Below the pieces are notes generated by a model. That model did no database searches. It saw only the letters and a program-made list of their open reading frames with translations, and had not been told where the DNA came from. Made by a program: the position numbers and the translations under genes. From Planctomycetota bacterium (GTDB lineage: Bacteria; Planctomycetota; UBA1135), in contig JASMMA010000006.1 of NCBI GenBank assembly GCA_030748415.1, positions 94,978 to 158,977 of the forward strand: DNA of 64,000 nt, written 5' to 3'. Shown here piece by piece: positions 1 through 64,000 of the stretch; the stretch's first letter is position 1; every line of letters starts with the position of its first letter.

Positions 1-1
1 A

Positions 2-589
2 GAGAATTCCGTTGAGGGATTCGTGGCGGCTATGGAAAAAGGCGCGGCAGGAATTGAGCTTGATGTACGCCTAGCCGCAGACGGTGTTCCCGTGGTAATT
101 CACGATGACAACTTATTGCGAACACACGGAACCCCCGAGTTGGTTTCTGAGCTGGATTCTGGGTCGCTTGGGAAGCTCAATGTTCCAACTTTGACTGAAA
201 TCGTCGACCTCCTTGAAGGGAAAACCAGAATCCTTGTGGAGCTCAAAGGCGAAGATATGTCTTTGGCGAATACAGTGGGTGCTATGTGCGGTGGTTGCGA
301 AGATGTTTGGTTTCTCTCATTCTGCCTTGAGCAATTGCAGGCCCTTCAAGAATGTGCCCCAGCTCGGCCTCGGGTATTGAATTTGGCCAAGCCCCTAAAC
401 ACTGTGGCTAAAGAGAAATATTTTCTTACAGCTCTTTCTTCAGATTGGCGGCTACTCCAAAAGGAAGAAGTGCAAAAAGTCCAAGCTGGTGGCCATGAAG
501 TCTGGGCTTTTACATGCAATACTCCCGACGAAAAGGAAATCGCTTCAAAGTTGGGGGTCGATGCTTATTTCACCGACTGCCTTCAATAG
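2..589 (+). CDS. glycerophosphodiester phosphodiesterase (GDPD family), 5'-truncated by window edge
   Basis: The frame is open from nt 2 (ENSVEGFVAAMEKGAAGIELDVRLAADGVPVVIHDDNLLRTHG). This matches the conserved GDPD/UgpQ core block (E-N-[ST] ... G-x-x-x-[IV]-E-x-D-V ... HD). The ORF-track Met at 23 is internal. Confidence 0.8.
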   Translation, partial: ENSVEGFVAAMEKGAAGIELDVRLAADGVPVVIHDDNLLRTHGTPELVSELDSGSLGKLNVPTLTEIVDLLEGKTRILVELKGEDMSLANTVGAMCGGCEDVWFLSFCLEQLQALQECAPARPRVLNLAKPLNTVAKEKYFLTALSSDWRLLQKEEVQKVQAGGHEVWAFTCNTPDEKEIASKLGVDAYFTDCLQ

Positions 590-1125
590 AAAATAGCGTA
601 GCTGAGTAAGAGAGATGTGCCGGTTTTGGAATCATCAAATCCCGCGCCGGAGTATGTTTGGTCATCCCAGCGTATTGAAGTTTCAAGGGCCCCATTTTTT
701 GTCATGAACTGAGTCACACCAATTGAAATATTCCACCCAAGCCCGCCATCCAGGTTTGAATTAGTTTCTCTATCGGCCCACCCCGCGCCAATTTGGCCCC
801 ATGTTCGGTTTGGCCCCGATGCACTTTGCCACATTCGGCCATAGAGATTGACCCCGCGGCCAGTCGTTTTTGTGACTCCGTCATCTTCCTGGTCATAAGT
901 AAATTCCAGTCCACTCTCAATTGTGGGTGTCAGAAATGCGCCTGCAGTAGCGAGAAGGGCTCGCTCTTTATTTTTTGATGAAATCCCACCCGTTTCAGAT
1001 TCAGTGGATGCCCATGAAGCTGCAAGGGCAGTACGAACCATGCCAGATTCAAATGATTTCCCTTGGGAGGACTGGCAAGAAGTGAGCAAAAGAGAGGCAA
1101 GGAAGAGGGTACTGAGGGAGCGCAT
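583..1125 (-). CDS. small secreted outer-membrane beta-barrel-like protein
   Basis: The start is re-set to Met33 of the track ORF (cat at 1123-1125), giving signal peptide MRSLSTLFLASLLLTSC. The sequence is Gly/Ser/Thr-rich with alternating hydrophobics. The aromatic C-terminus (..LLLSYAIFY) is typical of an OMP beta-signal. The upstream 32 codons would overlap the divergent arsR-like gene. Confidence 0.5.
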   Translation of the reverse strand: MRSLSTLFLASLLLTSCQSSQGKSFESGMVRTALAASWASTESETGGISSKNKERALLATAGAFLTPTIESGLEFTYDQEDDGVTKTTGRGVNLYGRMWQSASGPNRTWGQIGAGWADRETNSNLDGGLGWNISIGVTQFMTKNGALETSIRWDDQTYSGAGFDDSKTGTSLLLSYAIFY

Positions 1126-1175
1126 GGGAAGGAGATTAACCGAGCCCTTGTTTCGTCGGAATTGTGGTTTATTGA

Positions 1176-1520
1176 GTGGAGGGAGGTGTCGCCATTCCAG
1201 TTTCTCCAAACAAAAAACCATTTTCTTTCCAAGCCGAAGCCTTTCGGGCTTTAGGGCATCCAGTGCGTTGCCAGATTCTGGACATTCTTCACCAAAGCTC
1301 CGAGGAAGTCCCCTCGGCGATGTTATTGGATACTCTTCGGATTACCAAGGCGGGCTTATCCCAACACTTGGCGAAATTGATTTCGGCTGGGCTCATTCAA
1401 ACTCGCCGCCAGGGCCGTTTTCTTTATGTGGCAATAAGTGATCCAGAACTTGGGAAAGCCAGCACTCGCATTGGAGAGATACTAAAAAAAGCGGGGCACC
1501 CTTTTCAGGGAACCCCGTAA
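1176..1520 (+). CDS. ArsR/SmtB-family HTH transcriptional regulator
   Basis: FRALGHPVRCQILDIL...LRITKAGLSQHLAKLISAGLIQTRRQGRFLYVAI is the canonical ArsR winged-helix core. The start is a GTG and is uncertain. Confidence 0.8.
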   Translation: MEGGVAIPVSPNKKPFSFQAEAFRALGHPVRCQILDILHQSSEEVPSAMLLDTLRITKAGLSQHLAKLISAGLIQTRRQGRFLYVAISDPELGKASTRIGEILKKAGHPFQGTP

Positions 1521-1540
1521 TTAGAGTTGAAAGTGAACTC

Positions 1541-2470
1541 TTATTGAATCCAACCCGTAATGGTGTTGGATGTGAGTCCTAATTGGCAAACTTGGAACCA
1601 AACCTGAGTGCCGACCATGTTTGGAACGGTCAGCGACCAACTGGTATCCCCATTGGCATCAGATGTTCCAGATGCCGCTAAACCAGCACGGTCTAAATCA
1701 AGAGTAACACCGAGTGGGTTTACAGGAGTGGAACCCAAGCCGCGAAGGCTATACGCAAGATAAGTTCCAGTATTGGCCATTCCACCGGTTACATCAAAGG
1801 TCGCCTGGGAGCCAAAAACCAAAGCGCTTGAGGAAAGCAACATGCTATAGCTCAGAATGTCAGCGTCGGCATAAACATCCCCAGTCATCGTGAAGGAGAA
1901 GCTGATACCACCCGATGAGTCTGAAATCGCGATATCCACAGGAATGTGACCATGGATTTGTCCGCCAGACTCAGTAATGGTTCCAGAGGAGGCATAAGGA
2001 TCTGCGACAGTTCCAGCGAGTGGAGTAATGGTGGTGCCTCCAAGAGCATCGTGTACCTCAAGTTCTCCAGAAAGAACAATCATGGTGATGTCGGTTGTGA
2101 AGTTTCCAGCAGCATCAATGGAGAAGTGAGGAGAGTGAGCTTCCATGTCCAAATTCCTGACCCAAATTTCGGCTAGGGGTGGGAAGAAAGGAATTGGGTT
2201 TGGAATCTTGGCATAAATAACGGCAGGATCCGTACCCATGTGTCCACCATTAAATAGGCCGCCACCAAAAGGAGCAGAAAGGTTGTCCAAGAGGATGTCA
2301 GCAGTCCCAGTGCCATTTAAGTTTTTATTGCCATTGAGGTTTCCAAGGCTTGTAGTTCCGTTCCAAGTCATTGCGGAAGCGGGAGAGTCCACATCAAGGG
2401 TGTACTGGTGCTGGGCAACAAGGGGAGTAGCAGCAAACAGGAGAGCTGAAAGAAGAAGGGAAAGTCTCAT
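1541..2470 (-). CDS. secreted hypothetical protein carrying the shared C-terminal module
   Basis: The start is re-set to Met47 (cat at 2468-2470), giving signal peptide MRLSLLLSALLFAATPLVAQ. The C-terminal ~85 aa align with the C-termini of the 4087-7062 and 7063-8664 products. No known catalytic motif was seen. Confidence 0.6.
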   Translation of the reverse strand: MRLSLLLSALLFAATPLVAQHQYTLDVDSPASAMTWNGTTSLGNLNGNKNLNGTGTADILLDNLSAPFGGGLFNGGHMGTDPAVIYAKIPNPIPFFPPLAEIWVRNLDMEAHSPHFSIDAAGNFTTDITMIVLSGELEVHDALGGTTITPLAGTVADPYASSGTITESGGQIHGHIPVDIAISDSSGGISFSFTMTGDVYADADILSYSMLLSSSALVFGSQATFDVTGGMANTGTYLAYSLRGLGSTPVNPLGVTLDLDRAGLAASGTSDANGDTSWSLTVPNMVGTQVWFQVCQLGLTSNTITGWIQ

Positions 2471-2576
2471 TAGTTGTTTTGGAGGGTATTCGGGGGATGG
2501 GTGGGGAAGGGGGCACGCCAAGAATGGCGCTTTCTCTACTATACAACTGGATAATCGCTCGGAGGCGTTAGGAGGG

Positions 2577-3350
2577 TCAATCTCCGAAATCCGCCACAAG
2601 GGGGGCATGGTCCGAAAACCGGGTCTTTTTCCAAACTAGGGCCCTTTCGGCCTTTTTAGCCAATCCAGGAGTTGCTGCCATGTAGTCCAAGCGCCACCCG
2701 ACATTGTTCTCCCAGGCACGGCCTCGATTGGACCACCAGGTATAACAGTCATCAGTTTCAGTAGGGTGCAATTGTCTGTAAACGTCTGTCCAAGCAGAGT
2801 TTGCGTAAATTTGGTCCATCCAGGCGCGTTCCTCTGGGAGAAAGCCGGAGTTTTTTTGGTTGCTCCTCCAATTGCGAAGGTCCTTCTGGGTATGGGCGAT
2901 GTTCCAATCCCCACAAACCAGGATGTTTCTTCTGCTTTTCCTGCGTTCGCATAACCAGGATTGGAGCTTCTTCATGAATCGGAACTTCTTCTTTTGAGCT
3001 TCCTCACTAGAGGACCCTGAGGGCAAGTACAGAGAAACCGCTGTAAATCTCCCAAAGTCTGCCGAAAGGATTCGCCCTTCGGAATCCGCTTCTTTCCAAT
3101 TCATTCCCTCTCGAACTTGATCCGGTTTCTTTCGACTCAAAATCGCAGTCCCTGCATAACCAGGCCGTTCGGCTGGAAACCAATGAGCATGAAAGCCAGG
3201 AGGATTTCGCATCTCTGAAGTGAGTTGGTGGTCCTGGATCCGGATTTCTTGCAGACAGACCACATCGGCATTTTGGCTTGGCAGCCAGTCCAGGAAACCT
3301 TTTCGAACGGCCGAACGGATTCCATTCAAGTTCAGAGAAATGATTCGCAT
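2577..3350 (-). CDS. xthA: exodeoxyribonuclease III (AP endonuclease)
   Basis: MRIISLNLNGIRSA...DVVCLQEIR...CGDWNIAH...RFSDHAPLVADF are ExoIII/EEP-family catalytic blocks. The length of 257 aa is typical. Confidence 0.93.
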   Translation of the reverse strand: MRIISLNLNGIRSAVRKGFLDWLPSQNADVVCLQEIRIQDHQLTSEMRNPPGFHAHWFPAERPGYAGTAILSRKKPDQVREGMNWKEADSEGRILSADFGRFTAVSLYLPSGSSSEEAQKKKFRFMKKLQSWLCERRKSRRNILVCGDWNIAHTQKDLRNWRSNQKNSGFLPEERAWMDQIYANSAWTDVYRQLHPTETDDCYTWWSNRGRAWENNVGWRLDYMAATPGLAKKAERALVWKKTRFSDHAPLVADFGD

Positions 3351-3358
3351 TTGATGGA

Positions 3359-4069
3359 TTAGAGCAAGAGTCCTAAATCTAGAAGTTGGCGTTCGGCTTG
3401 AGGTGCCCAGCCACGGTTGGCGATGGGGCTGGCCGGAGATGGGTGAAGGATTTGACCAATTTCGATATCTAGGTTTTTCAAAATGCGCGAGGCTTGGTCT
3501 TTTGCAAATTTCCCAACGCCAACCACCATCTGAGGCTGAAGCTCCTTCACGGTTTCAAGGAGAGCTTGATCGCAAGCCTCCATGAGAGGTTTTCGTTCGG
3601 CGGCAGGAAGCTTGTCAGGAGTTCGGTTCTTACCTCCCTCCTCCATGAAACAGAGTGGGCACCAATTAAAAACAAAAAATTGGTCGAAAAAAGAATCTGC
3701 CGATTCAAAATATTCCGATGCCCATGTCCAAAGTCGCCGCCCACTTACTTCAGAGCGCGGACAATCGAGTCCTTGAATGGGTCGCTTTGGGTGAATGGAG
3801 TCTGGTTGCCTCACTTGGCCATCAATCTTCAACCAATCCCGAACCATACCAACCTCCCCAAAAGGGACGCCGGTTTGAGCCATGCCCCAAGGACCAGGAT
3901 TCATACCCAACCATATCGCTCGAACTCCCTTGCGGGCGTATCGACGAAGATATTGCTCATGTAAATCCCAGGCATAATCCAAGGGGTTGTAAACATGTGT
4001 GACCGGTTTGCTAAATCGCAAACTACTGACTTCGTCACGAAGCCGTTCCGCAATTTGGATGGTCTCCAT
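3359..4069 (-). CDS. SMUG1-family (family 3) single-strand-selective uracil-DNA glycosylase
   Basis: Motif A is GMNPGPWGMAQTGVPFG and motif B is HPSPASPIANRGW. Both are near-identical to the SMUG1 signature blocks (GMNPGPFGMAQTGVPFG / HPSPRNPQANKGW). The gene lies 8 bp upstream of xthA. Confidence 0.88.
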   Translation of the reverse strand: METIQIAERLRDEVSSLRFSKPVTHVYNPLDYAWDLHEQYLRRYARKGVRAIWLGMNPGPWGMAQTGVPFGEVGMVRDWLKIDGQVRQPDSIHPKRPIQGLDCPRSEVSGRRLWTWASEYFESADSFFDQFFVFNWCPLCFMEEGGKNRTPDKLPAAERKPLMEACDQALLETVKELQPQMVVGVGKFAKDQASRILKNLDIEIGQILHPSPASPIANRGWAPQAERQLLDLGLLL

Positions 4070-4086
4070 AATCCGCCCACCGGCGG

Positions 4087-7062
4087 TTATTTGATGGTGT
4101 CGCTGGTCACATTTGTTTTCACCGAATCAACTCCGCCAGCACCCCTTTGAATGACTGCCTGCGACCACACAGTAATCAATGGGGCAGAGTTCGGGATGTT
4201 GCGCGTAACACTGGCCTCGCCGTTGGCATTGGCGGTTGCCGTCGATGTCAAGTTGATTGGCGAAAGAATGTCCAAGCAAAGATTTCCAAGCTGGGGGATG
4301 CATGGACCCGAGCCACTTCCAGTTTGGCTCCAGAGGAAGTAAACCAATTCGTTTGGATTGGCATGTTCAACAGTAAGAGTTGCTGGGAAACCCTGAAACA
4401 TAGATGTTTGAGAAAGGACTGGGTTAACCACGGTTGCAAAATGGCCCATCCATGTTCTCCAGCTTGATGTTTGGTATTCATGGTGGTTCCAGAAAGTCCC
4501 AGGCTGAGATGGGTCTTCTTCAACGCCGCTGTAGTCTCCCCAACGGCTCCCGGTGACGGGGTTAGTTGATACCTGCAAAGTGTCTTCTGCGGACATGGTT
4601 CCAGCTGGGTCATTCGCCATGCGAGTGACATATTCAATTTCGATGTACTGGTTTAAGGAGGAGCGGTGATAGGCAATGGTGGCGTTCCCGGCATCATCTA
4701 CATGGATGTCGCCAAACCAGTTGTGTTCTCCGTTGCCGTAGTTCAGGGTTCCAGATTGGATTTCAATCGGGTTCTGCCCACTGTTGGGCCAGCCTTGCAT
4801 ATCAAATTCATACCACCGAACTCTGGCGGTGTTGTTGCCAGATCCCGCTCCGACATTAAAGCAGAACCACATTCGGCCATTCCGGTAAACACCGTGCTTG
4901 ATACGGTTATCAATGGTATCGGCCTTATTGGAAGTGCCTAACTGATCTGCTCCAGGAGGACTCCGATACACCTGAACCGAAACTGCTTTGGAGTGCACTG
5001 TTGGGTTTGTAAGTGGGTCGGTGATTGCATAAAAGCTAAGTTGGCTATTACTTCCAGCCCAAGTAGAGACGAAGTACTGGACATCCATGTTTGTGTCGTA
5101 ATTCTTCATGCAGCCCAAAGAGAGAAGTCCACTAGACATGTCCATCTTTGTAGGGGACATTGCTGAGCCCGTAAGCATTGGAGCAAGTGGGAAAATGTAA
5201 ACATCATTACCTCCGCCGCTAAAACAATCGCCTGAAACATAGACAGCGTTCTCGTCGATACCAAGGTTTGGGAAATCTAGGAATCCGCAACTTGAAGCTG
5301 TGATTCGATAGGTGTGCCAGGTTCCAGTTGGGTCAGAATCATCTGAAATGCCAATACAAATATAAGATGTGTTATTTGTATCTTCGGCAGCAGCTACAAC
5401 GAATCGATCGTGGTGAGTTGAGTAAACGGCAATCGGGTCGAAGACAAAGGAGCCAGCTGAACCGCCGCTAATGTTGTTTCCGAAAAAGCCATTGCCGCCA
5501 GATAAACTTTTGCTGTAGAGTTGAGTCCCATCCTTTTTGTAAAACTCAATTTGAGAGTTTACAACACCAACAATGTGGTCACGGCCGACGGCGAGGTTTG
5601 GATCAGGAGGATTCCACCCGGTTGAGTTGAAGGCTGTGAAACCGCCGAGACCGCCACGAGGGGTTGCGGGGTTTAGTGGTTCTGGACGCCAGTTCGGGTC
5701 CCAATCAGGGCGAATTTCCGTATCGTACACCTGTTCCATGGTGATATTTCGAGCAGCCGCAACAGGCTCGATTTCAGGAATAGAGGCCTTCGCAAGCGTT
5801 TTAGGAGCGTATAGGGTTAGACCAGCAGCCCGGCGATCACCTTCGGCGTTTCCGTGCCAGGCGAAAGCAAGTTGGCCCTTCCCAGTCCACAAAGTGTGGC
5901 GAGTGTTGAGCCCTGTTTGAAGTGTTTGCTCTTCAACGGTTCTTTTGTTTGCCCGGAAGCCTTCAGATGTGCTCTTGCCGTTTCGGTCAAAGAGCTGAAC
6001 TCGAATATCAATATCGGAGTGTGGACGCCGAGGTTCAGCTATAGGTGGTTTGCCTTTATTGTTGCTGTAAGCAATTGCAAAAGCGCCATCGGGACGCATG
6101 GCAACCGATGCTCCAGTCCGCCATCCTGCGCCGCCGGCATCTACATGAGCACCTTCAGTTAGGGCGCCCTTTTCGGAATCGAAAATGCGGAACCAGGACC
6201 CGTATCCAAATCCTTCGGCTTGACTCATCCAGGCAATGGCGTAGCGGTCTTTTGCGTTAGAAGATATTGAAGGCTCTATCCCCGCTTCTTCTTGGTCATC
6301 CACACGGGTAATGGAACCCAGAGGCATGTTCAGGTTCACGAGTCGGGATTGAAGCCCTTGAGGGGTTCCTGTTTCGGAATCGGAGGTTGACCAAACAGCT
6401 GCAAACCGTTCACCCGCCAAGGGAGCAATAGAGGGAAGAGTTTGCCGAAGGTTTTGGTTTGGAGCAATGAGAAACTCGTCGCAAAGAGGGGTGCCGTCTT
6501 GCGAGAAGGACCTGACTTTAATTTGTGAGATACCTGTGGACCAATCTTCCCATGCAACAAATGCGCTTCCATTTGATGAGAACTCTAGGACAGGCCGAAT
6601 TTGATCACCAGACCGTTCTTGGTTCACACGGATTTCGTCTCCTTTAGGAAGGAGCTCTGTTCGAGTGCTTCCATCCTCGAGAATATTTTCTTGAAGAGTG
6701 AGCCGCCGCGCATAAACCCCAAACCCGTCTCCATCTTGAGCGTTGCTTTGCCAAACAACCCAAGCGCTTCCGTCTGGTGCGAATGCAGCCGAGGGGCGCA
6801 ACTGATTGTCTTGGACAGTAGTGTTGATATGAAGCTCTGTTCCAAGAGGGCGGCCAAAGGGGTCTAGCCAAGCACCGAACACACCGAAGGTGCCCACTTC
6901 CTGTCGACGGCTACCCCAAACCATGAGTAAGTTCCCATCTTTGTCCGCTGCTATTGCCTGATCAACTTGCCGGTTGTGGGTGAAAGTGTTGGCCGCTCTT
7001 TCTGTTAGGTGGAAATCAGAGAGTGGATTCTGGAGGAGTGCGAGGGTTAAGAGGGTAATCAT
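4087..7062 (-). CDS. large secreted repeat protein: N-terminal 7-fold ~55-aa repeat (propeller-like), central uncharacterised domain, shared C-terminal module
   Basis: This is a 991-aa ORF with a short N-terminal hydrophobic signal (MITLLTLALLQ). Seven units follow the pattern Q-x2-P-x-[VIA]-A-x4-G-x-[FAW]-x-[VA]-[VA]-W ... G-[VI]-[FY]-[GA]-R. The C-terminus aligns with the two neighbouring secreted proteins. Its start codon abuts the stop of the upstream FG-GAP gene (7062/7063). Confidence 0.8.
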   Translation of the reverse strand: MITLLTLALLQNPLSDFHLTERAANTFTHNRQVDQAIAADKDGNLLMVWGSRRQEVGTFGVFGAWLDPFGRPLGTELHINTTVQDNQLRPSAAFAPDGSAWVVWQSNAQDGDGFGVYARRLTLQENILEDGSTRTELLPKGDEIRVNQERSGDQIRPVLEFSSNGSAFVAWEDWSTGISQIKVRSFSQDGTPLCDEFLIAPNQNLRQTLPSIAPLAGERFAAVWSTSDSETGTPQGLQSRLVNLNMPLGSITRVDDQEEAGIEPSISSNAKDRYAIAWMSQAEGFGYGSWFRIFDSEKGALTEGAHVDAGGAGWRTGASVAMRPDGAFAIAYSNNKGKPPIAEPRRPHSDIDIRVQLFDRNGKSTSEGFRANKRTVEEQTLQTGLNTRHTLWTGKGQLAFAWHGNAEGDRRAAGLTLYAPKTLAKASIPEIEPVAAARNITMEQVYDTEIRPDWDPNWRPEPLNPATPRGGLGGFTAFNSTGWNPPDPNLAVGRDHIVGVVNSQIEFYKKDGTQLYSKSLSGGNGFFGNNISGGSAGSFVFDPIAVYSTHHDRFVVAAAEDTNNTSYICIGISDDSDPTGTWHTYRITASSCGFLDFPNLGIDENAVYVSGDCFSGGGNDVYIFPLAPMLTGSAMSPTKMDMSSGLLSLGCMKNYDTNMDVQYFVSTWAGSNSQLSFYAITDPLTNPTVHSKAVSVQVYRSPPGADQLGTSNKADTIDNRIKHGVYRNGRMWFCFNVGAGSGNNTARVRWYEFDMQGWPNSGQNPIEIQSGTLNYGNGEHNWFGDIHVDDAGNATIAYHRSSLNQYIEIEYVTRMANDPAGTMSAEDTLQVSTNPVTGSRWGDYSGVEEDPSQPGTFWNHHEYQTSSWRTWMGHFATVVNPVLSQTSMFQGFPATLTVEHANPNELVYFLWSQTGSGSGPCIPQLGNLCLDILSPINLTSTATANANGEASVTRNIPNSAPLITVWSQAVIQRGAGGVDSVKTNVTSDTIK

Positions 7063-8664
7063 TTATTGAATTGTGGCTTGTAGTGCGGTGGAAGCTGCAC
7101 CTGGAGGGGGGCCGCCGTGTTGCCAGACTTGCGCCCAAATGGTGACGCCTGTTACTCCAGACGGTACGGAGGAGCTTAGGGTTCCGTAACCCAAACTGTC
7201 GGAGTTAGATGTTCCAAGAATGAGAATGGGTTCTGCTAAATCAAGAATCACCCCACTTGGATAGGAGGTTGTCCCAAAGCCAGATAGAGAATAAAGAAAT
7301 GTAAGGGGTGAGCTGGGAACTCCGTCCTGAACGGTGAAGGTGGCAGTTTGGCCGGCCGTTAGTCCACTTACTGTGAGGATGGCGACGGGGTCAGAGTAGT
7401 AAAGGTAAACATCGCTATCAGGGTTGCCACCTGGTTCGCCAATTAGAAAATCAGCAAGACCATCACCATTGACATCTCCGGCGGGGGCTACCGCTTGTCC
7501 AAGGAAGTCCTTGGTGGAATCTCCAGTAAATCGATACAGGATGCGCCCACTCATACCGGAGTAGAGGCGTGCGGAGCCTGCTGCAAGGCCGGTAGATCCG
7601 GCATCTCCGGAAAAAGGAGCACCTACGAGAAGGTCGTTGAGACCATCACCATCTACATCGCCCACGGCAGCGAGGCTGGACCCGAAAGCTTCAAATCGAG
7701 ATTCTTCATCGAAGCGCTGAAGAAGGGGAAAATTGCCAGCCATGGAGCGAATTTCTACAAATCCAGTTTTTAATGTTTGGGTTGAGTAGTCGTTCATTGC
7801 GCCAAGGGCAAGATCGGGAATCCCGTCACCGTTCGTGTCGCCTATTGAGGCGAGTGAATAACCCATTGCGTCGGTTGGGGTCCCAAAGATTTTTTGAATC
7901 CGTGTGCCGGTTTCACCTGAGAAGATTTCTACACATCCAGAGTCGCTTCCACCAGAGTCATTGCGAGGAGACCCGATTGCGATTTCAGATACACCGTCAT
8001 TGTCCAAGTCAGGAAGTTGCGCGGCCGACCAACCAAGCATGTCCCATGGGTTTTCTCCGTAGTAGCGATGAAGGATACTCCCAGTGGCTCCGGAATAAAT
8101 GAAGGCGGCGCCGGCACCTGGACCAGCCCAATCGTGGTGGGGCGCACCAACGAGAATGTCATCATGGCCGTCGCCGTTGAGGTCTCCACATGCAGAAATT
8201 GTTTGGCCAAACCAGTCCCACCGATTGTTGCTTGTCAGAGTGAAGATTTCGGAACCGGTTGCACCTGACCATACCCGAACATAGCCAGAAGAGAAGCCAT
8301 CAGTGTTGTCTCGGCGAGAGCCGCCTGCAAAGTCGGGCACTCCATCAGCATCGACATCTCCAACACCAGAAACAGTAAAGCCCATTCGATGGTAATCGGA
8401 ATCACCGTGAAGGTGGTAAAGCTCAACCCCGGAAGCAGCGGAGTAAATATGGACTGCACCTGCCTGGACGCCGTTTCCGCTTTCTCGTGAAGCGCCAACA
8501 ATAAAGTCATCAATTCCGTCAGAATCCAGGTCGCCGATGGTGTCAAGTGAGCAGCCGAATTCGGTCCCTGTTGCGACTCCGTCTAAATGAAGGCCCAATT
8601 GCTGACTCGTAAGGGGCGAGCCAAGGACTAGGAAAAGGGTGAGTGAGGGGAGGGGGAAACGCAT
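7063..8664 (-). CDS. FG-GAP (integrin-alpha-like) repeat protein, secreted, with shared C-terminal module
   Basis: Seven Ca-binding FG-GAP cores are present: GDLDSDGIDDFIVGA, GDVDADGVPDFAGGS, GDLNGDGHDDILVGAP, PDLDNDGVSEIAIGSP, GDTNGDGIPDLALGA, GDVDGDGLNDLLVGAP and GDVNGDGLADFLIGEP. The start is re-set to Met46 (cat at 8662-8664), giving signal MRFPLPSLTLFLVLGSPLTSQ. Confidence 0.88.
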   Translation of the reverse strand: MRFPLPSLTLFLVLGSPLTSQQLGLHLDGVATGTEFGCSLDTIGDLDSDGIDDFIVGASRESGNGVQAGAVHIYSAASGVELYHLHGDSDYHRMGFTVSGVGDVDADGVPDFAGGSRRDNTDGFSSGYVRVWSGATGSEIFTLTSNNRWDWFGQTISACGDLNGDGHDDILVGAPHHDWAGPGAGAAFIYSGATGSILHRYYGENPWDMLGWSAAQLPDLDNDGVSEIAIGSPRNDSGGSDSGCVEIFSGETGTRIQKIFGTPTDAMGYSLASIGDTNGDGIPDLALGAMNDYSTQTLKTGFVEIRSMAGNFPLLQRFDEESRFEAFGSSLAAVGDVDGDGLNDLLVGAPFSGDAGSTGLAAGSARLYSGMSGRILYRFTGDSTKDFLGQAVAPAGDVNGDGLADFLIGEPGGNPDSDVYLYYSDPVAILTVSGLTAGQTATFTVQDGVPSSPLTFLYSLSGFGTTSYPSGVILDLAEPILILGTSNSDSLGYGTLSSSVPSGVTGVTIWAQVWQHGGPPPGAASTALQATIQ

Positions 8665-8711
8665 GAACTTCCCAGCATAACCCGAATCGGATTCCATGCT
8701 GGAGAGGAGTG

Positions 8712-8729
8712 GTGTGCGAATTCGCACAC
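8712..8729. promoter_or_regulatory. 18-bp perfect palindrome GTGTGCGAATTCGCACAC (TGTG-N8-CACA spacing), candidate operator in divergent promoter region
   Basis: Read directly from the sequence, and it equals its own reverse complement. It lies in the 216-bp gap between the divergently transcribed FG-GAP operon (start 8664) and the 1174-aa lipoprotein gene (start 8881). The half-site spacing is that of CRP/FNR-type sites. Confidence 0.4.
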
Positions 8730-8880
8730 ATCTGGGGAGGATTTGGAGTAATATTCCAGAGTAATGTTGAAAAAGACACAAATCCCCTTGGTACGGCATT
8801 TGCTTCTATGACTATTGGAAAGAGGAGGCTCCTGTGGCCCCTAATCCCCAAAGACCAACGCGTCTATAAACTAAGCCCGA

Positions 8881-11800
8881 ATGAAACCCCACCCCTTGCC
8901 CCGGAAAATGCCTCAATGGGCTGCCCTGACCCTTCTGTGCCTTCCATTGGCTTTCCTGTCCTCCTGCTTTTCGGACAGTTTGACTGGTGACGCCGGTGCG
9001 ACCGCAGGGGCCTTCAAGGTCGTTGGAGTGAATGTGCCTGAGGGTCAAATTTGGGAGCTGAACCGAGAAATCCGCATTGAGTTCAACCATCCAATTGACC
9101 CGGACTCCATCGGGTTTGATTCCATTGTGATTGCCCCAACAGATCCCGAAATGAGCGGTCACCCTGTTACGGGTAGTTTTTCTTTGGATCCAGGCTCAGG
9201 GGATAAGGTTGTTATTTTTCATCCGACCTGTCCTACGAACGATGCCCTAGATAACGGTGCCTTTCTTCCGGGTGGAGTTGCTTACCGTTTAGAACTTCCT
9301 ACCCAAGTTTCTTTTGGGGTAAATGTTCTTCGTGATACCGGTGGCCATTTTTTAACAGAAGGGCTTGCTCGAAATTTTTATTCTCCTACCCCGCCCACGC
9401 AAAATCTTTTCCTGGATTACAACATGGGGCCGGCCATGGTTACCAACATTACCTGGCCCTCGCGCTTAAACTTTTACACAGATCGTGAGCCCACGATTCA
9501 AATCCAATTCGATCAGTCAATAGACGGCCGAAGTTCAAATTTGAACACAGAACGGATTCATGTCCAGTATTCTGATAATACTCTAACGAATTCGCAAACC
9601 CCGTCCTTTGCCTTAGGGAATGAGGTCGCTGGTGAAGTTCTTTTGTTTGAAAATTGCACGGAAAACGGTTCCCTTGTGTGGTTTCAAATATCTGGAATCC
9701 TTCCACCCGACCACGCTCTTCGACTTGTTGTTGAAGACGATTTCGCTGACATTAGTGGACAGGTAAACCAAACGACTTGGTTTTCGAGCGAACATGATAC
9801 CCCTACTTTGACAGAGGTATATGCTTCAGCATTATTCGGCTGGCAAGAAACGGACGAGACCATAGATGAGTTTGCAGACTTTTTTGATGACACCACATGG
9901 ATTGATCCCGAAGCTCAAATTGTCATGCCTCCTGCGGAGTTTGTAGATGGTGTTTACCGAGCAAGTTTTGATTACAAGGGCCAATATGTCTCGGGCAACG
10001 ACGACTTCTACTGGGATGAAGACTCTGGTGAAATTCGCACTGATGGACAGTACTTAATTACAGATTCGAATAATCGCTCGTTCAATGTTTACTCGGGTGT
10101 GCTTTATGTGGATGATTTTGAAATAACGGCTGGCTCCACTTTGCGGGGTCGTGGTAGCAACCCACTTATTATTTATGCCCAGGGTGAAGTCGAAATCTAT
10201 GGCACACTTGATGTCGGTGGAAATAATTCACATTGGCCCACAAGCTTGAACTCGCCACAATTCCCCGTTGGACCTGTTCAGGGTGAATGTGGTGGTGGTC
10301 TTGGAGGAATGGCTTCTAAGATTACGAATGCTGCAACCTACCGCGGGGATCCCGGAGATGGTCCATTTGGATTTGTTGCGATTGGCGGTGTTGGTGGAGA
10401 GGGCGGAATTCAACAAACCCAGAACATTGGGAGCAGTACTTCCAAAAATTTACGATTGACTGTCGGCGGCGGTGGTGGCGGCACCTTTGCCAAAACCCCG
10501 AATGAAGCGATTTGGAAAGATGACTGGTCAAGTAAAGAACGTCCAGGCTCTGCTGAAAATAACGGCCCAGACCACCATAAGGATTCCCATACATACTGGC
10601 CCGATGGAATTTTCCATGATCCCGCGACTACCGGTGTCTATGATTTGCCCGTATTTGGGGGCGAAGATGGCATGAGGGGTTCATCATGGGAAGCTGAAAA
10701 ATGGGATCCCGATCCCAATAACCTTCCATCCGTCCCTCATGGTACTTATGGCATGGAAGATGAAATGGTTGATGTTGTTGACCCCAAAGACAGCCTCACT
10801 TCTCTTGATTCTGCCTGGAATACACCAACATGCCCTTTAGATTTTGGACACCCAACAAATGGACCTGATCCTGGTCCCAGCGGTGCCTCCATCTTTTCTG
10901 ATGATGGGGATTATATGAATGATTTTTGGGGCCGCCGTCTAAACGACGATGGCACGATTACTGTTGGAGAACTTTTGACGCCTTGGGCAGGTTCCGGTGG
11001 GGGCGCTAGTGGCGATTCCCAAACCATTACTCGAACCTCTGTAAACGGAAGAATGCTGTCTGTTGCCGAGCTATTCCCTGCTTCGCCCTTTCCGCCATCT
11101 GGTGGATATTATCGAAAGGGTGCTCCTGGCGGTGGTGGCGGCGGTCAACTTCAAATAATGGCCATTGGACCCATTACCATCGGTAATTCAGGAAAGATTG
11201 ATTGCAATGGTGGAATCGGCCACGGTGGCGAATCTGTTCTCTACACCTATGGGCAAATATCTGGTTCAGGTGGTGGCTCAGGTGGGCACCTCGTTTTGCA
11301 CTCTGCAACCAAAATTGACCTTTCACAGATTTACATTGGAGTTGCTTCGACTCCAGCAGATTTGGGGAACTTGTCCGAGAAGCGAATCGCCACTGCCGTA
11401 GGTGGCCGCCGCGGATGGTGCAACTCGATTGGGCACAAAATCCCTGGAACGAATACCTATGACGGAAATGGCGACCTCATGTTGGGTCGTGGCGGAGCTG
11501 GTGGGAATGGTGTTATCCAGTTCCACGTTCCCGACCCCGCCGATGGCTATGCCTGGCCAACCTTGGCGCGAGACGGTATTCGTTCTTACATTCATAATTT
11601 TGATTTGAATGGGCCCGTGATGACAAGCCGCTTAGAAGAAATTCTCTATCTTTTTGCTGCTCCCCGCCCATACGCCTTGCTCGCATTTTTCTCCAGTGGG
11701 TCACAATTCCAAAGTACCTGGATTGATACGGGCTATGCTGGGATGCGCTTAGATCCCTCTGGAAATAGTTATCCCAAATTCCAAAACAACCTCTTGGAGT

Positions 11801-12405
11801 TTGATGGTACCGATGGCTCTGGCTTTGTCGATGTGACTTCTGAGAAGGTGGTTCAGTTGCCAAATGTTGCCACTGGAACGCACACCCAAGCTAGTTTCGG
11901 AGCAACAACCCTAACCATTACTGATGCCGCCAGCGTTTTTTCTGGCCAAGAGCACTTCTTGCGCCACCCAGCCGCATTGGTCGGTTACTCCGTTCTTCCA
12001 AATCAAGTGGTTGAAAACGACTTCGAGATTGTTGACGCAACTTACTTAGGCGGAACCTTAACTCTTATCACCGATGTTGACGACGGATCGATGAGCGCAG
12101 CAACGAGCCCAACAGAAGATTGGGCAATTCGTCCTAGGTTCTTTAGCCTTACTACCCAGGGCGCTGTCGATAGCCTTCCTTCATCCACAAGTGTGCGGGT
12201 CCAGTTCCAGGGCACTGATGATCCTTCTGATTCCTCATCTTTCATTCCTAGCCCGACTGGGTGGGGCTCTGATTTGTCGGCACTAGAAGGTCTCCAATTT
12301 ATCCGCTACCGAGTTACCTTCGACATCGATGCAACAGATTCTGGCGTCTCACAAGCCAGTCCGAAGCCTGAGATGAGTTATATCAAGCTTCCATTCTCCT
12401 GGTAA
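8881..12405 (+). CDS. very large surface lipoprotein with N-terminal Ig-like (SbsA/Big_5-like) domains and glycine-rich beta-helix-like core
   Basis: The lipobox is ..LAFLSSC. Two Ig-like modules fit the pattern (I-x-I-x-F-[ND]-x-x-[IV]-D-P-x-S). The central region carries repeated G-rich turns: GGGLGG, GGVGGEGG, GGGGGGTF, GSGGGASG, PGGGGGGQLQI, SGSGGGSGGHLVLH and GRGGAGGNGVIQF. No catalytic motif was recognised. Confidence 0.8.
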   Translation: MKPHPLPRKMPQWAALTLLCLPLAFLSSCFSDSLTGDAGATAGAFKVVGVNVPEGQIWELNREIRIEFNHPIDPDSIGFDSIVIAPTDPEMSGHPVTGSFSLDPGSGDKVVIFHPTCPTNDALDNGAFLPGGVAYRLELPTQVSFGVNVLRDTGGHFLTEGLARNFYSPTPPTQNLFLDYNMGPAMVTNITWPSRLNFYTDREPTIQIQFDQSIDGRSSNLNTERIHVQYSDNTLTNSQTPSFALGNEVAGEVLLFENCTENGSLVWFQISGILPPDHALRLVVEDDFADISGQVNQTTWFSSEHDTPTLTEVYASALFGWQETDETIDEFADFFDDTTWIDPEAQIVMPPAEFVDGVYRASFDYKGQYVSGNDDFYWDEDSGEIRTDGQYLITDSNNRSFNVYSGVLYVDDFEITAGSTLRGRGSNPLIIYAQGEVEIYGTLDVGGNNSHWPTSLNSPQFPVGPVQGECGGGLGGMASKITNAATYRGDPGDGPFGFVAIGGVGGEGGIQQTQNIGSSTSKNLRLTVGGGGGGTFAKTPNEAIWKDDWSSKERPGSAENNGPDHHKDSHTYWPDGIFHDPATTGVYDLPVFGGEDGMRGSSWEAEKWDPDPNNLPSVPHGTYGMEDEMVDVVDPKDSLTSLDSAWNTPTCPLDFGHPTNGPDPGPSGASIFSDDGDYMNDFWGRRLNDDGTITVGELLTPWAGSGGGASGDSQTITRTSVNGRMLSVAELFPASPFPPSGGYYRKGAPGGGGGGQLQIMAIGPITIGNSGKIDCNGGIGHGGESVLYTYGQISGSGGGSGGHLVLHSATKIDLSQIYIGVASTPADLGNLSEKRIATAVGGRRGWCNSIGHKIPGTNTYDGNGDLMLGRGGAGGNGVIQFHVPDPADGYAWPTLARDGIRSYIHNFDLNGPVMTSRLEEILYLFAAPRPYALLAFFSSGSQFQSTWIDTGYAGMRLDPSGNSYPKFQNNLLEFDGTDGSGFVDVTSEKVVQLPNVATGTHTQASFGATTLTITDAASVFSGQEHFLRHPAALVGYSVLPNQVVENDFEIVDATYLGGTLTLITDVDDGSMSAATSPTEDWAIRPRFFSLTTQGAVDSLPSSTSVRVQFQGTDDPSDSSSFIPSPTGWGSDLSALEGLQFIRYRVTFDIDATDSGVSQASPKPEMSYIKLPFSW

Positions 12406-12415
12406 GGAGCAGATC

Positions 12416-15400
12416 TTACATAGAACGGCGGTACTCACCGCCGACCTGATTCAGGGTCTCACTAATCCTGCCTAAACTGGAAACGCGCACAGTTTTCATG
12501 AGGGCGTCAAATATGTTATTTCCACTCAATGACGCTTTGCGAAGTTGATTAAGTGCGGCATCTTCGGCTACCCGATTTTTCTCTTCCAAATATGTTATTT
12601 GCTCGACTTGGCTTTGTTTCTCTTCGTCAGTAGAACGGATAAGTTCAGTTTCAACGATTGAGCCATCGTCTGTCTCAGAATCAAGGAATGTGTTTACTCC
12701 GACGATAGGCAACTCCCCGGAATGCTTGAGAGTTTCGTAGTGCAAACTCTCTTCTTGGATTTTTCCGCGTTGATACATAGTTTCCATAGCACCTAGAACG
12801 CCGCCACGTTCGCTGATGCGATCGAACTCTTCAAGGACGGACTCTTCTACAAGATCCGTTAAAAGATCGATTAGGAATGCGCCCTGGAGAGGGTTCTCGT
12901 TTTTGGCTTGCCCAAATTCTTTATTGATTATGAGCTGGATTGCGAGAGCTCTGCGAACAGACTCCTCGGTTGGAGTTGTGATGGCTTCATCATATGCGTT
13001 TGTGTGCAAACTCTGGCAGTTATCGTTTGTTGCAAGAAGGGCCTGGAGAGTTGTGCGAATGTCATTGAAAGAAATATCTTGAGCGTGAAGTGAGCGACCA
13101 CTTGTCTGAATGTGGTACTTTAGTTTTTGAGAACGCTCGCTTGCTTCGTAAAGGTCGCGCATAGAAACAGCCCAGATGCGGCGAGCAACACGACCAATGA
13201 CAGAATATTCAGCATCAAGGCCATTGCTGAAAAAGAATGACAAATTTGGTGCGAAGGAGTCGATGTCCATCCCCCGTGATTTGTAATACTCAACAAAGGT
13301 AAATCCGTTGGCTAAAGTAAAGGCGAGTTGAGAAAGTGGATTCGCTCCTGCTTCTGCAATATGGTATCCCGAAATGGAAACGGAGTAAAAGTTCCGCACA
13401 TTATTTTGGATGAACCACTCCTGAACATCTCCCATCATTTTCAGGGCAAACTCTGTACTGAAAATGCAGGTGTTCTGTGCTTGATCTTCCTTCAAGATGT
13501 CTGACTGGATAGTTCCCCTGACATTTGCCAGGACATTGTCTCGTATTTCAGAGTATTCATCTCCGCTAATGACCTGATCTCCGGTTACTCCCAACAAGCC
13601 GAGTCCGCTGCCATCGTGACCTTCGGGAAGTGCGCCCCGATAGGTAGGTTGATTGCCGCCGCAGAGCTCTTTGATTTTTAATTGAGTCTCTTCCCAGCGG
13701 TTCGTTTCGCGGAGCCGTTTCTCAATCGCCTGGTCAATGGCTGTGTTCAAAAAGAAAGCAAGCATCATGGGGGCCGGCCCATTAATGGTCATGGAGACAG
13801 AGGTCTTTGGCGAGCAAAGGTCGAAGCCCGAGTAGAGGCGCTTTGCATCGTCAAGGGAGCAAACAGAAACGCCGGAGTTCCCAATTTTCCCGTAAATGTC
13901 TGGACGGTTCGCAGGGTCTTGCCCGTAAAGAGTGACGCTGTCGAAAGCAGTTGAAAGCCGGGCCGCTGGTTGACCTTTGGAAAGAAGATGAAATCGTCGG
14001 TTCGTCCTTTCGGGAGTGCCCTCCCCAGCAAACATGCGGGCGGGGTCTTCGGCAGTTCGCTTGAAGGGGAATACTCCTGCCGTGAATGGGAATTCTCCAG
14101 GAAGACCCTCCAAGGACATCCACTGACTGAGCTCACCCCAATCTTTGGTTTTTGGAAGGGCAACCTTGGGAACGCGAGTGCCCGAGAGGGTCTCGTGTTG
14201 GGCGGGGACTGAGATGTCCTTCCCGCGAACTTCATAGGTGAAGTGGTCGGCAGAATAAGCTTCGCAGGTTTGGTCCCACTTGGCGATTCGTTCACGAAGA
14301 TTTGAATCCAAATCCGAAATAATCTCTTGATAACGTTGGCGCAAAAGAAGGACCTCCGCCGGTATTGTTGAATCAACAAGGTCGTCCGCGGAGTAGTTTT
14401 CATGAATAGGCGGCGGAGAATCGCCGAACTCTCGAAGAGTGCGGGCAATGCCGTCAGCACGGGAAGCTAGATCGCTTTGCCGTTCGGTTTTTCGTCGGTA
14501 ATGACGAAGAGATTCAGCAACATCAGAAAGGTATCGACTGCGTTCGGGGGGGACAACGCAAGGAATATCAACAGAGTCATTTGTGAGAGCGGGGGCCTCC
14601 CATTCGAGTTTGGAACGCTTCTGAAGTTGCAAAATGACATGGTCGAAGAGTTGGTTCACACCTGAATCTGCAAAACGGTTCGCGGAAGTGAGATAGACGG
14701 GCATCTGTTCAGGCGGAAGGTCGAACAGTTCACGGTTTCTCTGAAATTGCTTGCGAACATCACGGAGTGCGTCATCAGCGCCGCGCTTATCTGATTTGTT
14801 AATTGCGACACAGTCAGCAAAATCCAGCATCTCGATTTTTTCAAGTTGCGAAGGAGCACCAAACTCGGGTGTCATTACATAGAGAGAGAAGTCGCATAGA
14901 TCCACAACTTCAGAATCAGATTGACCAATTCCGGCAGTTTCAAGAATGACGAGGTCATAGTTAGCGGCACAAAGGAGTTGAAGGGAATCATGTACAGCAC
15001 CAGCTGTTGCAAGATGCGCACGACGGGTTGCCATAGAGCGCATGAATACAGTTTCTCCCTGGACGGCATTCATGCGAATGCGGTCCCCAAGAAGAGCGCC
15101 ACCGGTTCGTCGCCGGCTCGGATCAACAGAGAGGACTGCCACTGTTCTTTCTGGATATTGGAGTCGCAATCGGCGGACAAGCTCGTCTGTGAGCGAAGAT
15201 TTTCCCGCACCACCAGTGCCCGTGATACCCAAAATAGGGGGCCGGCTTTCTCCCTGGAGGGCTTGGATTTGATCCCGGAGCTTCGGGAGTTTGTTTGAGT
15301 CGCAACTGTGGAGCTCCTCAATTAGGGTAATTGCTCGAGCAACATCGTTGGGGTTAGAGAAAGATATGTTGCTCGGGAGAGGAGTCTCTTGGGTGGCAAG

Positions 15401-15862
15401 GGGGATAGATGCACGAGCCAACATGTCTTCAATCATTCCCTCGAGGCCCATCGTGCGACCATCTTCAACGGAGTAGATTTTTTTTACCCCCTTCGCATGA
15501 AGTTCCTTCGCTTCCTTGTCAGTAATCGTTCCGCCGCCTCCCCCAAAAACTTGAATGTGCTCGGCGTTTCTCTCGGAAAGCAAGTCCACCATATAGCTAA
15601 AAAACTCAACATGGCCACCCTGGTAGGAACTTATTGCAATGGCGTGAGCATCTTCCTCGATTGCGGCCTCTACGATTGAATCAACACTCCGATTGTGTCC
15701 AAGATGGATAACCTCTGCGCCTTTCTTCTGAAGGATGCGGCGCATGATATTTATGGAAGCATCGTGCCCATCGAAGAGTGATGCTGCAGTGATGAAGCGC
15801 GGACGGAAATTTGTTGCCGCCGTTGAGCCGGTGGAGGAGGTTGGATTGAGGCGCGTGTTCAT
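12416..15862 (-). CDS. icmF: fused isobutyryl-CoA mutase IcmF (B12-binding domain, MeaB-like GTPase, mutase barrel)
   Basis: The N-terminus has the B12 domain ([17 protein letters not shown]). The middle has the P-loop [13 protein letters not shown] of a MeaB/ArgK-type G protein. The C-terminus is the acyl-CoA mutase substrate domain. At 1148 aa, the domain order is diagnostic of IcmF. Confidence 0.92.
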
Positions 15863-16257
15863 GATTCAGGTTCCGAATCGAGAGTGTTCTGTTTTTTCTG
15901 AATGCGATTCAGGTAGTGTGTGAGGTGCTTCTCTAGCTCTTGCAGTTCGTTTAGGCGGGTATGGATTTCTTTGAGCCGAGTGTTCAGCATTGGCTCCAGC
16001 TCAGAAAGGAGTGCGGTTGTGTTTCCTCGATCAAATGCTGAATTCAGGTCGCCTATTTCCTCCAGGCTCATCCCCAATTTTTTGAGTCGCGAAATAAAAC
16101 GAAGCCGTTCCAGGGCATCGGCCCCGTAGAGCCTACGACCACCCGGACCCCGGCCCTCGGGACGGATGAGCCCCAGTTCCCCGTAGTAGCGAATCGTGCG
16201 GCTACTGACACCTGCTTGCTTGGCAAGGCTGGAGATGTCGAGAGAGTGAGCTTCCAT
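15859..16257 (-). CDS. MerR-family transcriptional regulator
   Basis: [26 protein letters not shown]...[27 protein letters not shown] is the canonical MerR HTH plus coiled-coil. Its stop overlaps the icmF start by 4 nt (ATGA). Confidence 0.88.
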
Positions 16258-16263
16258 TAGGGA

Positions 16264-16293
16264 ACCATACCATCAAATGCCAGTTTGCGTCAA
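16264..16293 (-). promoter_or_regulatory. candidate sigma70-type promoter for merR-icmF (TTGACG-18 nt-TATGGT)
   Basis: On the minus strand the sequence reads ttgacg caaactggcatttgatgg tatggt tcccta ATG. The -10 hexamer ends 6 nt before the start codon, implying a leaderless or near-leaderless mRNA. This rests on the motif alone. Confidence 0.3.
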
Positions 16294-16314
16294 CTGGAAA
16301 ACTTGAGACCCCTC

Positions 16315-16484
16315 CCTAGACACTGACCCCAACTGTTGGGTCATTATTTCCCTATTCCCTTTCCAGTGAGGCACTTAGAGCAAAAGCGAACCAGGGCCTA
16401 GCGTAATACGATTAGTTGCCACAACCCCTTACCTGGTAAGGCCTTATAGATAAGGTGACCCAACAGTTGGGGTCAGTGTCTAGG
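16315..16484. repeat. perfect 29-bp inverted repeat pair (16315-16343 / 16456-16484) around a 112-bp spacer
   Basis: The left arm is cctagacactgaccccaactgttgggtca. The right arm is tgacccaacagttggggtcagtgtctagg, its exact reverse complement. Each arm contains a nested 13-bp palindrome (CCCAAC-N-GTTGGG). The right arm covers the nth stop codon (16480-16482). The left arm lies ~60-85 bp upstream of the merR start. Confidence 0.9.
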
Positions 16485-17130
16485 TGAGGAGCTTGGGGCA
16501 GCCTTCTCGAAGGATGCATTCCTCGCATTTCGCCTTCCGGGAAGTGCAGGTGCTCCTTCCGTGGTCAATAAAAAGGTGGCTGAGACGGGTCCAGGAGCTC
16601 CGGGGGAAAAGTTTCATGAGGTCGCGTTCGACCTTGATGGGATTTTTCTCCACGGTGAGGCCCAATCGGCGGGCTAATCGGCCGACATGTGTGTCCACAA
16701 CGACGCCCTCTTCTTTGCCGAATGCTGTTCCTAATACACAGTTGGCAGTTTTCCTGGCTACTCCCGGAAGGGCGGTCAGTTCGAGCATCTGGTCGGGAAC
16801 CTGACCCTTGTGATCTTGGACCAACTTTTGAGCAGCACCAAGGATGTTCTTTGCTTTATTGCGATAGAAACCGGTCGAATGGATGGCCTTTTCTAGGTCT
16901 TCCTGCCTTGCCTGGGCCATTTTTTGTGCAGTTGGCCATCTTGAGAAAAGGCCAGGAGTCACCAAATTCACCCGCTTGTCGGTGCATTGGGCAGAGAGAA
17001 TCGTGGCGATTAAGAGTTGGAATGGTGTCTCCCAATGGAGGGCAGTGCTTGTAACGGGGTACAGAGTTGTGAGTTCTTGCAGAACTCGGTGCGCCCATAT
17101 TTGAGTGGGGGAGTTGGACTTGGAGGCCAT
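16480..17130 (-). CDS. nth: endonuclease III (bifunctional DNA glycosylase/AP lyase)
   Basis: There is an HhH-GPD core (LPGVARKTANCVL ... VDTHVGRLARRLGL). The C-terminal 4Fe-4S loop is C-x6-C-x2-C-x5-C (CTSRKAKCEECILREGC). The start is re-set to Met76 (cat at 17128-17130), giving a typical 216 aa. The track's 75-codon extension is hydrophobic, low-complexity and unsupported. Confidence 0.92.
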   Translation of the reverse strand: MASKSNSPTQIWAHRVLQELTTLYPVTSTALHWETPFQLLIATILSAQCTDKRVNLVTPGLFSRWPTAQKMAQARQEDLEKAIHSTGFYRNKAKNILGAAQKLVQDHKGQVPDQMLELTALPGVARKTANCVLGTAFGKEEGVVVDTHVGRLARRLGLTVEKNPIKVERDLMKLFPRSSWTRLSHLFIDHGRSTCTSRKAKCEECILREGCPKLLT

Positions 17131-17408
17131 TTGGGTGAATCTTATCCAAGTTGAGATACCAACAAACTGAAAAAGTGCGCCCAAGGAGGGAGAAAATGAC
17201 CCATAAAAAAATAAAATAACCACGAAAACGGGCGAAAAATCTAACCAATTGAAGGAAGTTGGATTTGGGTGCTGAGATAAGTGCTCAATTATTTGGCCGG
17301 AGCCCACATTTGCTTCCGAAGATATAGGTACTGAGCATAGGTTCTTTTGGAACATTAGGTTGCAGGGGATGGCAACCTTAAAGAATGCCAGTAAAGGGGA
17401 AAAGGAAG

Positions 17409-17442
17409 CCAGCGGTCAGATTTCTGACTGCTGGTTTTTTTT
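17409..17442 (+). terminator. rho-independent terminator-like hairpin plus T8 with no upstream plus-strand gene (orphan)
   Basis: ccagcggtcag-attt-ctgactgctgg forms an 11-bp stem with one G-U pair and a 4-nt loop, followed by tttttttt. It is the only canonical intrinsic terminator I noticed in the window. It lies just upstream of the arsR-RND promoter. Confidence 0.6.
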
Positions 17443-17453
17443 GGGAAGAAATA

Positions 17454-17481
17454 TTGACTAATGAGAATATAGGGTTATATA
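17454..17481 (+). promoter_or_regulatory. candidate promoter of arsR-MFP-RND operon (TTGACT-16 nt-TATATA)
   Basis: TTGACT sits at 17454-17459 and TATATA at 17476-17481, with the ATG at 17489. The -10 ends 7 nt before the start codon and there is no Shine-Dalgarno motif, which suggests a leaderless transcript. Confidence 0.35.
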
Positions 17482-17488
17482 TATAAAT

Positions 17489-17788
17489 ATGGAACATGCC
17501 AACCTACTCCCATACGACCATTTGGTTCGTGCTGCCCCCATGATTCGAATCTGTGCTCACCCGGTCCGTTTGAGAATCATTGACTTCCTTCGCTCTGGGG
17601 AACAGTGTGTTGGAGACATCTCCTCTGCATCTGATTCGCCCCAAGCAGTGACGAGCCAACATTTGTCCACCCTTCGCCAGAACGGGATCCTGTCCGCAAA
17701 CAGGAAGGGCCAGAAAGTGTTCTACACTCTTGTGCGAACTGAAGTTCTCGGATTATTGGACTGCATTCAGAACCACTGCCGCATGTAG
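17489..17788 (+). CDS. ArsR/SmtB-family transcriptional regulator
   Basis: ICAHPVRLRIIDFLRSGEQCVGDI...VTSQHLSTLRQNGILSANRKGQKVFYTL is an ArsR winged helix. It is the first gene of the efflux operon. Confidence 0.85.
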   Translation: MEHANLLPYDHLVRAAPMIRICAHPVRLRIIDFLRSGEQCVGDISSASDSPQAVTSQHLSTLRQNGILSANRKGQKVFYTLVRTEVLGLLDCIQNHCRM

Positions 17789-17797
17789 TAGTTACCG

Positions 17798-18781
17798 ATG
17801 CATCTCTTTTCTTTCCTTTTCCTCGTTCTTCTGAGCGCATGCAGCCCGGGCGCTGACACGGATGTTTCCGCTTCTAAGAGCGCGGCATCTCCCCAAGGTC
17901 GAGAGTCCGAAATGGCTCGCCGCGCTGTTGTTCCTGTGTATCGGGACATTGCGGCATCCGTTCGCTCTTTGGATCACATTCTTCTTGCAGCTGAATCAAC
18001 CGGTCGCGTCTTACGGCTTCAGGCTGATGTGGGAGATTTGGTTTCCGAGGGCGACCTTCTCGCCGAACTTGATGACTCATCACTGCTTGCAGCTTGTGAA
18101 ACTGCGAGGGCGGGCCTTGAGTTAAGTAGAGCTGAAGCTGACCGAATTAGTCGCCTTCGCGAAACAAAGGTGGCCTCTGAGAGGGAATGGGATCTTGCTC
18201 AAACTCAACTTCGTCAAGCTAAGGCGCGCCTCCAGCTCGCTGAGATTGCTTTGTCAAAGACAAAGGTTCTTGCGCCTGTTTCAGGAGTTATTGAAGAGCG
18301 CCGCGTCGGGGCTGGGGATTTGGCCGTGCCCGGAACTCCACTATTCAGGCTTTACGATCCAAGTCGAATTTGCCTAGAAGCGCGGCTCCCCGTTTCTGAC
18401 CGTGGCCACGCATCTCTCGGAGCCCAACTTTCCTGGGAGCTGTTTAATGAAACGGGTGTCGGCGCTGTTTCTGAAGTTGCCCCTTCATCGGATTCATCTA
18501 GCAGAACGATTCGTATCCGCATACCCCTACCTGAAGAACTTCGGCTCAATGGGGCGCTTCCAGCCCCAGGAACATTTGGCACGATTAGATATCAGGTTGG
18601 GAGTCGTGAACAAATCCTTGTGCCTAGTCGTGCCATTTTTAAGGTTGGGCAAGTGGAGATGGTCCAAGTGTTTGATGGTGAATCTTGGGTTCGGAAATCG
18701 GTCCGAACTGGCTCTGTGTCGGGCAACCAGGTTGAAATCCTTGCTGGTTTAAGCGGTTCTGAGCGAATTGCTGTTCAATGA
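17798..18781 (+). CDS. RND efflux periplasmic adaptor (membrane fusion protein, HlyD family)
   Basis: The lipobox is LVLLSAC. There is a lipoyl-like hairpin motif (V..GD.V..GD.LA.LD), a coiled-coil segment (LRQAKARLQLAEIALSKTKVLAPVSGVI) and a beta-barrel tail. It overlaps the pump gene by 4 nt. Confidence 0.88.
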   Translation: MHLFSFLFLVLLSACSPGADTDVSASKSAASPQGRESEMARRAVVPVYRDIAASVRSLDHILLAAESTGRVLRLQADVGDLVSEGDLLAELDDSSLLAACETARAGLELSRAEADRISRLRETKVASEREWDLAQTQLRQAKARLQLAEIALSKTKVLAPVSGVIEERRVGAGDLAVPGTPLFRLYDPSRICLEARLPVSDRGHASLGAQLSWELFNETGVGAVSEVAPSSDSSSRTIRIRIPLPEELRLNGALPAPGTFGTIRYQVGSREQILVPSRAIFKVGQVEMVQVFDGESWVRKSVRTGSVSGNQVEILAGLSGSERIAVQ

Positions 18782-21700
18782 AACCTAGCGATACATCGAA
18801 AAGCTCCGAGCCACTAAAGGCAAAGACATTTCTTGAGGAGATTGTTGCGCGGTTTTTGACTGGCAAGAACGCTCTTCTGCTCCTTGTCCTTTCCTTGCTT
18901 CTTGGTATCTCTGCCATCTTGGATACTCCTCGTGAGGAGGAACCTCAAATTGTGGTGCCCATGGCGGACATATTTGTTCAAGCCCCTGGATATTCCGCTT
19001 ACGAAGTTGAAAACCTTGTATCGAGTCCAATGGAGAGGCTCCTTTGGCAACTAGATGGGGTGGAACATGTTTACTCCAGCTCAATGCGGGACTCCTCAGT
19101 TGTAACGGTCCGCTTCTTTGTTGGCGAGAATCGAGAAGATTCAATTATTAAGCTCCGGAATCGTTTACAGCAAAACGAAGATATTATTCCAGCCAATGTT
19201 AAATCCTGGATTGTAAAGCCAATTGAAATTGATGATGTTCCTATTGTTGTTTTTAGTTTATTTGGAGAGGGTTACGATGAATATGATTTGAGGCGAATTG
19301 GAGAAGAGTTTAAAGCTCGCTTGGACCCACTTCCTGACCTTTCTGGAACCCAAATCGTTGGAGGGGCTCCACGGGAGGTATTGGTTTCCATTGACCGGGA
19401 AAACCTACAAGGTCGAGGATTGAGCTTAGATGATGTCCTTCAAACAATTTCGTCTGCGAACCATTCGGTATCTATTGGGGATTTCGACAACCTAAACCAA
19501 AAGTTCCGTGTGTCCACTGGGGATGGGCTTCAGAAACTTAATGACTTGGGAGCACTTACGATTATTGATCGGGATGGTCTCCCCATTTACTTACGGGATG
19601 TTGCCACACTCTCGAATGGGCCGAGTGAAATCCAGGCGTACACCCGATATGGGTCTAGTGGTTCCTCACCGGAGACTTTTCCTTCTGTCAGTTTGGCGGT
19701 TTCAAAGAAAAAGGGATCCGATGCAACCCAAGTTGCTCAAACCATTCTCAAAGAGGCTGAGCGACTCCGTGGGGAAGTCCTTCCGGATGGAGTTCAGATG
19801 GTTGTCACCCGAAATTATGGTGCGACGGCCGACCTCAAAGTAAACGAGCTTCTCAAATCAATCGCCTTCGCTTTAATTTCTGTTGTTGCCCTTCTGCTGT
19901 TTACTTTAGGCTGGAGAGAAGCTCTTGTTGTTGCTCTTGCCGTCCCAATGTCATTTTCGTTGGCGTTGATGGTCAACTGGTTGCTTGGCTACACCATAAA
20001 TCGAGTCACACTATTTGCCCTTATTTTGTCGTTAGGCTTGGTTGTAGATGACCCGATTACCAATGTTGATAACATCCAGCGGCATTTACGAAAAGGGACG
20101 CACCGCCCCCGGCAAGCCATATTGAATGCGGTGGGCGAGGTTTTGCCTCCCGTAATCATGTCAACTTTGGCAATTATCGTTTCTTTTATTCCGATGAAAT
20201 TTATTACCGGAATGATGGGTCCTTACATGGGCCCGATGGCAGCAAATGTTCCGCTTGCTGTTAGTTTTTCAACCCTTGCAGCATTGTCTGTCGTTCCTTG
20301 GCTTGCTTGGGTGTTGTTGAAAAAAATAGGGGATAAGGACCAAGGCATGGCGAAGAAGGCTAAGCCAACTTCCCCATTCTTGAAGGAACTGTACCGGGTT
20401 GTAGTTTCTCCATGGATTGCCACACGCAAGCGAGCCTGGACTCTTCTTGGTGTAGTCTGCCTTCTATTTGCGGGGTCAATGTCCCTCGCAGCATTGGGGA
20501 AAGTTCCCCTGAAACTTCTTCCTTACGACAATAAGGATGAGTTTCAAATAATGCTTGATATGCCCGAAGGGACTACCCTAGAACATACAGATTCTGTCAC
20601 AAGAAAATTCGAGGCTTATCTTTCAAAACAACCTGAGGTTGTCAATTGGCAGGCTTTCGTTGGGGCTGCATCCCCAATGGATTTTAATGGCCTTGTTCGG
20701 CATACATATCTTCGGAACTCATCTGAGTTGGCAGACATTCGCATTACTCTGCTTCCAAAAAGTGTCCGGGAAATGCAAAGCCATGCAATTACTCTTCGGA
20801 TGAGAAACGATTTAGAGAAAATAGCTCAATCAGAAGGGGTGGTCATGCGCATAGTCGAAGTTCCTCCAGGCCCACCGGTTCTGGCCACTGTGACTGCCGA
20901 AGTCTATGGCTCTGAGGGAGGGCGTTATCAAGAAATCATCGATGACGCTCGCGTTTTAACTGAAAGAATGTCGAGCGAACCTGGCCTAGTTGATTTAGAC
21001 ATCCTCGCCTCTGAAGAACATAGTCGAATCCACTACTCTTTGGACAGGGAACAAGCATCCATTCATGGAGTTGAAGAAAAACAAACATCCAGAATCCTTT
21101 CAACTGCTTTGCAGGGAGCGCAGCCAGGAATACTTAGGATTCCTGGAGAGCGTCAAGTTTTGCCGGTCAAAGTTCGCTTGCCTCGTGACCAACGCAGCGA
21201 TATTTCAGCATTGGGGGGGATTGCGGTGCGTTCTTCCGAAGGCTCATTGATTGCCCTTGATGAAATAGGCACATTTGAAGTCGTGTCCGAAGATCCAGTT
21301 ATTTACCATAAAAACCTACGCCCTGTTGTCTTTGTAACTGGTGAGATGGCAGGTCGTCCACCGGCTGAGGCCATTTTTGAGCTTCAGTCTTGGCTCAAAG
21401 AAAACCCACTACCCAACACCTCGACGGTGGAGTGGGCTGGAGAAGGCGAGTGGGAGGTCACAGTTCGCGTATTCCGGGATTTAGGACTTGCCTTTGGAGC
21501 GGCAATGGTTCTTATTTATTTGCTGCTGGTCATTGAGATTGGTTCCATGATTCTTCCATTACTGGTCATGATGGCGATTCCATTGACAGCCATAGGGATA
21601 ATGCCTGGATTTTGGTTGCTGAATGTGTTTTTTGCCGAAGAAGTGGGTGGGTTCCAGAATGGGATTTACTTCACGGCAACTGCCATGATTGGCATGATTG

Positions 21701-22002
21701 CCTTGGGTGGCATTGTGGTTCGAAACTCTTTGGTTCTTATGGGATTTATTGGAGAGGCCCGAGCAAAAGGTGCCAGCCTCCGCGAAGCAATTTTTGAAAG
21801 TGGAGCCGCACGCATACGGCCAATTCTTTTGACCGCAGGAACAACTGCTTTGGGAGCTTGGCCCATTACTCTTGATCCCATTTTTTCAGGATTAGCGTGG
21901 TCTCTTATTTTTGGACTTATTGCATCGACTTTATTTAGTCTGGTTGTTGTTCCCTCTACCTTCTTCTTGCTGGAAGAGAGGAGAGAGAAGGCGAATCAGT
22001 AG
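18778..22002 (+). CDS. RND efflux transporter permease (AcrB/CzcA superfamily)
   Basis: This 1074-aa protein has the two-fold 6-TM plus large-periplasmic-loop layout. Typical blocks are present (NRVTLFALILSLGLVVDDPI, GGIVVRNSLVLM, RIRPILLTAGTTALG). No outer-membrane factor gene follows. Confidence 0.93.
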   Translation: MKPSDTSKSSEPLKAKTFLEEIVARFLTGKNALLLLVLSLLLGISAILDTPREEEPQIVVPMADIFVQAPGYSAYEVENLVSSPMERLLWQLDGVEHVYSSSMRDSSVVTVRFFVGENREDSIIKLRNRLQQNEDIIPANVKSWIVKPIEIDDVPIVVFSLFGEGYDEYDLRRIGEEFKARLDPLPDLSGTQIVGGAPREVLVSIDRENLQGRGLSLDDVLQTISSANHSVSIGDFDNLNQKFRVSTGDGLQKLNDLGALTIIDRDGLPIYLRDVATLSNGPSEIQAYTRYGSSGSSPETFPSVSLAVSKKKGSDATQVAQTILKEAERLRGEVLPDGVQMVVTRNYGATADLKVNELLKSIAFALISVVALLLFTLGWREALVVALAVPMSFSLALMVNWLLGYTINRVTLFALILSLGLVVDDPITNVDNIQRHLRKGTHRPRQAILNAVGEVLPPVIMSTLAIIVSFIPMKFITGMMGPYMGPMAANVPLAVSFSTLAALSVVPWLAWVLLKKIGDKDQGMAKKAKPTSPFLKELYRVVVSPWIATRKRAWTLLGVVCLLFAGSMSLAALGKVPLKLLPYDNKDEFQIMLDMPEGTTLEHTDSVTRKFEAYLSKQPEVVNWQAFVGAASPMDFNGLVRHTYLRNSSELADIRITLLPKSVREMQSHAITLRMRNDLEKIAQSEGVVMRIVEVPPGPPVLATVTAEVYGSEGGRYQEIIDDARVLTERMSSEPGLVDLDILASEEHSRIHYSLDREQASIHGVEEKQTSRILSTALQGAQPGILRIPGERQVLPVKVRLPRDQRSDISALGGIAVRSSEGSLIALDEIGTFEVVSEDPVIYHKNLRPVVFVTGEMAGRPPAEAIFELQSWLKENPLPNTSTVEWAGEGEWEVTVRVFRDLGLAFGAAMVLIYLLLVIEIGSMILPLLVMMAIPLTAIGIMPGFWLLNVFFAEEVGGFQNGIYFTATAMIGMIALGGIVVRNSLVLMGFIGEARAKGASLREAIFESGAARIRPILLTAGTTALGAWPITLDPIFSGLAWSLIFGLIASTLFSLVVVPSTFFLLEERREKANQ

Positions 22003-22010
22003 GTGGTTCT

Positions 22011-23267
22011 CTAGGCGAGGCAAATATCTCGCCAAGCCCCAACTTCCCAAGACTGCCACTGACTTCCTACCATCCGAATAGGAAAGCCATGAGCCTGCTT
22101 GATTCGCTCTTGAGGAATACCTGGAACACAGTCATCAGGCTCCGTTTCTTCCCGAAGCTGGCGAAGTTGGTTTAAGTTGGCGCCCGCAAGGCCATGAACG
22201 AGTGCAGCGAGCGCCTCTGCGGGAAGTACTGATAATCGTTCTAAAGGAATGCTACGCAACCAATCTAGAACCTCTTGAGTCGGGGCATCGCAAAGGGCAA
22301 GTGCACTCGCTAACTTTGGAGGATTGGACAGCCATTGGGAGCAAACACCTTCAAGGGCTTCATCGGTTGGGGCTAACTCAGGCCGCGGAATGGCTCCACT
22401 TGCACGGGATAGACGCGCCTCTACCTGGGGAAGGCTTGGAAAGAGTTCTTTCAAGAATGCCTGCTCCGCCGGGAAAAGGGAGTGGGCTTGAAGAACATGG
22501 CCAGAATGATTGAAGGGCGATGAAACCCACTTCCCACCAGCCCGCCCAACCGCTGCTTGAACAAATTTCATCTCTTCGGGAGGAAGGGCGTAATCGTTTT
22601 CAGGGGCAAAGGCTAATAGGGGAACTTTGGCATTGCCAATCACTTGTTGTAAATCAACCCGTACGGGTTTTCGTCGCCCCAGTAGGCTTGCGAAAAATGC
22701 AATCGTGGAGCCGTGATATTTTTTGAACCAGTTTTTGGCAACAGTCTCGGCGCGAACAGGTGCAATTAGAACCACTCCCTTTGGAAGAACTTGTTCCTCC
22801 AACAGGCATGCGGCAGCAAGAGTCCCCAAGGAAAGTGCGCGAAGGATAATTCGGTTTGGATTACCGCCAACCTTTGCAATCGCGGACATCCAAAAGGAAC
22901 GAGCGTCGGCGCGCATATGGCGAGGAGAGCGGTGGCCACTTGATGCTCCAACGCCGCGGTAGTCCACCATGAGAGAAGAAAAACCCATGTCACGGAGTTG
23001 CCAGAGGCAGGGATAGCCCAGTAGTGGTTTTGAACCAAAAGTGACAGAGCCAAGGGATTCCAAAAGATGGATCACAATGGGGGAGCCAGGGTCGGATGGA
23101 ACAAAGACTCCTCGCAAGTGGCGCTTTCCGCCTACCTTTAGGTCAACCTTCTCCGTTCCCGGCGGGAAATGGCCTTTTTCAAGGTCCAGTTGAGGGAAGC
23201 CAGCTTCCAGTAGTGCCGGAGGAACTGCCGACCCTATGGATGCTAGGAGATGGTCGAGAGAAACCAA
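22011..23267 (-). CDS. alpha/beta-hydrolase-fold protein with ~140-aa C-terminal extension
   Basis: There is a nucleophile-elbow-like LSLGT. DYRGVGAS is a block typical of the alpha/beta-hydrolase fold. A late HSGH is a histidine candidate. The specific function is unknown. Confidence 0.65.
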   Translation of the reverse strand: MVSLDHLLASIGSAVPPALLEAGFPQLDLEKGHFPPGTEKVDLKVGGKRHLRGVFVPSDPGSPIVIHLLESLGSVTFGSKPLLGYPCLWQLRDMGFSSLMVDYRGVGASSGHRSPRHMRADARSFWMSAIAKVGGNPNRIILRALSLGTLAAACLLEEQVLPKGVVLIAPVRAETVAKNWFKKYHGSTIAFFASLLGRRKPVRVDLQQVIGNAKVPLLAFAPENDYALPPEEMKFVQAAVGRAGGKWVSSPFNHSGHVLQAHSLFPAEQAFLKELFPSLPQVEARLSRASGAIPRPELAPTDEALEGVCSQWLSNPPKLASALALCDAPTQEVLDWLRSIPLERLSVLPAEALAALVHGLAGANLNQLRQLREETEPDDCVPGIPQERIKQAHGFPIRMVGSQWQSWEVGAWRDICLA

Positions 23268-23273
23268 CCAGTC

Positions 23274-25625
23274 CTAACTTGTAGGTTGGGCGTGCAAGGA
23301 CTCAGGCCCGCGCGCCTTGGCGAGCCGTTGGTCGCGCTCATCGGCAAACTTGCGAATGCCGGTCAACAGGCTTGCGGGATCCAGATGTGCATCACCGATG
23401 ACTTCGTCGTAAGAGCCGCCGGAACGCCACTTGTCGTCCCAGTCAGCACCCATGCCATAGTCGAAGGCAGTTCGATGAGCTGTCCACTGACGCATGGATT
23501 GGCGAGAGCCATTTGTGATGAAGGTGGAATCAATCCAGTCTGCTTCAGAAGCAACCGAATCGCGGTACTCAGGAGTTTGCAAATCGAAGAGTTCCATCGA
23601 AATAGCCGCAACAATTTTCACATTGGGGCCATCGCCATCAAAGGCTCCATTTTTTATGAGCATGTGGACAGAGTTTGTCGAGGAGGTTCCGCGTAAGAAA
23701 ATGCAACCCTCATTAGGTCGGTTAGCATCGTAGTCGCGCATGATGTATGCGCCCTTTGCGGCATCCATATAGGAAGCCATCCCCAACCCTTCCCGGTCAG
23801 GAATCTCAATCGAAGGACGGGTGAGGTGGAGGGCGATAATGTTCGTGTCAGTTGCCATCGCCGCCGCCAAGCAGGGACCCACTTCATTGGGTTCCCAAGG
23901 ATGAAGGTCGATGACCTGCCCTTTTGGGAACATTTGAGTAATCGCGGGTGAGTAAATCCCGAAGTGGGTTCGGGAATCTTCCGCGGTTTCTGGGCCGGAG
24001 TGTCCTGCGACCCAAATCACCTTGCCTCCTTTCCAATCGCAGTCTTGAATTTGCTGACTGTACAGGCGCATTGGACCGTACTTGAGATAGGAGAAAGCGC
24101 CATAAGTAGAGCAAGCTCCCCAGTAGCCATTGAATTGGTTTTCGGGGTCGTCACTCAAGTTGGTACTTGCAAGCCCGCACATGATGGCGGCGTTTCCAAA
24201 CTCGGTAATTGCGGTTGGGAGCAGAGCGCCATCTTCGGACTCGCCACGCTTGAACCAACCCCAACCCTTTGAATCTTTCCAGTCTTCAGCGAAACCAGAA
24301 ATGTTTGTTGAACCAGCGAGGTCGGCACTTGCTGCAATCACAAGCGGGCGGCCATACTTTTTGCGAGCCACAGCGTTCATGTAAGCGCCAAACATAGCGA
24401 AACCTTTGCGGTTGGGTTGCTTCTCCCCTGGTGCGAAGAAAAGTTCGGCAGGAAGTTTGCTTGGGTCAGTGAGTTCTAGGTCGGTTGAAGGGTCGGCATT
24501 GCCATTGACCCGGGCATTTGGCATTTCCGAGGGAACAGAATCACCAATGGCAATCAAAGTGTCGGCAAGCCATGTGCAGAAAGATTCGTCATCCAGCAAA
24601 GAAAGGGCAACCTTCATGTTGGTTGCGGTTTGCTTGCGGAAAGCCTCATTGGAATCGGGGGCAGTTTCGCCAAAGCCATCAAACTCAACACCATACTTGT
24701 CGGCAAACTCTTTTTTCGTTGCCCAGAAGACATCGTTGTTTGCCTTATGTGCAGCGCCGTGAGATTGGTTTCCAGTTACGCCATATCCCCGACCTTTGAT
24801 GGTCTTGAACCAAGTGCAGCGAGGGCGGTCGCCATCAGCGAAAACACTTGCAAAGAGGGCTTCACAAAGTTGACCAAAGTCATCTCCGTTTTCGGCGCCG
24901 TTCGTGACGAAACCGTAAGAATCAAACCATTCTTGTGGAGTTCCGTGAACGACCTCAGAGAAGGCGCGGTCATCAATTCCGTAATCGTTCCAATCAAGGA
25001 GATAGTTGAAGTTAGAAAGACCCAAGCCGTAAGAAGTGTGCTTCGCCTCGTGGTGGCAACCTGCGGTGTGGCCCCCCTCGCCTTCCAGGGCGAAGACGCG
25101 CACGTCTTCAGCATTTGCGGCTTTTAGAGCAAGGGCGATACCCGCAGCTGTGGGGGCGCCGTGACCACTGGGACCCGTGTTAGCCTTGAAGAACAAGGTT
25201 TTCCCTTCAACTTCAGCGTGACCCGAAGGGCCGCCAAGGTGGCGAAGGTTCAAAAGGTCTTCCCAGACCAACATGCGATCCAATCCCCCTGGAACTGCGT
25301 ATTTGGAATCACCAGTTTTCTCATGCATGCGGCGGAGAGCTTCGTTGTAAACGGCGAGCATGGAGTAGGCAAGAGGGGTGGTGTGGCCTGCAACAAGAAC
25401 GAAGCGGTCACCCCAGGGAAGACCGGGTCGCCGGATGTCCCAACGCATAGCTCCAGACAAAGTCAATGCGACCATTGCAGGAACTTTGGAGCGAGAACCG
25501 CCCGGGTGACCACTTTGGCGGAGGTTCAACTGAAGGTCAATCAGTTGGTCCATCATGTCGGCAGTCTTCTGCCAGTTGTCAAAGTGGGGGCGAAGGGAAT
25601 CGAGCTGGGGAGCTTTACGGGTCAT
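23274..25625 (-). CDS. transketolase-family thiamine-diphosphate enzyme (atypically long, 783 aa)
   Basis: TK blocks are present: SGHPGGS, DRFVLVAGHTTPLAYSML, GPSGHG, ALEGEGGHTAGCHHEA (the GDG-x-EG equivalent) and LLDWNDYGID. The N-terminus does not resemble phosphoketolase. Confidence 0.75.
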   Translation of the reverse strand: MTRKAPQLDSLRPHFDNWQKTADMMDQLIDLQLNLRQSGHPGGSRSKVPAMVALTLSGAMRWDIRRPGLPWGDRFVLVAGHTTPLAYSMLAVYNEALRRMHEKTGDSKYAVPGGLDRMLVWEDLLNLRHLGGPSGHAEVEGKTLFFKANTGPSGHGAPTAAGIALALKAANAEDVRVFALEGEGGHTAGCHHEAKHTSYGLGLSNFNYLLDWNDYGIDDRAFSEVVHGTPQEWFDSYGFVTNGAENGDDFGQLCEALFASVFADGDRPRCTWFKTIKGRGYGVTGNQSHGAAHKANNDVFWATKKEFADKYGVEFDGFGETAPDSNEAFRKQTATNMKVALSLLDDESFCTWLADTLIAIGDSVPSEMPNARVNGNADPSTDLELTDPSKLPAELFFAPGEKQPNRKGFAMFGAYMNAVARKKYGRPLVIAASADLAGSTNISGFAEDWKDSKGWGWFKRGESEDGALLPTAITEFGNAAIMCGLASTNLSDDPENQFNGYWGACSTYGAFSYLKYGPMRLYSQQIQDCDWKGGKVIWVAGHSGPETAEDSRTHFGIYSPAITQMFPKGQVIDLHPWEPNEVGPCLAAAMATDTNIIALHLTRPSIEIPDREGLGMASYMDAAKGAYIMRDYDANRPNEGCIFLRGTSSTNSVHMLIKNGAFDGDGPNVKIVAAISMELFDLQTPEYRDSVASEADWIDSTFITNGSRQSMRQWTAHRTAFDYGMGADWDDKWRSGGSYDEVIGDAHLDPASLLTGIRKFADERDQRLAKARGPESLHAQPTS

Positions 25626-25677
25626 GATTCAGCCGTTTGGTTTGCGATTGGCGGAAGCCGTGAATGTGGAGAAAGTA

Positions 25678-26991
25678 CTAAGCCTTGACGGGGGGAATTC
25701 CCACCCCATGTCTTGTGTAACCATACTTGCGCATAGTTGCTGCGGAGTAAATGTTGCGACCATCAAAGATAAGCTTCTGCTTGAGAAGATCACCCATCCG
25801 TTCGAAGTCTGGGCGGCGGAACTCGGTCCATTCTGTCGCCAGGATGAGGGCATCAGCGCCATCAATGGCATCGTACGGGTTATCGCAATACTCAACAGTG
25901 TCGCCAAGAATGGCGTGAGCGGTTTCGTGTGCTTCAGGGTCGTAGGCCTTGATGGTGGCACCCCGTTCGGTCAAGCCGCGAACGACCGAAATGGCAGCGG
26001 CTTCACGCATGTCGTCGGTGTTGGGCTTAAAGGCTAGGCCCCATAGACCAAAGGATCTTCCTGAAAGGTCTTCGCCAAACTCAGCAACGATTTTTTCGAC
26101 CATGAGTCGTTTTTGGTTTTCGTTAACTTCCTCAACGGATTCCAAAATGCGGAAGACATATCCATTTTGGCGTGCGGTGGCCATGATGGCTTTGACATCT
26201 TTAGGAAAGCAAGAGCCGCCGTAGCCAATGCCTGGGTAGAGGAATGGGGAGCCGATGCGGGAGTCGGTGCCAATTCCTTTTCGAATCATGTCTGCATCCG
26301 CTCCAACTAAATCGCAGATTCTCGAAATCTCATTCATAAAGGAAATCCGTGTAGCAAGCATGGCGTTTGCAGCGTACTTGGTGAGTTCCGCGGAGACAGG
26401 GTCCATGTGAATGATGGGCTTTCCGGAGCGAACGAATGGACCGTAGAGTTCGTCCATAATTTCGAAGGCGTCCTCAGATTCAGCACCAATGACCACTCGG
26501 TCAGGTTTCATGAAGTCATCGATTGCGGCGCCCTCTTTCAAGAACTCTGGGTTAGAGACCACCTCGATAGGATGTTCTGTTTCGGCCTGAGCAGTTGCCT
26601 TCACCTTTGCGGCAGTGCCAACAGGGACGGTGGATTTATCCACAATGATTTGGGGGCCATTGGCGGCTTGGCCAATTGCTTTGGCGACGGCAAGCACGGC
26701 ACTCAGGTCGGCGGAGCCATCTTCGGCGGGAGGGGTGCCCACAGCAATGAAGGCAACTCTGGAATTTTCAACCGCCGTTTTGAGGTCGGTCGAAAAATTC
26801 AATCGCCCATCTTTGTGGTTGTGAAGCACCATTTCAGAGAGGCCCGGTTCAAAGATAGGAATGACGCCCTTTTTAAGGTTTTCAATCTTTTCGGCATCAA
26901 TGTCAATGCAAGTGACCTGGTTGCCCATTTCGGCAAAACAGGTCCCAGCGACGAGACCAACGTATCCAGTTCCAACGACTGTAATGTGCAT
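25678..26991 (-). CDS. ugd: UDP-glucose 6-dehydrogenase
   Basis: There is an N-terminal Rossmann motif (ITVVGTGYVGLV), the catalytic GGSCFPKD, and the C-terminal WGLAFKPNTDDMREA block. The length is 437 aa. Confidence 0.93.
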   Translation of the reverse strand: MHITVVGTGYVGLVAGTCFAEMGNQVTCIDIDAEKIENLKKGVIPIFEPGLSEMVLHNHKDGRLNFSTDLKTAVENSRVAFIAVGTPPAEDGSADLSAVLAVAKAIGQAANGPQIIVDKSTVPVGTAAKVKATAQAETEHPIEVVSNPEFLKEGAAIDDFMKPDRVVIGAESEDAFEIMDELYGPFVRSGKPIIHMDPVSAELTKYAANAMLATRISFMNEISRICDLVGADADMIRKGIGTDSRIGSPFLYPGIGYGGSCFPKDVKAIMATARQNGYVFRILESVEEVNENQKRLMVEKIVAEFGEDLSGRSFGLWGLAFKPNTDDMREAAAISVVRGLTERGATIKAYDPEAHETAHAILGDTVEYCDNPYDAIDGADALILATEWTEFRRPDFERMGDLLKQKLIFDGRNIYSAATMRKYGYTRHGVGIPPVKA

Positions 26992-27034
26992 TTTCTTTAC
27001 AAGTTATGCCTGAGTAGGCACTTAGGGGGAATGA

Positions 27035-28498
27035 TTAGCGCTTGTTTTCGCTCAGCGATGGGTCGCTGTCCCCGTACCCGAGTTCAGCAAGCTGGGCGGT
27101 CATTGCCGCGCTTTCGTCCATGTTAGCGGGGCGGGGGCCCCCTTGGATGGCCTTCGTGAATGCAGCCATGGCGGGGGGCGCGATTGAGCTGTCAAATTCG
27201 GAGGCGAGAAATTGGGGGTCGAACTCTTTTGGGTCCTTGGCAAGATCATAAACCATGAGCTGCATGGGTTTGGGCTTGTAGGAAAAGAGGATTTTGTCGG
27301 TTCCTGATCGCCAAGAATGCAGGAACTTTTTTCGCCCAGGGTGCATGAGGTCGGCAATCACTGGGAAATCTAGATTGGGGTTTTCCCATTGAGGGCGAAG
27401 GGATATGCCGTCGCGGTCTGTCCAAGGTGGAAGATTGGCAAGATCAAGCAGGGTGGGAGCGAGGTCGTAGTTCGGGGCAGTCCCAGGAATTACCAATCCT
27501 GCAGGCACAAGACCTGGCGCCCGAAGAATCATGGGTACATGCAGGACTTCCTTGTATAGCGATTTGTGGTGGCCCTTTTGTCCATGTTCCCAGAATTCAT
27601 CACCGTGGTCAGAAGTTAGAGCGAAGACAATGTTGCTGGCAAGCCCAAGCTCCTCCAACTTATTCCAAAAGCGGGCGAGGTGATCATCGGTATAACGGAT
27701 TTCTGCGTCATAAAGAGATAAGATGTGTTGAAGCTCACTTTCGCTCAGTTCGCGTTCAGATTTGTAGAAGCCCTTTCCATTAAGTTCTCCCTTGTAGCCA
27801 GGGTGAAACATGTCTGCATATTTTTGGGGAGGTTCGTAGTCGTAATGAGGGTCCCAAAGGTGTAAGAACATAAAGAACGGCTTTTCGGCATTGTTTCCAC
27901 TTTCAAGCCACTCGATGGCACGATTCACAACTTGTTCAGCAGTTTCTTTGTCTGTGTCGGCGCTGTTATGGACATCTTGCATCAGACCACCATCGAGTGA
28001 TGTTATGGCTTTTGTGGTTTTATCAGAATTAAGATATTTCGCCGCTCCCACATAGGTGTCAAACCCTTGGTAATATCCCCAACTAGGGTGGAGGAAAGGG
28101 GCGGAGTAAAAACCCGCAGTTTGATAACCAGCCTCCTGAAACTTACCCGCAATGTTGCCCGTATTGTCTGCTAAACGGAATCCGCGAGTGCGGACTTTGT
28201 GTTGCAGAACGCTCATGCCAGTCAGGATTGAAATGTGAGCTGGAAGAGTCCAGGGGGCAGCTGAACTTGCATTTTCCCAAAGTGCACCCTCAGCAGCGAG
28301 TTTCGCCATAAAGGGAGTCGTTGGTTCATCCGTGAACTTGGGGGTGTATCCGTATGGGGTTGTGTGGTCTGCGCGGAGAGAATCAATGCTGACCAAAATG
28401 ACACTTGGAGTGTTCGCAGGGAGATTCGGTTTAGAAGAAGTGTCTGCGCCACACGAAACGGTGGCGAGAACCAGTGCTGGGAAAAGGCCGTACTTCAT
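27035..28498 (-). CDS. sulfatase-like (alkaline-phosphatase superfamily) lipoprotein with Thr at the nucleophile position
   Basis: The lipobox is LATVSC. Metal-site blocks are ILVSIDSLRADH and LTSDHGDEFWEHGQKGHHKSLY. The position of the sulfatase C/S-x-P-x-R motif reads T-L-P-A-H (APWTLPAHISILTG). Confidence 0.8.
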   Translation of the reverse strand: MKYGLFPALVLATVSCGADTSSKPNLPANTPSVILVSIDSLRADHTTPYGYTPKFTDEPTTPFMAKLAAEGALWENASSAAPWTLPAHISILTGMSVLQHKVRTRGFRLADNTGNIAGKFQEAGYQTAGFYSAPFLHPSWGYYQGFDTYVGAAKYLNSDKTTKAITSLDGGLMQDVHNSADTDKETAEQVVNRAIEWLESGNNAEKPFFMFLHLWDPHYDYEPPQKYADMFHPGYKGELNGKGFYKSERELSESELQHILSLYDAEIRYTDDHLARFWNKLEELGLASNIVFALTSDHGDEFWEHGQKGHHKSLYKEVLHVPMILRAPGLVPAGLVIPGTAPNYDLAPTLLDLANLPPWTDRDGISLRPQWENPNLDFPVIADLMHPGRKKFLHSWRSGTDKILFSYKPKPMQLMVYDLAKDPKEFDPQFLASEFDSSIAPPAMAAFTKAIQGGPRPANMDESAAMTAQLAELGYGDSDPSLSENKR

Positions 28499-28502
28499 TG
28501 GA

Positions 28503-30182
28503 TTAGAGGTGTTTCTTCACAAAAGTGAGCCAATCTTCTTCGAAGACATCCATGTCGATTTTGCCCCAAGATTCTGCGGTGGCTTTATTCCAAATGTTCA
28601 TCTTTTCACCATCACTGATGGGTGCTTTCTTTTGCTGTTCCCGTAAGCGCATGAGGTCATCAGGGGTGAGGGCAGATTCGCCGCCCGCCTTCTCGATTAC
28701 TTTGTCAATGTCATCACGGATTGCTTTTTTTGCTTTTGCGTATTCAGCAAAAAGGTGTTTGGTGTAGTTGGGGATAATGTCGGCATATTCTTTCTTCCAA
28801 ACCTTTCTTGATACTTTACCCCTCATGCCTTCGCGGAGGAAATAAACCAAGGACCATGATTGGTTGTAAGAGGCAACTCCGTGATAAGAATCGTTGTTTC
28901 CATACCACTGCTCATGGGTCATGCGAATAAGCTTGGAAATGGGGACATAGTTTTCATTCCGCACCATTTCCTTAATTCCCTGATAGCGGTCAAGGCCCCC
29001 GGGCATATGGGCGGTTGGCTTGGGCTTTTTCCCATCCATGTTGTAGGCCCCGTAATAGTCACCTTGTCCCTCATCAAACCATCGATGGGCGTTGGCTTCG
29101 TCGAACAAGAAAAAGCAGTATTGGTGGAAGGCTTCATGAGACATAACCGCAAAGCTTTCCTTTTTGTTGGTTTGAGATGCGTCGTAAAGAACGAGTTCGC
29201 GGGAGTTTGGGTTAAAGAAGCCAGCGGTTCCGGAACCGGTTTTCCCATAGCTTTGGAGCTCTTCCCTATCTTTGCAAAGGCGAACCATTGAGACAAAGTT
29301 AATCTCTTCTTTTGGGGGAAAGTCAACTTCGTATAGGTCTCTAGATTTTTCAAGCCTTTCAATGACGGACTTGATGAACCTATCATTTCCAGAAGAGGTA
29401 ATAATCAAGAAGCGTTTGGAGGGTACTTCAACAATCCTCCAACCAGGAATTTTTTGGGCCTGCTCTTTCTGGTAGGCCAGAAAAGAACTGTAATTATCAT
29501 CGCCTGTAACTTTTTCAATTGCATCAGTCTTAAGTTCCATAAAGGTAAGGGTCCTCATGGATTTTTTGACAGCCTTTAAGTATTTTTTGGCATCACTTTC
29601 TGGAATTAGCCAAACGAATCCGACATCCCATTCCGGCAATGAAATAGTCCAGCAGTCTAAAACCAAATCAACCCCGTTCGGGTCAAATGCGGTATAGGTA
29701 ACATGCTGCCTTACAGCTTTTTTGCTGAGCTTCTCTTCTTTTGGGCCAAAATAAGGATCACTGAGGCCTTTTTTGAAGTCCCGGAGGTTGCCGAAGACTC
29801 TTTCAATAATGACTTCGATGGTCGGTCGCTTTTTTTCCTCAGAAACCCGATTCCGAAGGCTTCCGCCCCCAGTTGAAGCAGCACCTGAAGGTTCCCTCAT
29901 CTGAAATGCGTAAAGGGAGGGCTTCCATTGTCCTATTTGATTACCGGGGAGCTTGACATTGAGAGCTTTTTCGCTGTTCATTTCCAACAGCTTTCCCATT
30001 CGCTCGCGATCTCCCTGCGAGACAGGGATGAAGGCCCAGTCCTTGAGGGGTCGAAACTTGAAGCCAGCCACGGCATCCTCGTGCCAGTCGCGGCCAATTT
30101 TTTGGGCGAAAGCAGGGTTGGAGAGCCCAAGGATGGCCATGAGGATGGCCGCAATTGTGGGGAGAGTGCGGGAACCGAGCAT
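28503..30182 (-). CDS. secreted DUF1570-like gluzincin metalloprotease candidate
   Basis: The signal peptide ends ..NPAFA-Q. HEAFH is followed 17 residues later by a Glu in WFDEGQGDYY (HExxH-x17-E). It is a paralogue of the split gene immediately upstream. Confidence 0.65.
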   Translation of the reverse strand: MLGSRTLPTIAAILMAILGLSNPAFAQKIGRDWHEDAVAGFKFRPLKDWAFIPVSQGDRERMGKLLEMNSEKALNVKLPGNQIGQWKPSLYAFQMREPSGAASTGGGSLRNRVSEEKKRPTIEVIIERVFGNLRDFKKGLSDPYFGPKEEKLSKKAVRQHVTYTAFDPNGVDLVLDCWTISLPEWDVGFVWLIPESDAKKYLKAVKKSMRTLTFMELKTDAIEKVTGDDNYSSFLAYQKEQAQKIPGWRIVEVPSKRFLIITSSGNDRFIKSVIERLEKSRDLYEVDFPPKEEINFVSMVRLCKDREELQSYGKTGSGTAGFFNPNSRELVLYDASQTNKKESFAVMSHEAFHQYCFFLFDEANAHRWFDEGQGDYYGAYNMDGKKPKPTAHMPGGLDRYQGIKEMVRNENYVPISKLIRMTHEQWYGNNDSYHGVASYNQSWSLVYFLREGMRGKVSRKVWKKEYADIIPNYTKHLFAEYAKAKKAIRDDIDKVIEKAGGESALTPDDLMRLREQQKKAPISDGEKMNIWNKATAESWGKIDMDVFEEDWLTFVKKHL

Positions 30183-30222
30183 GCCCTAGGTTACGCGTAA
30201 CCGGACAGGATTGGAGGTGATT

Positions 30223-32866
30223 TCAGGGAACCGGCCAGAAGGCGGTATTTGGCCGCACCTCAAAGCCCTTCCAAAGGGAAATGGTTCCATCATCGGAGCT
30301 AAGGGCGAAGGAGCCAGTCCACATACGAGTATCGAATTCCTCGGGAAGGGCGAGGACCTTCATGTCATTGATTTTGATGTCAGCGAGGCCATCCTCGAAA
30401 ACGCGAATATGGAAGCGAATCTCGCCCTCGGGCTTAAATTGAAGGCCTCCCACTTGGTCGTGGACGAAAAAGGCAGTTCCTGAATTCGCATCTGTTCTGA
30501 GTTTCATGGTGTCGAATCGGACAACTTGGTTTTCACCGTGCATGCCAAACAAAAGAGCGCCTTTGGGGACTTTTCGATGGTCCAATCCCAAGAAAAGTTC
30601 ACCCCAGCTACCATCAACAATCACGCTTCCCCGAAGTTCGAAAGGGGGGCGCAAATCCCGCAATGCTGTCATGTCGGTGTACTCAAGACCAGACCGGGCT
30701 CGGCCCTCCGGGTTGTTGATAAGGACGCCATCGGTTTCATATGTCACGATGTCGGTTGAAAGCTCCGGGGTCACATAGCGCCGGTTACCTTCTGTGCCCT
30801 TGTTGTAAGCAGCTTGCCACATCCGGTAGTCATCGGGGCCGCCTTCGTCATCTTTGGATAACTCAAGGTCTAGGAATCCCGAAAGGCCATCAGGTTTCAT
30901 GCCAAATACCTGAGTGCCATGAAGGGCAAACAGAGTTGCCATTTTCGGATAGCCTGATGCTGCGGTTTCTTCGCATAAAGTTTGAAGGGTTGCGATTGCT
31001 TCCTGGGTTGGGGAAATATATTGCTTGATAAATTCTTTTCCGCCATTTTTTTCAAGCCATTCGATGGCTGCATCAGTCTCTTCATTTTTTCCGGCAGGCC
31101 AGACCAATTCCCAATGGCGGATCATCCAGAAGATTGCATCTTCTTTTCTTCCTTCTCCCAAGTTTGCAAGAGCTAACAATCGGTAGGTTTCAGCATCTTC
31201 TGACCGTTTGTCATCGGCTTGTTCCGCGGTAATGCGCGCCCGCTCAAAGTCCTCTATCATGAGGTAGCCACGGCTACGGGCTTGAAGAACATCGGCAAAT
31301 TCCATCCCCATCTCTTCTTGCTCTTGGTACAGGGAAGTTGTGAACTTTCGCCAACGGGCTTCGAAGGCAGCCCAATCCGGAACATCGGGGTCGGCAATTT
31401 CTTCAACGAAATATTTTTTCGCCATTTCCAATGGGTAGTAGCGGTCCCCGTCACAACCATTTTTTGAAAAGTGAGCAAGGTACTTTTGATAAGCATCACG
31501 ATAAACCAGGCGGCCAGCTTTTTTGACAGCTTTGTAGTCGGCAGGAACACGGCCATCAGGAGTGATGGGTGTTCCGTAAACACGCCGGTCGTTCTCTTCG
31601 TAATTTAGAAGAAAGTAAACAAGCGCCCATCCGTAAGAATAGTATTCCCCTTCGTAGGAACCCATACCGGTTGAATCTGGGCCCAAGTTGCGTTCGTGAG
31701 CGATGAGCTCTTCAAGAGAATGACCTGCACCGCCGGTTTCTTGCATGTACCAACTGCGAAGGCGCTGGGCAGCAGGATTGTTTTTCACGATGGTGCCGTC
31801 GGCTTTGATGACGCATCCTTCAAAGTAGGAGGATGTTCCCTCATCTAACCAGACAGGGGTATCGATGCGCCCTTTTGTGAGGAGGGTCATGAATTGGTGG
31901 GATGCTTCGTGGAAGAGGGTTTTCCAAATAGCGTCCTGGGTTTGACCCTCTTCGTCATATGAGCGGTCGTATGCAACAACAGTGCGTAGTCCAGGAGCCC
32001 AATAACCACCAACGCCTCGGCTCTCCATGGCTCGTTTCATGAGCTTCATGGTGAAACGATCAAAGTCAGATCGCTTTTTTCCAACAATAAATTTTAGCTT
32101 TTGCCCTTTTTTTGTAGTCATAAATGGTGCGATAGAACTCGTTCACCTCATCCATTGCCGCCGCTGCAGTTTCAGCAAACTCCCAAGAGATGTTTGTGTA
32201 TAGGTCATAGTGTTTTGTTTTTCGCTCAAAGGGATTTTTCCAATCTTCGTGCTTGGCATTTTGCTTTGCGAGCCATTGGGGTGTTTTCCGGCGAATCGAA
32301 GCAGCTGCAAATGCACCACCTGATAACTGCTCACCTGCTTTTTTGGCGAGCTTTTCATACTCCTTCTCAAGCTTGGCATCGCCCACATTGAGGGCGAGCA
32401 ACTTGTCCATGAGATGACCGGCCAAACGGAAATATTTCTTTGAGGCAGCTTTCTTGGCAGCAGTTGAAAGTTGTGCCTCCCAATCTTCCAAAATGAGGCC
32501 GTCCTGATTCCAATCCTCCCAGAGTTCATTCAATTCTGCGGAAATCGTTTCGGAATCTTTCAATCCGCCGGTGTATTTGCGATTCCACCATTCCCATTTT
32601 CCCCAGCGGAGCTGTTCTTCATCATCGTCCAGAGCGGCGGAGATTTCCCGAAGAAGGGAGTAGCCATCTGGGTCGTAGGGGGAGCTCTGGAGGGTCTTTA
32701 GAGCTGCCTTCCGCGCTTCTTCAGCTTTTCCCCCCTTGAGGAGTTCTCGTGCGGACTCATATGGGTCTTCGGCTGAGCCAAGATAAGGTGCCGGGGCGGT
32801 TGCCAGGGTGCTTGGCGAAAGGATGGGGGCGAAAAGGGCGAGCAGAAGAAGGGCGGAACGCATCAT
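30223..32866 (-). pseudogene. DUF1570-like gluzincin metalloprotease gene interrupted by a +1 frame change at an A7 run (track ORFs 32066-32935 and 30223-32121)
   Basis: The upstream ORF has signal [18 protein letters not shown] (start at 32866) and ends ..KHYDLYTNISWEFAETAAAAMDEVNEFYRTIYDYKK. The downstream ORF continues GQKLKFIVGKKRSDFDRF...GGYWAPGLRTVVAYD...HEASH-x18-E (WLDEG). Together these align colinearly with one uninterrupted block of the paralogue 28503-30182. The two frames overlap by 56 nt around T7 at 32107-32113 (A7 on the coding strand). Confidence 0.55.
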
Positions 32867-32933
32867 GGGTGCTTTAAGTTTAGCGGCAAGATGGGCGGCC
32901 AAAAGGGGGAGTAGGTCGCTAAACTGTTCCGCC

Positions 32934-33983
32934 ATGGCACTCGTCTCCCTTCGTCAACTTTTGGACCACGCCGCTGAAAATGATTACGGCGTCCCTGCTT
33001 TCAATATCAACAACATGGAGCAAATGCTGGCCATCATGGATGCCGCTAAGCGTTGCGATGCTCCAGTTATCATGCAAGCGAGTCGAGGTGCCCGGAAGTA
33101 TGCAAATGACGTGGTTCTGACTCACCTGATTCGTGCAGCCGTGGAGATGTACCCAGAGATTCCGGTATGTATGCACCTTGATCATGGGAATGCTTATGAC
33201 ACTTGCATGTCTGCAGTTGCCGCTGAATTTTCATCCGTCATGATGGATGGTTCCCTTGAGGAGGATGGCAAGACACCGGCCTCCTACGAGTACAACTGCG
33301 ATGTCACGAAAAAAGTAGTCGACTCTGCCCATGAAGTTGGTGTATCCGTTGAGGGTGAGCTTGGTTGCCTTGGCTCCCTGGAGACTGGTGAGGGCGAAAA
33401 GGAGGATGGCCACGGTTTCGAGGGCAAGCTTGACCATGACATGCTTCTGACCGACCCAGAGCAAGCCAAGGATTTTGTTGCCAAAACCGGTGTCGATGCT
33501 CTTGCGATTGCAATTGGTACAAGCCACGGTGCTTACAAGTTCACGAGGAAACCTACGGGCGATATTTTGGCAATGGACCGCCTAGCCGAAATTCATGCGG
33601 CGATTCCTAACACGCACCTAGTGATGCACGGGTCTTCTTCTGTGCCACAGGAGTTGCAGGACATTATCAACGCCCACGGCGGTGCAATGAAGCAGACTTA
33701 TGGTGTCCCTGTTGAAGAAATCGTGAAAGGCATTCAAACTGGTGTGCGGAAGGTGAATATTGATACCGACAACCGTATGGCTATCACGGGTGCTATCCGA
33801 AAAGTGTTCGCTGAGTCTCCAGATGCGTTTGATCCGCGCAAGTACTTAACCCCTGCCATGGGCGCAATGACTGAAGTTTGTATCTCTCGTTACGAGGCAT
33901 TCAATACTGCTGGGCAAGCTTCCAAGATTGAAGCCTTGCCGCTGAGTGCAATGGCTGAGCGCTATTCGATAGTCTCTGCCTAG
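32934..33983 (+). CDS. fba: class II fructose-1,6-bisphosphate aldolase
   Basis: The start is re-set to Met43 (ATG at 32934): [27 protein letters not shown]. Blocks [26 protein letters not shown] and LVMHGSSS are present. The track's extension overlaps the divergent gene's 5' region. Confidence 0.93.
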
Positions 33984-33992
33984 TCCTGAAGA

Positions 33993-36383
33993 TTATTCCA
34001 TGCTGGGCCAGGGGATTTCCTTGCCAGTTTCATGAAAGCGTGGCCGTTTTGCATCCATTTCAATAAGCTTCTCGGTTAACACTCGAACAAGCTGTGAACA
34101 GAGATTGGGTTTTGTCGCACTGAGATTGTGATGCTCCCAAGGGTCCTCCGCTAGGTTGAATAGCTCTGCTCGCTCTTCATCCCAACGCCAAACGACTTTG
34201 TAGTCTCCTTTGCGAAGAGCGCTAAAGGGGCCGATGAAGTCCCATTTGGCTCGGAAAGACTTACTTGCCCAGTAGTGTGGCCAATGCCAGAGGAGAGTTC
34301 GATTTGGAAGCGACTCTCCATTCAGCAAAGAAAGCCACGAAAGACCATCAAAATCACCCTTTGGGAGAGCAATATCAGCGGCCTCTAACAATGTTGGAAG
34401 AAAGTCATCCGAGATGACAGGAGTAGAGCAAGCTGTTCCCGGTTTAGCTTTTCCGGGCCAACGCAACAACATGGGAACCCTAGTCCCGCCTTCTCGCATT
34501 GTGCCTTTCCCTCCAGCGAGCGGTTCGCAGGTTGTTGGAGGACCACCATGTGTAACTAGGCCACCATTGTCTGAAAAGAAAACAACTAATGTGTTTTCTG
34601 TTAAGCCAAGGACATCCAATCGATTCAGTATCCGGCTCAAAGATCTGTCCATGCTTTCTAGCATTGTGGCGTAATGTCGTCGAGCTTGAGAGAGTTCGAT
34701 GTCATAGTTGCCTAATAAAGAGAGGTCTCCTTGAATGGGAGTGTGAACCGCATAGTGTGCAAAATGTAAAAAGAAGGGACGGCCTTCAGCATCTGAAGCG
34801 AAGGTGTCTATTACGGCCAAGGCTTTGTCAGTAAGCGCATCATTGAGATACCGATTAGACTTTCGGAAATCATCTAGCCCAGGAACGCGGTGGGAGCTTT
34901 CTTTCTTTCCATAAGGAGGGTAATAAGAGCCCGGATGCCCAATGTGGCTCCCTCCGATGTTAATTTGAAAGCCAAGTTGAGTAGGATCCGCTCCAGGCGT
35001 TCCTAAGTTTCCAAAGTGAGCCTTGCCGATATGTGCCGTGCGGTAACCGTGGTTCTGAAGAATCGAGGGAAGCGTGGAATCTTCAAGGCCAAGTCCGCTC
35101 ATATTCCAGTCAGGGGAAGCCCATTGTTGATAATCCGAACCACGATCCCCTTCACCGGGAATCCAGTGGGTAATTCCAGTGCTTGCAGGGTTCCGGCCAG
35201 AAAGAATGCTCGTGCGCGTGGGGGAGCAAACTGGGCTTGCAGCATAGGCCTGGGTGAACTTGATTCCTTCAGAGGCAAGCCTTTCCATAGCAGGAGTTCG
35301 ATAAAGCCGATTTTGTTCGGTAATAAAATCTGCAAAAGGTACAGAAGTGTCTTGCCAACCCATGTCGTCAACAAGAAAAAACACGATATTGGGCTGCTTA
35401 CTGGATTGTCGGCCAAGAGGAAGGTTGAGTCGCCCTCTATCTCCGGAGAGAACTTGTCCTGATGCAGAATGAAATCCTTCTACTCCAAAGGGGTTCCAAG
35501 TAAGGCCATCGTCGAAAGAAATGTCTGTGCCTGACGTGCCGGTAGCTTTCCAGGCTCCACTGTGCCAGTTCACGCATGACCGATAGCCGGGGAGTCCACC
35601 TTCGACGGTTCTCCAGCTTTTTCCGCCATCTGAAGTTCGAGCAAGAGTGCTTGGACGGTTCGGAGACTCGTAATCACCTCCGACGAGAAGCCCATTCTGG
35701 GAATCGCGCATATGGATAGAGAAGGCTCCGGAGGATGCCTTGACATCTTTAAAAGGAGTCGCAGAAGATGTCCAACTTTTCCCACCATTTTCAGTTCGAT
35801 ATACCCGGCTTTTAGAACCACCAGTGGCAATCCAAGCAAGGGAGTTTCCTTGGACGCAAATCGATGTTCCAGATGCTGCGAAGGCATACTCTCCTTTGGC
35901 AACCTTTGGTCGAGAACTTCTAGGGAGCGGGCTCCATGATTGGCCTCCGTCCTCCGTGCGCCAAAGATCTAGGAGCCCATCAACAGGGTCCCCAACTAAC
36001 AACCCTTCTTGATCATTCCAAAAAGCGATGCCATCCCAGAAACCGTCTTTAGTGGGGCAACGTGCGACGAGCTTCCAGTCGTGACCTCCATTTGTTGTGC
36101 GGTAGATTCGGGAAGTGTCTCCTGGGCCAGCACTCATGACGACAGCAGTGCTTAAACCAAAACCCTGCACATCACGAAAATCCAAATTTCCAGCTCCTAA
36201 CACGGAGCATTCATGCCAAGTGTGTCCTCCGTCAGAACTTTTGCGAACCGTTCCCCCTGTACCCGAAGCCCAGACAATCCCATTCTCTGCGTGCAGACCA
36301 CGATAAGAAGGGGCGAAGTTTTCGGGTGGGCTGCAGGTGCCCAAAAACAGGGCAATGGTTAGAAGGGGCCTTGAGGGAATCAT
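33993..36383 (-). CDS. fusion lipoprotein: N-terminal BNR/Asp-box beta-propeller plus C-terminal formylglycine-type sulfatase
   Basis: The lipobox is FLGTC. Six Asp-box-like motifs are present: SSDGGHTW, TTNGGHDW, TEDGGQSW, TENGGKSW, TSDGGKSW and FDDGLTW. The sulfatase core follows: FFLVDDMGWQD, the CSPTR FGly motif (PVCSPTRTSILSGR), and FSDNGG. Confidence 0.85.
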   Translation of the reverse strand: MIPSRPLLTIALFLGTCSPPENFAPSYRGLHAENGIVWASGTGGTVRKSSDGGHTWHECSVLGAGNLDFRDVQGFGLSTAVVMSAGPGDTSRIYRTTNGGHDWKLVARCPTKDGFWDGIAFWNDQEGLLVGDPVDGLLDLWRTEDGGQSWSPLPRSSRPKVAKGEYAFAASGTSICVQGNSLAWIATGGSKSRVYRTENGGKSWTSSATPFKDVKASSGAFSIHMRDSQNGLLVGGDYESPNRPSTLARTSDGGKSWRTVEGGLPGYRSCVNWHSGAWKATGTSGTDISFDDGLTWNPFGVEGFHSASGQVLSGDRGRLNLPLGRQSSKQPNIVFFLVDDMGWQDTSVPFADFITEQNRLYRTPAMERLASEGIKFTQAYAASPVCSPTRTSILSGRNPASTGITHWIPGEGDRGSDYQQWASPDWNMSGLGLEDSTLPSILQNHGYRTAHIGKAHFGNLGTPGADPTQLGFQINIGGSHIGHPGSYYPPYGKKESSHRVPGLDDFRKSNRYLNDALTDKALAVIDTFASDAEGRPFFLHFAHYAVHTPIQGDLSLLGNYDIELSQARRHYATMLESMDRSLSRILNRLDVLGLTENTLVVFFSDNGGLVTHGGPPTTCEPLAGGKGTMREGGTRVPMLLRWPGKAKPGTACSTPVISDDFLPTLLEAADIALPKGDFDGLSWLSLLNGESLPNRTLLWHWPHYWASKSFRAKWDFIGPFSALRKGDYKVVWRWDEERAELFNLAEDPWEHHNLSATKPNLCSQLVRVLTEKLIEMDAKRPRFHETGKEIPWPSME

Positions 36384-36432
36384 TCCTTGGTAAGCTACTG
36401 TGTCTTGAAGAAATCTGTTTCTTCAAGAGAAC

Positions 36433-38871
36433 TCAAAAAGAAATTGGTCTCCCCGATGCACCAACTTGGAGAGGCCAGCCTAGAAACATTTGCTCAGGGC
36501 TGATTCCATCTGACCATCGCGGCCAAGCCTCAAGTGTGATTCGTTGCGAACTGGGTTTAAAGCGCACAATGCCATAACCCGGTGAACGATTGTGTAATAG
36601 TCGAGGTAAGCGGCCATCGTCTTTGGGATTTGCCACAGCCAATAAGGTGACGCGGTTTCCGAATCCGTCGAAATAATCGCCTGTGTACCGCGGCGCACCG
36701 ATGGGCTGGTTCTTGCCACGCTCCTTGGGCATCCAGCGCCGAGGCCATGTATTGCCCATAGCCGGACCTGAAAAAACAACAGTACCGTCACGGAAATCGT
36801 CTTTTCCGTACCAGGCAACTGAGCCCAAATGCTGGTCTCCAGTTAGATGTAAGGCACCCGCCCGGCTGAGGGACTTCACGGCTCGATCTCTAGCAGCCTG
36901 CGGCCACCCGTTTGAATCCGCATCCATGACTGGGATGTCGTTGGTGGGATATTCTCCGGGTTTTGGAGCGGGAAGCCTGCCGACTACCTGGTCACTTTTT
37001 TGTACTCCAGGCAAAGTATGCAGACATGCGAATGGAGATTGAGAAAGAACAACTTTGGTCCAAGTATCAGGCAACCGTTTTGTAGCCCAAGAATCTAAGA
37101 AATGCTCTTGCTCTACTCCCAACAATTGGAGACCTGGAGCATTGGCATCTTCGGGTTGGTAGTCTTCGGTTTGTGGCCACCCGTTTTTAAATTTCAACTG
37201 AGGTGCACCAACCGTTGGTGAATCTTTCCACATCCGGTCTGCAAGAACACAAAAATCAATGCCTCCCCAAACAAAAGAAGTTGTGTAGGTAGAGATTCCC
37301 TGCCCAATAAAGGGTGAGACTTGAGAGGGCGGCAAATGGGAAACTTGGGTGGAATGAACTGCATTTACAAATTTTGCCGGCATCTTGTATCCACCGGCAT
37401 CTTGCGCTGTTATGCCATTGCTCGCCTTGGCCAGTACACCACCAGCACCCCAAAGGTTCCCATGAAAAACATCGTGATCGTCGGGAATGCAAATCGTCGG
37501 CCTTACCCGGGTTAGATCACCAAAGCTCCATAGGAAACGCTGCCATTTTGTATGGTAGTCCAGAATAGAGTGCCATTCGCTTCGCCGGTCAACTCCCGTG
37601 ATGTCCCCCTCGTAAATTTGATCGCCAGCGAAAAAAATGAGGTCGGGATTCTGGGTCTGTATGCCACGGGAGATGTCGTTGTGGGGGAACCAAAGGCCAT
37701 TTGGATTCCAGGACAATGGGCCCACTTGGTTTTTTAAACAAGAAAGCAAAGCAAGGCTTACCTGTTTTCCCTTCTCTGGCTCCGCTCGAAGAATTCCATC
37801 GTACACCGGTTCCCCATTGAGGCGAACTTCAAAAGGAGTTGCTTGATGATGATTTCGTAGTGGAATTTCAAAGCGGGAAGTAAAGCTCCCATCCGTTTGA
37901 TATTCGCCAAGGAAAGAACTTTGGCCATTGAGACAGAGTTCTGTTTGGGGGATATCCTCTCGGTGGAGGATTGGGTGCTGGATAGTCATTCGAAGGGTTC
38001 TGGTTCCATTGTGATTCCGTGCAATGGTGTAAAGAGAACCCAAGATAGGTCCCCAAGCACGGTTTGGGTTTGCAACCGCACCATCTAGCTGGAAACTCTC
38101 AAACGAAAATCCAGTATTGGCGGTCTTCGATCCAAGCGCACTAAAGAGGGAGATTCCTCCAACTAGTTTTTCACGGGCGAAATCGGGGACTTTAAGTTGA
38201 GTTTGGATAAGGTCCCCCTCGTTAGCTTGGGCTAAAGCTTTCAGAGTGAGGTTTCCATCTTTCCAGGAAAGGTGCATGCGGATAGGTTGTAAATCAATAG
38301 GGAATGTTTGTTTTGATTCAGCAAGTAGAGGCAGTTTCCTGAAATCAATATTCCTCTGAATGGTCCAATAGCCTTTTTCTTTCAATGGCTGGGAAAAATC
38401 TCTTAGTGTTAGATGCCCATCAGAATCTAATGTGGCAAGAATGCCTCCACCTGGAGCGGGAGCCTGTTGAACCAAAGCGGTTGCGCGATAGTCAATGTTG
38501 TTTCCACCCATGCCGAAGAGGAAACCAAAGCAAGACCCGTCTTGAAGAGGCCCCAAGTCCGTTGCGCTGACAGAAACGCTTAGGTTGACTGGTTCGGTGC
38601 CTAGGCCGACTTCACGAGTAAGAAGATGAACAGTCCTGCCCGCTGGTCCTTTTTGGCCAGTAAGGCATCGAAGTTGTCCATCCTTAATCTCCCAGTCCTG
38701 GATTCTGTTTGCATGCCATTCCTTTCCAGGCCAGGGCTGGTCTGGGGAAGCTTGCCAAGAGTCAAGAAAGGGGAGAATCTGGGAATCTGTCCAGAATGAA
38801 GGGCCGGAGCACGAAAGGAAAATGACCGCAGGGAAAATCAAACTGAAGGCAGGGGTATGCATGGATTCCAA
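36433..38871 (-). CDS. PhoD-like metallophosphatase-fold lipoprotein (function uncertain)
   Basis: The lipobox is IFLSC. The C-terminal half has metallophosphoesterase-type blocks FFAGDQIYEGD, IPDDHDVFHGNLWG and LTGDQHLGS. The N-terminal ~380 aa is uncharacterised. Confidence 0.55.
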   Translation of the reverse strand: MESMHTPAFSLIFPAVIFLSCSGPSFWTDSQILPFLDSWQASPDQPWPGKEWHANRIQDWEIKDGQLRCLTGQKGPAGRTVHLLTREVGLGTEPVNLSVSVSATDLGPLQDGSCFGFLFGMGGNNIDYRATALVQQAPAPGGGILATLDSDGHLTLRDFSQPLKEKGYWTIQRNIDFRKLPLLAESKQTFPIDLQPIRMHLSWKDGNLTLKALAQANEGDLIQTQLKVPDFAREKLVGGISLFSALGSKTANTGFSFESFQLDGAVANPNRAWGPILGSLYTIARNHNGTRTLRMTIQHPILHREDIPQTELCLNGQSSFLGEYQTDGSFTSRFEIPLRNHHQATPFEVRLNGEPVYDGILRAEPEKGKQVSLALLSCLKNQVGPLSWNPNGLWFPHNDISRGIQTQNPDLIFFAGDQIYEGDITGVDRRSEWHSILDYHTKWQRFLWSFGDLTRVRPTICIPDDHDVFHGNLWGAGGVLAKASNGITAQDAGGYKMPAKFVNAVHSTQVSHLPPSQVSPFIGQGISTYTTSFVWGGIDFCVLADRMWKDSPTVGAPQLKFKNGWPQTEDYQPEDANAPGLQLLGVEQEHFLDSWATKRLPDTWTKVVLSQSPFACLHTLPGVQKSDQVVGRLPAPKPGEYPTNDIPVMDADSNGWPQAARDRAVKSLSRAGALHLTGDQHLGSVAWYGKDDFRDGTVVFSGPAMGNTWPRRWMPKERGKNQPIGAPRYTGDYFDGFGNRVTLLAVANPKDDGRLPRLLHNRSPGYGIVRFKPSSQRITLEAWPRWSDGISPEQMFLGWPLQVGASGRPISF

Positions 38872-38955
38872 GATACGAGAGCTGAGCTCCTATTCCATGT
38901 TTGTTGTTCGAATGAAAGAGCATTTGTCAATTGGAGACCTTTAGACTAACTCGGA

Positions 38956-40479
38956 ATGCTCCTAACCCTCGCCCTTGCCCTCGCCACCCCACTTTTCCAG
39001 GAGCCGGATACTTTTTCGTCGTTGTTCAATGGGGTTGACTTGCGTGGTTGGCGTGGGCGACCCCATTTGCAGCCTCATGCCGAAAAGTTTTGGTCTCCGG
39101 AAAAACGAATCGCTCAGCAAAAGGAGTGGGACGTAGATATGGAGAAGCACTGGTGTGTGGAATCTGGTGAAATCGTGAATGATGGCGCGGGTGTCTTTTT
39201 GACAACAGAAAGAGATTTCAGAGATTTTGACTTGCGTTTGGAATATAAAACGGTGGCTGGCGCTGACTCTGGGATTTATTTGCGAGCTTGCCCTCAAGTG
39301 CAAATATGGGATTGGACAAAAGAAGGAGGGAAGTGGGAACTTGGTGCGGGGAAGGGCTCGGGTGCTTTATGGAACAACATTGAGGAGTCACGATTTCCAA
39401 GCAAGAGAATGGACCGACCTTTTGGAGAATGGAATACCCTTCGGATTGTAATGATTGGTCCTCGCGTTTCCGTTTGGCTGAACGGGACACAGATTGTGCA
39501 CCACGTCCTCATGGAGAACTACTTTGATCGCTCATCTTCAGTACCCGAAAGTGGTCCGATTCAACTCCAGACTCACGGCGGAGAAATCCGATTTCGGAAT
39601 TTGAAGATTAAAGAGCTTTCTTCTGAAGAGGCCCTGAAGTGGCTGACCCAGGACGCCTCTTTTGAGGTTATGGGAGAAAAGGCATGGAGCCCAAAGCCAG
39701 GGAATTACATTGCCAGCTTTATTTTTGAGACTGAGGAAGATTTGCCCGATTGGATTCCTGGAGCAGAAGATTTTGAGAAATACCTCTATCCAACAGAATC
39801 GCTCAATATTCAGAGTGTTCGAGTGAGTGGAAGTCATGCAAAAGTTGAATGGAACGGTTTTCCAGTCTTTGAAGGGGATTGTTCTTTTTTAGGATCTGTT
39901 CGCGCGAGTGCTCGACACATTTGGGACCTTGGCAAAGCGCATTGGCGACCATCGGAATACCACCCTTGGAGACCTGTTGGAGAGGCAACATTTCTCCTTG
40001 AAAATGGAGTGCTTACGGGTAGCGGTGACTTTGGTCGGAACGCCTTCTTCATTTCTGAAGAGGAGTTTTCGGACTTCGAGTTGAATGTAGATGTGAAGTT
40101 GAACTCCGGAGGAAACTCCGGAATCCAGATTCGATCCAAAATTGACGCGAAGGGGAAAGTCTCCGGCTACCAAATTGAGATTGACGGAACTCCTCGCGCC
40201 TGGTCAGGCGGCCTCTATGAGGAGGCTGGCCGCGGGTGGTTGCAAAATTTAGAAGACAATCCAGAAGGAAGCTCGGCCTTTCGTGTGGATGAGTGGAACC
40301 ACTACAGAATTCTTTGTAGAGGGGAGCGTATCCAATCGTGGGTGAACGGAATCCCCTGCACGGATTTCCGGGATTCCAAGAGTAGGAAAGGCTTGATTGG
40401 TTTTCAGGTCCATAGTGGAGGCAAGACCAATGTTTCTTGGAGAAACTTGTTTATTCGAGAATTGGGCCCCGAGAAATGA
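38956..40479 (+). CDS. secreted protein with two DUF1080 (3-keto-disaccharide hydrolase-like) domains
   Basis: Domain 1 reads LFNGVDLRGWRG..W.VESGEIVNDG..L.T.RDFRDFDLRLEYK...DSGIYLR...GEWNTLRIVM.G.RVSVWLNG...GPIQLQTHGGEIRFRNLKIKEL. The second copy ends GLIGFQVHSGGKTNVSWRNLFIREL. Confidence 0.8.
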   Translation: MLLTLALALATPLFQEPDTFSSLFNGVDLRGWRGRPHLQPHAEKFWSPEKRIAQQKEWDVDMEKHWCVESGEIVNDGAGVFLTTERDFRDFDLRLEYKTVAGADSGIYLRACPQVQIWDWTKEGGKWELGAGKGSGALWNNIEESRFPSKRMDRPFGEWNTLRIVMIGPRVSVWLNGTQIVHHVLMENYFDRSSSVPESGPIQLQTHGGEIRFRNLKIKELSSEEALKWLTQDASFEVMGEKAWSPKPGNYIASFIFETEEDLPDWIPGAEDFEKYLYPTESLNIQSVRVSGSHAKVEWNGFPVFEGDCSFLGSVRASARHIWDLGKAHWRPSEYHPWRPVGEATFLLENGVLTGSGDFGRNAFFISEEEFSDFELNVDVKLNSGGNSGIQIRSKIDAKGKVSGYQIEIDGTPRAWSGGLYEEAGRGWLQNLEDNPEGSSAFRVDEWNHYRILCRGERIQSWVNGIPCTDFRDSKSRKGLIGFQVHSGGKTNVSWRNLFIRELGPEK

Positions 40480-42650
40480 TTTTAACTTTTTCTTTATGCG
40501 TCCTGGCGCAGGCGGGAGATATTGAGGATGATTCTCCGCAGATTGAGAACTGGAAGGAGTGGGAAGTGCCTTCTGCAAAAATTCTTTCGCCAAGTGAAGA
40601 GCTCGATAGTTTTGAAATTGCAGAAGGATTTGTTGTTGATTTAATCGCTTCCGAACCTCTCGTCGTCGATCCCGTTGCGGCGGCGTTTGATGAGAAAGGC
40701 CGAATGTGGGTTGTAGAAATGCGCGGGTTTATGCCCAATGTTGACGGCACTGGAGAAGAAGAATCGGTAGGCAAAGTGGTCGTATTGGAGGACTTGGACG
40801 GAGATGGAGTGATGGATCGCTCTACCCCGTTTTTGGAAGGCTTGGTATTGCCACGAGCAATCTGCATCGTAAAAGGTGGAGTTCTTGTTTTGTCGCCACC
40901 TCAGTTGTTGTTTTGCCAAGACTTAGATGGTGACCTTCGTTGCGACAAGAGAACACTAGTGGCGGATAATTGGACTGGTATCGCCTCACCCGAGCACGCT
41001 CCAAATGGAATGATTCATGGCTTGGATAATCGGATTCATTTTGCGAAGCATAATGCTGAGGCTTCTTGGATTAAGGGCGAATGGCAAACATGGCCCACCT
41101 CAGCCCAAGGTCAATGGGGTGTGACCATGGATAATTGGGGCCGCCTTTTTTTTAACACCAACTCTTCCATCCTCCATACCGATTTCGTACCGCGAAGATA
41201 CGGGAGAAGGAATATGAACTTTAACGGTCTTTGGGGTTTGGGCCGTAGAATCATGAAGGATCAAAGAGTTTGGCCTTCCCGAATTACGCCTGGCGTCAAT
41301 AGGGGATATCGCCCGGAGACCTTGCGATCGGATGGAACACTACTGACAGTAACTGGAACTTGCGGTCCAGGAGTTATTCGTGGGTCGGCCTTTTCTGAAA
41401 GTGAAAGAGGAAGTCTGTTAATTCCCGAGCCTTGCGCTAATCTTGTTAAGAGAGTTTATTTGGAACAAGAAGCTGGCGATATTCGCGCAAGGAATGCCCA
41501 GGAAGATGGCAAAGAATTTTGGACCTCAACTGATGAACGGTTTCGCCCCGTTAACGTAATTGATGGTCCGGGTGGCGCTACCTATGTCTTGGATTTTTAT
41601 CGCGGGTTAATTCAGCATCGTCTTTTTGTGACGACCTATCTTCGAAAGCAGGTCCTTAGTCGGGGACTTGATGAGCCGATTGGCCTCGGTCGAATTTGGC
41701 GCGTTCGACAAAAGGATGTAAAAGCCCAATCGGTAGAAGTTCCAGAAAAGATTGAGGGTTGGATACCTTTATTGGGGCATGCGGATGGCTTTTGGCGGGA
41801 TTCTGCCCAGCGCATGCTTGTGGAATCAGGCGATTCTACTTTGGGGCCTATGCTTGAGGTCGCTGTCCAAAAGAAGAACCCTCTCTTTTCTCTCCACGCT
41901 ATATGGTCTTTAAAGGGCTTGGGTCTCCTGAAAGAAAAAACAGCAGCTTGGGCGTTGGAGAATGCGGGCTCCAAGGAACTGCCTTCCATTATCCAGGCAT
42001 CTGAGTCACTTCTGCCCGGAAAGGATGGGGGTCTTTTGAGGCTTCTCCATCGCCGAGCGGTGCGTGGCGACTTGTTCACGAAGCGGCAGGCTGTTCTAAG
42101 TTTGTTAAGTTGCCAGGATGATATGGCCCAAAGACTTGCTTTGGATTTGTTCTTTGACAACCTCCAAGATCCAATTATTGCGACTAGCTTGGCAACTGTT
42201 CCCCAAGACCTTTCTGTTGAATTGTTGAAAAAGATTAGGGCAGACAGTCGCTTTGATTCAGGAGATAAGACCATCCTTGGCGCACAGACTTCATTGGTTA
42301 GAGCGGGCAAAATCGCAGTCTCGAGTGAATCCGAATCACTGGTTTATGCGAGGGCGTGTTTGGCTTGCCATGGTGCGGATGGATTAGGGCAGCCCGGTTT
42401 GGCGCCCCCTTTGAACGACCCTGCTTGGCTTGGAAAGTCAAAAGAAGAGTTGATTTCTATTGTTCTTAATGGACTGGAGGAGCCGATTCAGGTGAATGAG
42501 GAAACATGGAACCAGTCAATGCCCGCCTGGAGGGCATTGCTCAGTGACGCAGATATTGCCGAAGTCTTGAATGATATACAGCGTCGATTCAATCCTAACC
42601 CACAAATATTTACAAAAGAAAAAGTGAGATTGGTGAGGACGGGTGAATAG
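40476..42650 (+). CDS. PVC-type putative dehydrogenase propeller / HEAT-like repeats / C-terminal c-type cytochrome domain
   Basis: The start is re-set to ATG 40476 (ATGA overlap with the upstream stop), giving signal MILTFSLCVLAQA. The N-domain reads EGFVVDLIASEPLVVDPVAAAFDEKGRMWVVEM...LEDLDGDGVMD...CQDLDGD. The C-terminus has CLACHGADG (CxxCH) with a downstream Met (NQSMPAW). Confidence 0.8.
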   Translation: MILTFSLCVLAQAGDIEDDSPQIENWKEWEVPSAKILSPSEELDSFEIAEGFVVDLIASEPLVVDPVAAAFDEKGRMWVVEMRGFMPNVDGTGEEESVGKVVVLEDLDGDGVMDRSTPFLEGLVLPRAICIVKGGVLVLSPPQLLFCQDLDGDLRCDKRTLVADNWTGIASPEHAPNGMIHGLDNRIHFAKHNAEASWIKGEWQTWPTSAQGQWGVTMDNWGRLFFNTNSSILHTDFVPRRYGRRNMNFNGLWGLGRRIMKDQRVWPSRITPGVNRGYRPETLRSDGTLLTVTGTCGPGVIRGSAFSESERGSLLIPEPCANLVKRVYLEQEAGDIRARNAQEDGKEFWTSTDERFRPVNVIDGPGGATYVLDFYRGLIQHRLFVTTYLRKQVLSRGLDEPIGLGRIWRVRQKDVKAQSVEVPEKIEGWIPLLGHADGFWRDSAQRMLVESGDSTLGPMLEVAVQKKNPLFSLHAIWSLKGLGLLKEKTAAWALENAGSKELPSIIQASESLLPGKDGGLLRLLHRRAVRGDLFTKRQAVLSLLSCQDDMAQRLALDLFFDNLQDPIIATSLATVPQDLSVELLKKIRADSRFDSGDKTILGAQTSLVRAGKIAVSSESESLVYARACLACHGADGLGQPGLAPPLNDPAWLGKSKEELISIVLNGLEEPIQVNEETWNQSMPAWRALLSDADIAEVLNDIQRRFNPNPQIFTKEKVRLVRTGE

Positions 42651-42732
42651 GGGGCTTTCCTAATAATTATTATGTTGTTTTCGATTTGCATCATGAACTA
42701 ACAAGGCGAAAGGCTTGGTAGGCTATAACTCT

Positions 42733-43641
42733 ATGCACATTGCCCTTGCTACTTGCTCTAACCTCCCGGATTGGGAGACTGATGACCTCCCACTGCACTT
42801 GGCTCTTATGGATCGTGGTGCAGAGGTTTTTCATCCCGCATGGGATGATTCTGACTTTGATTGGGCTCAGATGGACGCATGTTTGATTCGTACTGCTTGG
42901 GATTACCATCTCCGCCAAGGGGAATTTGTGGCGTGGGCGCAGGCTGTGGAACGTAAAACGCGTCTATTTAATCCATCTGTCGTAGTCGACTGGAACACGA
43001 ACAAGCTCTACCTGCGCGAGTTGGCCGAGCAGGGAGTGCCTGTGATTGACACCGAATGGTTGAATCAGGGCTCCCGTGTCGATCTCGGCCAGCTTCTGAA
43101 ACGGAGCGGTTGGCCCCGCGGCTTCTTGAAGCCTGTTGTTGGTTCGACAGCCTACGGCACTTGCCGCTTCGAGAGCCATGGCGATTCCTTAGTCGCAGCG
43201 CAGCAATTCCTGGACAAAATGCTCATTGACCATTCCATGCAGCTGCAACCTTATCTGGAGAAGGTGGAAACCCAAGGCGAGGAGTCGATGCTCTTTGTGG
43301 ATGGGGAGTATGCCCATTCGGTGCGCAAGATCCCGGTACCCGGTGATTACCGTGTTCAAGATGACCATGGCGCTTCCGATGAAGCTATTGAGCATACGGC
43401 AGAGGAGATTGATCTTGGCCGTTCCGTGTTGCGCCTAGTCGAGCAACATTCCATGTGGGGCGAGAATCAACGATCTAAGCCGCTACTTTATGGGAGGGTC
43501 GATTGGCTGCGTGATGACCAAGGGGCGTTACGCCTATGCGAGCTGGAGGTGGTGGAGCCAAGTCTTTTTTTACGCCATAGCCCAAACACCGCCGACTTGC
43601 TCGCTGTTGCCCTGATTAAGCGAATCCGTGCCGAGGAATAG
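42733..43641 (+). CDS. ATP-grasp-fold protein (RimK/glutathione-synthetase-like), cytoplasmic
   Basis: The start is re-set to MHIALATCS. The layout is a pre-ATP-grasp domain followed by FLKPVVGSTAYG...LQPYLE...GEESMLFVDGEYAHSVRK.P..GDYRVQ, typical of stand-alone ATP-grasp ligases. There is no signal peptide. The gene is visibly GC-richer than its neighbours. Confidence 0.55.
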   Translation: MHIALATCSNLPDWETDDLPLHLALMDRGAEVFHPAWDDSDFDWAQMDACLIRTAWDYHLRQGEFVAWAQAVERKTRLFNPSVVVDWNTNKLYLRELAEQGVPVIDTEWLNQGSRVDLGQLLKRSGWPRGFLKPVVGSTAYGTCRFESHGDSLVAAQQFLDKMLIDHSMQLQPYLEKVETQGEESMLFVDGEYAHSVRKIPVPGDYRVQDDHGASDEAIEHTAEEIDLGRSVLRLVEQHSMWGENQRSKPLLYGRVDWLRDDQGALRLCELEVVEPSLFLRHSPNTADLLAVALIKRIRAEE

Positions 43642-43670
43642 GTTGTCGAAGTCGTGTCCCTTTTGTTGGC

Positions 43671-46514
43671 TTAACGGCGAACAATCATTTTCCCCTGCAT
43701 AAGTTTCCAGTGACCAGGGAAAGTGCAGACATAATCATATTTCCCGACTTTCTGGGGTGCTATAAATTCAATAATCTGGCTCTCCATGTGGTTTAGGAGC
43801 TTTGAACTCGCAATGATTTTTTCGCTCGTTGGGACAAAGCCTTGGTTGAAGCCCGCCGCCCCAAGAGCCTCAGCAGCAAGACCGAGCTCTTCTGCAGAAT
43901 CGGGCATCCCGATAATCAAATTGTGCGGCATAAAATCTGGGTTAAAAAACCATAGCCTTACCGGTTTGCCCGCTTGAACCTCAAAAGATTCAAGGTCGTA
44001 GCTCATTTTTTCAGGAACCGTTTGAAGGACAATCGCTCCTTTCGGTGGAGTTTGCGACGGTTGATTATTTGTTCCAAGGCCTTTTGTGTCATTTAAGAAA
44101 TTTGGCTTTGATTGAGAATGAGTCCACATTCCCTCGACCCTCTGCGCAGCGATTCGAGCATGCGCATTGGGGGAGTTGAGGAGAGTGTTGAGTAAACTTT
44201 GATTTTTCACATTGTGTTGCTGATGAATCCACAAAGCCTCAAGGAGATGATGGGCATCGCTTTCGTCGCGGATATCAAATTGGGAAGCCCACTCTTGAGT
44301 CAAGCGAATCACTTCTTCGCTATTCCTAGCGGACAATTCCACGCGTACCCGGTGCCGAATCCCATTGATGGGGCTCTTGAGTAGCTCGAGAAGTTCCGGA
44401 ATAGGGCGGCCATAGACCGAGACATGCGGAGCCAGTGGGCGGTTCTTTGCAGTGATTCGGTATATTCGACCATGGGCATGGTCTCTCTCTGGATCTCGAA
44501 CATTATGTTGCATATGCCCGACGATGGCATTGCACCAGTCTGAAACATAGAGGGCGCCGTCGTCGCCCACTTCAAGGTCTGTTGGCCGGAAGTTCGGATC
44601 TTCGGAGGCAATAAGATCCTCTACCTCTGTTCCGTTTACCTCTCCTGTTGCCGTATCGAAATCAAGGTTGTATTGTTTTAACCCCAAAAAGGCAATGGTG
44701 TTGCAGAGTAGGAAGTTCCCTTGAAATGAGTCTGGGAAGTGGCTACTTGAAAGGATTCCACTGGATGCAACCGGTCGTACTGTTTGATTGAGCAGCTTCC
44801 GCATTTTGAAACTTCCATCTCCATCACTGACAACTTGAAAGGCCCGACCGCCTGTTCCGTCAGTAGCATAGTGGTATCCCCAATAATCAAAGCTAATACC
44901 GTGTGGGTTGGGGCTATTTTCGGCATGGAAGCTGAACTCATGGGTTCTCGGATTGAAACGATACATGCCGGACCTTGAAGATTCTTGGTTTGCTTGCCAA
45001 GGCGTTTCAACATTTGAAACAAGGAAAATCCCTCTTTGATAGTAAAGAAAACCATCAGGCCCTAAAACAAAGTTGTTCGCGGCATGGTGCGTATCCGCCG
45101 AATCTAGCCCTTCAAGTATTCGATAACGAACATCGGCGATGTCATCACCATCGGTATCCTTGAGGAAGATGAGGCCAGGTGTTGATGCAACAATGACGCC
45201 CCCATTCCAGAATTCAAATCCAGTTGGATTATGCACATAGGCGAAGGTAATTGCTCGATCGGCTACGCCGTCTCGGTTGTCATCCGGAAGAATGATTAAG
45301 CAATCACCCATTTCTTTCATAGGTTCCCATTTCGGGTAAGTTTTCCATGCCGCAACCCACATACGTCCTTTTGGGTCAACGCCGAGCTGCACTGGATTGA
45401 CCAATTCCGGAAACATTTCTTCTGAGGCGAATAGATTGACTTCAAGGCCATCTTGAAGCGTCATTTTTTCGATTGCCTCTATCCCGCCTAAGTAGGACCC
45501 ATCCCCAAGTTTGCTAATGCCACTTTGGAGCTGTTCCTTGTCTAAATTTGTGGTGACTTTTATAGATTCTGGAACATTCTCGTCGTCCGCTATTGCACTT
45601 TCTCCCCTTGCAATTTTCCAGATGACCTCGTCTCGATTCCTCGTCATGACATCAAGCTGAGATAGTTCGTGCTGGAGAACATCTCGATTGGATTGATTAT
45701 CGGTGAACTTTAAGTCTGCACGAGAGCCCCAGATATCGTTCCCATCCGTGGCCCGATACCGGTTGTGCCAATGCCAATTCTTGTCCAATACAGCGCTCCG
45801 GAGAGTCTCCAAATTGGTTTTGAGTCGATCCTTTTTTTCCCCGAAGAGTTTGTCGGCGATAATGCCCGCCACAAGCTTGTTTCCCTGAGAGTTCAAATGG
45901 ATACCGTTGATGGTGAAGGCATCTTTGCTCATCGAATACTGATGCAACGTGGGTGTGAAAAGGTCAATAAATTCAACACCGTCTTCACGGGCAACATCTT
46001 CCATTGCCGCAGCTATTGCAGCAAGGCGTGGATTGTTCAAGGAACCATCAGGGAAGTTCGGGTTTTCGAGGTTTTGGTGGGCCGTGGGGGAAATGAGAAG
46101 GATTCTTGGTGGCCCCTTTCCAGAGTAGTTTTGAGATTGTGTATGTTGAATCCAGTTCGATATTGCGTTTTTGAAGGCCAAGGGGTCTTCGTCAAAGGAC
46201 TCGTTGTAGCCAAACATGGCAAAAATAACTGTAGCACCAGATAACTTGAGGTAATCATCCGGGCCGAGGAAGTCCTTATTCCTCGGGCGATAATCAATTC
46301 GGTCGCCAGCGAACCCATGGTTCCGGATGGTAAGATTTAATCCGATTGTTTCTGTTTGAAGTATCGCTTCTAGCCATCCATCATGCTGCATTCTGTCGGC
46401 GATCCCTCCGCCAAGAATGACAAGGTGGTCATCAGGTTGGAAAAAGCTGGTTTCTCGCCCGCAGGCGGGGAGAAGGAGGCAACCTAGAATTATCTTGGGG
46501 AAGAGAGTCTTCAT
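43671..46514 (-). CDS. tri-domain lipoprotein: SGNH-like domain, PVC-type dehydrogenase propeller with HEAT-like region, C-terminal azurin-like type-1 copper domain
   Basis: The lipobox is LLLPAC. The propeller block LEVNLFASEEMFPELVNPVQLGVDPKGRMWVAAW...LPDDNRDGVAD...LKDTDGDDIAD is paralogous to 40476-42650. The C-terminus has MPHNLII and YVCTFPGHWKLM, which supply the azurin Cu ligands His/Cys/His/Met. Confidence 0.8.
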   Translation of the reverse strand: MKTLFPKIILGCLLLPACGRETSFFQPDDHLVILGGGIADRMQHDGWLEAILQTETIGLNLTIRNHGFAGDRIDYRPRNKDFLGPDDYLKLSGATVIFAMFGYNESFDEDPLAFKNAISNWIQHTQSQNYSGKGPPRILLISPTAHQNLENPNFPDGSLNNPRLAAIAAAMEDVAREDGVEFIDLFTPTLHQYSMSKDAFTINGIHLNSQGNKLVAGIIADKLFGEKKDRLKTNLETLRSAVLDKNWHWHNRYRATDGNDIWGSRADLKFTDNQSNRDVLQHELSQLDVMTRNRDEVIWKIARGESAIADDENVPESIKVTTNLDKEQLQSGISKLGDGSYLGGIEAIEKMTLQDGLEVNLFASEEMFPELVNPVQLGVDPKGRMWVAAWKTYPKWEPMKEMGDCLIILPDDNRDGVADRAITFAYVHNPTGFEFWNGGVIVASTPGLIFLKDTDGDDIADVRYRILEGLDSADTHHAANNFVLGPDGFLYYQRGIFLVSNVETPWQANQESSRSGMYRFNPRTHEFSFHAENSPNPHGISFDYWGYHYATDGTGGRAFQVVSDGDGSFKMRKLLNQTVRPVASSGILSSSHFPDSFQGNFLLCNTIAFLGLKQYNLDFDTATGEVNGTEVEDLIASEDPNFRPTDLEVGDDGALYVSDWCNAIVGHMQHNVRDPERDHAHGRIYRITAKNRPLAPHVSVYGRPIPELLELLKSPINGIRHRVRVELSARNSEEVIRLTQEWASQFDIRDESDAHHLLEALWIHQQHNVKNQSLLNTLLNSPNAHARIAAQRVEGMWTHSQSKPNFLNDTKGLGTNNQPSQTPPKGAIVLQTVPEKMSYDLESFEVQAGKPVRLWFFNPDFMPHNLIIGMPDSAEELGLAAEALGAAGFNQGFVPTSEKIIASSKLLNHMESQIIEFIAPQKVGKYDYVCTFPGHWKLMQGKMIVRR

Positions 46515-46544
46515 GTAGAACTAAAGGTTACCCTTACCTCACCC

Positions 46545-47591
46545 ATGGTTTGTCTTCCCGCCCCCCGAATTTTTTTATTGCTTTTGTTTTTGTGCTTATC
46601 ATCTTGTGTGTCACATCGCAATGAAAATGCCCGCTGGCTTCACTTTCCTGGAGGTGAAGGGATTGGAGAAGGTTATCGAGTTGTTTTTGCTTCAGGTGAT
46701 GAGGAATATCGGTCGGAGGAATCCCTTCCGATGTTGGCCCGTCTACTTTCAGAGCACCATGGCTTTGAGACAGTTGTTTTATTTTCCCAAGATCCTGAAA
46801 CGGGAATGGTGAATCCCGACAATTTGTCTAATATTCCTGGAATCAAGCAGATTAGGGATGCAGATCTTTTTGTGATGCAATGGAGATTTCGCGAATTGCC
46901 CGATGAGGATATGAAGGTTGTTCTGGACTATATTGAATCCGGAAAGCCAATCATCGGAATCCGGACTTCAACACATGCATTCAATTACATCAAGAATCCA
47001 TCTAGTCAGTATGCGAAGTGGAGTTGGAAAAGTGAAGAGCCCTCGGGTGGATTTGGTAGAGAAATTTTTGGCGAGACTTGGATTGCACATCATGGTAAGC
47101 ATGGCAAACAGGCTACGCGGGGAGTTATTGCAAAGGCCAATTCAAGGCACCCCGTTCTGCGTGGTGTCAAGGATGTCTTTGGGCCAACTGATGTATACGC
47201 CATTCGGAAATTGCCGGATGATGCCTTAGTACTACTAAACGGCGCGGTGCTTGAAGGAATGTCCCCTTCGTCTCCCATTCTTAAAAGCCCAAAGAATAAC
47301 CCGATGCACCCCGTAGCTTGGATTCGTAATCGACCGGTCTCTCAGGAAGGTACTCAGAGGGTTTTTGTGACTACAATGGGCGCAGCGCAAGATTGGTCTT
47401 GTGAGGATTTGAGGCGCTTGTTTATGAATGCCTCGGCTTGGTGCCTCCGGCTTGATGAGAACATTCCTGTCACGGGACTCGCCGCGGAAATGATAGGGCC
47501 TTGGGCTCCAACATCGTTTGGGTTTGGGGGTTACCGAAAGGGATATTACCCTGAGGATTATCGAGACGGCTCTCCTTGGGAATCCGATTAG
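46545..47591 (+). CDS. ThuA-like (class I glutamine-amidotransferase-fold) lipoprotein
   Basis: The lipobox is CLSSC. YRVVFASGDEEYRSEESLPMLARLL...DADLFVMQWRFRELPDEDMKVVLDYIESGKPIIGIRTSTHAF...HHGKHG is consistent with the trehalose-utilisation ThuA domain layout. This call rests on pattern only. Confidence 0.55.
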   Translation: MVCLPAPRIFLLLLFLCLSSCVSHRNENARWLHFPGGEGIGEGYRVVFASGDEEYRSEESLPMLARLLSEHHGFETVVLFSQDPETGMVNPDNLSNIPGIKQIRDADLFVMQWRFRELPDEDMKVVLDYIESGKPIIGIRTSTHAFNYIKNPSSQYAKWSWKSEEPSGGFGREIFGETWIAHHGKHGKQATRGVIAKANSRHPVLRGVKDVFGPTDVYAIRKLPDDALVLLNGAVLEGMSPSSPILKSPKNNPMHPVAWIRNRPVSQEGTQRVFVTTMGAAQDWSCEDLRRLFMNASAWCLRLDENIPVTGLAAEMIGPWAPTSFGFGGYRKGYYPEDYRDGSPWESD

Positions 47592-48931
47592 TCACCCAAA
47601 TCGTCTTGACCGTAAACATAACGGTTGAATAGAGTCTGAAGTTTACTATTTCCACTCTTTTCAATGAGGAAGGATTCCATTTCTTGAGTCGAGGCGGTTT
47701 GAAGCGCATTTTCCTTGAAGAAATCGCTCATGATTGAGCGGAGTTTTTTCTCTCCAATCAGGTGAGCTACTCGGGCGAAAAATTGAGCACCCTTGCCGTA
47801 AGATTGTCTGGCGGTGATTCGATTCCACGGGTTTGAGCCGCAAAGAGTGATTGCTTCCCCTGGTTTTGAGAAATCCATATGGGAGTAACGACCGCCATCC
47901 GCAAACCAAACATCCCAGGCCTCATCCCACCATGCGTCGTTTTGAGAGCGAGGTTTTACGCCGCGACCAAACCAACTGTGGAAAATCTCGTGCCGAATGG
48001 CGCCGTAGGCTGTTGTAGTGGCGCCGTCGTATTCCATGGAGCCAGAAGAGTCCCGCAAATAAACCGTGCAACGATCTCCATGAGGCCAAGGGCCAACGGT
48101 TTTGCTGAAATCTCGAAGGGCCTCAGACACTTTTTTATGGGCTGACTTCAGGGAGCCACTTGATTTCTTATCCTTAGCAATTGTGACTTTAATTTTTTGA
48201 TCCTTAACGCATTTGACTGTTTTTGTGGAGACTTCAATATCAGCTTTTGGGGCGATGACCAACATTGGGGAGAAGGCCGTTGTGTATTCGGGCCACCTAA
48301 GGCGCCAGCTGTGGCGGTCGAGTTCTTCCACATCGGCGTTTGTAAAAATCAAGTGCTCGTGCTTTGCATTCTTAAGTTGAAGCTCCAACTCAAAAGAAAA
48401 CCGGTCATAGATGAGATTTGCAGGAAACCACTGTTCTAGATAACGACCGGGCTTTAAGTCCGTGAAGTTCGTGCTGAAGAACAGACCATTTTCGCGTTTT
48501 AAGGCGCCGCGGGCAGCAGGCGCATCAGGAGCCTCAAGGTCGTAGGCCAGTTGCAGTATGCTTGGCGCACCTGCTTGGATTTCCCACTCAAGGAGGCGCA
48601 TGGTTCCAGATTGTGGACCCATGTCGAAAGTAGAAACCGTTTCAGGTTTGATGGGTTTCATGTCAAGGGTTGCAGAGCGAATGTTCTGACGAAGATCAAA
48701 AATGGGGTAACCTGTTTCCCCTACTTTAAAAACCAAGTCAGCTGTGGCTTCTTTGGTTCGAGCCTCAAGGTCAAAAATAAGAGTGGCAGAAAGGGACTGG
48801 ATATCCATTGGAACGCCGAGCAGGCCATCTACTTCTCGAGCGGGTGGGGCAAAAGAGAGGTCGTCCGAGAGATTATCTTGGAGAGGCCAAAGGCCAACTG
48901 CGAGGGCTACGATGGGGAGTATCATCCCCAT
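47588..48931 (-). CDS. secreted M1-like gluzincin peptidase candidate
   Basis: The signal is MGMILPIVALAVGLWP. HEIFHSWFG is followed by exactly 18 residues and then Glu in WWDEAW (HExxH-x18-E). The stop overlaps the convergent ThuA-like gene by 4 nt. Confidence 0.7.
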   Translation of the reverse strand: MGMILPIVALAVGLWPLQDNLSDDLSFAPPAREVDGLLGVPMDIQSLSATLIFDLEARTKEATADLVFKVGETGYPIFDLRQNIRSATLDMKPIKPETVSTFDMGPQSGTMRLLEWEIQAGAPSILQLAYDLEAPDAPAARGALKRENGLFFSTNFTDLKPGRYLEQWFPANLIYDRFSFELELQLKNAKHEHLIFTNADVEELDRHSWRLRWPEYTTAFSPMLVIAPKADIEVSTKTVKCVKDQKIKVTIAKDKKSSGSLKSAHKKVSEALRDFSKTVGPWPHGDRCTVYLRDSSGSMEYDGATTTAYGAIRHEIFHSWFGRGVKPRSQNDAWWDEAWDVWFADGGRYSHMDFSKPGEAITLCGSNPWNRITARQSYGKGAQFFARVAHLIGEKKLRSIMSDFFKENALQTASTQEMESFLIEKSGNSKLQTLFNRYVYGQDDLGD

Positions 48932-48979
48932 ATCCTAAACAAAATTAGCTTGGAGTTCTGAGAGTCGTAAACTGTTCTT

Positions 48980-49222
48980 ATGGATCCCGTCATCTTGCTC
49001 ATTGTTCTGGCTGGCATCTTATTGCTTGCCTTGACTTGGCTTCGGCCCGGAAATGTTGCGAAGTGGGTGTTTTCATTAGTGGGGTTTTTGCTCATCCTGC
49101 AGGGGAGTCTCGGGGCTCTCCATGCTTGGGGCGAATCTCAGCAAATCGGTTGGATCCTTGGGTGGGTACTCGTTGTAATTTTGTTTTGCATTTTGATTCC
49201 ATTGAGATGGCGACGTCATTGA
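48980..49222 (+). CDS. small (80-aa) membrane protein, 3 predicted TM segments
   Basis: Three hydrophobic stretches are present: ILLIVLAGILLLALTWL, WVFSLVGFLLILQGSLGAL and IGWILGWVLVVILFCILI. It ends in a basic tail (RWRRH). No homology was recognised. Confidence 0.45.
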   Translation: MDPVILLIVLAGILLLALTWLRPGNVAKWVFSLVGFLLILQGSLGALHAWGESQQIGWILGWVLVVILFCILIPLRWRRH

Positions 49223-49261
49223 TGGAAAAGTGGATTGAATGGGGTGGCAGAGTTATATTAA

Positions 49262-49362
49262 GTTGGTCATCCAGATGAGCTGAGGGATAGGCCCTTTGAA
49301 GCTCGGCCAACCTGCCGAAAGGTATGGTGGCAATACCTACGCAAAAGCGAATGATGGCGATA
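49262..49362 (+). promoter_or_regulatory. SAM-I (S-box)-like riboswitch aptamer upstream of the yitJ-like/metH operon
   Basis: The P1 helix is GUCAUC (49266-49271) paired with GAUGGC (49353-58). Conserved S-box strings appear in the correct order: GAGGGA, GGCCC..UGAAG, GGC(C)AACC, GGUG(G)CAAU(A)CC, a short P4 (CGC-AAAA-GCG), then the closing AUGAUGG. The downstream gene is the same fusion type as B. subtilis yitJ, a classic S-box gene. Confidence 0.7.
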
Positions 49363-49391
49363 CGGGCTCTGCTCTCTTCGCCGCCGAGTCC

Positions 49392-51272
49392 ATGAATAGC
49401 CCTCTTACCCCACCCGAAAGTGACCGCCCAAGCCTGGCGCAGGTCCTCGCGCGCGAAGTTCTTGTTTTTGACGGTGCTATGGGCACTCAACTGAACAATC
49501 GAGGGCTCCCTTTTGACCGATGTTTTGAATTAGCGAGCCTAGAACATCCTGAGTGGGTAGAGGCCATTCATAAAGAATTTATTGAGGCAGGCGCTAGCGG
49601 AATTCACACGAACACTTTCGCAGCGAATACCTTTAAGTTGGGTCGCCATGGTTTGGATAATCGCATGCAGGAGTTGTTGAGGGCAAGTGTCGAATGTGCG
49701 CAGACAGCTGCGGCGCAAGATACTTGGGTGGTTGGTGCTGTTGGACCATTGGGGGTGGAGATTGAACCCCTTGGCCGATTGGGTCGCCATGAAGCCCGCG
49801 AGGAATTTATTGAAGTTGTCTCTTGCTTGGCGGAGTCAGGAGTTCATGCGATTTCTTTTGAAACCTTTTCATCTTCCGCTGAATTGGTTGAAGCCGTATC
49901 TGCCGCTAAAGGTGTTTGCGACTTGCCGGTGTTTGCTCATCTTGCAGTGAACCGTGAAGCCAAAACTATGTATGGAACGGATTTGGCCTCAGCTGCTCAA
50001 CGATTGGAAAACGCTGGAGCCGATATTTTGGGAGTCAATTGTTCAGGCGGTCCTCGCATGATTTTGAATGCAGCAAGAGAAATGCTTGCCGCCACCGCCA
50101 TTCCAGTCTCCGCAAGACCGAATGCAGGGGTTCCCCGCCAAATGGATGGCCGGGTTTTCTATGAAAACAATCCCGATTACTTTGCGCGGTTTGCGCGGAG
50201 GTTTTTGCAGGCAGGCGGCCGAATGTTAGGCGGCTGTTGTGGGACAACTTCTGAGCACATTCGGGCAATGGCGCAAGCTGTGCGGGCTGTTGGAGCCCAA
50301 GAGAAGGGAGTGGTCGAAGCTCCAATAATTGCTTCCAAAGAAGTTGAACGACCACAAAAGCCGATGCCCCTGCGCGCGCGTTCGGGGTTCGGGCGTTTGC
50401 TTGCCGATGGAGCCTGCCCTGTGAGCGTTGAACTTGTTCCTCCAAAAACACCCGATATGGATTTGCTCCGTCAGTCCGCGCGGGAATTGAAAGCCGCCGG
50501 CGCAGACCTCATCAATTTGCCAGATGGCCCTCGCGCATCGGCACGAGTTAGCAATATGGCGTCCGCGACGGTTCTACAAAAAGAAGCCGGCGTAGAAACG
50601 CTTCTGCATTTTTGTTGTCGAGATCGAAACTTGCTCGGAATGCAATCCGATTTGATGGGGGCAGAGGCTTTGGGCTTGCGGAATTTGTTGGTGATTACCG
50701 GCGATCCTCCATACCAAGGAAATTATCCCGATTTGACAGCAGTTTTTGATGTAGATTCAATTGGTCTGTGCAATATCATCGACAATCTCAATCACGGTCT
50801 AGATTTGGGGGGGAATGTTCTGGACACCCAAACTCATTTCACCTTTGGTGCGGCATTGAATCCAACAGCTTTGGATTTGAATCGAGAAATGGAACGGTTT
50901 GCTTGGAAAGTTGATGCGGGCGTTGACTTTGCTGTGACTCAGCCCATTTTCGATTTGGAGGGCTTTTTGGATTTCATGAAGTCTCTGCCCCATAATTCGC
51001 CGCCCATTATGGCAGGCATTTGGCCCTTGCGCTCCCTTCGGAATGCCGAGTTTTTAGCCTCGGAGGTCCCTGGAGTTGAAATCCCAGACTCTATTCTTGA
51101 AGAAATGCGCCAGGCTCACGAAGCTGGTGTAGATCAAGAATGTGGTTTGGAAATTGCTCGTCGTACCGTTGTTGAACTTCATGGGAAAGTGGGAGGCTTC
51201 CAAATTGCCGCCCCGTTCAATAAAGTTGCCGCACCTATTGCCCTTTTGGAAACCATTGCTGAACTTCGATGA
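49392..51272 (+). CDS. bifunctional homocysteine S-methyltransferase domain / 5,10-methylenetetrahydrofolate reductase (YitJ-like)
   Basis: The start is re-set to Met33 (ATG 49392) because the track start lies inside the riboswitch. The N-terminal Hcy-binding domain reads VLVFDGAMGTQL...GGCCGTTSEHI. The C-terminal MetF domain reads VSVELVPPKT...LLHFCCRDRN...LLVITGDPP. Confidence 0.88.
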   Translation: MNSPLTPPESDRPSLAQVLAREVLVFDGAMGTQLNNRGLPFDRCFELASLEHPEWVEAIHKEFIEAGASGIHTNTFAANTFKLGRHGLDNRMQELLRASVECAQTAAAQDTWVVGAVGPLGVEIEPLGRLGRHEAREEFIEVVSCLAESGVHAISFETFSSSAELVEAVSAAKGVCDLPVFAHLAVNREAKTMYGTDLASAAQRLENAGADILGVNCSGGPRMILNAAREMLAATAIPVSARPNAGVPRQMDGRVFYENNPDYFARFARRFLQAGGRMLGGCCGTTSEHIRAMAQAVRAVGAQEKGVVEAPIIASKEVERPQKPMPLRARSGFGRLLADGACPVSVELVPPKTPDMDLLRQSARELKAAGADLINLPDGPRASARVSNMASATVLQKEAGVETLLHFCCRDRNLLGMQSDLMGAEALGLRNLLVITGDPPYQGNYPDLTAVFDVDSIGLCNIIDNLNHGLDLGGNVLDTQTHFTFGAALNPTALDLNREMERFAWKVDAGVDFAVTQPIFDLEGFLDFMKSLPHNSPPIMAGIWPLRSLRNAEFLASEVPGVEIPDSILEEMRQAHEAGVDQECGLEIARRTVVELHGKVGGFQIAAPFNKVAAPIALLETIAELR

Positions 51273-54200
51273 GGACCCCTGCGGAGAATGACCCCTTTTT
51301 AAGCGCGCTGCGGAAGCGCATCCTGGTTTTGGATGGCGCAATGGGGACCTTTATCCAGGCAGAAGGTCTGAGTGGCAATAATGATGACTTCAGTCGGACT
51401 CATCCCGAAGTCATTGCCAAGATACATCAGAGTTACATAGATGCGGGCGCTGATGTCATCGAAACGAATACTTTTGGAGCCAATCGAATATCTCAGGCCG
51501 ATTACGGGCTTGAGGAGGCTTGTTATGAAATGAACCTCTCGGCGGCTCAGATTGCACGCAAAGTCGCGGATGCCGCGACGGAGTCGAATCCAGACCAGCC
51601 TCGGTTTGTTGCGGGTTCTATGGGTCCTACCAATCGAACCGCTTCCATGTCCTCTGATGTTGAAGATCCAGGTGCCCGCGCAGTTCTTTTTGAAGAGCTT
51701 GTCGAAGCGTACGCTGAACAGGCGAAGGGATTACTGGATGGGGGCTGTGACTTGCTATTGGTTGAAACAGTTTTTGACACTTTAAATTGTAAGGCCGCAC
51801 TATTTGCCATTGATTCTCTTTTTGAAGAGCGCGAGGAAGCCGCTCCGGTAGTGGTGAGTGGAACTGTGACCGATGCAAGTGGGCGGACATTGAGCGGACA
51901 AACCGTTTCTGCATTTTGGGCTTCAGTTTCACACTTCCCACTCACCGCGATTGGCTTTAATTGTGCTTTGGGCCCTGAACAGATGCGACCGCACCTATCA
52001 GAAATTTCCGAGCTCGCACATTGTGCTACTGCCTGTTATCCCAACGCAGGCCTACCCAATGAGTTGGGCGGATATGACTTGGGTCCTGAGGAAATGGCCG
52101 CTCAAATTCGAGAGTTTGGAGAGGCTGGCCTTCTTAACTTGGTTGGTGGTTGCTGCGGTACAACTCCAGCCCATATCGCGGCAATGAAAAATGCGGTTGC
52201 TGACATTGCGCCTCGTGCGATACCAGCCCGAAAGGGTACCCCAATCCTGAGCGGATTGGAATGTCTGGAGTTTCGTGACAACCTTAACTTTGTAAATATT
52301 GGGGAGCGTTGCAATGTTGCTGGATCTCGAAGATTTGCTCGGTTGATTCGCGAGGAAAGTTACGAAGAAGCGCTGGAGGTTGCCCGCCTTCAGGTCGAAA
52401 ATGGTGCCCAAATATTGGACATTTGTATGGATGACGGATTATTGGAATCTGCTTCATGCATGCGAAAGTTTTTAAACCTGCTTATGGCAGACCCTGACAT
52501 ATGTTGTGTCCCGGTTATGTTGGACTCTAGTGATTGGCGCGTTATTGAGGAAGGCCTTCGTGCTGTTCAGGGCCGTTGCGTAGTGAACTCCTTAAGTTTG
52601 AAGGATGGTGAAGCAGAGTTTCTTCGAAGAGCCCAATTGGTGAAGCGGTATGGCGCTTCGGTTGTCGTGATGGCCTTTGACGAAGAGGGGCAAGCTGTTG
52701 ATGTGGATCGACGAATCGAAATCGTAGAACGGGCAAGGGGCCTTCTTTTGGATGTGGGCTTCTATCAAGATGAAATTGTGTTCGATTTAAACATCCTTGC
52801 TGTTGCAACGGGGATGGAAGAGCACAACCCATATGCTGTGTCTTTTTTGGAATCCACGAAGCTACTTTCGGAACGCTATCCGGGCCTCCTCTTGAGCGGC
52901 GGCGTCTCCAATTTATCTTTCTCCTTTCGCGGAGCCGACCGAGTTCGCGAGGCCATGCATTCGGTATTCCTTTACCATGCGATTCAAGCTGGTCTCAGGC
53001 TGGGTATTGTTCACGCCGGCCAACTTGCGCTCTATGAAGACATTCCTGCGGACTTGAGGACATTGTCCGAGGCGGTTGTTTTGAATCAGCACCCAGATGC
53101 CGGTGCCCAACTTCTTCAGTGGGCCCAGGAGCACTCTGGTGATGCTTGTTCGAGAAAAGAGACAAAAGAGGCTGCTTGGCGAGGCCTTCCTCCTGCCAAA
53201 CGTTTGGCACAGGCTCTGGTTTCTGGTCAGGACTCTTTCTTGGAGGAAGACTTGCCCCCCGCATTAGAAGACTCGGGGAGTGCGCTTGCTGTGATTGAAG
53301 GACCATTGATGACTGGAATGAATCAAGTTGGGGAACTCTTTGCCAGTGGACGAATGTTCTTGCCCCAAGTTGTGAAGAGCGCCCGAGTCATGAAGAAGGC
53401 CGTGGCTTGGTTGCAGCCTTACCTTGAAGAGGGGGAGAGTGGGACACCACATTCTCGCGGCACCATCTTGTTGGCAACTGTGAAAGGAGATGTGCACGAC
53501 ATTGGCAAAAACATTGCTTCCGTTGTGCTCGCTTGCAACGGATACAAGATAGTTGATTTAGGGGTTATGGTGACATGCGAAGACATTTTGAAAGGCGCAT
53601 ATGATTGTAAGGCGGACCTGATTGGTTTGAGTGGATTGATTACTCCATCACTTTCTGAGATGGAACACGTAGCTTCGGAAATGGTGCGTGTAGGGCTAAA
53701 TGTTCCTCTTTTGATTGGCGGTGCAACTACAAGTAATACTCATACGGCAATCAAAATATCTCCACTGAAGCCTGATGTTGTTCAGGTTTCAGACGCATCT
53801 CAGGCAGTGGGTGTTGTTGCCGCTCTCGTAGGAGAAGACCCCAATTCTTTCATTGCCAAGCAGATTGAGTTTCACTCGAAAATTCGGGCAGAACGAGAAG
53901 GCCGAGAGGAAAGAGTTGTTCTGACTTTGGAAGAGGCACGGAAACGAGCGGTGGTTTTATCAGGGCCTCCGCCTCCGCCACCTAGCTTTCTTGGAACAAA
54001 GTCCCTGGACGCACTTCCGTTTCGAATTATTTCGGAGTTCATAGATTGGCGTCCATTTTTTCAAGCTTGGGAAATTAAAAATCCAAGGTCGAGTGCAGGT
54101 GAGGAACTTTTTGAAAACGCTCAAACCATGTTGGATGAACTTTTGGCCGCCGGAAGCCTTCGGGGGCGTGCCACATTCGGATTTTGGGAAGCTTGTTCTG

Positions 54201-54751
54201 AATTGGAAGAAGTCCATTTGTCCAAGGCCGAATTACCTGTCCTTCTTTTCCCGAGGCAACTTCGGGATGGGGGAAAGAATCGACCAAACCGCTGCCTTGC
54301 AGATTTTATTTCCAATAGCCCTGGCGACCACCTTGGGGCTTTCGCTGTAACTTCTGGTCTTGGCCTAGAGGAACTTGTTTTGAGCGCCGAAGAGCAAAAT
54401 GATGATTACCGTGCATTGCTCTTGAAGACGATTGCCGATCGCCTTGCGGAAGCTTCTGCGGAGTGGTTGCACTTCCAGGTTCGCACGAAATTTTGGGGTT
54501 ATGCTCCCAATGAAGTTTTAGAGCAGAGCAATCTTCTTAAAGAAAAATACCAAGGGATTCGTCCTGCTCCAGGATATCCAGCGTGCCCGGACCTTGTTTT
54601 AAACCGTGACATTTTGGCACTTCTGGATGAAAGCGGCGCGGCAGGGCTTCAGGTTACCGACTCGAATGCACTTTTGCCGGCCTCCTCAGTATGTGGTTTC
54701 TACTTCGCACGACCCGAAGCACACTACTTTGGAATTGGCAAAAGCAGTTAG
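51269..54751 (+). CDS. metH: cobalamin-dependent methionine synthase
   Basis: All four modules are present: Hcy-binding ([24 protein letters not shown]), pterin-binding, the B12 cap plus Rossmann fold with [10 protein letters not shown], and the AdoMet reactivation domain ([13 protein letters not shown]). It spans 1160 aa, and its start overlaps the upstream stop (ATGA). Confidence 0.95.
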
Positions 54752-54993
54752 CTTTTCGATAACCGAATAATGTCCACGGGGCAACCATCCACTGCTATCT
54801 GAATGTCCTCGCGGTCCATCGCTAAGGCATCGGAACGAAAAAACCCCCGCTCGTCTACGCCACCCTTTAGAACGGCTAGGCCATCTTCGTTCATTTCGAA
54901 ATAAGAAGGGATTGTCTCCGCGCAAAGGCAGCAACCAATGCATTCAGATGCTTTATGTCGAATGACGCATTTCGATTGGTTTGTGGTCCGCAT
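54748..54993 (-). CDS. small [4Fe-4S]/[3Fe-4S]-type ferredoxin
   Basis: This 81-aa protein has C-x2-C-x2-C (CIGCCLC) plus a distal C-P (DGCP). It lies 2 nt downstream of the U32 gene. Confidence 0.65.
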   Translation of the reverse strand: MRTTNQSKCVIRHKASECIGCCLCAETIPSYFEMNEDGLAVLKGGVDERGFFRSDALAMDREDIQIAVDGCPVDIIRLSKS

Positions 54994-54995
54994 GA

Positions 54996-56273
54996 CTAAA
55001 CGGAAGTGCTTTCCAAACTTAGCATTCGATACAACTGGTCTCCGCGCCGAGCTTCGCCTTCGTGTGGGAAGGTGAGCTTGGATCCTTTGGGCGCTGTTTC
55101 GACTTGCCTCATTTCGGACCCGTTTTCAATACGCAGTTCAGAAACGATGCCCGTAACTGCGCCGGTAGTGTTCCCGACAATTACATATTCGTCGCCAACG
55201 GAGAAGTCCAAATCGCAGGAAGTGACTTCGACAACATTAAGTTTGGAGAACACATTGGAGATGACACCAATGCGTTCTTTCTGATGAGTGGCCTGATTTC
55301 CGCCGCTTGCCGCCCATCCTTGTTTTTGCCCGAGGTAATAGCCAGTAGAGAATCCTCGGTTGTAAACTTTTGCGAGCTCAGGTTTGAGAGACTCAGCAAG
55401 CTCTCTTGTGAATGAGCCCCCCATGGCTGCATCTAGAGCTTTGCGGTAGGCAGCAGTGACGCCACCAACATATTCTGGGGCACGCCCGCGCCCCTCGATT
55501 TTGAAAACTTGAATACCACTGGCAAGCATCTGGTCAAGAATGTCGATAGTTTGAATATCGTTCGGAGACATCACGAAGTTGTTGTCCACCAGAAGTTCTT
55601 CACCTGTGTCAGGATCTTTAACGATGTACTCTTTGCGACAATTCTGATCGCAGGCGCCACGGTTTGCCGAAGCATTTGAAGTATAAAGAGACATATTGCA
55701 GCGGCCGGAGACTGCAACGCAAAGAGCCCCATGCGCGAATGCTTCCAGTTCCATTAAGCGGCCTGATTTTCCACGGATTTCCTGGGAAAGAATTGCTTCG
55801 TGGACATTTTTAATCATGGGCAGGCTCAATTCGCGCGCCAAAACAATTCGGTCACAGTAGGGAGCGTAAAACTGAATAGACTCAACATTGGAAATAGAAA
55901 GTTGAGTGGATAAATGGCATTCGATTCCCAGGTCATGGGCCATTCTCATCGCGGCCATGTCTGAAACAATGACGGCGCTCACCGTTTCTTCGGCGGCAAG
56001 TTCCATCATGCGCCGGCAAAGAGGTAGGTCGTGGTCATAAAGAACCGTATTTAGGGCGAGAAAACTGCGTACATCGTTCTCGGCGCAGATGCGGCAAATT
56101 TCCCCGAGGTCCTTAAGTTCAAAACTTCGCCTGGAGCGCGCTCGCATATTGAGCTGAGCCAATCCAAAGTAAACAGCGTCGGCGCCATTTTTGATGGCGG
56201 CCCGAAGGGAGGGGAAGCAACCCGCTGGAGAGAGCAACTCAACTCCTGAATGAGCACTTTTGAGCCGGGTCAT
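54996..56273 (-). CDS. peptidase-U32-family Fe-S protein (RlhA/TrhP/UbiU-type candidate hydroxylase)
   Basis: The start is re-set to Met79 (cat at 56271-56273; ATGA overlap with the upstream stop). The U32 N-terminal barrel reads ELLSPAG...AIKNGADAVYFG. The four-Cys motif is C-x6-C-x15-C-x3-C (CVAVSGRCNMSLYTSNASANRGACDQNC). Confidence 0.88.
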   Translation of the reverse strand: MTRLKSAHSGVELLSPAGCFPSLRAAIKNGADAVYFGLAQLNMRARSRRSFELKDLGEICRICAENDVRSFLALNTVLYDHDLPLCRRMMELAAEETVSAVIVSDMAAMRMAHDLGIECHLSTQLSISNVESIQFYAPYCDRIVLARELSLPMIKNVHEAILSQEIRGKSGRLMELEAFAHGALCVAVSGRCNMSLYTSNASANRGACDQNCRKEYIVKDPDTGEELLVDNNFVMSPNDIQTIDILDQMLASGIQVFKIEGRGRAPEYVGGVTAAYRKALDAAMGGSFTRELAESLKPELAKVYNRGFSTGYYLGQKQGWAASGGNQATHQKERIGVISNVFSKLNVVEVTSCDLDFSVGDEYVIVGNTTGAVTGIVSELRIENGSEMRQVETAPKGSKLTFPHEGEARRGDQLYRMLSLESTSV

Positions 56274-57709
56274 TTTTGCTCGGTAAAAAGGGTCGGGTTC
56301 AGTATTGCGGCGGGGGCGAGGAGGTGGAGGATGAGGCGGGCGGGGATTCCTTTCTGGTGGAGGGCGATGAGGAACCAGGGAGTAACGAGGAGGATGAGGG
56401 CGTAGAGGGCGAGACCACCGAGGACAAAGAGGAGCAGGAAGCGGAGTTCGGGGGTGCGGATGGCTCGGGGGATTCCCCAAAGGAATAAAATCCACAGCAA
56501 GCCCCAACTTAGGATATCAATGAACTCACTTCCAAAGTAACGGGCAATTCTGGCCGGTCGCCAGTGAGATTTCTCAGACCATTCATCACCATATAGCTTT
56601 GGGCTGATGGGGGACCTGTCCGCAGATTCATCTTCATTGAGATAATGCAACACTGTGTCAAAGGACACCGCTTCTGTGTAGTTTTCGTCAATCGAAGGAA
56701 GTCCTGCACGATGAATCAACCAGGGAGAAGCAAGAACAGCACTCGTTCCAGCAACAAGGATTAATGTGCGCCATTCATTGCCACGGTTCCATAAGGCGCT
56801 GAGCGCCAAGGCTAGAAGTAGAACACCTGTCAGGGCCAAGCCTTCATTCTTGGACAATATTGCAGCTGTCATTGCTAGACCAGCAAGCCAGCGCGCTTTC
56901 CCACCTCGAAGAAGCATGGCGCAAGCCAGCGCGACGAAGGCAGCAATAGGCAAGTCGCCTCGCCCGCCGAGCATCTTTTCGGCACCTAACCCCGCTCCGG
57001 CGAAATCTAATGTTCCTTTGTGAAGAAACTCCATCACATAAAGGATGGGAGTGCAGGCCGCAATCAAGGCACCACGGCGAGCGGCTTCGCCTCCGAATTG
57101 TCGAAGCCCAAAAGCCACTGCCCCAGGTAAGCAGAACGCCCAAAACGCGAGCGGAAGCTGAATCCACCGGTCCGACCATTCCCCAGCGAAGTGAGCTGAC
57201 CAAGCTTCCAAAATGGGAATACCCAGAGGATAATTTGGATGGGTCATGATTCGACCGAACCCTCCGGTCAATGCGTGGAAGGCTTCGCCATGAACCGATT
57301 CGCCGCCAAAGAGGAGCTTCCCCTTCAACCCGAAGTGCAAAATGGGGTCAAATTCATTTAGGGGCCACGCCAAGGTCATTGCAACGGAACCCAATGCCAA
57401 GCTCAACATGAGTGGGCGTTCCCAGACAGGAAAAGCACAAGGTTCACAGGGAAGGAGTTGTTCTTTTCGAATGCGCCAGAATCCACCCAGGACAAATCCA
57501 ATCGAGAGAAGGGCCGCAGTCCAAAAACTGAATGTTCCCAAAATCCAAGTGGCCGCCATGCCAGTGACCATGAGGGCTCCGAGTCCAAGGAGAATGGAAG
57601 TGGTGAGCTCTTCGTATCGAGAACGAACAAATTCCTCACGAGACGGCATCAATAATCGGCCAGCGTTGTAAGCGCTGACAACAACCCACAGTCCGCCCAA
57701 GAAACCCAT
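56270..57709 (-). CDS. polytopic integral membrane protein, function unknown (possibly GT-C-like)
   Basis: About 479 aa with at least 10 hydrophobic segments. The start is re-set to Met9 (TGATG junction with the upstream gene at 57709). No diagnostic motif was recognised. Confidence 0.6.
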   Translation of the reverse strand: MGFLGGLWVVVSAYNAGRLLMPSREEFVRSRYEELTTSILLGLGALMVTGMAATWILGTFSFWTAALLSIGFVLGGFWRIRKEQLLPCEPCAFPVWERPLMLSLALGSVAMTLAWPLNEFDPILHFGLKGKLLFGGESVHGEAFHALTGGFGRIMTHPNYPLGIPILEAWSAHFAGEWSDRWIQLPLAFWAFCLPGAVAFGLRQFGGEAARRGALIAACTPILYVMEFLHKGTLDFAGAGLGAEKMLGGRGDLPIAAFVALACAMLLRGGKARWLAGLAMTAAILSKNEGLALTGVLLLALALSALWNRGNEWRTLILVAGTSAVLASPWLIHRAGLPSIDENYTEAVSFDTVLHYLNEDESADRSPISPKLYGDEWSEKSHWRPARIARYFGSEFIDILSWGLLWILFLWGIPRAIRTPELRFLLLFVLGGLALYALILLVTPWFLIALHQKGIPARLILHLLAPAAILNPTLFTEQK

Positions 57710-58683
57710 CACTGGACCGCCTCCAACCTCCAATCAGAAGGTTTGAAGTCGTCTGATTGTTTAAACCATAAAATCCAATCGGCTTGAGTTTCAGCAAGAA
57801 CAGAATCCAAAACCATTCCCTGCAGCTTTCCTTGTCTGTTGCGTTCTCGAACCCAATCTTGATACTGGGGTGCGGTGCCGCTTGCGTTGCTTGGGCCCGC
57901 AATTAGGAGCTTTCGAGGGGCAATTGCGTAGTTCAATAGCAAGTACCATCTTGCCCTGGGGCTGAGCGTGGTTAGGGGGCCGCTTGGCAGGAGAAGAATC
58001 CGGTCAGTTGGTTTAGTTTGAAGGACTAAATCTTGAACAAAGGCTTGATAGTCCTGATCCAGCCAAGGGGGCCAGCCATGTCCACCAATTGGGAAGTGAG
58101 CAAAACCAACGGACCGAACGATTTCAGCATCTGCGAGCGAAACGCAATCGAAGAAAAGTTTGCCCTTCATTGCAGACTTAAGCTCCCCCCAATCGGGAGC
58201 CTGGAACATGGCCAGATCACTGTTCACCACGAGATCGGTTGCCCCTAGACATGCACTCAGCATGTCTTTTGAAAATTCAACCTGAGGAATCCATTGGCCC
58301 GCATCTTCTTTTCCAAATCGGGGATCGAAAACACGAACTCTTGCGCCGGCTCTTGCTAACTCACGGGCAAGGCTCAGGCCCTGCGAATTTTCAGAAAGAG
58401 ATTTGCCTTCGTCGGCGAGTCCCAAAACAGCAACTAGTCTCTGCTCTGGCAATTTCCGCTTCCGGAAATTACCGGACCACATCCCCAGAATCGACTGCGC
58501 CGACAAGCTTGGCTGATAACGCACCCTCGGGTAGGTTTCTACTTTTGGAGTGAACCCAAATTTAACAGCTAAACTCAAGCCAATCGCGAAAAACAGGAGC
58601 GGGATTACCGCAGCGCATTGGTGCACGCGAAAAATCAGGCCAGGTCTTTCGGAAACTTGTAGGGCTTTAGGTGCCGTGTTCAC
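57709..58683 (-). CDS. membrane-anchored protein with a degenerate UDP-sugar-dehydrogenase C-terminal-like domain
   Basis: There is one N-terminal TM segment (AAVIPLLFFAIGLSLAV). Residues ~85-185 (LVAVLGLADEGKSLSENSQGLSLARELARAGARVRVFDP...GATDLVVNSDLAMFQAPDW...GKLFFD) align colinearly with the C-terminal domain of the in-window Ugd ([39 protein letters not shown]...GADALILATEWTEFRRPDF...QKLIFD). Confidence 0.55.
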   Translation of the reverse strand: MNTAPKALQVSERPGLIFRVHQCAAVIPLLFFAIGLSLAVKFGFTPKVETYPRVRYQPSLSAQSILGMWSGNFRKRKLPEQRLVAVLGLADEGKSLSENSQGLSLARELARAGARVRVFDPRFGKEDAGQWIPQVEFSKDMLSACLGATDLVVNSDLAMFQAPDWGELKSAMKGKLFFDCVSLADAEIVRSVGFAHFPIGGHGWPPWLDQDYQAFVQDLVLQTKPTDRILLLPSGPLTTLSPRARWYLLLNYAIAPRKLLIAGPSNASGTAPQYQDWVRERNRQGKLQGMVLDSVLAETQADWILWFKQSDDFKPSDWRLEAVQ

Positions 58684-58730
58684 ACCAAGATTCTACGCTG
58701 TCCGATTGATGCAGTGAAGCCGGTGGCACT

Positions 58731-60389
58731 ATGCTTGTTTCTATGGAGGAACATAGGGGCCCCGGTCACATTCGATTGTTGTGCGTGCTTGCATTAGGCG
58801 CCCTCCCAGGTTTCCTAGTTTGGCGGTTGAGTGAGGGGGTGCTCCAAGGGGGCGATGTTTTTTTTGCGATGGGAGCCTTCCCCTTGGCTCTATTGCTGTC
58901 CCTCTTTTTCCTGCCCTTCCCCCTGAAGCCACAGATTCCACTTTGGCTTCCCCTTTTATCGGTAGTTATTTTTACCAGTCTGGGGCATCTTCGCTTACCG
59001 ACCTCCGTAACAAATGATGAAGAGGCCTACATCTATCAGGCAGAAATATTTGCCAGCGGTCGTTTAACCGAAGAAATCGTTGGGCCTGCTTGCCCAGATG
59101 GCGTGAGTCATTGCCCCACACATCGCCGCCAGCTCATGGAACGGAAAAATGAAGATGGCATTTCCGTTCGCTACGCAAAATATCCACCCGGTGTTTCTCT
59201 CGCGATTGCACCCTTTAGTTTTTTGGGGATTCCATTTCTTGCAGTTTTACTCGCGAGCATTTTAGACATCTGGTTACTCACCAAGTTAGCCCGTAGGTTC
59301 GGGATTGCCGCACCAGCTTGGCCGCCGTTGTTGTTGGCTACCACCCCGTTTTTTCTCTTGGTTCAGTCTTCTTTCCAATCGGAGGTGTTCACTCTCCCTG
59401 CAGCCCTTTTGGGGTACTTATGTTTGCTGCGTCTTCGGGATAAAAATGGGACATTCAAGTGGAATGCAATCGCCTTAGGTGCAGCCGCCGGGTGGATTTT
59501 TCTTTGCCGCCCGCTAACTGGAGTTGTATTTGGGGTTGCTTGCTTGCCGGGGCTGCTTCGGAATTCTGAATCCAATCCAGCACCTGGATGGAGGGCAATT
59601 ATTTATTCGATTCTTGGCGGGCTCCCATTCTTGGTGGGGGCGATTATCTATAACCGGCTTCAGACAGGGGAGTGGCTACTCTCCACTTATCATGCATACG
59701 CCCTTCGCTTTGGTCCTTTTGATCAAGAAGGAGCCCCATTAGATATATATGGAAACGGGGAGTTTATTTCTGGTGTTGTCCGCCAGCTAGGTCGTTGGTC
59801 TGTGGGGGTTTTTGGAATACTAGGTATGGCCGCTTTAGCTATATGGGGCCTCTGGAAATCCCGAGCTCGTGATGGGGGGAGCGCGTTTTTGATTACCATT
59901 GGGATACCGATTGCTTATTCATTCCACTGGTATCCTGGCCATTGGGCCTACCTTGGCCCACTTTATTGTTTTGAGACCATTGGATTTTTAACCCTTGGTG
60001 TTTTTGCCATCTTGGATCGCGCTCCAGGATTTTGGAGAAGAGGTTTGCCACTCGCGGCCACGATTGCAGGCATTACCTTTTTTGTTCATCGGTACCGATT
60101 ATCCGAAGAAATTGCCGAGCTTCGAAATGCTCCCGTCGCTTTTGCTGAATCCATGGAGGGCTTGCCTGCCAATTCGGTCATTCTCCTTCCTCTTTCACGG
60201 CAAAGTGCAAAATACAACACTCCATCGAAGCCCCCCTTCTCCGCGAAGGAATTTGTTTATGTCCGAGAACTTCCTGGTGAGCGCCAAACACGGTTGGCTT
60301 TGAAGTCCATGGGCCTCGATGGCCGACCTCTTTACCGCTTCAATCTTGGAGGAACTCGAGAGTTCGACTCGATTACTTTGGTACGGTAG
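58731..60389 (+). CDS. GT-C-fold (ArnT/PMT family 39-like) membrane glycosyltransferase candidate
   Basis: This 552-aa polytopic protein has a first-loop acidic motif (NDEEAYIYQAEIFASGRL) resembling the DE-x-x-Y/H motif of ArnT/PMT-type enzymes. It is divergent from the 58683 operon. Confidence 0.65.
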   Translation: MLVSMEEHRGPGHIRLLCVLALGALPGFLVWRLSEGVLQGGDVFFAMGAFPLALLLSLFFLPFPLKPQIPLWLPLLSVVIFTSLGHLRLPTSVTNDEEAYIYQAEIFASGRLTEEIVGPACPDGVSHCPTHRRQLMERKNEDGISVRYAKYPPGVSLAIAPFSFLGIPFLAVLLASILDIWLLTKLARRFGIAAPAWPPLLLATTPFFLLVQSSFQSEVFTLPAALLGYLCLLRLRDKNGTFKWNAIALGAAAGWIFLCRPLTGVVFGVACLPGLLRNSESNPAPGWRAIIYSILGGLPFLVGAIIYNRLQTGEWLLSTYHAYALRFGPFDQEGAPLDIYGNGEFISGVVRQLGRWSVGVFGILGMAALAIWGLWKSRARDGGSAFLITIGIPIAYSFHWYPGHWAYLGPLYCFETIGFLTLGVFAILDRAPGFWRRGLPLAATIAGITFFVHRYRLSEEIAELRNAPVAFAESMEGLPANSVILLPLSRQSAKYNTPSKPPFSAKEFVYVRELPGERQTRLALKSMGLDGRPLYRFNLGGTREFDSITLVR

Positions 60390-61248
60390 GAATCTGCAGG
60401 GGTGTTAACGAAGTAGGTTCAACGCGCTCATAGGTTGCATCAGGTAGAGGCCCCCAAGACAGATGACCTAGTTCTGGGAATAGTTTTAGGGGAAGTAGTT
60501 CGCCGCCGGGAACTTTTCGCAAGCGAAGGACTTCACCAGGCTTTCCATCTTCGATAACGATTGTTCTAGTATTCAATGCCCAGGATTTCGCAAGGGATTC
60601 AGGAGTAGTGGAACCCAAAAGCCAAGCATCCTGGGGTGGAAGCCCCGGTGCATATACTTTGATTTCTTGAAGCTGTTCAGTGACACCTTTCAATACTGCG
60701 TTCCCACGCGAATCGCTCAGAGTAACCCATGGCGGACCACCTTGGGAATCCAAGCCCAGGACAAGTGCCCCTGGAATGGGTTCTTGGTTGGAAGTTTGAA
60801 GCAATTGGAAAGAAATTTTGCGCTCTTTTAGCTCGGGAAGAGGGCCTAGAGGTGCACCAGCTCGTGCTTGAAAGCGAATCGATTGACCCTGATTGGGGTC
60901 CCACTTTGACACTCTGAGAACTTTATGACCCGGAAGCCAGCCCATAAATTCGATGGGTCCTTCTTTGAAAAGGGTAAAGTTTGCGATTCCGTTTCGGTCC
61001 ACGGTTGCGGAGACGAGGCTAGGCTCCAGCGCGACAAACAGGGCCCCAACTGCAGGGCTTCCATCGGGTTTTTCCAGGCGAAGAGTTACCTGCAAGGGCT
61101 CAGGTAAATCCGCAAGAACGACTGCCTCCATTTTGGGAGGGTTGAACTCGAGCATTTCAGAGGAGCCGCAATTTCGGCCAAGAACCAACAAACCGAGCAG
61201 GGTAAGAAGGGGGGCCAAGCAAGCTAGCCAAGTGCGGAAGGAGCCCAT
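60373..61248 (-). CDS. signal-anchored protein with carboxypeptidase-regulatory-like beta-sandwich repeats
   Basis: The N-terminus is hydrophobic (WLACLAPLLTLLGLLVLG). Two or three units of the type L.V.L...DG.P..GA.V........T.D..G.A.F are present. It lies 9 nt downstream of the 876-aa paralogous-repeat gene. Confidence 0.55.
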   Translation of the reverse strand: MGSFRTWLACLAPLLTLLGLLVLGRNCGSSEMLEFNPPKMEAVVLADLPEPLQVTLRLEKPDGSPAVGALFVALEPSLVSATVDRNGIANFTLFKEGPIEFMGWLPGHKVLRVSKWDPNQGQSIRFQARAGAPLGPLPELKERKISFQLLQTSNQEPIPGALVLGLDSQGGPPWVTLSDSRGNAVLKGVTEQLQEIKVYAPGLPPQDAWLLGSTTPESLAKSWALNTRTIVIEDGKPGEVLRLRKVPGGELLPLKLFPELGHLSWGPLPDATYERVEPTSLTPLQIPTVPK

Positions 61249-61257
61249 TAATTCAGC

Positions 61258-63888
61258 TTAGCGTTTTGTTTTCTCGAGAACGGGTTCTGCCACGCTTTGG
61301 TTTCCGGCGGTGATGGAAATGGGAATTTTTCTTTTACGCAAACCATCGCCGCGAAGAGTGAGGAGCCATTCTCCTGCAGGAATCCAATCGAGGCTGAAGT
61401 TCCCAGACCTTCGCAGACCGATTTCTCGGGGGCCTATGCCGGGAATGGAGCCTGCGGCAGGGGTCAAGGTTCCGGACCCGCCTCGGACAGGGACCCGGTT
61501 CCCATTTTTCCCAACTTTCATAGCTCGTCCCTTCAGGCTTCCGAGTTGTAATTGGAAGTCGCGGATGAGCTCGGTTCCTTCTCGAATTTCAACTTCCATT
61601 CGGCCAAGACCTGTGGGGCCGATTTCTAAATCTTCGGGGCCGCCAAAATTGAAGATGCCCTCCGGCCAACGACCGCCCTGGTCCACAATGAGCCAAAAGT
61701 CTTTTGGGTCAACAGCAGCGAAAAGGTACTCACCCTTGTAGTCAGTGGCGGCGCTTCTTAGGTGGCGACTGAGTTGGCGCCATCCGAGTCGGGGGTCACC
61801 TGCAGCCCCAAAATCTTTGGGGAATAGAAACAGGTTCATCCCTGCTCTAGTTTTTCCATTGACTCGAACAGTTCCGCGCAAAATTCCGCGACCTTGTAAA
61901 TCGATGTTCAAGTTTTGAATAACCGTTTCACCTTCGCTAACAGTAAGGCCATAAACTTCATCGAGCCCATCGCCTGTTCCTAATCCAAATGAGGAACCAG
62001 AAAGAACACGGTCCACCTCACGCAAAACGAGGTCATAGTTTCCGGGGGCGAGGTCTTGGAATTGAAAGCGACCCTCGCCATCAACCGTCGTGTCCATGGC
62101 GTCGCGCCCGGGCGATGATGCGGTTACACGCAGGGTGCCAAATAGGGCAAGGTTGCCTGTCACTTCTCCGGTGATGGAGGAAGAGGCCGGAACTTGGAGG
62201 GCAATCTCTATAGCTTCGTTGATGAGTTGAAGCTCTTCGGATTCAGCAGGGGAAAATCCCGGGGCGTGTGCTTCAACTCGGTAAGCGCCGACATCCAGGC
62301 CGGTGAAGGCGAACTCACCGCCTGCGTTTGCATTGGTTGTTTCCAGAATGCTCCCGGGTCGTTGGGTGTCAGGCGCGATGGGGGTGCGGCTTCCGGGTCG
62401 TTGCTCGTAGAGCTTTCGAAGATGAATCCGAGCATCTGGGAGGGGGCCCCCGAATGGCGAAATAACGGACCCAGAGATTTGGAGGCCGGTCTGAATTGTG
62501 ACCTCGATGAAGCTTGGAATTTTGCCCTCCTTTCGAAAGTCTAAATTGTCTGAGAAACCAGAAGTGTGAGTGTCCGACCAGGCGGCAACTTTGAAGCGTT
62601 CTCCCCATGATCGGGAAAGATTGGGAGTTAACTCGAAGCCACCATCTGGACTTGTTTCGGTTTCGGCAACGAAGCGCAGTTTTGAAGGGTGAATGTTGCG
62701 CCTTCGACTTGAAGATTGCTCCACAATGCGAACTGTTGCCCCCTCGACCCCTTGGCCAGTTTCGTTTTTAACAACACCGGTGATGGAAGGAAGGGCCAGG
62801 AGCTGAACCTCTTGTCGGTATTCTGGGTTTTTAATAGTGATTCTAGTTTGACGGAAACCAGGAGCGGAGACTCGCAATCGAAGATCTTTGTCACTCTCTG
62901 GGCGGTCGATTTGGAATTCACCATCCGGATTGGTTTTCGTTTCAATTCTTTCCTCGGAGCTGATGTCGAGGCGGACACGAGCGTTGGGTATCCCAACGCC
63001 ATTTGAATCGAATACCCAACCCGTCAAGGCAAGAGAAGGCAATAAGGAAATCGTGAGGTCGGAAACGGAGTCCCTGCTTTTTCCTTGGACTGGTGCGGAG
63101 TAACCGTCGGCCCAATAGAGAGCCTGGGCGCGCAAGTGAAATCGCCCCGGGGGGAGTTGCTTGAAGGAGAACCTGCCCTGGGAATCAGTAATGGATTCGT
63201 AGCCCGGCAAGGGGGGAAGTGCGAGGAGCCGCCGCCGGGAAAAGGCGGCGGTGTCGGGTTCTAATACGGGAACGACTCGGGCGCCTTGAATGGCCGAGCC
63301 ACTGGGCCCTGTTACGGTGCCCGAAAGTTGGAAACCCGGAACAAGAATGAGGTCGCCGAGTTCCCGGGTTCGTCCAGGCATGGCGGGGAGATTGTTTTGA
63401 TCGAGTGGGGGGAATCCTGGAGCTTGGGCGCGAACGATAAATCGGAGGCCATCTCTGGGAGATTCGGGGAGAGAAAATTGGCCATCCTTCCCGCAAGTGG
63501 TTTGAAAGTGAACCGTGTCCGGTTTTTCTAGGGCAGTGCGATCAAGGTACATCGCCCAGCCCGAAAGACCCCAAGCTTCGACTAGCGCCCCATCAGCAGG
63601 TTGATGGTCTGGGAGCAGGACTCGGCCCTGAAAGGAAGGGATTCCGTTGGTTGCGGAATGCTCTGGGGGCATCTTGGGAGAGTCCCATTCGGTACGCAGC
63701 GGGGGCGTGGTTGAATGGGTAGCTTCTGGTTGAGCCAGAGTGGCGGCATCAGAAGTCCCTAGCTCCAACTGACCCAATAGTCTTGGGGACTTTTTATTGT
63801 GCGGAGCATCCTTGCCGGCCTGAAGAATCAGGATGATGGCGGCAAGGAGGCTGAGCCCGAAGAGGGCATAGAGAAGGCGTCGGGACAT
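61258..63888 (-). CDS. membrane-anchored protein with ~8 tandem carboxypeptidase-regulatory-like (CarboxypepD_reg) domains
   Basis: The N-terminal TM segment is LLYALFGLSLLAAIILIL. Units repeat, for example LSGTVTGPSGSAIQGARV...TDSQGRFSFKQLPPGRFHLRA, LTGWVFDSNGVGIPNARV...TNPDGEFQI, ITGVVKNETGQGVEGATV...TSPDGGFEL, ISGSVISPFGGPLPDARI...NAGGEFAFTGLDVGAYRVEA. Confidence 0.7.
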   Translation of the reverse strand: MSRRLLYALFGLSLLAAIILILQAGKDAPHNKKSPRLLGQLELGTSDAATLAQPEATHSTTPPLRTEWDSPKMPPEHSATNGIPSFQGRVLLPDHQPADGALVEAWGLSGWAMYLDRTALEKPDTVHFQTTCGKDGQFSLPESPRDGLRFIVRAQAPGFPPLDQNNLPAMPGRTRELGDLILVPGFQLSGTVTGPSGSAIQGARVVPVLEPDTAAFSRRRLLALPPLPGYESITDSQGRFSFKQLPPGRFHLRAQALYWADGYSAPVQGKSRDSVSDLTISLLPSLALTGWVFDSNGVGIPNARVRLDISSEERIETKTNPDGEFQIDRPESDKDLRLRVSAPGFRQTRITIKNPEYRQEVQLLALPSITGVVKNETGQGVEGATVRIVEQSSSRRRNIHPSKLRFVAETETSPDGGFELTPNLSRSWGERFKVAAWSDTHTSGFSDNLDFRKEGKIPSFIEVTIQTGLQISGSVISPFGGPLPDARIHLRKLYEQRPGSRTPIAPDTQRPGSILETTNANAGGEFAFTGLDVGAYRVEAHAPGFSPAESEELQLINEAIEIALQVPASSSITGEVTGNLALFGTLRVTASSPGRDAMDTTVDGEGRFQFQDLAPGNYDLVLREVDRVLSGSSFGLGTGDGLDEVYGLTVSEGETVIQNLNIDLQGRGILRGTVRVNGKTRAGMNLFLFPKDFGAAGDPRLGWRQLSRHLRSAATDYKGEYLFAAVDPKDFWLIVDQGGRWPEGIFNFGGPEDLEIGPTGLGRMEVEIREGTELIRDFQLQLGSLKGRAMKVGKNGNRVPVRGGSGTLTPAAGSIPGIGPREIGLRRSGNFSLDWIPAGEWLLTLRGDGLRKRKIPISITAGNQSVAEPVLEKTKR

Positions 63889-64000
63889 GTCCTCATATGC
63901 TACGAATGAGCAGGCGGAATCGTGTGCTGAATGCGGGGAGGCACTAGAATCCGCTCTTCATGCGACTTTCCCAGCAGTTGTTCGTGACTTTGCGGGAAGA

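Follow-up and report, generated by a model that had tools for sequence, protein, structure and literature searches.

Two conserved gene pairs linking DUF7133 propeller proteins with haem c or type-1 copper to DUF1080 and ThuA-like partners in a Planctomycetota genome

The region between positions 38956 and 47591 of the window (the whole 64,000-nucleotide stretch of Planctomycetota DNA that was analyzed) contains two separate conserved two-gene modules: module A, which encodes a tandem-DUF1080 protein and a propeller protein with haem c, and module B, which encodes a ThuA-like lipoprotein and a propeller protein with type-1 copper. Both propeller proteins probably oxidize sugars outside the cytoplasm. 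The fuller scheme, in which each propeller would oxidize a periplasmic carbohydrate or glycoside via its own electron carrier, the partner proteins would handle product or substrate, and no Fe/Cu backup would be involved, is given an even chance. The features of the region are as follows.

38956..40479, plus strand: tandem-DUF1080 protein of the 3-keto-disaccharide-hydrolase family (module A gene 1), 507 aa, N-terminus short and hydrophobic; PF06439 in two stretches
40437..42650, plus strand: DUF7133 propeller, helical (HEAT-like) linker and c-type cytochrome (module A gene 2), from HMM matches
42357..42371, plus strand: CLACH, the sole CxxCH haem-attachment motif of the haem propeller, residues 628-632 of the 724-aa form, from a motif search
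42715..43641, plus strand: ATP-grasp ORF, DcsG-like, 308 aa, without signal peptide; NF058666, PF02955
43671..46514, minus strand: copper lipoprotein with SGNH-like domain, DUF7133 propeller, HEAT and type-1 copper cupredoxin, 947 aa (module B gene 1)
45873..46382, minus strand: SGNH/GDSL-like domain of the copper protein, residues 45-214; PF13472
44445..45479, minus strand: DUF7133 six-bladed propeller of the copper protein, residues about 346-690
43680..44033, minus strand: cupredoxin domain of the copper protein, residues 828-945; ligands H864, C930, H935, M939
46545..47591, plus strand: ThuA-like lipoprotein, 348 aa (module B gene 2); PF06283

The first-pass annotation had described four signal-peptide or lipobox proteins in this region and treated them as one system. 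The genes are real, and every domain assignment (DUF1080, ThuA, PVC dehydrogenase, cytochrome c and cupredoxin) holds in profile-HMM searches, but the fifth ORF, the ATP-grasp protein lacking a signal peptide, was missed. This cytoplasmic protein, encoded between the haem propeller and copper protein genes, matches NF058666 at 179.9 bits, under the cut-off of 360, as well as PF02955; homologues are absent from 80 Cu-type loci and 20 DUF1080 loci, and the ORF probably lies outside both modules. The idea of a single four-gene system does not hold: the modules have different partners and seldom adjoin elsewhere, a second, haem-type propeller being found nearby in 3 of the 80 Cu-type loci and DUF1080 in 4. 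Both the tandem-DUF1080 protein and the haem propeller have short putative signal peptides, assessed by eye.

In module A, the tandem DUF1080 reading of the first gene is borne out by two PF06439 domains (E 1.1e-78; 264 bits, cut-off 26.8), the second of which (residues about 335-505) shares 39-52% identity with the DUF1080 proteins next to haem-type orthologues. As the annotation had noted, the gene is coupled to the next one by an ATGA, its TGA stop overlapping the ATG at 40476 of the haem propeller gene. This ATG yields a 724-aa protein, and an alternative in-frame TTG at 40437 yields 737 aa with a more canonical signal peptide, so that the overlap is 4 or 43 nt; a homologue 90% identical to the haem propeller (P0121) is likewise 737 aa long. 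The protein matches PF23500/DUF7133 (E 2.3e-93, 314 bits) and TIGR02604 (185.9 bits, cut-off 122.2), and its cytochrome c domain scores above the cut-off with both PF13442 (E 4.2e-8, 33.8 bits) and PF00034 (32.2 bits). The C-terminal CxxCH seen at first pass is the single such motif and falls inside the cytochrome c match; Met682, in SMPAW, is a candidate axial ligand, a role assumed from family knowledge. HEAT_2 is present in orthologues of this protein.

The pairing with DUF1080 is conserved. Among the 16 genomes of the phylum with a 41-48% identical haem-type orthologue, 9 encode a DUF1080 protein within 6 kb of it or fused to it, as in the 1250-aa DUF7133, cytochrome c and DUF1080 fusion L135, against an estimated chance expectation of a few percent (the genomes, of about 3-9 Mb, had no more than seven scored DUF1080 places each). 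The other 7 orthologues have no DUF1080 match anywhere on their own contigs, and of 20 loci with orthologues of the tandem-DUF1080 protein, identified through its N-terminal domain, just 2 have a DUF7133 gene no more than 8 kb away. Further neighbors of the haem-type orthologues include xylose-isomerase-like TIM barrels, Gfo/Idh/MocA proteins, a ROK kinase and MFS sugar transporters. Elsewhere in this genome, a second locus on contig C22 encodes a DUF7133 and DUF1080 fusion and a fusion of DUF7133, HEAT, cytochrome c and ThuA, adjoined by genes for Gfo/Idh/MocA, xylose-isomerase-like TIM-barrel and DUF1080 proteins. The DUF1080 partner would bind or cleave an oxidized (keto-)glycoside: BT2157, a DUF1080 3-keto-glucoside hydrolase, is reported to hydrolyze 3-keto-trehalose (PMC8121099), and the described overlap of DUF1080 with CBM66 would also allow mere sugar binding (PMC5673643).

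The copper protein of module B had been introduced as a paralogous propeller with an azurin-type C-terminus. The motifs and the four type-1 copper ligands support this description, but the gene is on the minus strand, the SGNH-like domain had gone unmentioned, and identity to the haem-type propeller is only 27%. The protein matches PF23500 (E 1.3e-63, 216 bits) and TIGR02604 (195.7 bits, cut-off 122.2), has homologues of 59-92% identity in several phyla, and was modeled by AF2 with a pLDDT of 81. Ligands H864, C930, H935 and M939 align to those of auracyanin A (2aan, E 2.3e-13) and are conserved in 51, 51, 50 and 50 of 51 homologues, respectively; in Foldseek, the domain superposes on auracyanin A (2aan, TMt 0.87, rmsd 1.7) and on 6kol (TMt 0.87). 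It scores 35.2 bits with the azurin equivalog TIGR02695, under the cut-off of 105.1, and 20.5 with Pfam Cupredoxin_1, where the cut-off is 27. The SGNH-like domain is detected by PF13472 (E 9e-11, 43 bits, cut-off 32.9). SGNH/GDSL hydrolases carry their nucleophilic serine in block I, in the GDS motif; here the position, 37, assigned by reading the alignment and located just outside the Pfam match on its N-terminal side, is occupied by glycine, and the usual serine is lacking in 47 of 51 homologues (G24, A23, S3, T1). In block V, Asn203 replaces the aspartate and His206 is retained.

The neighboring gene, described at first pass as encoding a ThuA-like lipoprotein, does so by both measures, with a PF06283 score of 43.7 bits (cut-off 33.4) and an N-terminus ending in LSSC. 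The AF2 model (pLDDT 92.8) is closest in fold to the ThuA-like structures 4e5v, 1t0b and 4jqs, and also to 4pxy (TMt 0.56-0.66). The two genes of module B are divergent, with start codons 30 nt apart, and the pair occurs in three gene orders. The Cu-type orthologue has a ThuA-like gene no more than 300 bp away in 21 of 80 loci, that is, in 21 of the 56 testable ones, from four phyla: 6/6 in Acidobacteriota, 7/7 in Gemmatimonadota, 4/4 in loci labeled Bacteroidota and 4/24 in Planctomycetota, where it is missing from the other 20 testable loci, as it is from all 15 testable loci of Verrucomicrobiota. The 1961-aa protein L053 fuses ThuA, SGNH, DUF7133, HEAT, F5/8C, cupredoxin and cytochrome c in one chain. 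Conservation of the neighborhood is thus found far above background for DUF1080 with the haem type (9/16) and for the ThuA-like gene with the Cu type (21/56 plus one fusion), but as two pairs and not as four genes together.

The ThuA-like partner would be a second catalytic or substrate-handling subunit. By a hand count of 120 listed longer proteins containing the domain, 40 also have PF23500, 18 PF06439 and 23 PF00127, and two (P0257, P0357) combine ThuA-like, cupredoxin and cytochrome c domains without a propeller. Fusions with many unrelated hydrolases (FGE-sulfatase, glycoside hydrolases, esterases, amidohydrolases) exist as well, and the domain may serve as an accessory module of general use. 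A scan of 10 ORFs at 33993-54751 detected no ThuB-type Gfo/Idh/MocA gene; the genome has five PF01408 places, the nearest on the same contig about 38 kb before the window.

The annotation had also proposed that one catalytic scaffold is wired to alternative Fe or Cu carriers. Such swapping does occur within the copper protein's own orthologous family, as two relatives 55-60% identical to it (L027 and L038) have a cytochrome c where the cupredoxin would be; the two propellers of the window are only 27% identical over 410 aligned positions (E 1e-22). Among 71 members of the SGNH-type family, 37 carry copper, 20 copper and haem, 3 haem only and 11 neither; a carrier domain with complete metal ligands is kept in 60 of the 71 and has changed at least 7 times on the family tree. 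The suggestion of a metal-availability backup, with one catalytic function encoded twice, in haem and copper versions, for times of iron or copper scarcity, would suit the location of two DUF7133 genes with different carriers 1 kb apart in a 2.46-Mb genome that has only about 5 DUF7133 ORFs, as well as the swap seen in L027 and L038. It is nevertheless very unlikely, and the specific Fe/Cu idea is probably wrong: the propellers have diverged to 27% identity, the SGNH-like domain is found in the copper protein only, each propeller has its own conserved partner (DUF1080 for the haem type, a ThuA-like protein for the Cu type), just 3 of the 80 Cu-type loci have the two types as neighbors, and copper and haem stand in tandem on one chain in 20 of 71 relatives, in series as in a relay rather than as alternatives. 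The two propellers are probably old paralogues, different enzymes with different partners, and the difference in partners points to different substrates.

The propeller structure, as predicted and compared with Foldseek, is six-bladed and resembles that of PQQ sugar dehydrogenases. The Cu-type propeller is matched by HHIP, TTHA0570, 3a9g, the soluble glucose dehydrogenase (sGDH) 1cq1 and AA12 (E 1e-10 to 4e-12), at 12-15% identity; for the dehydrogenases 1cq1, Asd (2g8s), 3a9g and the AA12 enzyme 6jt5 the E-values span 1e-9 to 4e-11, and the sGDH type of fold is further indicated by 2ism and 1qbi. In sequence the relationship is distant: neither window propeller matches PF07995 (GSDH) at E <= 0.01, and a profile built from 36 propellers reaches E. 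coli Asd only at E 0.0082. A bridge is provided by a DUF7133-ThuA fusion in the same genome, which matches both PF23500 (5.2e-27) and PF07995 (1.1e-6), and a 351-aa GSDH protein matches PF23500 weakly. Each enzyme, as a member of the DUF7133/TIGR02604 family, combines a six-bladed propeller, a helical spacer of HEAT-like type and a one-electron carrier of its own. Electrons would leave through the enzyme's own haem or copper center to soluble carriers and from these to the genome-encoded haem-copper oxidases, a possible sink, COX1 genes (470 bits) being present.

As for the cofactor, pqqC has no match in the 90.6%-complete genome, although the pqqC control likewise matched in no genome, and the best pqqE match in this genome, 55 bits, is far under the cut-off of 381, which leaves PQQ unsupported. 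This bears on a possible but unlikely alternative, in which the propellers would act in redox reactions on a non-carbohydrate substrate, or would contain a His-bound metal center in place of an organic cofactor, with DUF1080 and the ThuA-like protein being generic binding or scaffold modules of the envelope. Eight histidines are invariant in the Cu-type propeller (476, 477, 530, 538, 592, 667, 670, 681), some in loops of low model confidence (471-478, 666-668), and nitrous oxide reductases, which combine a propeller with a cupredoxin, are among the weaker Foldseek matches (E about 1e-9, TMq 0.20); the diversity of enzymes fused to the ThuA-like domain and the CBM66 overlap of DUF1080 (PMC5673643) are also compatible with generic roles. 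However, just two of the histidines, 477 and 670, are common to the haem-type subfamily, the haem-type orthologues have sugar-related neighbors (MFS sugar transporter, ROK, TIM barrels, Gfo/Idh/MocA), and carbohydrate-binding-type domains (F5/8 type C, PA14) occur within the long forms of the Cu-type family. A bolder proposal, likewise doubtful, is that the copper protein and its ThuA-like partner form an undescribed class of periplasmic oxidoreductase, whose propeller would hold a His-ligated metal or new cofactor site, not PQQ, built from the eight histidines, whose ThuA-like subunit would be catalytic and electron-coupled, in keeping with the propeller-free fusions P0257 and P0357, and in which a Cu-to-haem relay would run along the chain in long forms and in trans in short forms such as this one. 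Were this so, ThuA would at last acquire a biochemical role.

The sugar-oxidase reading must also be weighed against hydrolysis. The family had been regarded as experimentally uncharacterized, which is not wholly so, since Lac161_ORF7 (GenBank AGW45552), from a Chthoniobacter-like verrucomicrobium of a soil metagenome and similar to the haem propeller in its described architecture (TIGR02604, HEAT, CxxCH cytochrome c), was purified and reported as a beta-galactosidase that releases glucose from lactose with a Km of 1.8 mM and a kcat of 13.2 per s (PMC5342196). This sole purified DUF7133-family relative counts against the redox reading, and in planctomycete genome papers TIGR02604 and DUF1080 are listed as putative GH families (PMC7397252, PMC5352709). 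Under such a view the propellers would be glycoside hydrolases of a "beta-propeller-type", DUF1080 a further glycosidase, and the haem and copper domains non-catalytic. This is quite unlikely: the lactose assay used a coupled glucose-oxidase readout on C-terminally tagged protein from E. coli cytoplasm, with no haem analysis mentioned in the available part of the report, the Lac161 cosmid complemented S. meliloti and not E. coli (PMC5342196), a carrier kept in 60 of 71 relatives and exchanged at least 7 times is hard to square with a plain hydrolase, and the fold neighbors are dehydrogenases and binding proteins, with no glycosidases among them.

The window proteins belong, as unremarkable members, to a huge and little-studied family, but their functional links are useful. 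There are thousands of DUF7133/TIGR02604 proteins, commonly found in Planctomycetota, Verrucomicrobiota, Acidobacteriota, Gemmatimonadota and Bacteroidota, and their biochemistry is covered by a single report in the literature searched. The pairings and fusions supply concrete testable partners, DUF1080 for the haem type and a ThuA-like protein for the SGNH-like copper type. Should these proteins oxidize sugars in the periplasm and pass the electrons to the respiratory chain, they would represent a large unrecognized route by which marine and soil bacteria use carbohydrates, and ThuA would gain a function as well.

Among known systems, the PQQ sugar dehydrogenases sGDH (1cq1), Asd (2g8s) and 3a9g and the AA12 pyranose dehydrogenase (6jt5) share with the window propellers an extracytoplasmic six-bladed propeller, whereas the window proteins stand apart by their 12-15% identity, HEAT spacer, type-1 copper or haem c on the same chain, and SGNH-like domain. 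Fungal AA12 enzymes can also bear a cytochrome domain. Auracyanin A and azurin have the His-Cys-His-Met ligands and the fold of the window cupredoxin, but are free carriers, whereas the latter is the C-terminal domain of a 947-aa enzyme. With the ThuAB system of Sinorhizobium and Agrobacterium, which converts trehalose to 3-ketotrehalose, the window ThuA-like protein has the Pfam family and fold in common; it differs in being a lipoprotein without a ThuB (Gfo/Idh/MocA) neighbor, is 12-14% identical to solved ThuA-like proteins, and belongs to a subfamily that occurs in fusions with propellers, cupredoxin, cytochrome c and a large number of hydrolases. BT2157 of Bacteroides thetaiotaomicron, for which alone 3-keto-glycoside hydrolysis is known within PF06439, shares this family with the tandem-DUF1080 protein, is predicted to be periplasmic and acts on oxidized disaccharides; its partners are described as Tat-exported Gfo/Idh/MocA dehydrogenases, whereas in the window DUF1080 is duplicated and partnered by a DUF7133-cytochrome c protein (PMC8121099).

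The two propeller proteins encoded at positions 38956-47591 of the window, one with a haem and one with a copper carrier, are distinct enzymes, each with its own partner. The window covers 94978-158977 of contig C65 in a 2.46-Mb, 90.6% complete genome. The first-pass annotation had described four extracytoplasmic proteins in this part, and the description was largely right in that all four genes are present; it lacked a fifth open reading frame (ORF), the minus-strand placement of the copper (Cu) protein gene and the SGNH-like domain of that protein. The five ORFs are the following:

38956-40479, plus strand: DUF1080x2 protein, 507 aa, with two PF06439 domains (E 1.1e-78)
40437 or 40476 to 42650, plus strand: haem protein, with PF23500 (2.3e-93), TIGR02604 (185.9 bits) and a cytochrome c domain
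42715-43641, plus strand: ATP-grasp ORF, 308 aa, DcsG-like (179.9 bits against a cut-off of 360), without signal peptide
43671-46514, minus strand: Cu protein, 947 aa, in which DUF7133 (1.3e-63) follows an SGNH/GDSL-like domain and precedes helical, HEAT-like sequence and a C-terminus of azurin type
46545-47591, plus strand: ThuA-like protein, 348 aa, with PF06283 above cut-off

The ATGA overlap of the first two genes, noted at first pass, is real. A TTG at 40437 provides the haem protein with an upstream alternative start, giving a signal peptide that looks better by eye and a length of 737 aa, the same as that of the 90%-identical homologue P0121; a motif search finds one CxxCH in this protein, at residues 628-632 of the 724-aa form that starts at ATG 40476. 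Lipobox-like N-termini were recognized by eye in the Cu protein (LPAC) and the ThuA-like protein (LSSC), the genes of which are divergent (46514-46545) with start codons 30 nt apart, so that either at least one promoter lies within the neighboring gene or one of the starts has been called wrongly. Simple scans of 38700-47800 yielded 6 promoter sites versus 8.6 in shuffles, with nothing between the divergent starts, and 13 terminator sites versus 12.3, uninformative counts that are lower, or no higher, than those of the shuffles. The ATP-grasp ORF, the product of which is cytoplasmic and resembles the D-cycloserine synthetase DcsG, lies between the DUF1080-haem gene pair (module A) and the Cu-ThuA gene pair (module B) and is convergent with the Cu gene across a 30-nt gap. 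This ORF and the M1-peptidase-like and PhoD-like genes were rejected as parts of a system, no homologue being found in 80 loci of the Cu-type family; the flanking genes (BNR-sulfatase, PhoD-like, M1-peptidase-like and methionine synthase) have unrelated functions, as hydrolases or in housekeeping.

Both propellers belong to the DUF7133 family (PF23500/TIGR02604) and are distant paralogues, with 27% identity over 410 aligned positions (E 1e-22). The family of the Cu protein is tightly conserved, its members being about 950 aa long: among 7999 candidates scored, 5101 matched the Cu protein at E <= 0.001. The best 120 of these, found in Planctomycetota, Gemmatimonadota, Bacteroidota and other groups, share 59-100% identity with it across 95-100% of its length. 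One 92%-identical homologue is labelled as a marine Planctomycetes MAG, and existing source names of the relatives include [quoted passage not shown] and "GDSL-type esterase/lipase family protein". For the haem protein, a member of the classic "PVC-type heme-binding CxxCH protein" group, there were 3341 matches among 7999 scored, most of the relatives being 40-50% identical.

The Cu protein was modeled with AlphaFold2 from a 51-row alignment (mean pLDDT 81), and the model was compared with the PDB using Foldseek. The fold neighbors of the modeled propeller are HHIP, TTHA0570, the PQQ sugar dehydrogenase 3a9g, sGDH and AA12 enzymes, with E from 4e-12 to 1e-9 and 12-15% identity. The modeled C-terminal domain resembles auracyanin A (TMt 0.87, rmsd 1.7), to which the sequence also aligns (E 2.3e-13) with four of four copper ligands in register; these ligands are conserved in 50-51 of the 51 homologues. 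Eight histidines of the Cu-type propeller are invariant (476, 477, 530, 538, 592, 667, 670 and 681), only His 477 and His 670 being shared with the haem-type subfamily, and the model is of low confidence in few places, which include the loops carrying His 476/477 and 667. The SGNH-like domain is devoid of the usual nucleophile: by our reading of the alignment, the presumed block I Ser position is occupied by Gly in 24, Ala in 23, Ser in 3 and Thr in 1 of the 51 homologues, and by Gly in the window protein. Pfam GSDH matches neither window propeller; DUF7133 paralogues elsewhere in the genome match both PF23500 and GSDH. A profile of 36 propeller domains retrieved from PDB sequences mostly generic NHL/teneurin blade motifs, and reached Asd (2g8s) only at E 0.0082. 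The genome encodes haem-copper oxidases; its pqqE match is far below the cut-off and pqqC has no match, a weak negative given that the pqqC control was positive in 0 of 14 control genomes. The ThuA-like protein was modeled with high confidence (pLDDT 92.8), and its best fold matches, 12-14% identical, are three "ThuA-like" proteins from structural genomics, none of which, to our knowledge, has a known activity.

The partner of the Cu protein is the ThuA-like gene. Screening a single genome from each species identified 586 relatives of the Cu protein, of which the best 80 loci were retained; in 21 of these, a ThuA-like homologue (36-61% identical, tblastn) lies no more than 300 bp from the Cu-type gene. 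When only testable loci are counted, that is, those with flanks of 1.1 kb or more on each side or with a ThuA-like match, the pairing is found in 21 of 56: all of those from Acidobacteriota (6/6), Gemmatimonadota (7/7) and genomes labelled Bacteroidota (4/4), 4 of 24 from Planctomycetota and none of 15 from Verrucomicrobiota. Sorted by identity of the anchor to the window Cu protein, the pairing is present in 18 of 22 testable loci at 56% identity or more, 3 of 15 at 49-56% and 0 of 19 below 49%. The ThuA-like gene is upstream on the same strand in 16 loci, divergent as in the window in 3 and downstream in 2. In L053, a locus labelled Fuerstiella, a single 1961-aa chain comprises ThuA, SGNH, DUF7133, HEAT, F5/8 type C, the Cu motif and CxxCH. 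Among the 120 listed of 788 matches to longer proteins containing the window-type ThuA-like domain, hand counts gave PF23500 in 40, PF00127 in 23, PF06439 (DUF1080) in 18 and PF00127 together with a cytochrome c family in 13. Fusions of ThuA-like, cupredoxin and cytochrome c domains without a propeller (P0257, P0357) or of ThuA-like, PQQ-type eight-bladed propeller and cytochrome c domains (P0332, P0358) also occur, and further fusion partners are FGE-sulfatase, glycoside hydrolase, esterase and amidohydrolase domains.

The carrier itself varies within the Cu-type family. Classified by motif, 71 members with complete C-termini comprise 37 with Cu only, 20 with Cu followed by CxxCH, 3 with haem only (L027, L038 and L073) and 11 with neither. 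The first two of the haem-only members are confirmed by Pfam as SGNH, DUF7133 and Cytochrom_C proteins and show 60% and 55% identity, respectively, with the window Cu protein. Among the 11 members with neither carrier, 7 were judged to be broken or cut frames. Four proteins of 883-918 aa (L064, L065, L076 and L079) have SGNH, DUF7133 and HEAT regions and no carrier domain at all, and group on the tree as two pairs apart from each other; any electron partner of these proteins would have to be encoded elsewhere. A FastTree phylogeny of 64 propeller regions, built after exclusion of 14 further rows that were cut, broken or short, implies at least 7 changes of carrier state versus a possible minimum of 3, on an unrooted tree built by a quick method with states called from motifs. 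The proposal made at first pass that either haem or copper can serve the same scaffold thus holds true in evolution. The accompanying proposal, that the two carriers are an iron/copper backup for changing metal availability, is probably wrong, because Cu and haem in tandem in 20 of the 71 members indicate a relay and the two window genes have different partners. Nor is the span one system: haem-type and Cu-type propellers adjoin in only 3 of the 80 Cu-type loci. DUF1080 is found near the Cu type in 4 of the 80. One Cu-type locus (L029:1511-3067, plus strand) also encodes a 518-aa protein in which an SMP-30/gluconolactonase-like propeller is fused to a plastocyanin/azurin-type domain, another propeller wired to copper.

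The haem type is linked to DUF1080. Among 201 genomes of the phylum, 16 besides the window's own carry a haem-type orthologue at 41-48% identity, and in 9 of these a DUF1080 protein, 39-52% identical to domain 2 of DUF1080x2, is encoded within 6 kb on the same contig. The DUF1080 gene is adjacent and convergent in G071 and G127, directly downstream in G056, G106, G147, G166 and G199 and 5.6 kb away in G191, and G004 encodes a Pfam-confirmed 1250-aa fusion of DUF7133, cytochrome c and DUF1080. These nine genomes represent five family codes, and four are close kin; the domain-2 query detected no link in the other 7 of the 16 or in three weaker-match genomes. Other neighbors of haem-type orthologues include xylose-isomerase-like TIM barrels, Gfo/Idh/MocA proteins, ROK kinase, MFS sugar transporters and DUF6807.

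One result speaks against a simple picture of module A. Of 20 loci with orthologues of DUF1080x2 (N-terminal domain, 47-65% identical), only 2 contain DUF7133 within 8 kb, so the window protein apparently combines a free-standing DUF1080 type with a propeller-linked type. In the sister genus G138 (loci L113 on C17 and L149 on C19), the closest relatives of the two domains are different genes, a 490-aa tandem protein for domain 1 (63-65%) and a separate 211-aa ORF for domain 2 (55%), which suggests, from sequence comparison, domain recombination in the window protein. The domain-2-type gene of G138 is free-standing: tblastn detected no propeller within 8 kb of it. Domain 1 matches in G056, G070, G095, G106, G147, G166 and G173 contain one in-frame TAG, with open frames of 235-331 aa, and may represent simple read-through past the gene end or a split gene.

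A second locus of the same genome (L001 and L002; C22:26000-45999 and 46000-64000) encodes a 1109-aa fusion of DUF7133, HEAT, cytochrome c and ThuA, an 805-aa DUF7133-DUF1080 fusion that follows a cytochrome c gene, one DUF1080 protein, GSDH, three xylose-isomerase-like TIM barrels, a Gfo/Idh/MocA protein, a multihaem TPR protein and a sulfatase/FGE-like protein. This locus provides independent support, within one organism, for cooperation of the three families, also with sugar-converting enzymes. A family-level ThuA search of the genome gave 1 candidate and missed the window gene, being insensitive for this subfamily.

Apart from the unity of the system and the metal backup, the spirit of the first-pass interpretation stands: the span probably encodes an extracytoplasmic, sugar-oxidizing function linked to DUF1080 and ThuA, where redox catalysis by the window propellers, their substrate and their cofactor are what we infer. 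The purified DUF1080 protein BT2157, needed for growth on several disaccharides, hydrolysed more than 70% of 3-keto-trehalose within a minute, and ThuAB is termed in the same paper a cytochrome c-dependent 3-ketoglycoside dehydrogenase (PMC8121099); another paper describes DUF1080 as a proposed xanthan backbone glycosidase overlapping CBM66 (PMC5673643). Searches of the open literature yielded no paper linking ThuA with cupredoxin/azurin, sorbosone dehydrogenase or GDSL, no mechanistic paper on ThuA/ThuB and a sole report on the biochemistry of TIGR02604. In that report, Lac161_ORF7 purified from E. coli liberated glucose when given lactose, as read out by coupled glucose oxidase, and complementation by its cosmid succeeded in S. 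meliloti but failed in E. coli (PMC5342196). Two planctomycete genome papers treat TIGR02604 proteins as putative beta-propeller glycoside hydrolases (PMC7397252, PMC5352709). Against this background, the window genes are unexceptional within a huge family that is catalogued but functionally little studied, and for which the conserved partner pairs, the fusions, the absent SGNH nucleophile and the repeated exchange of carriers are new.
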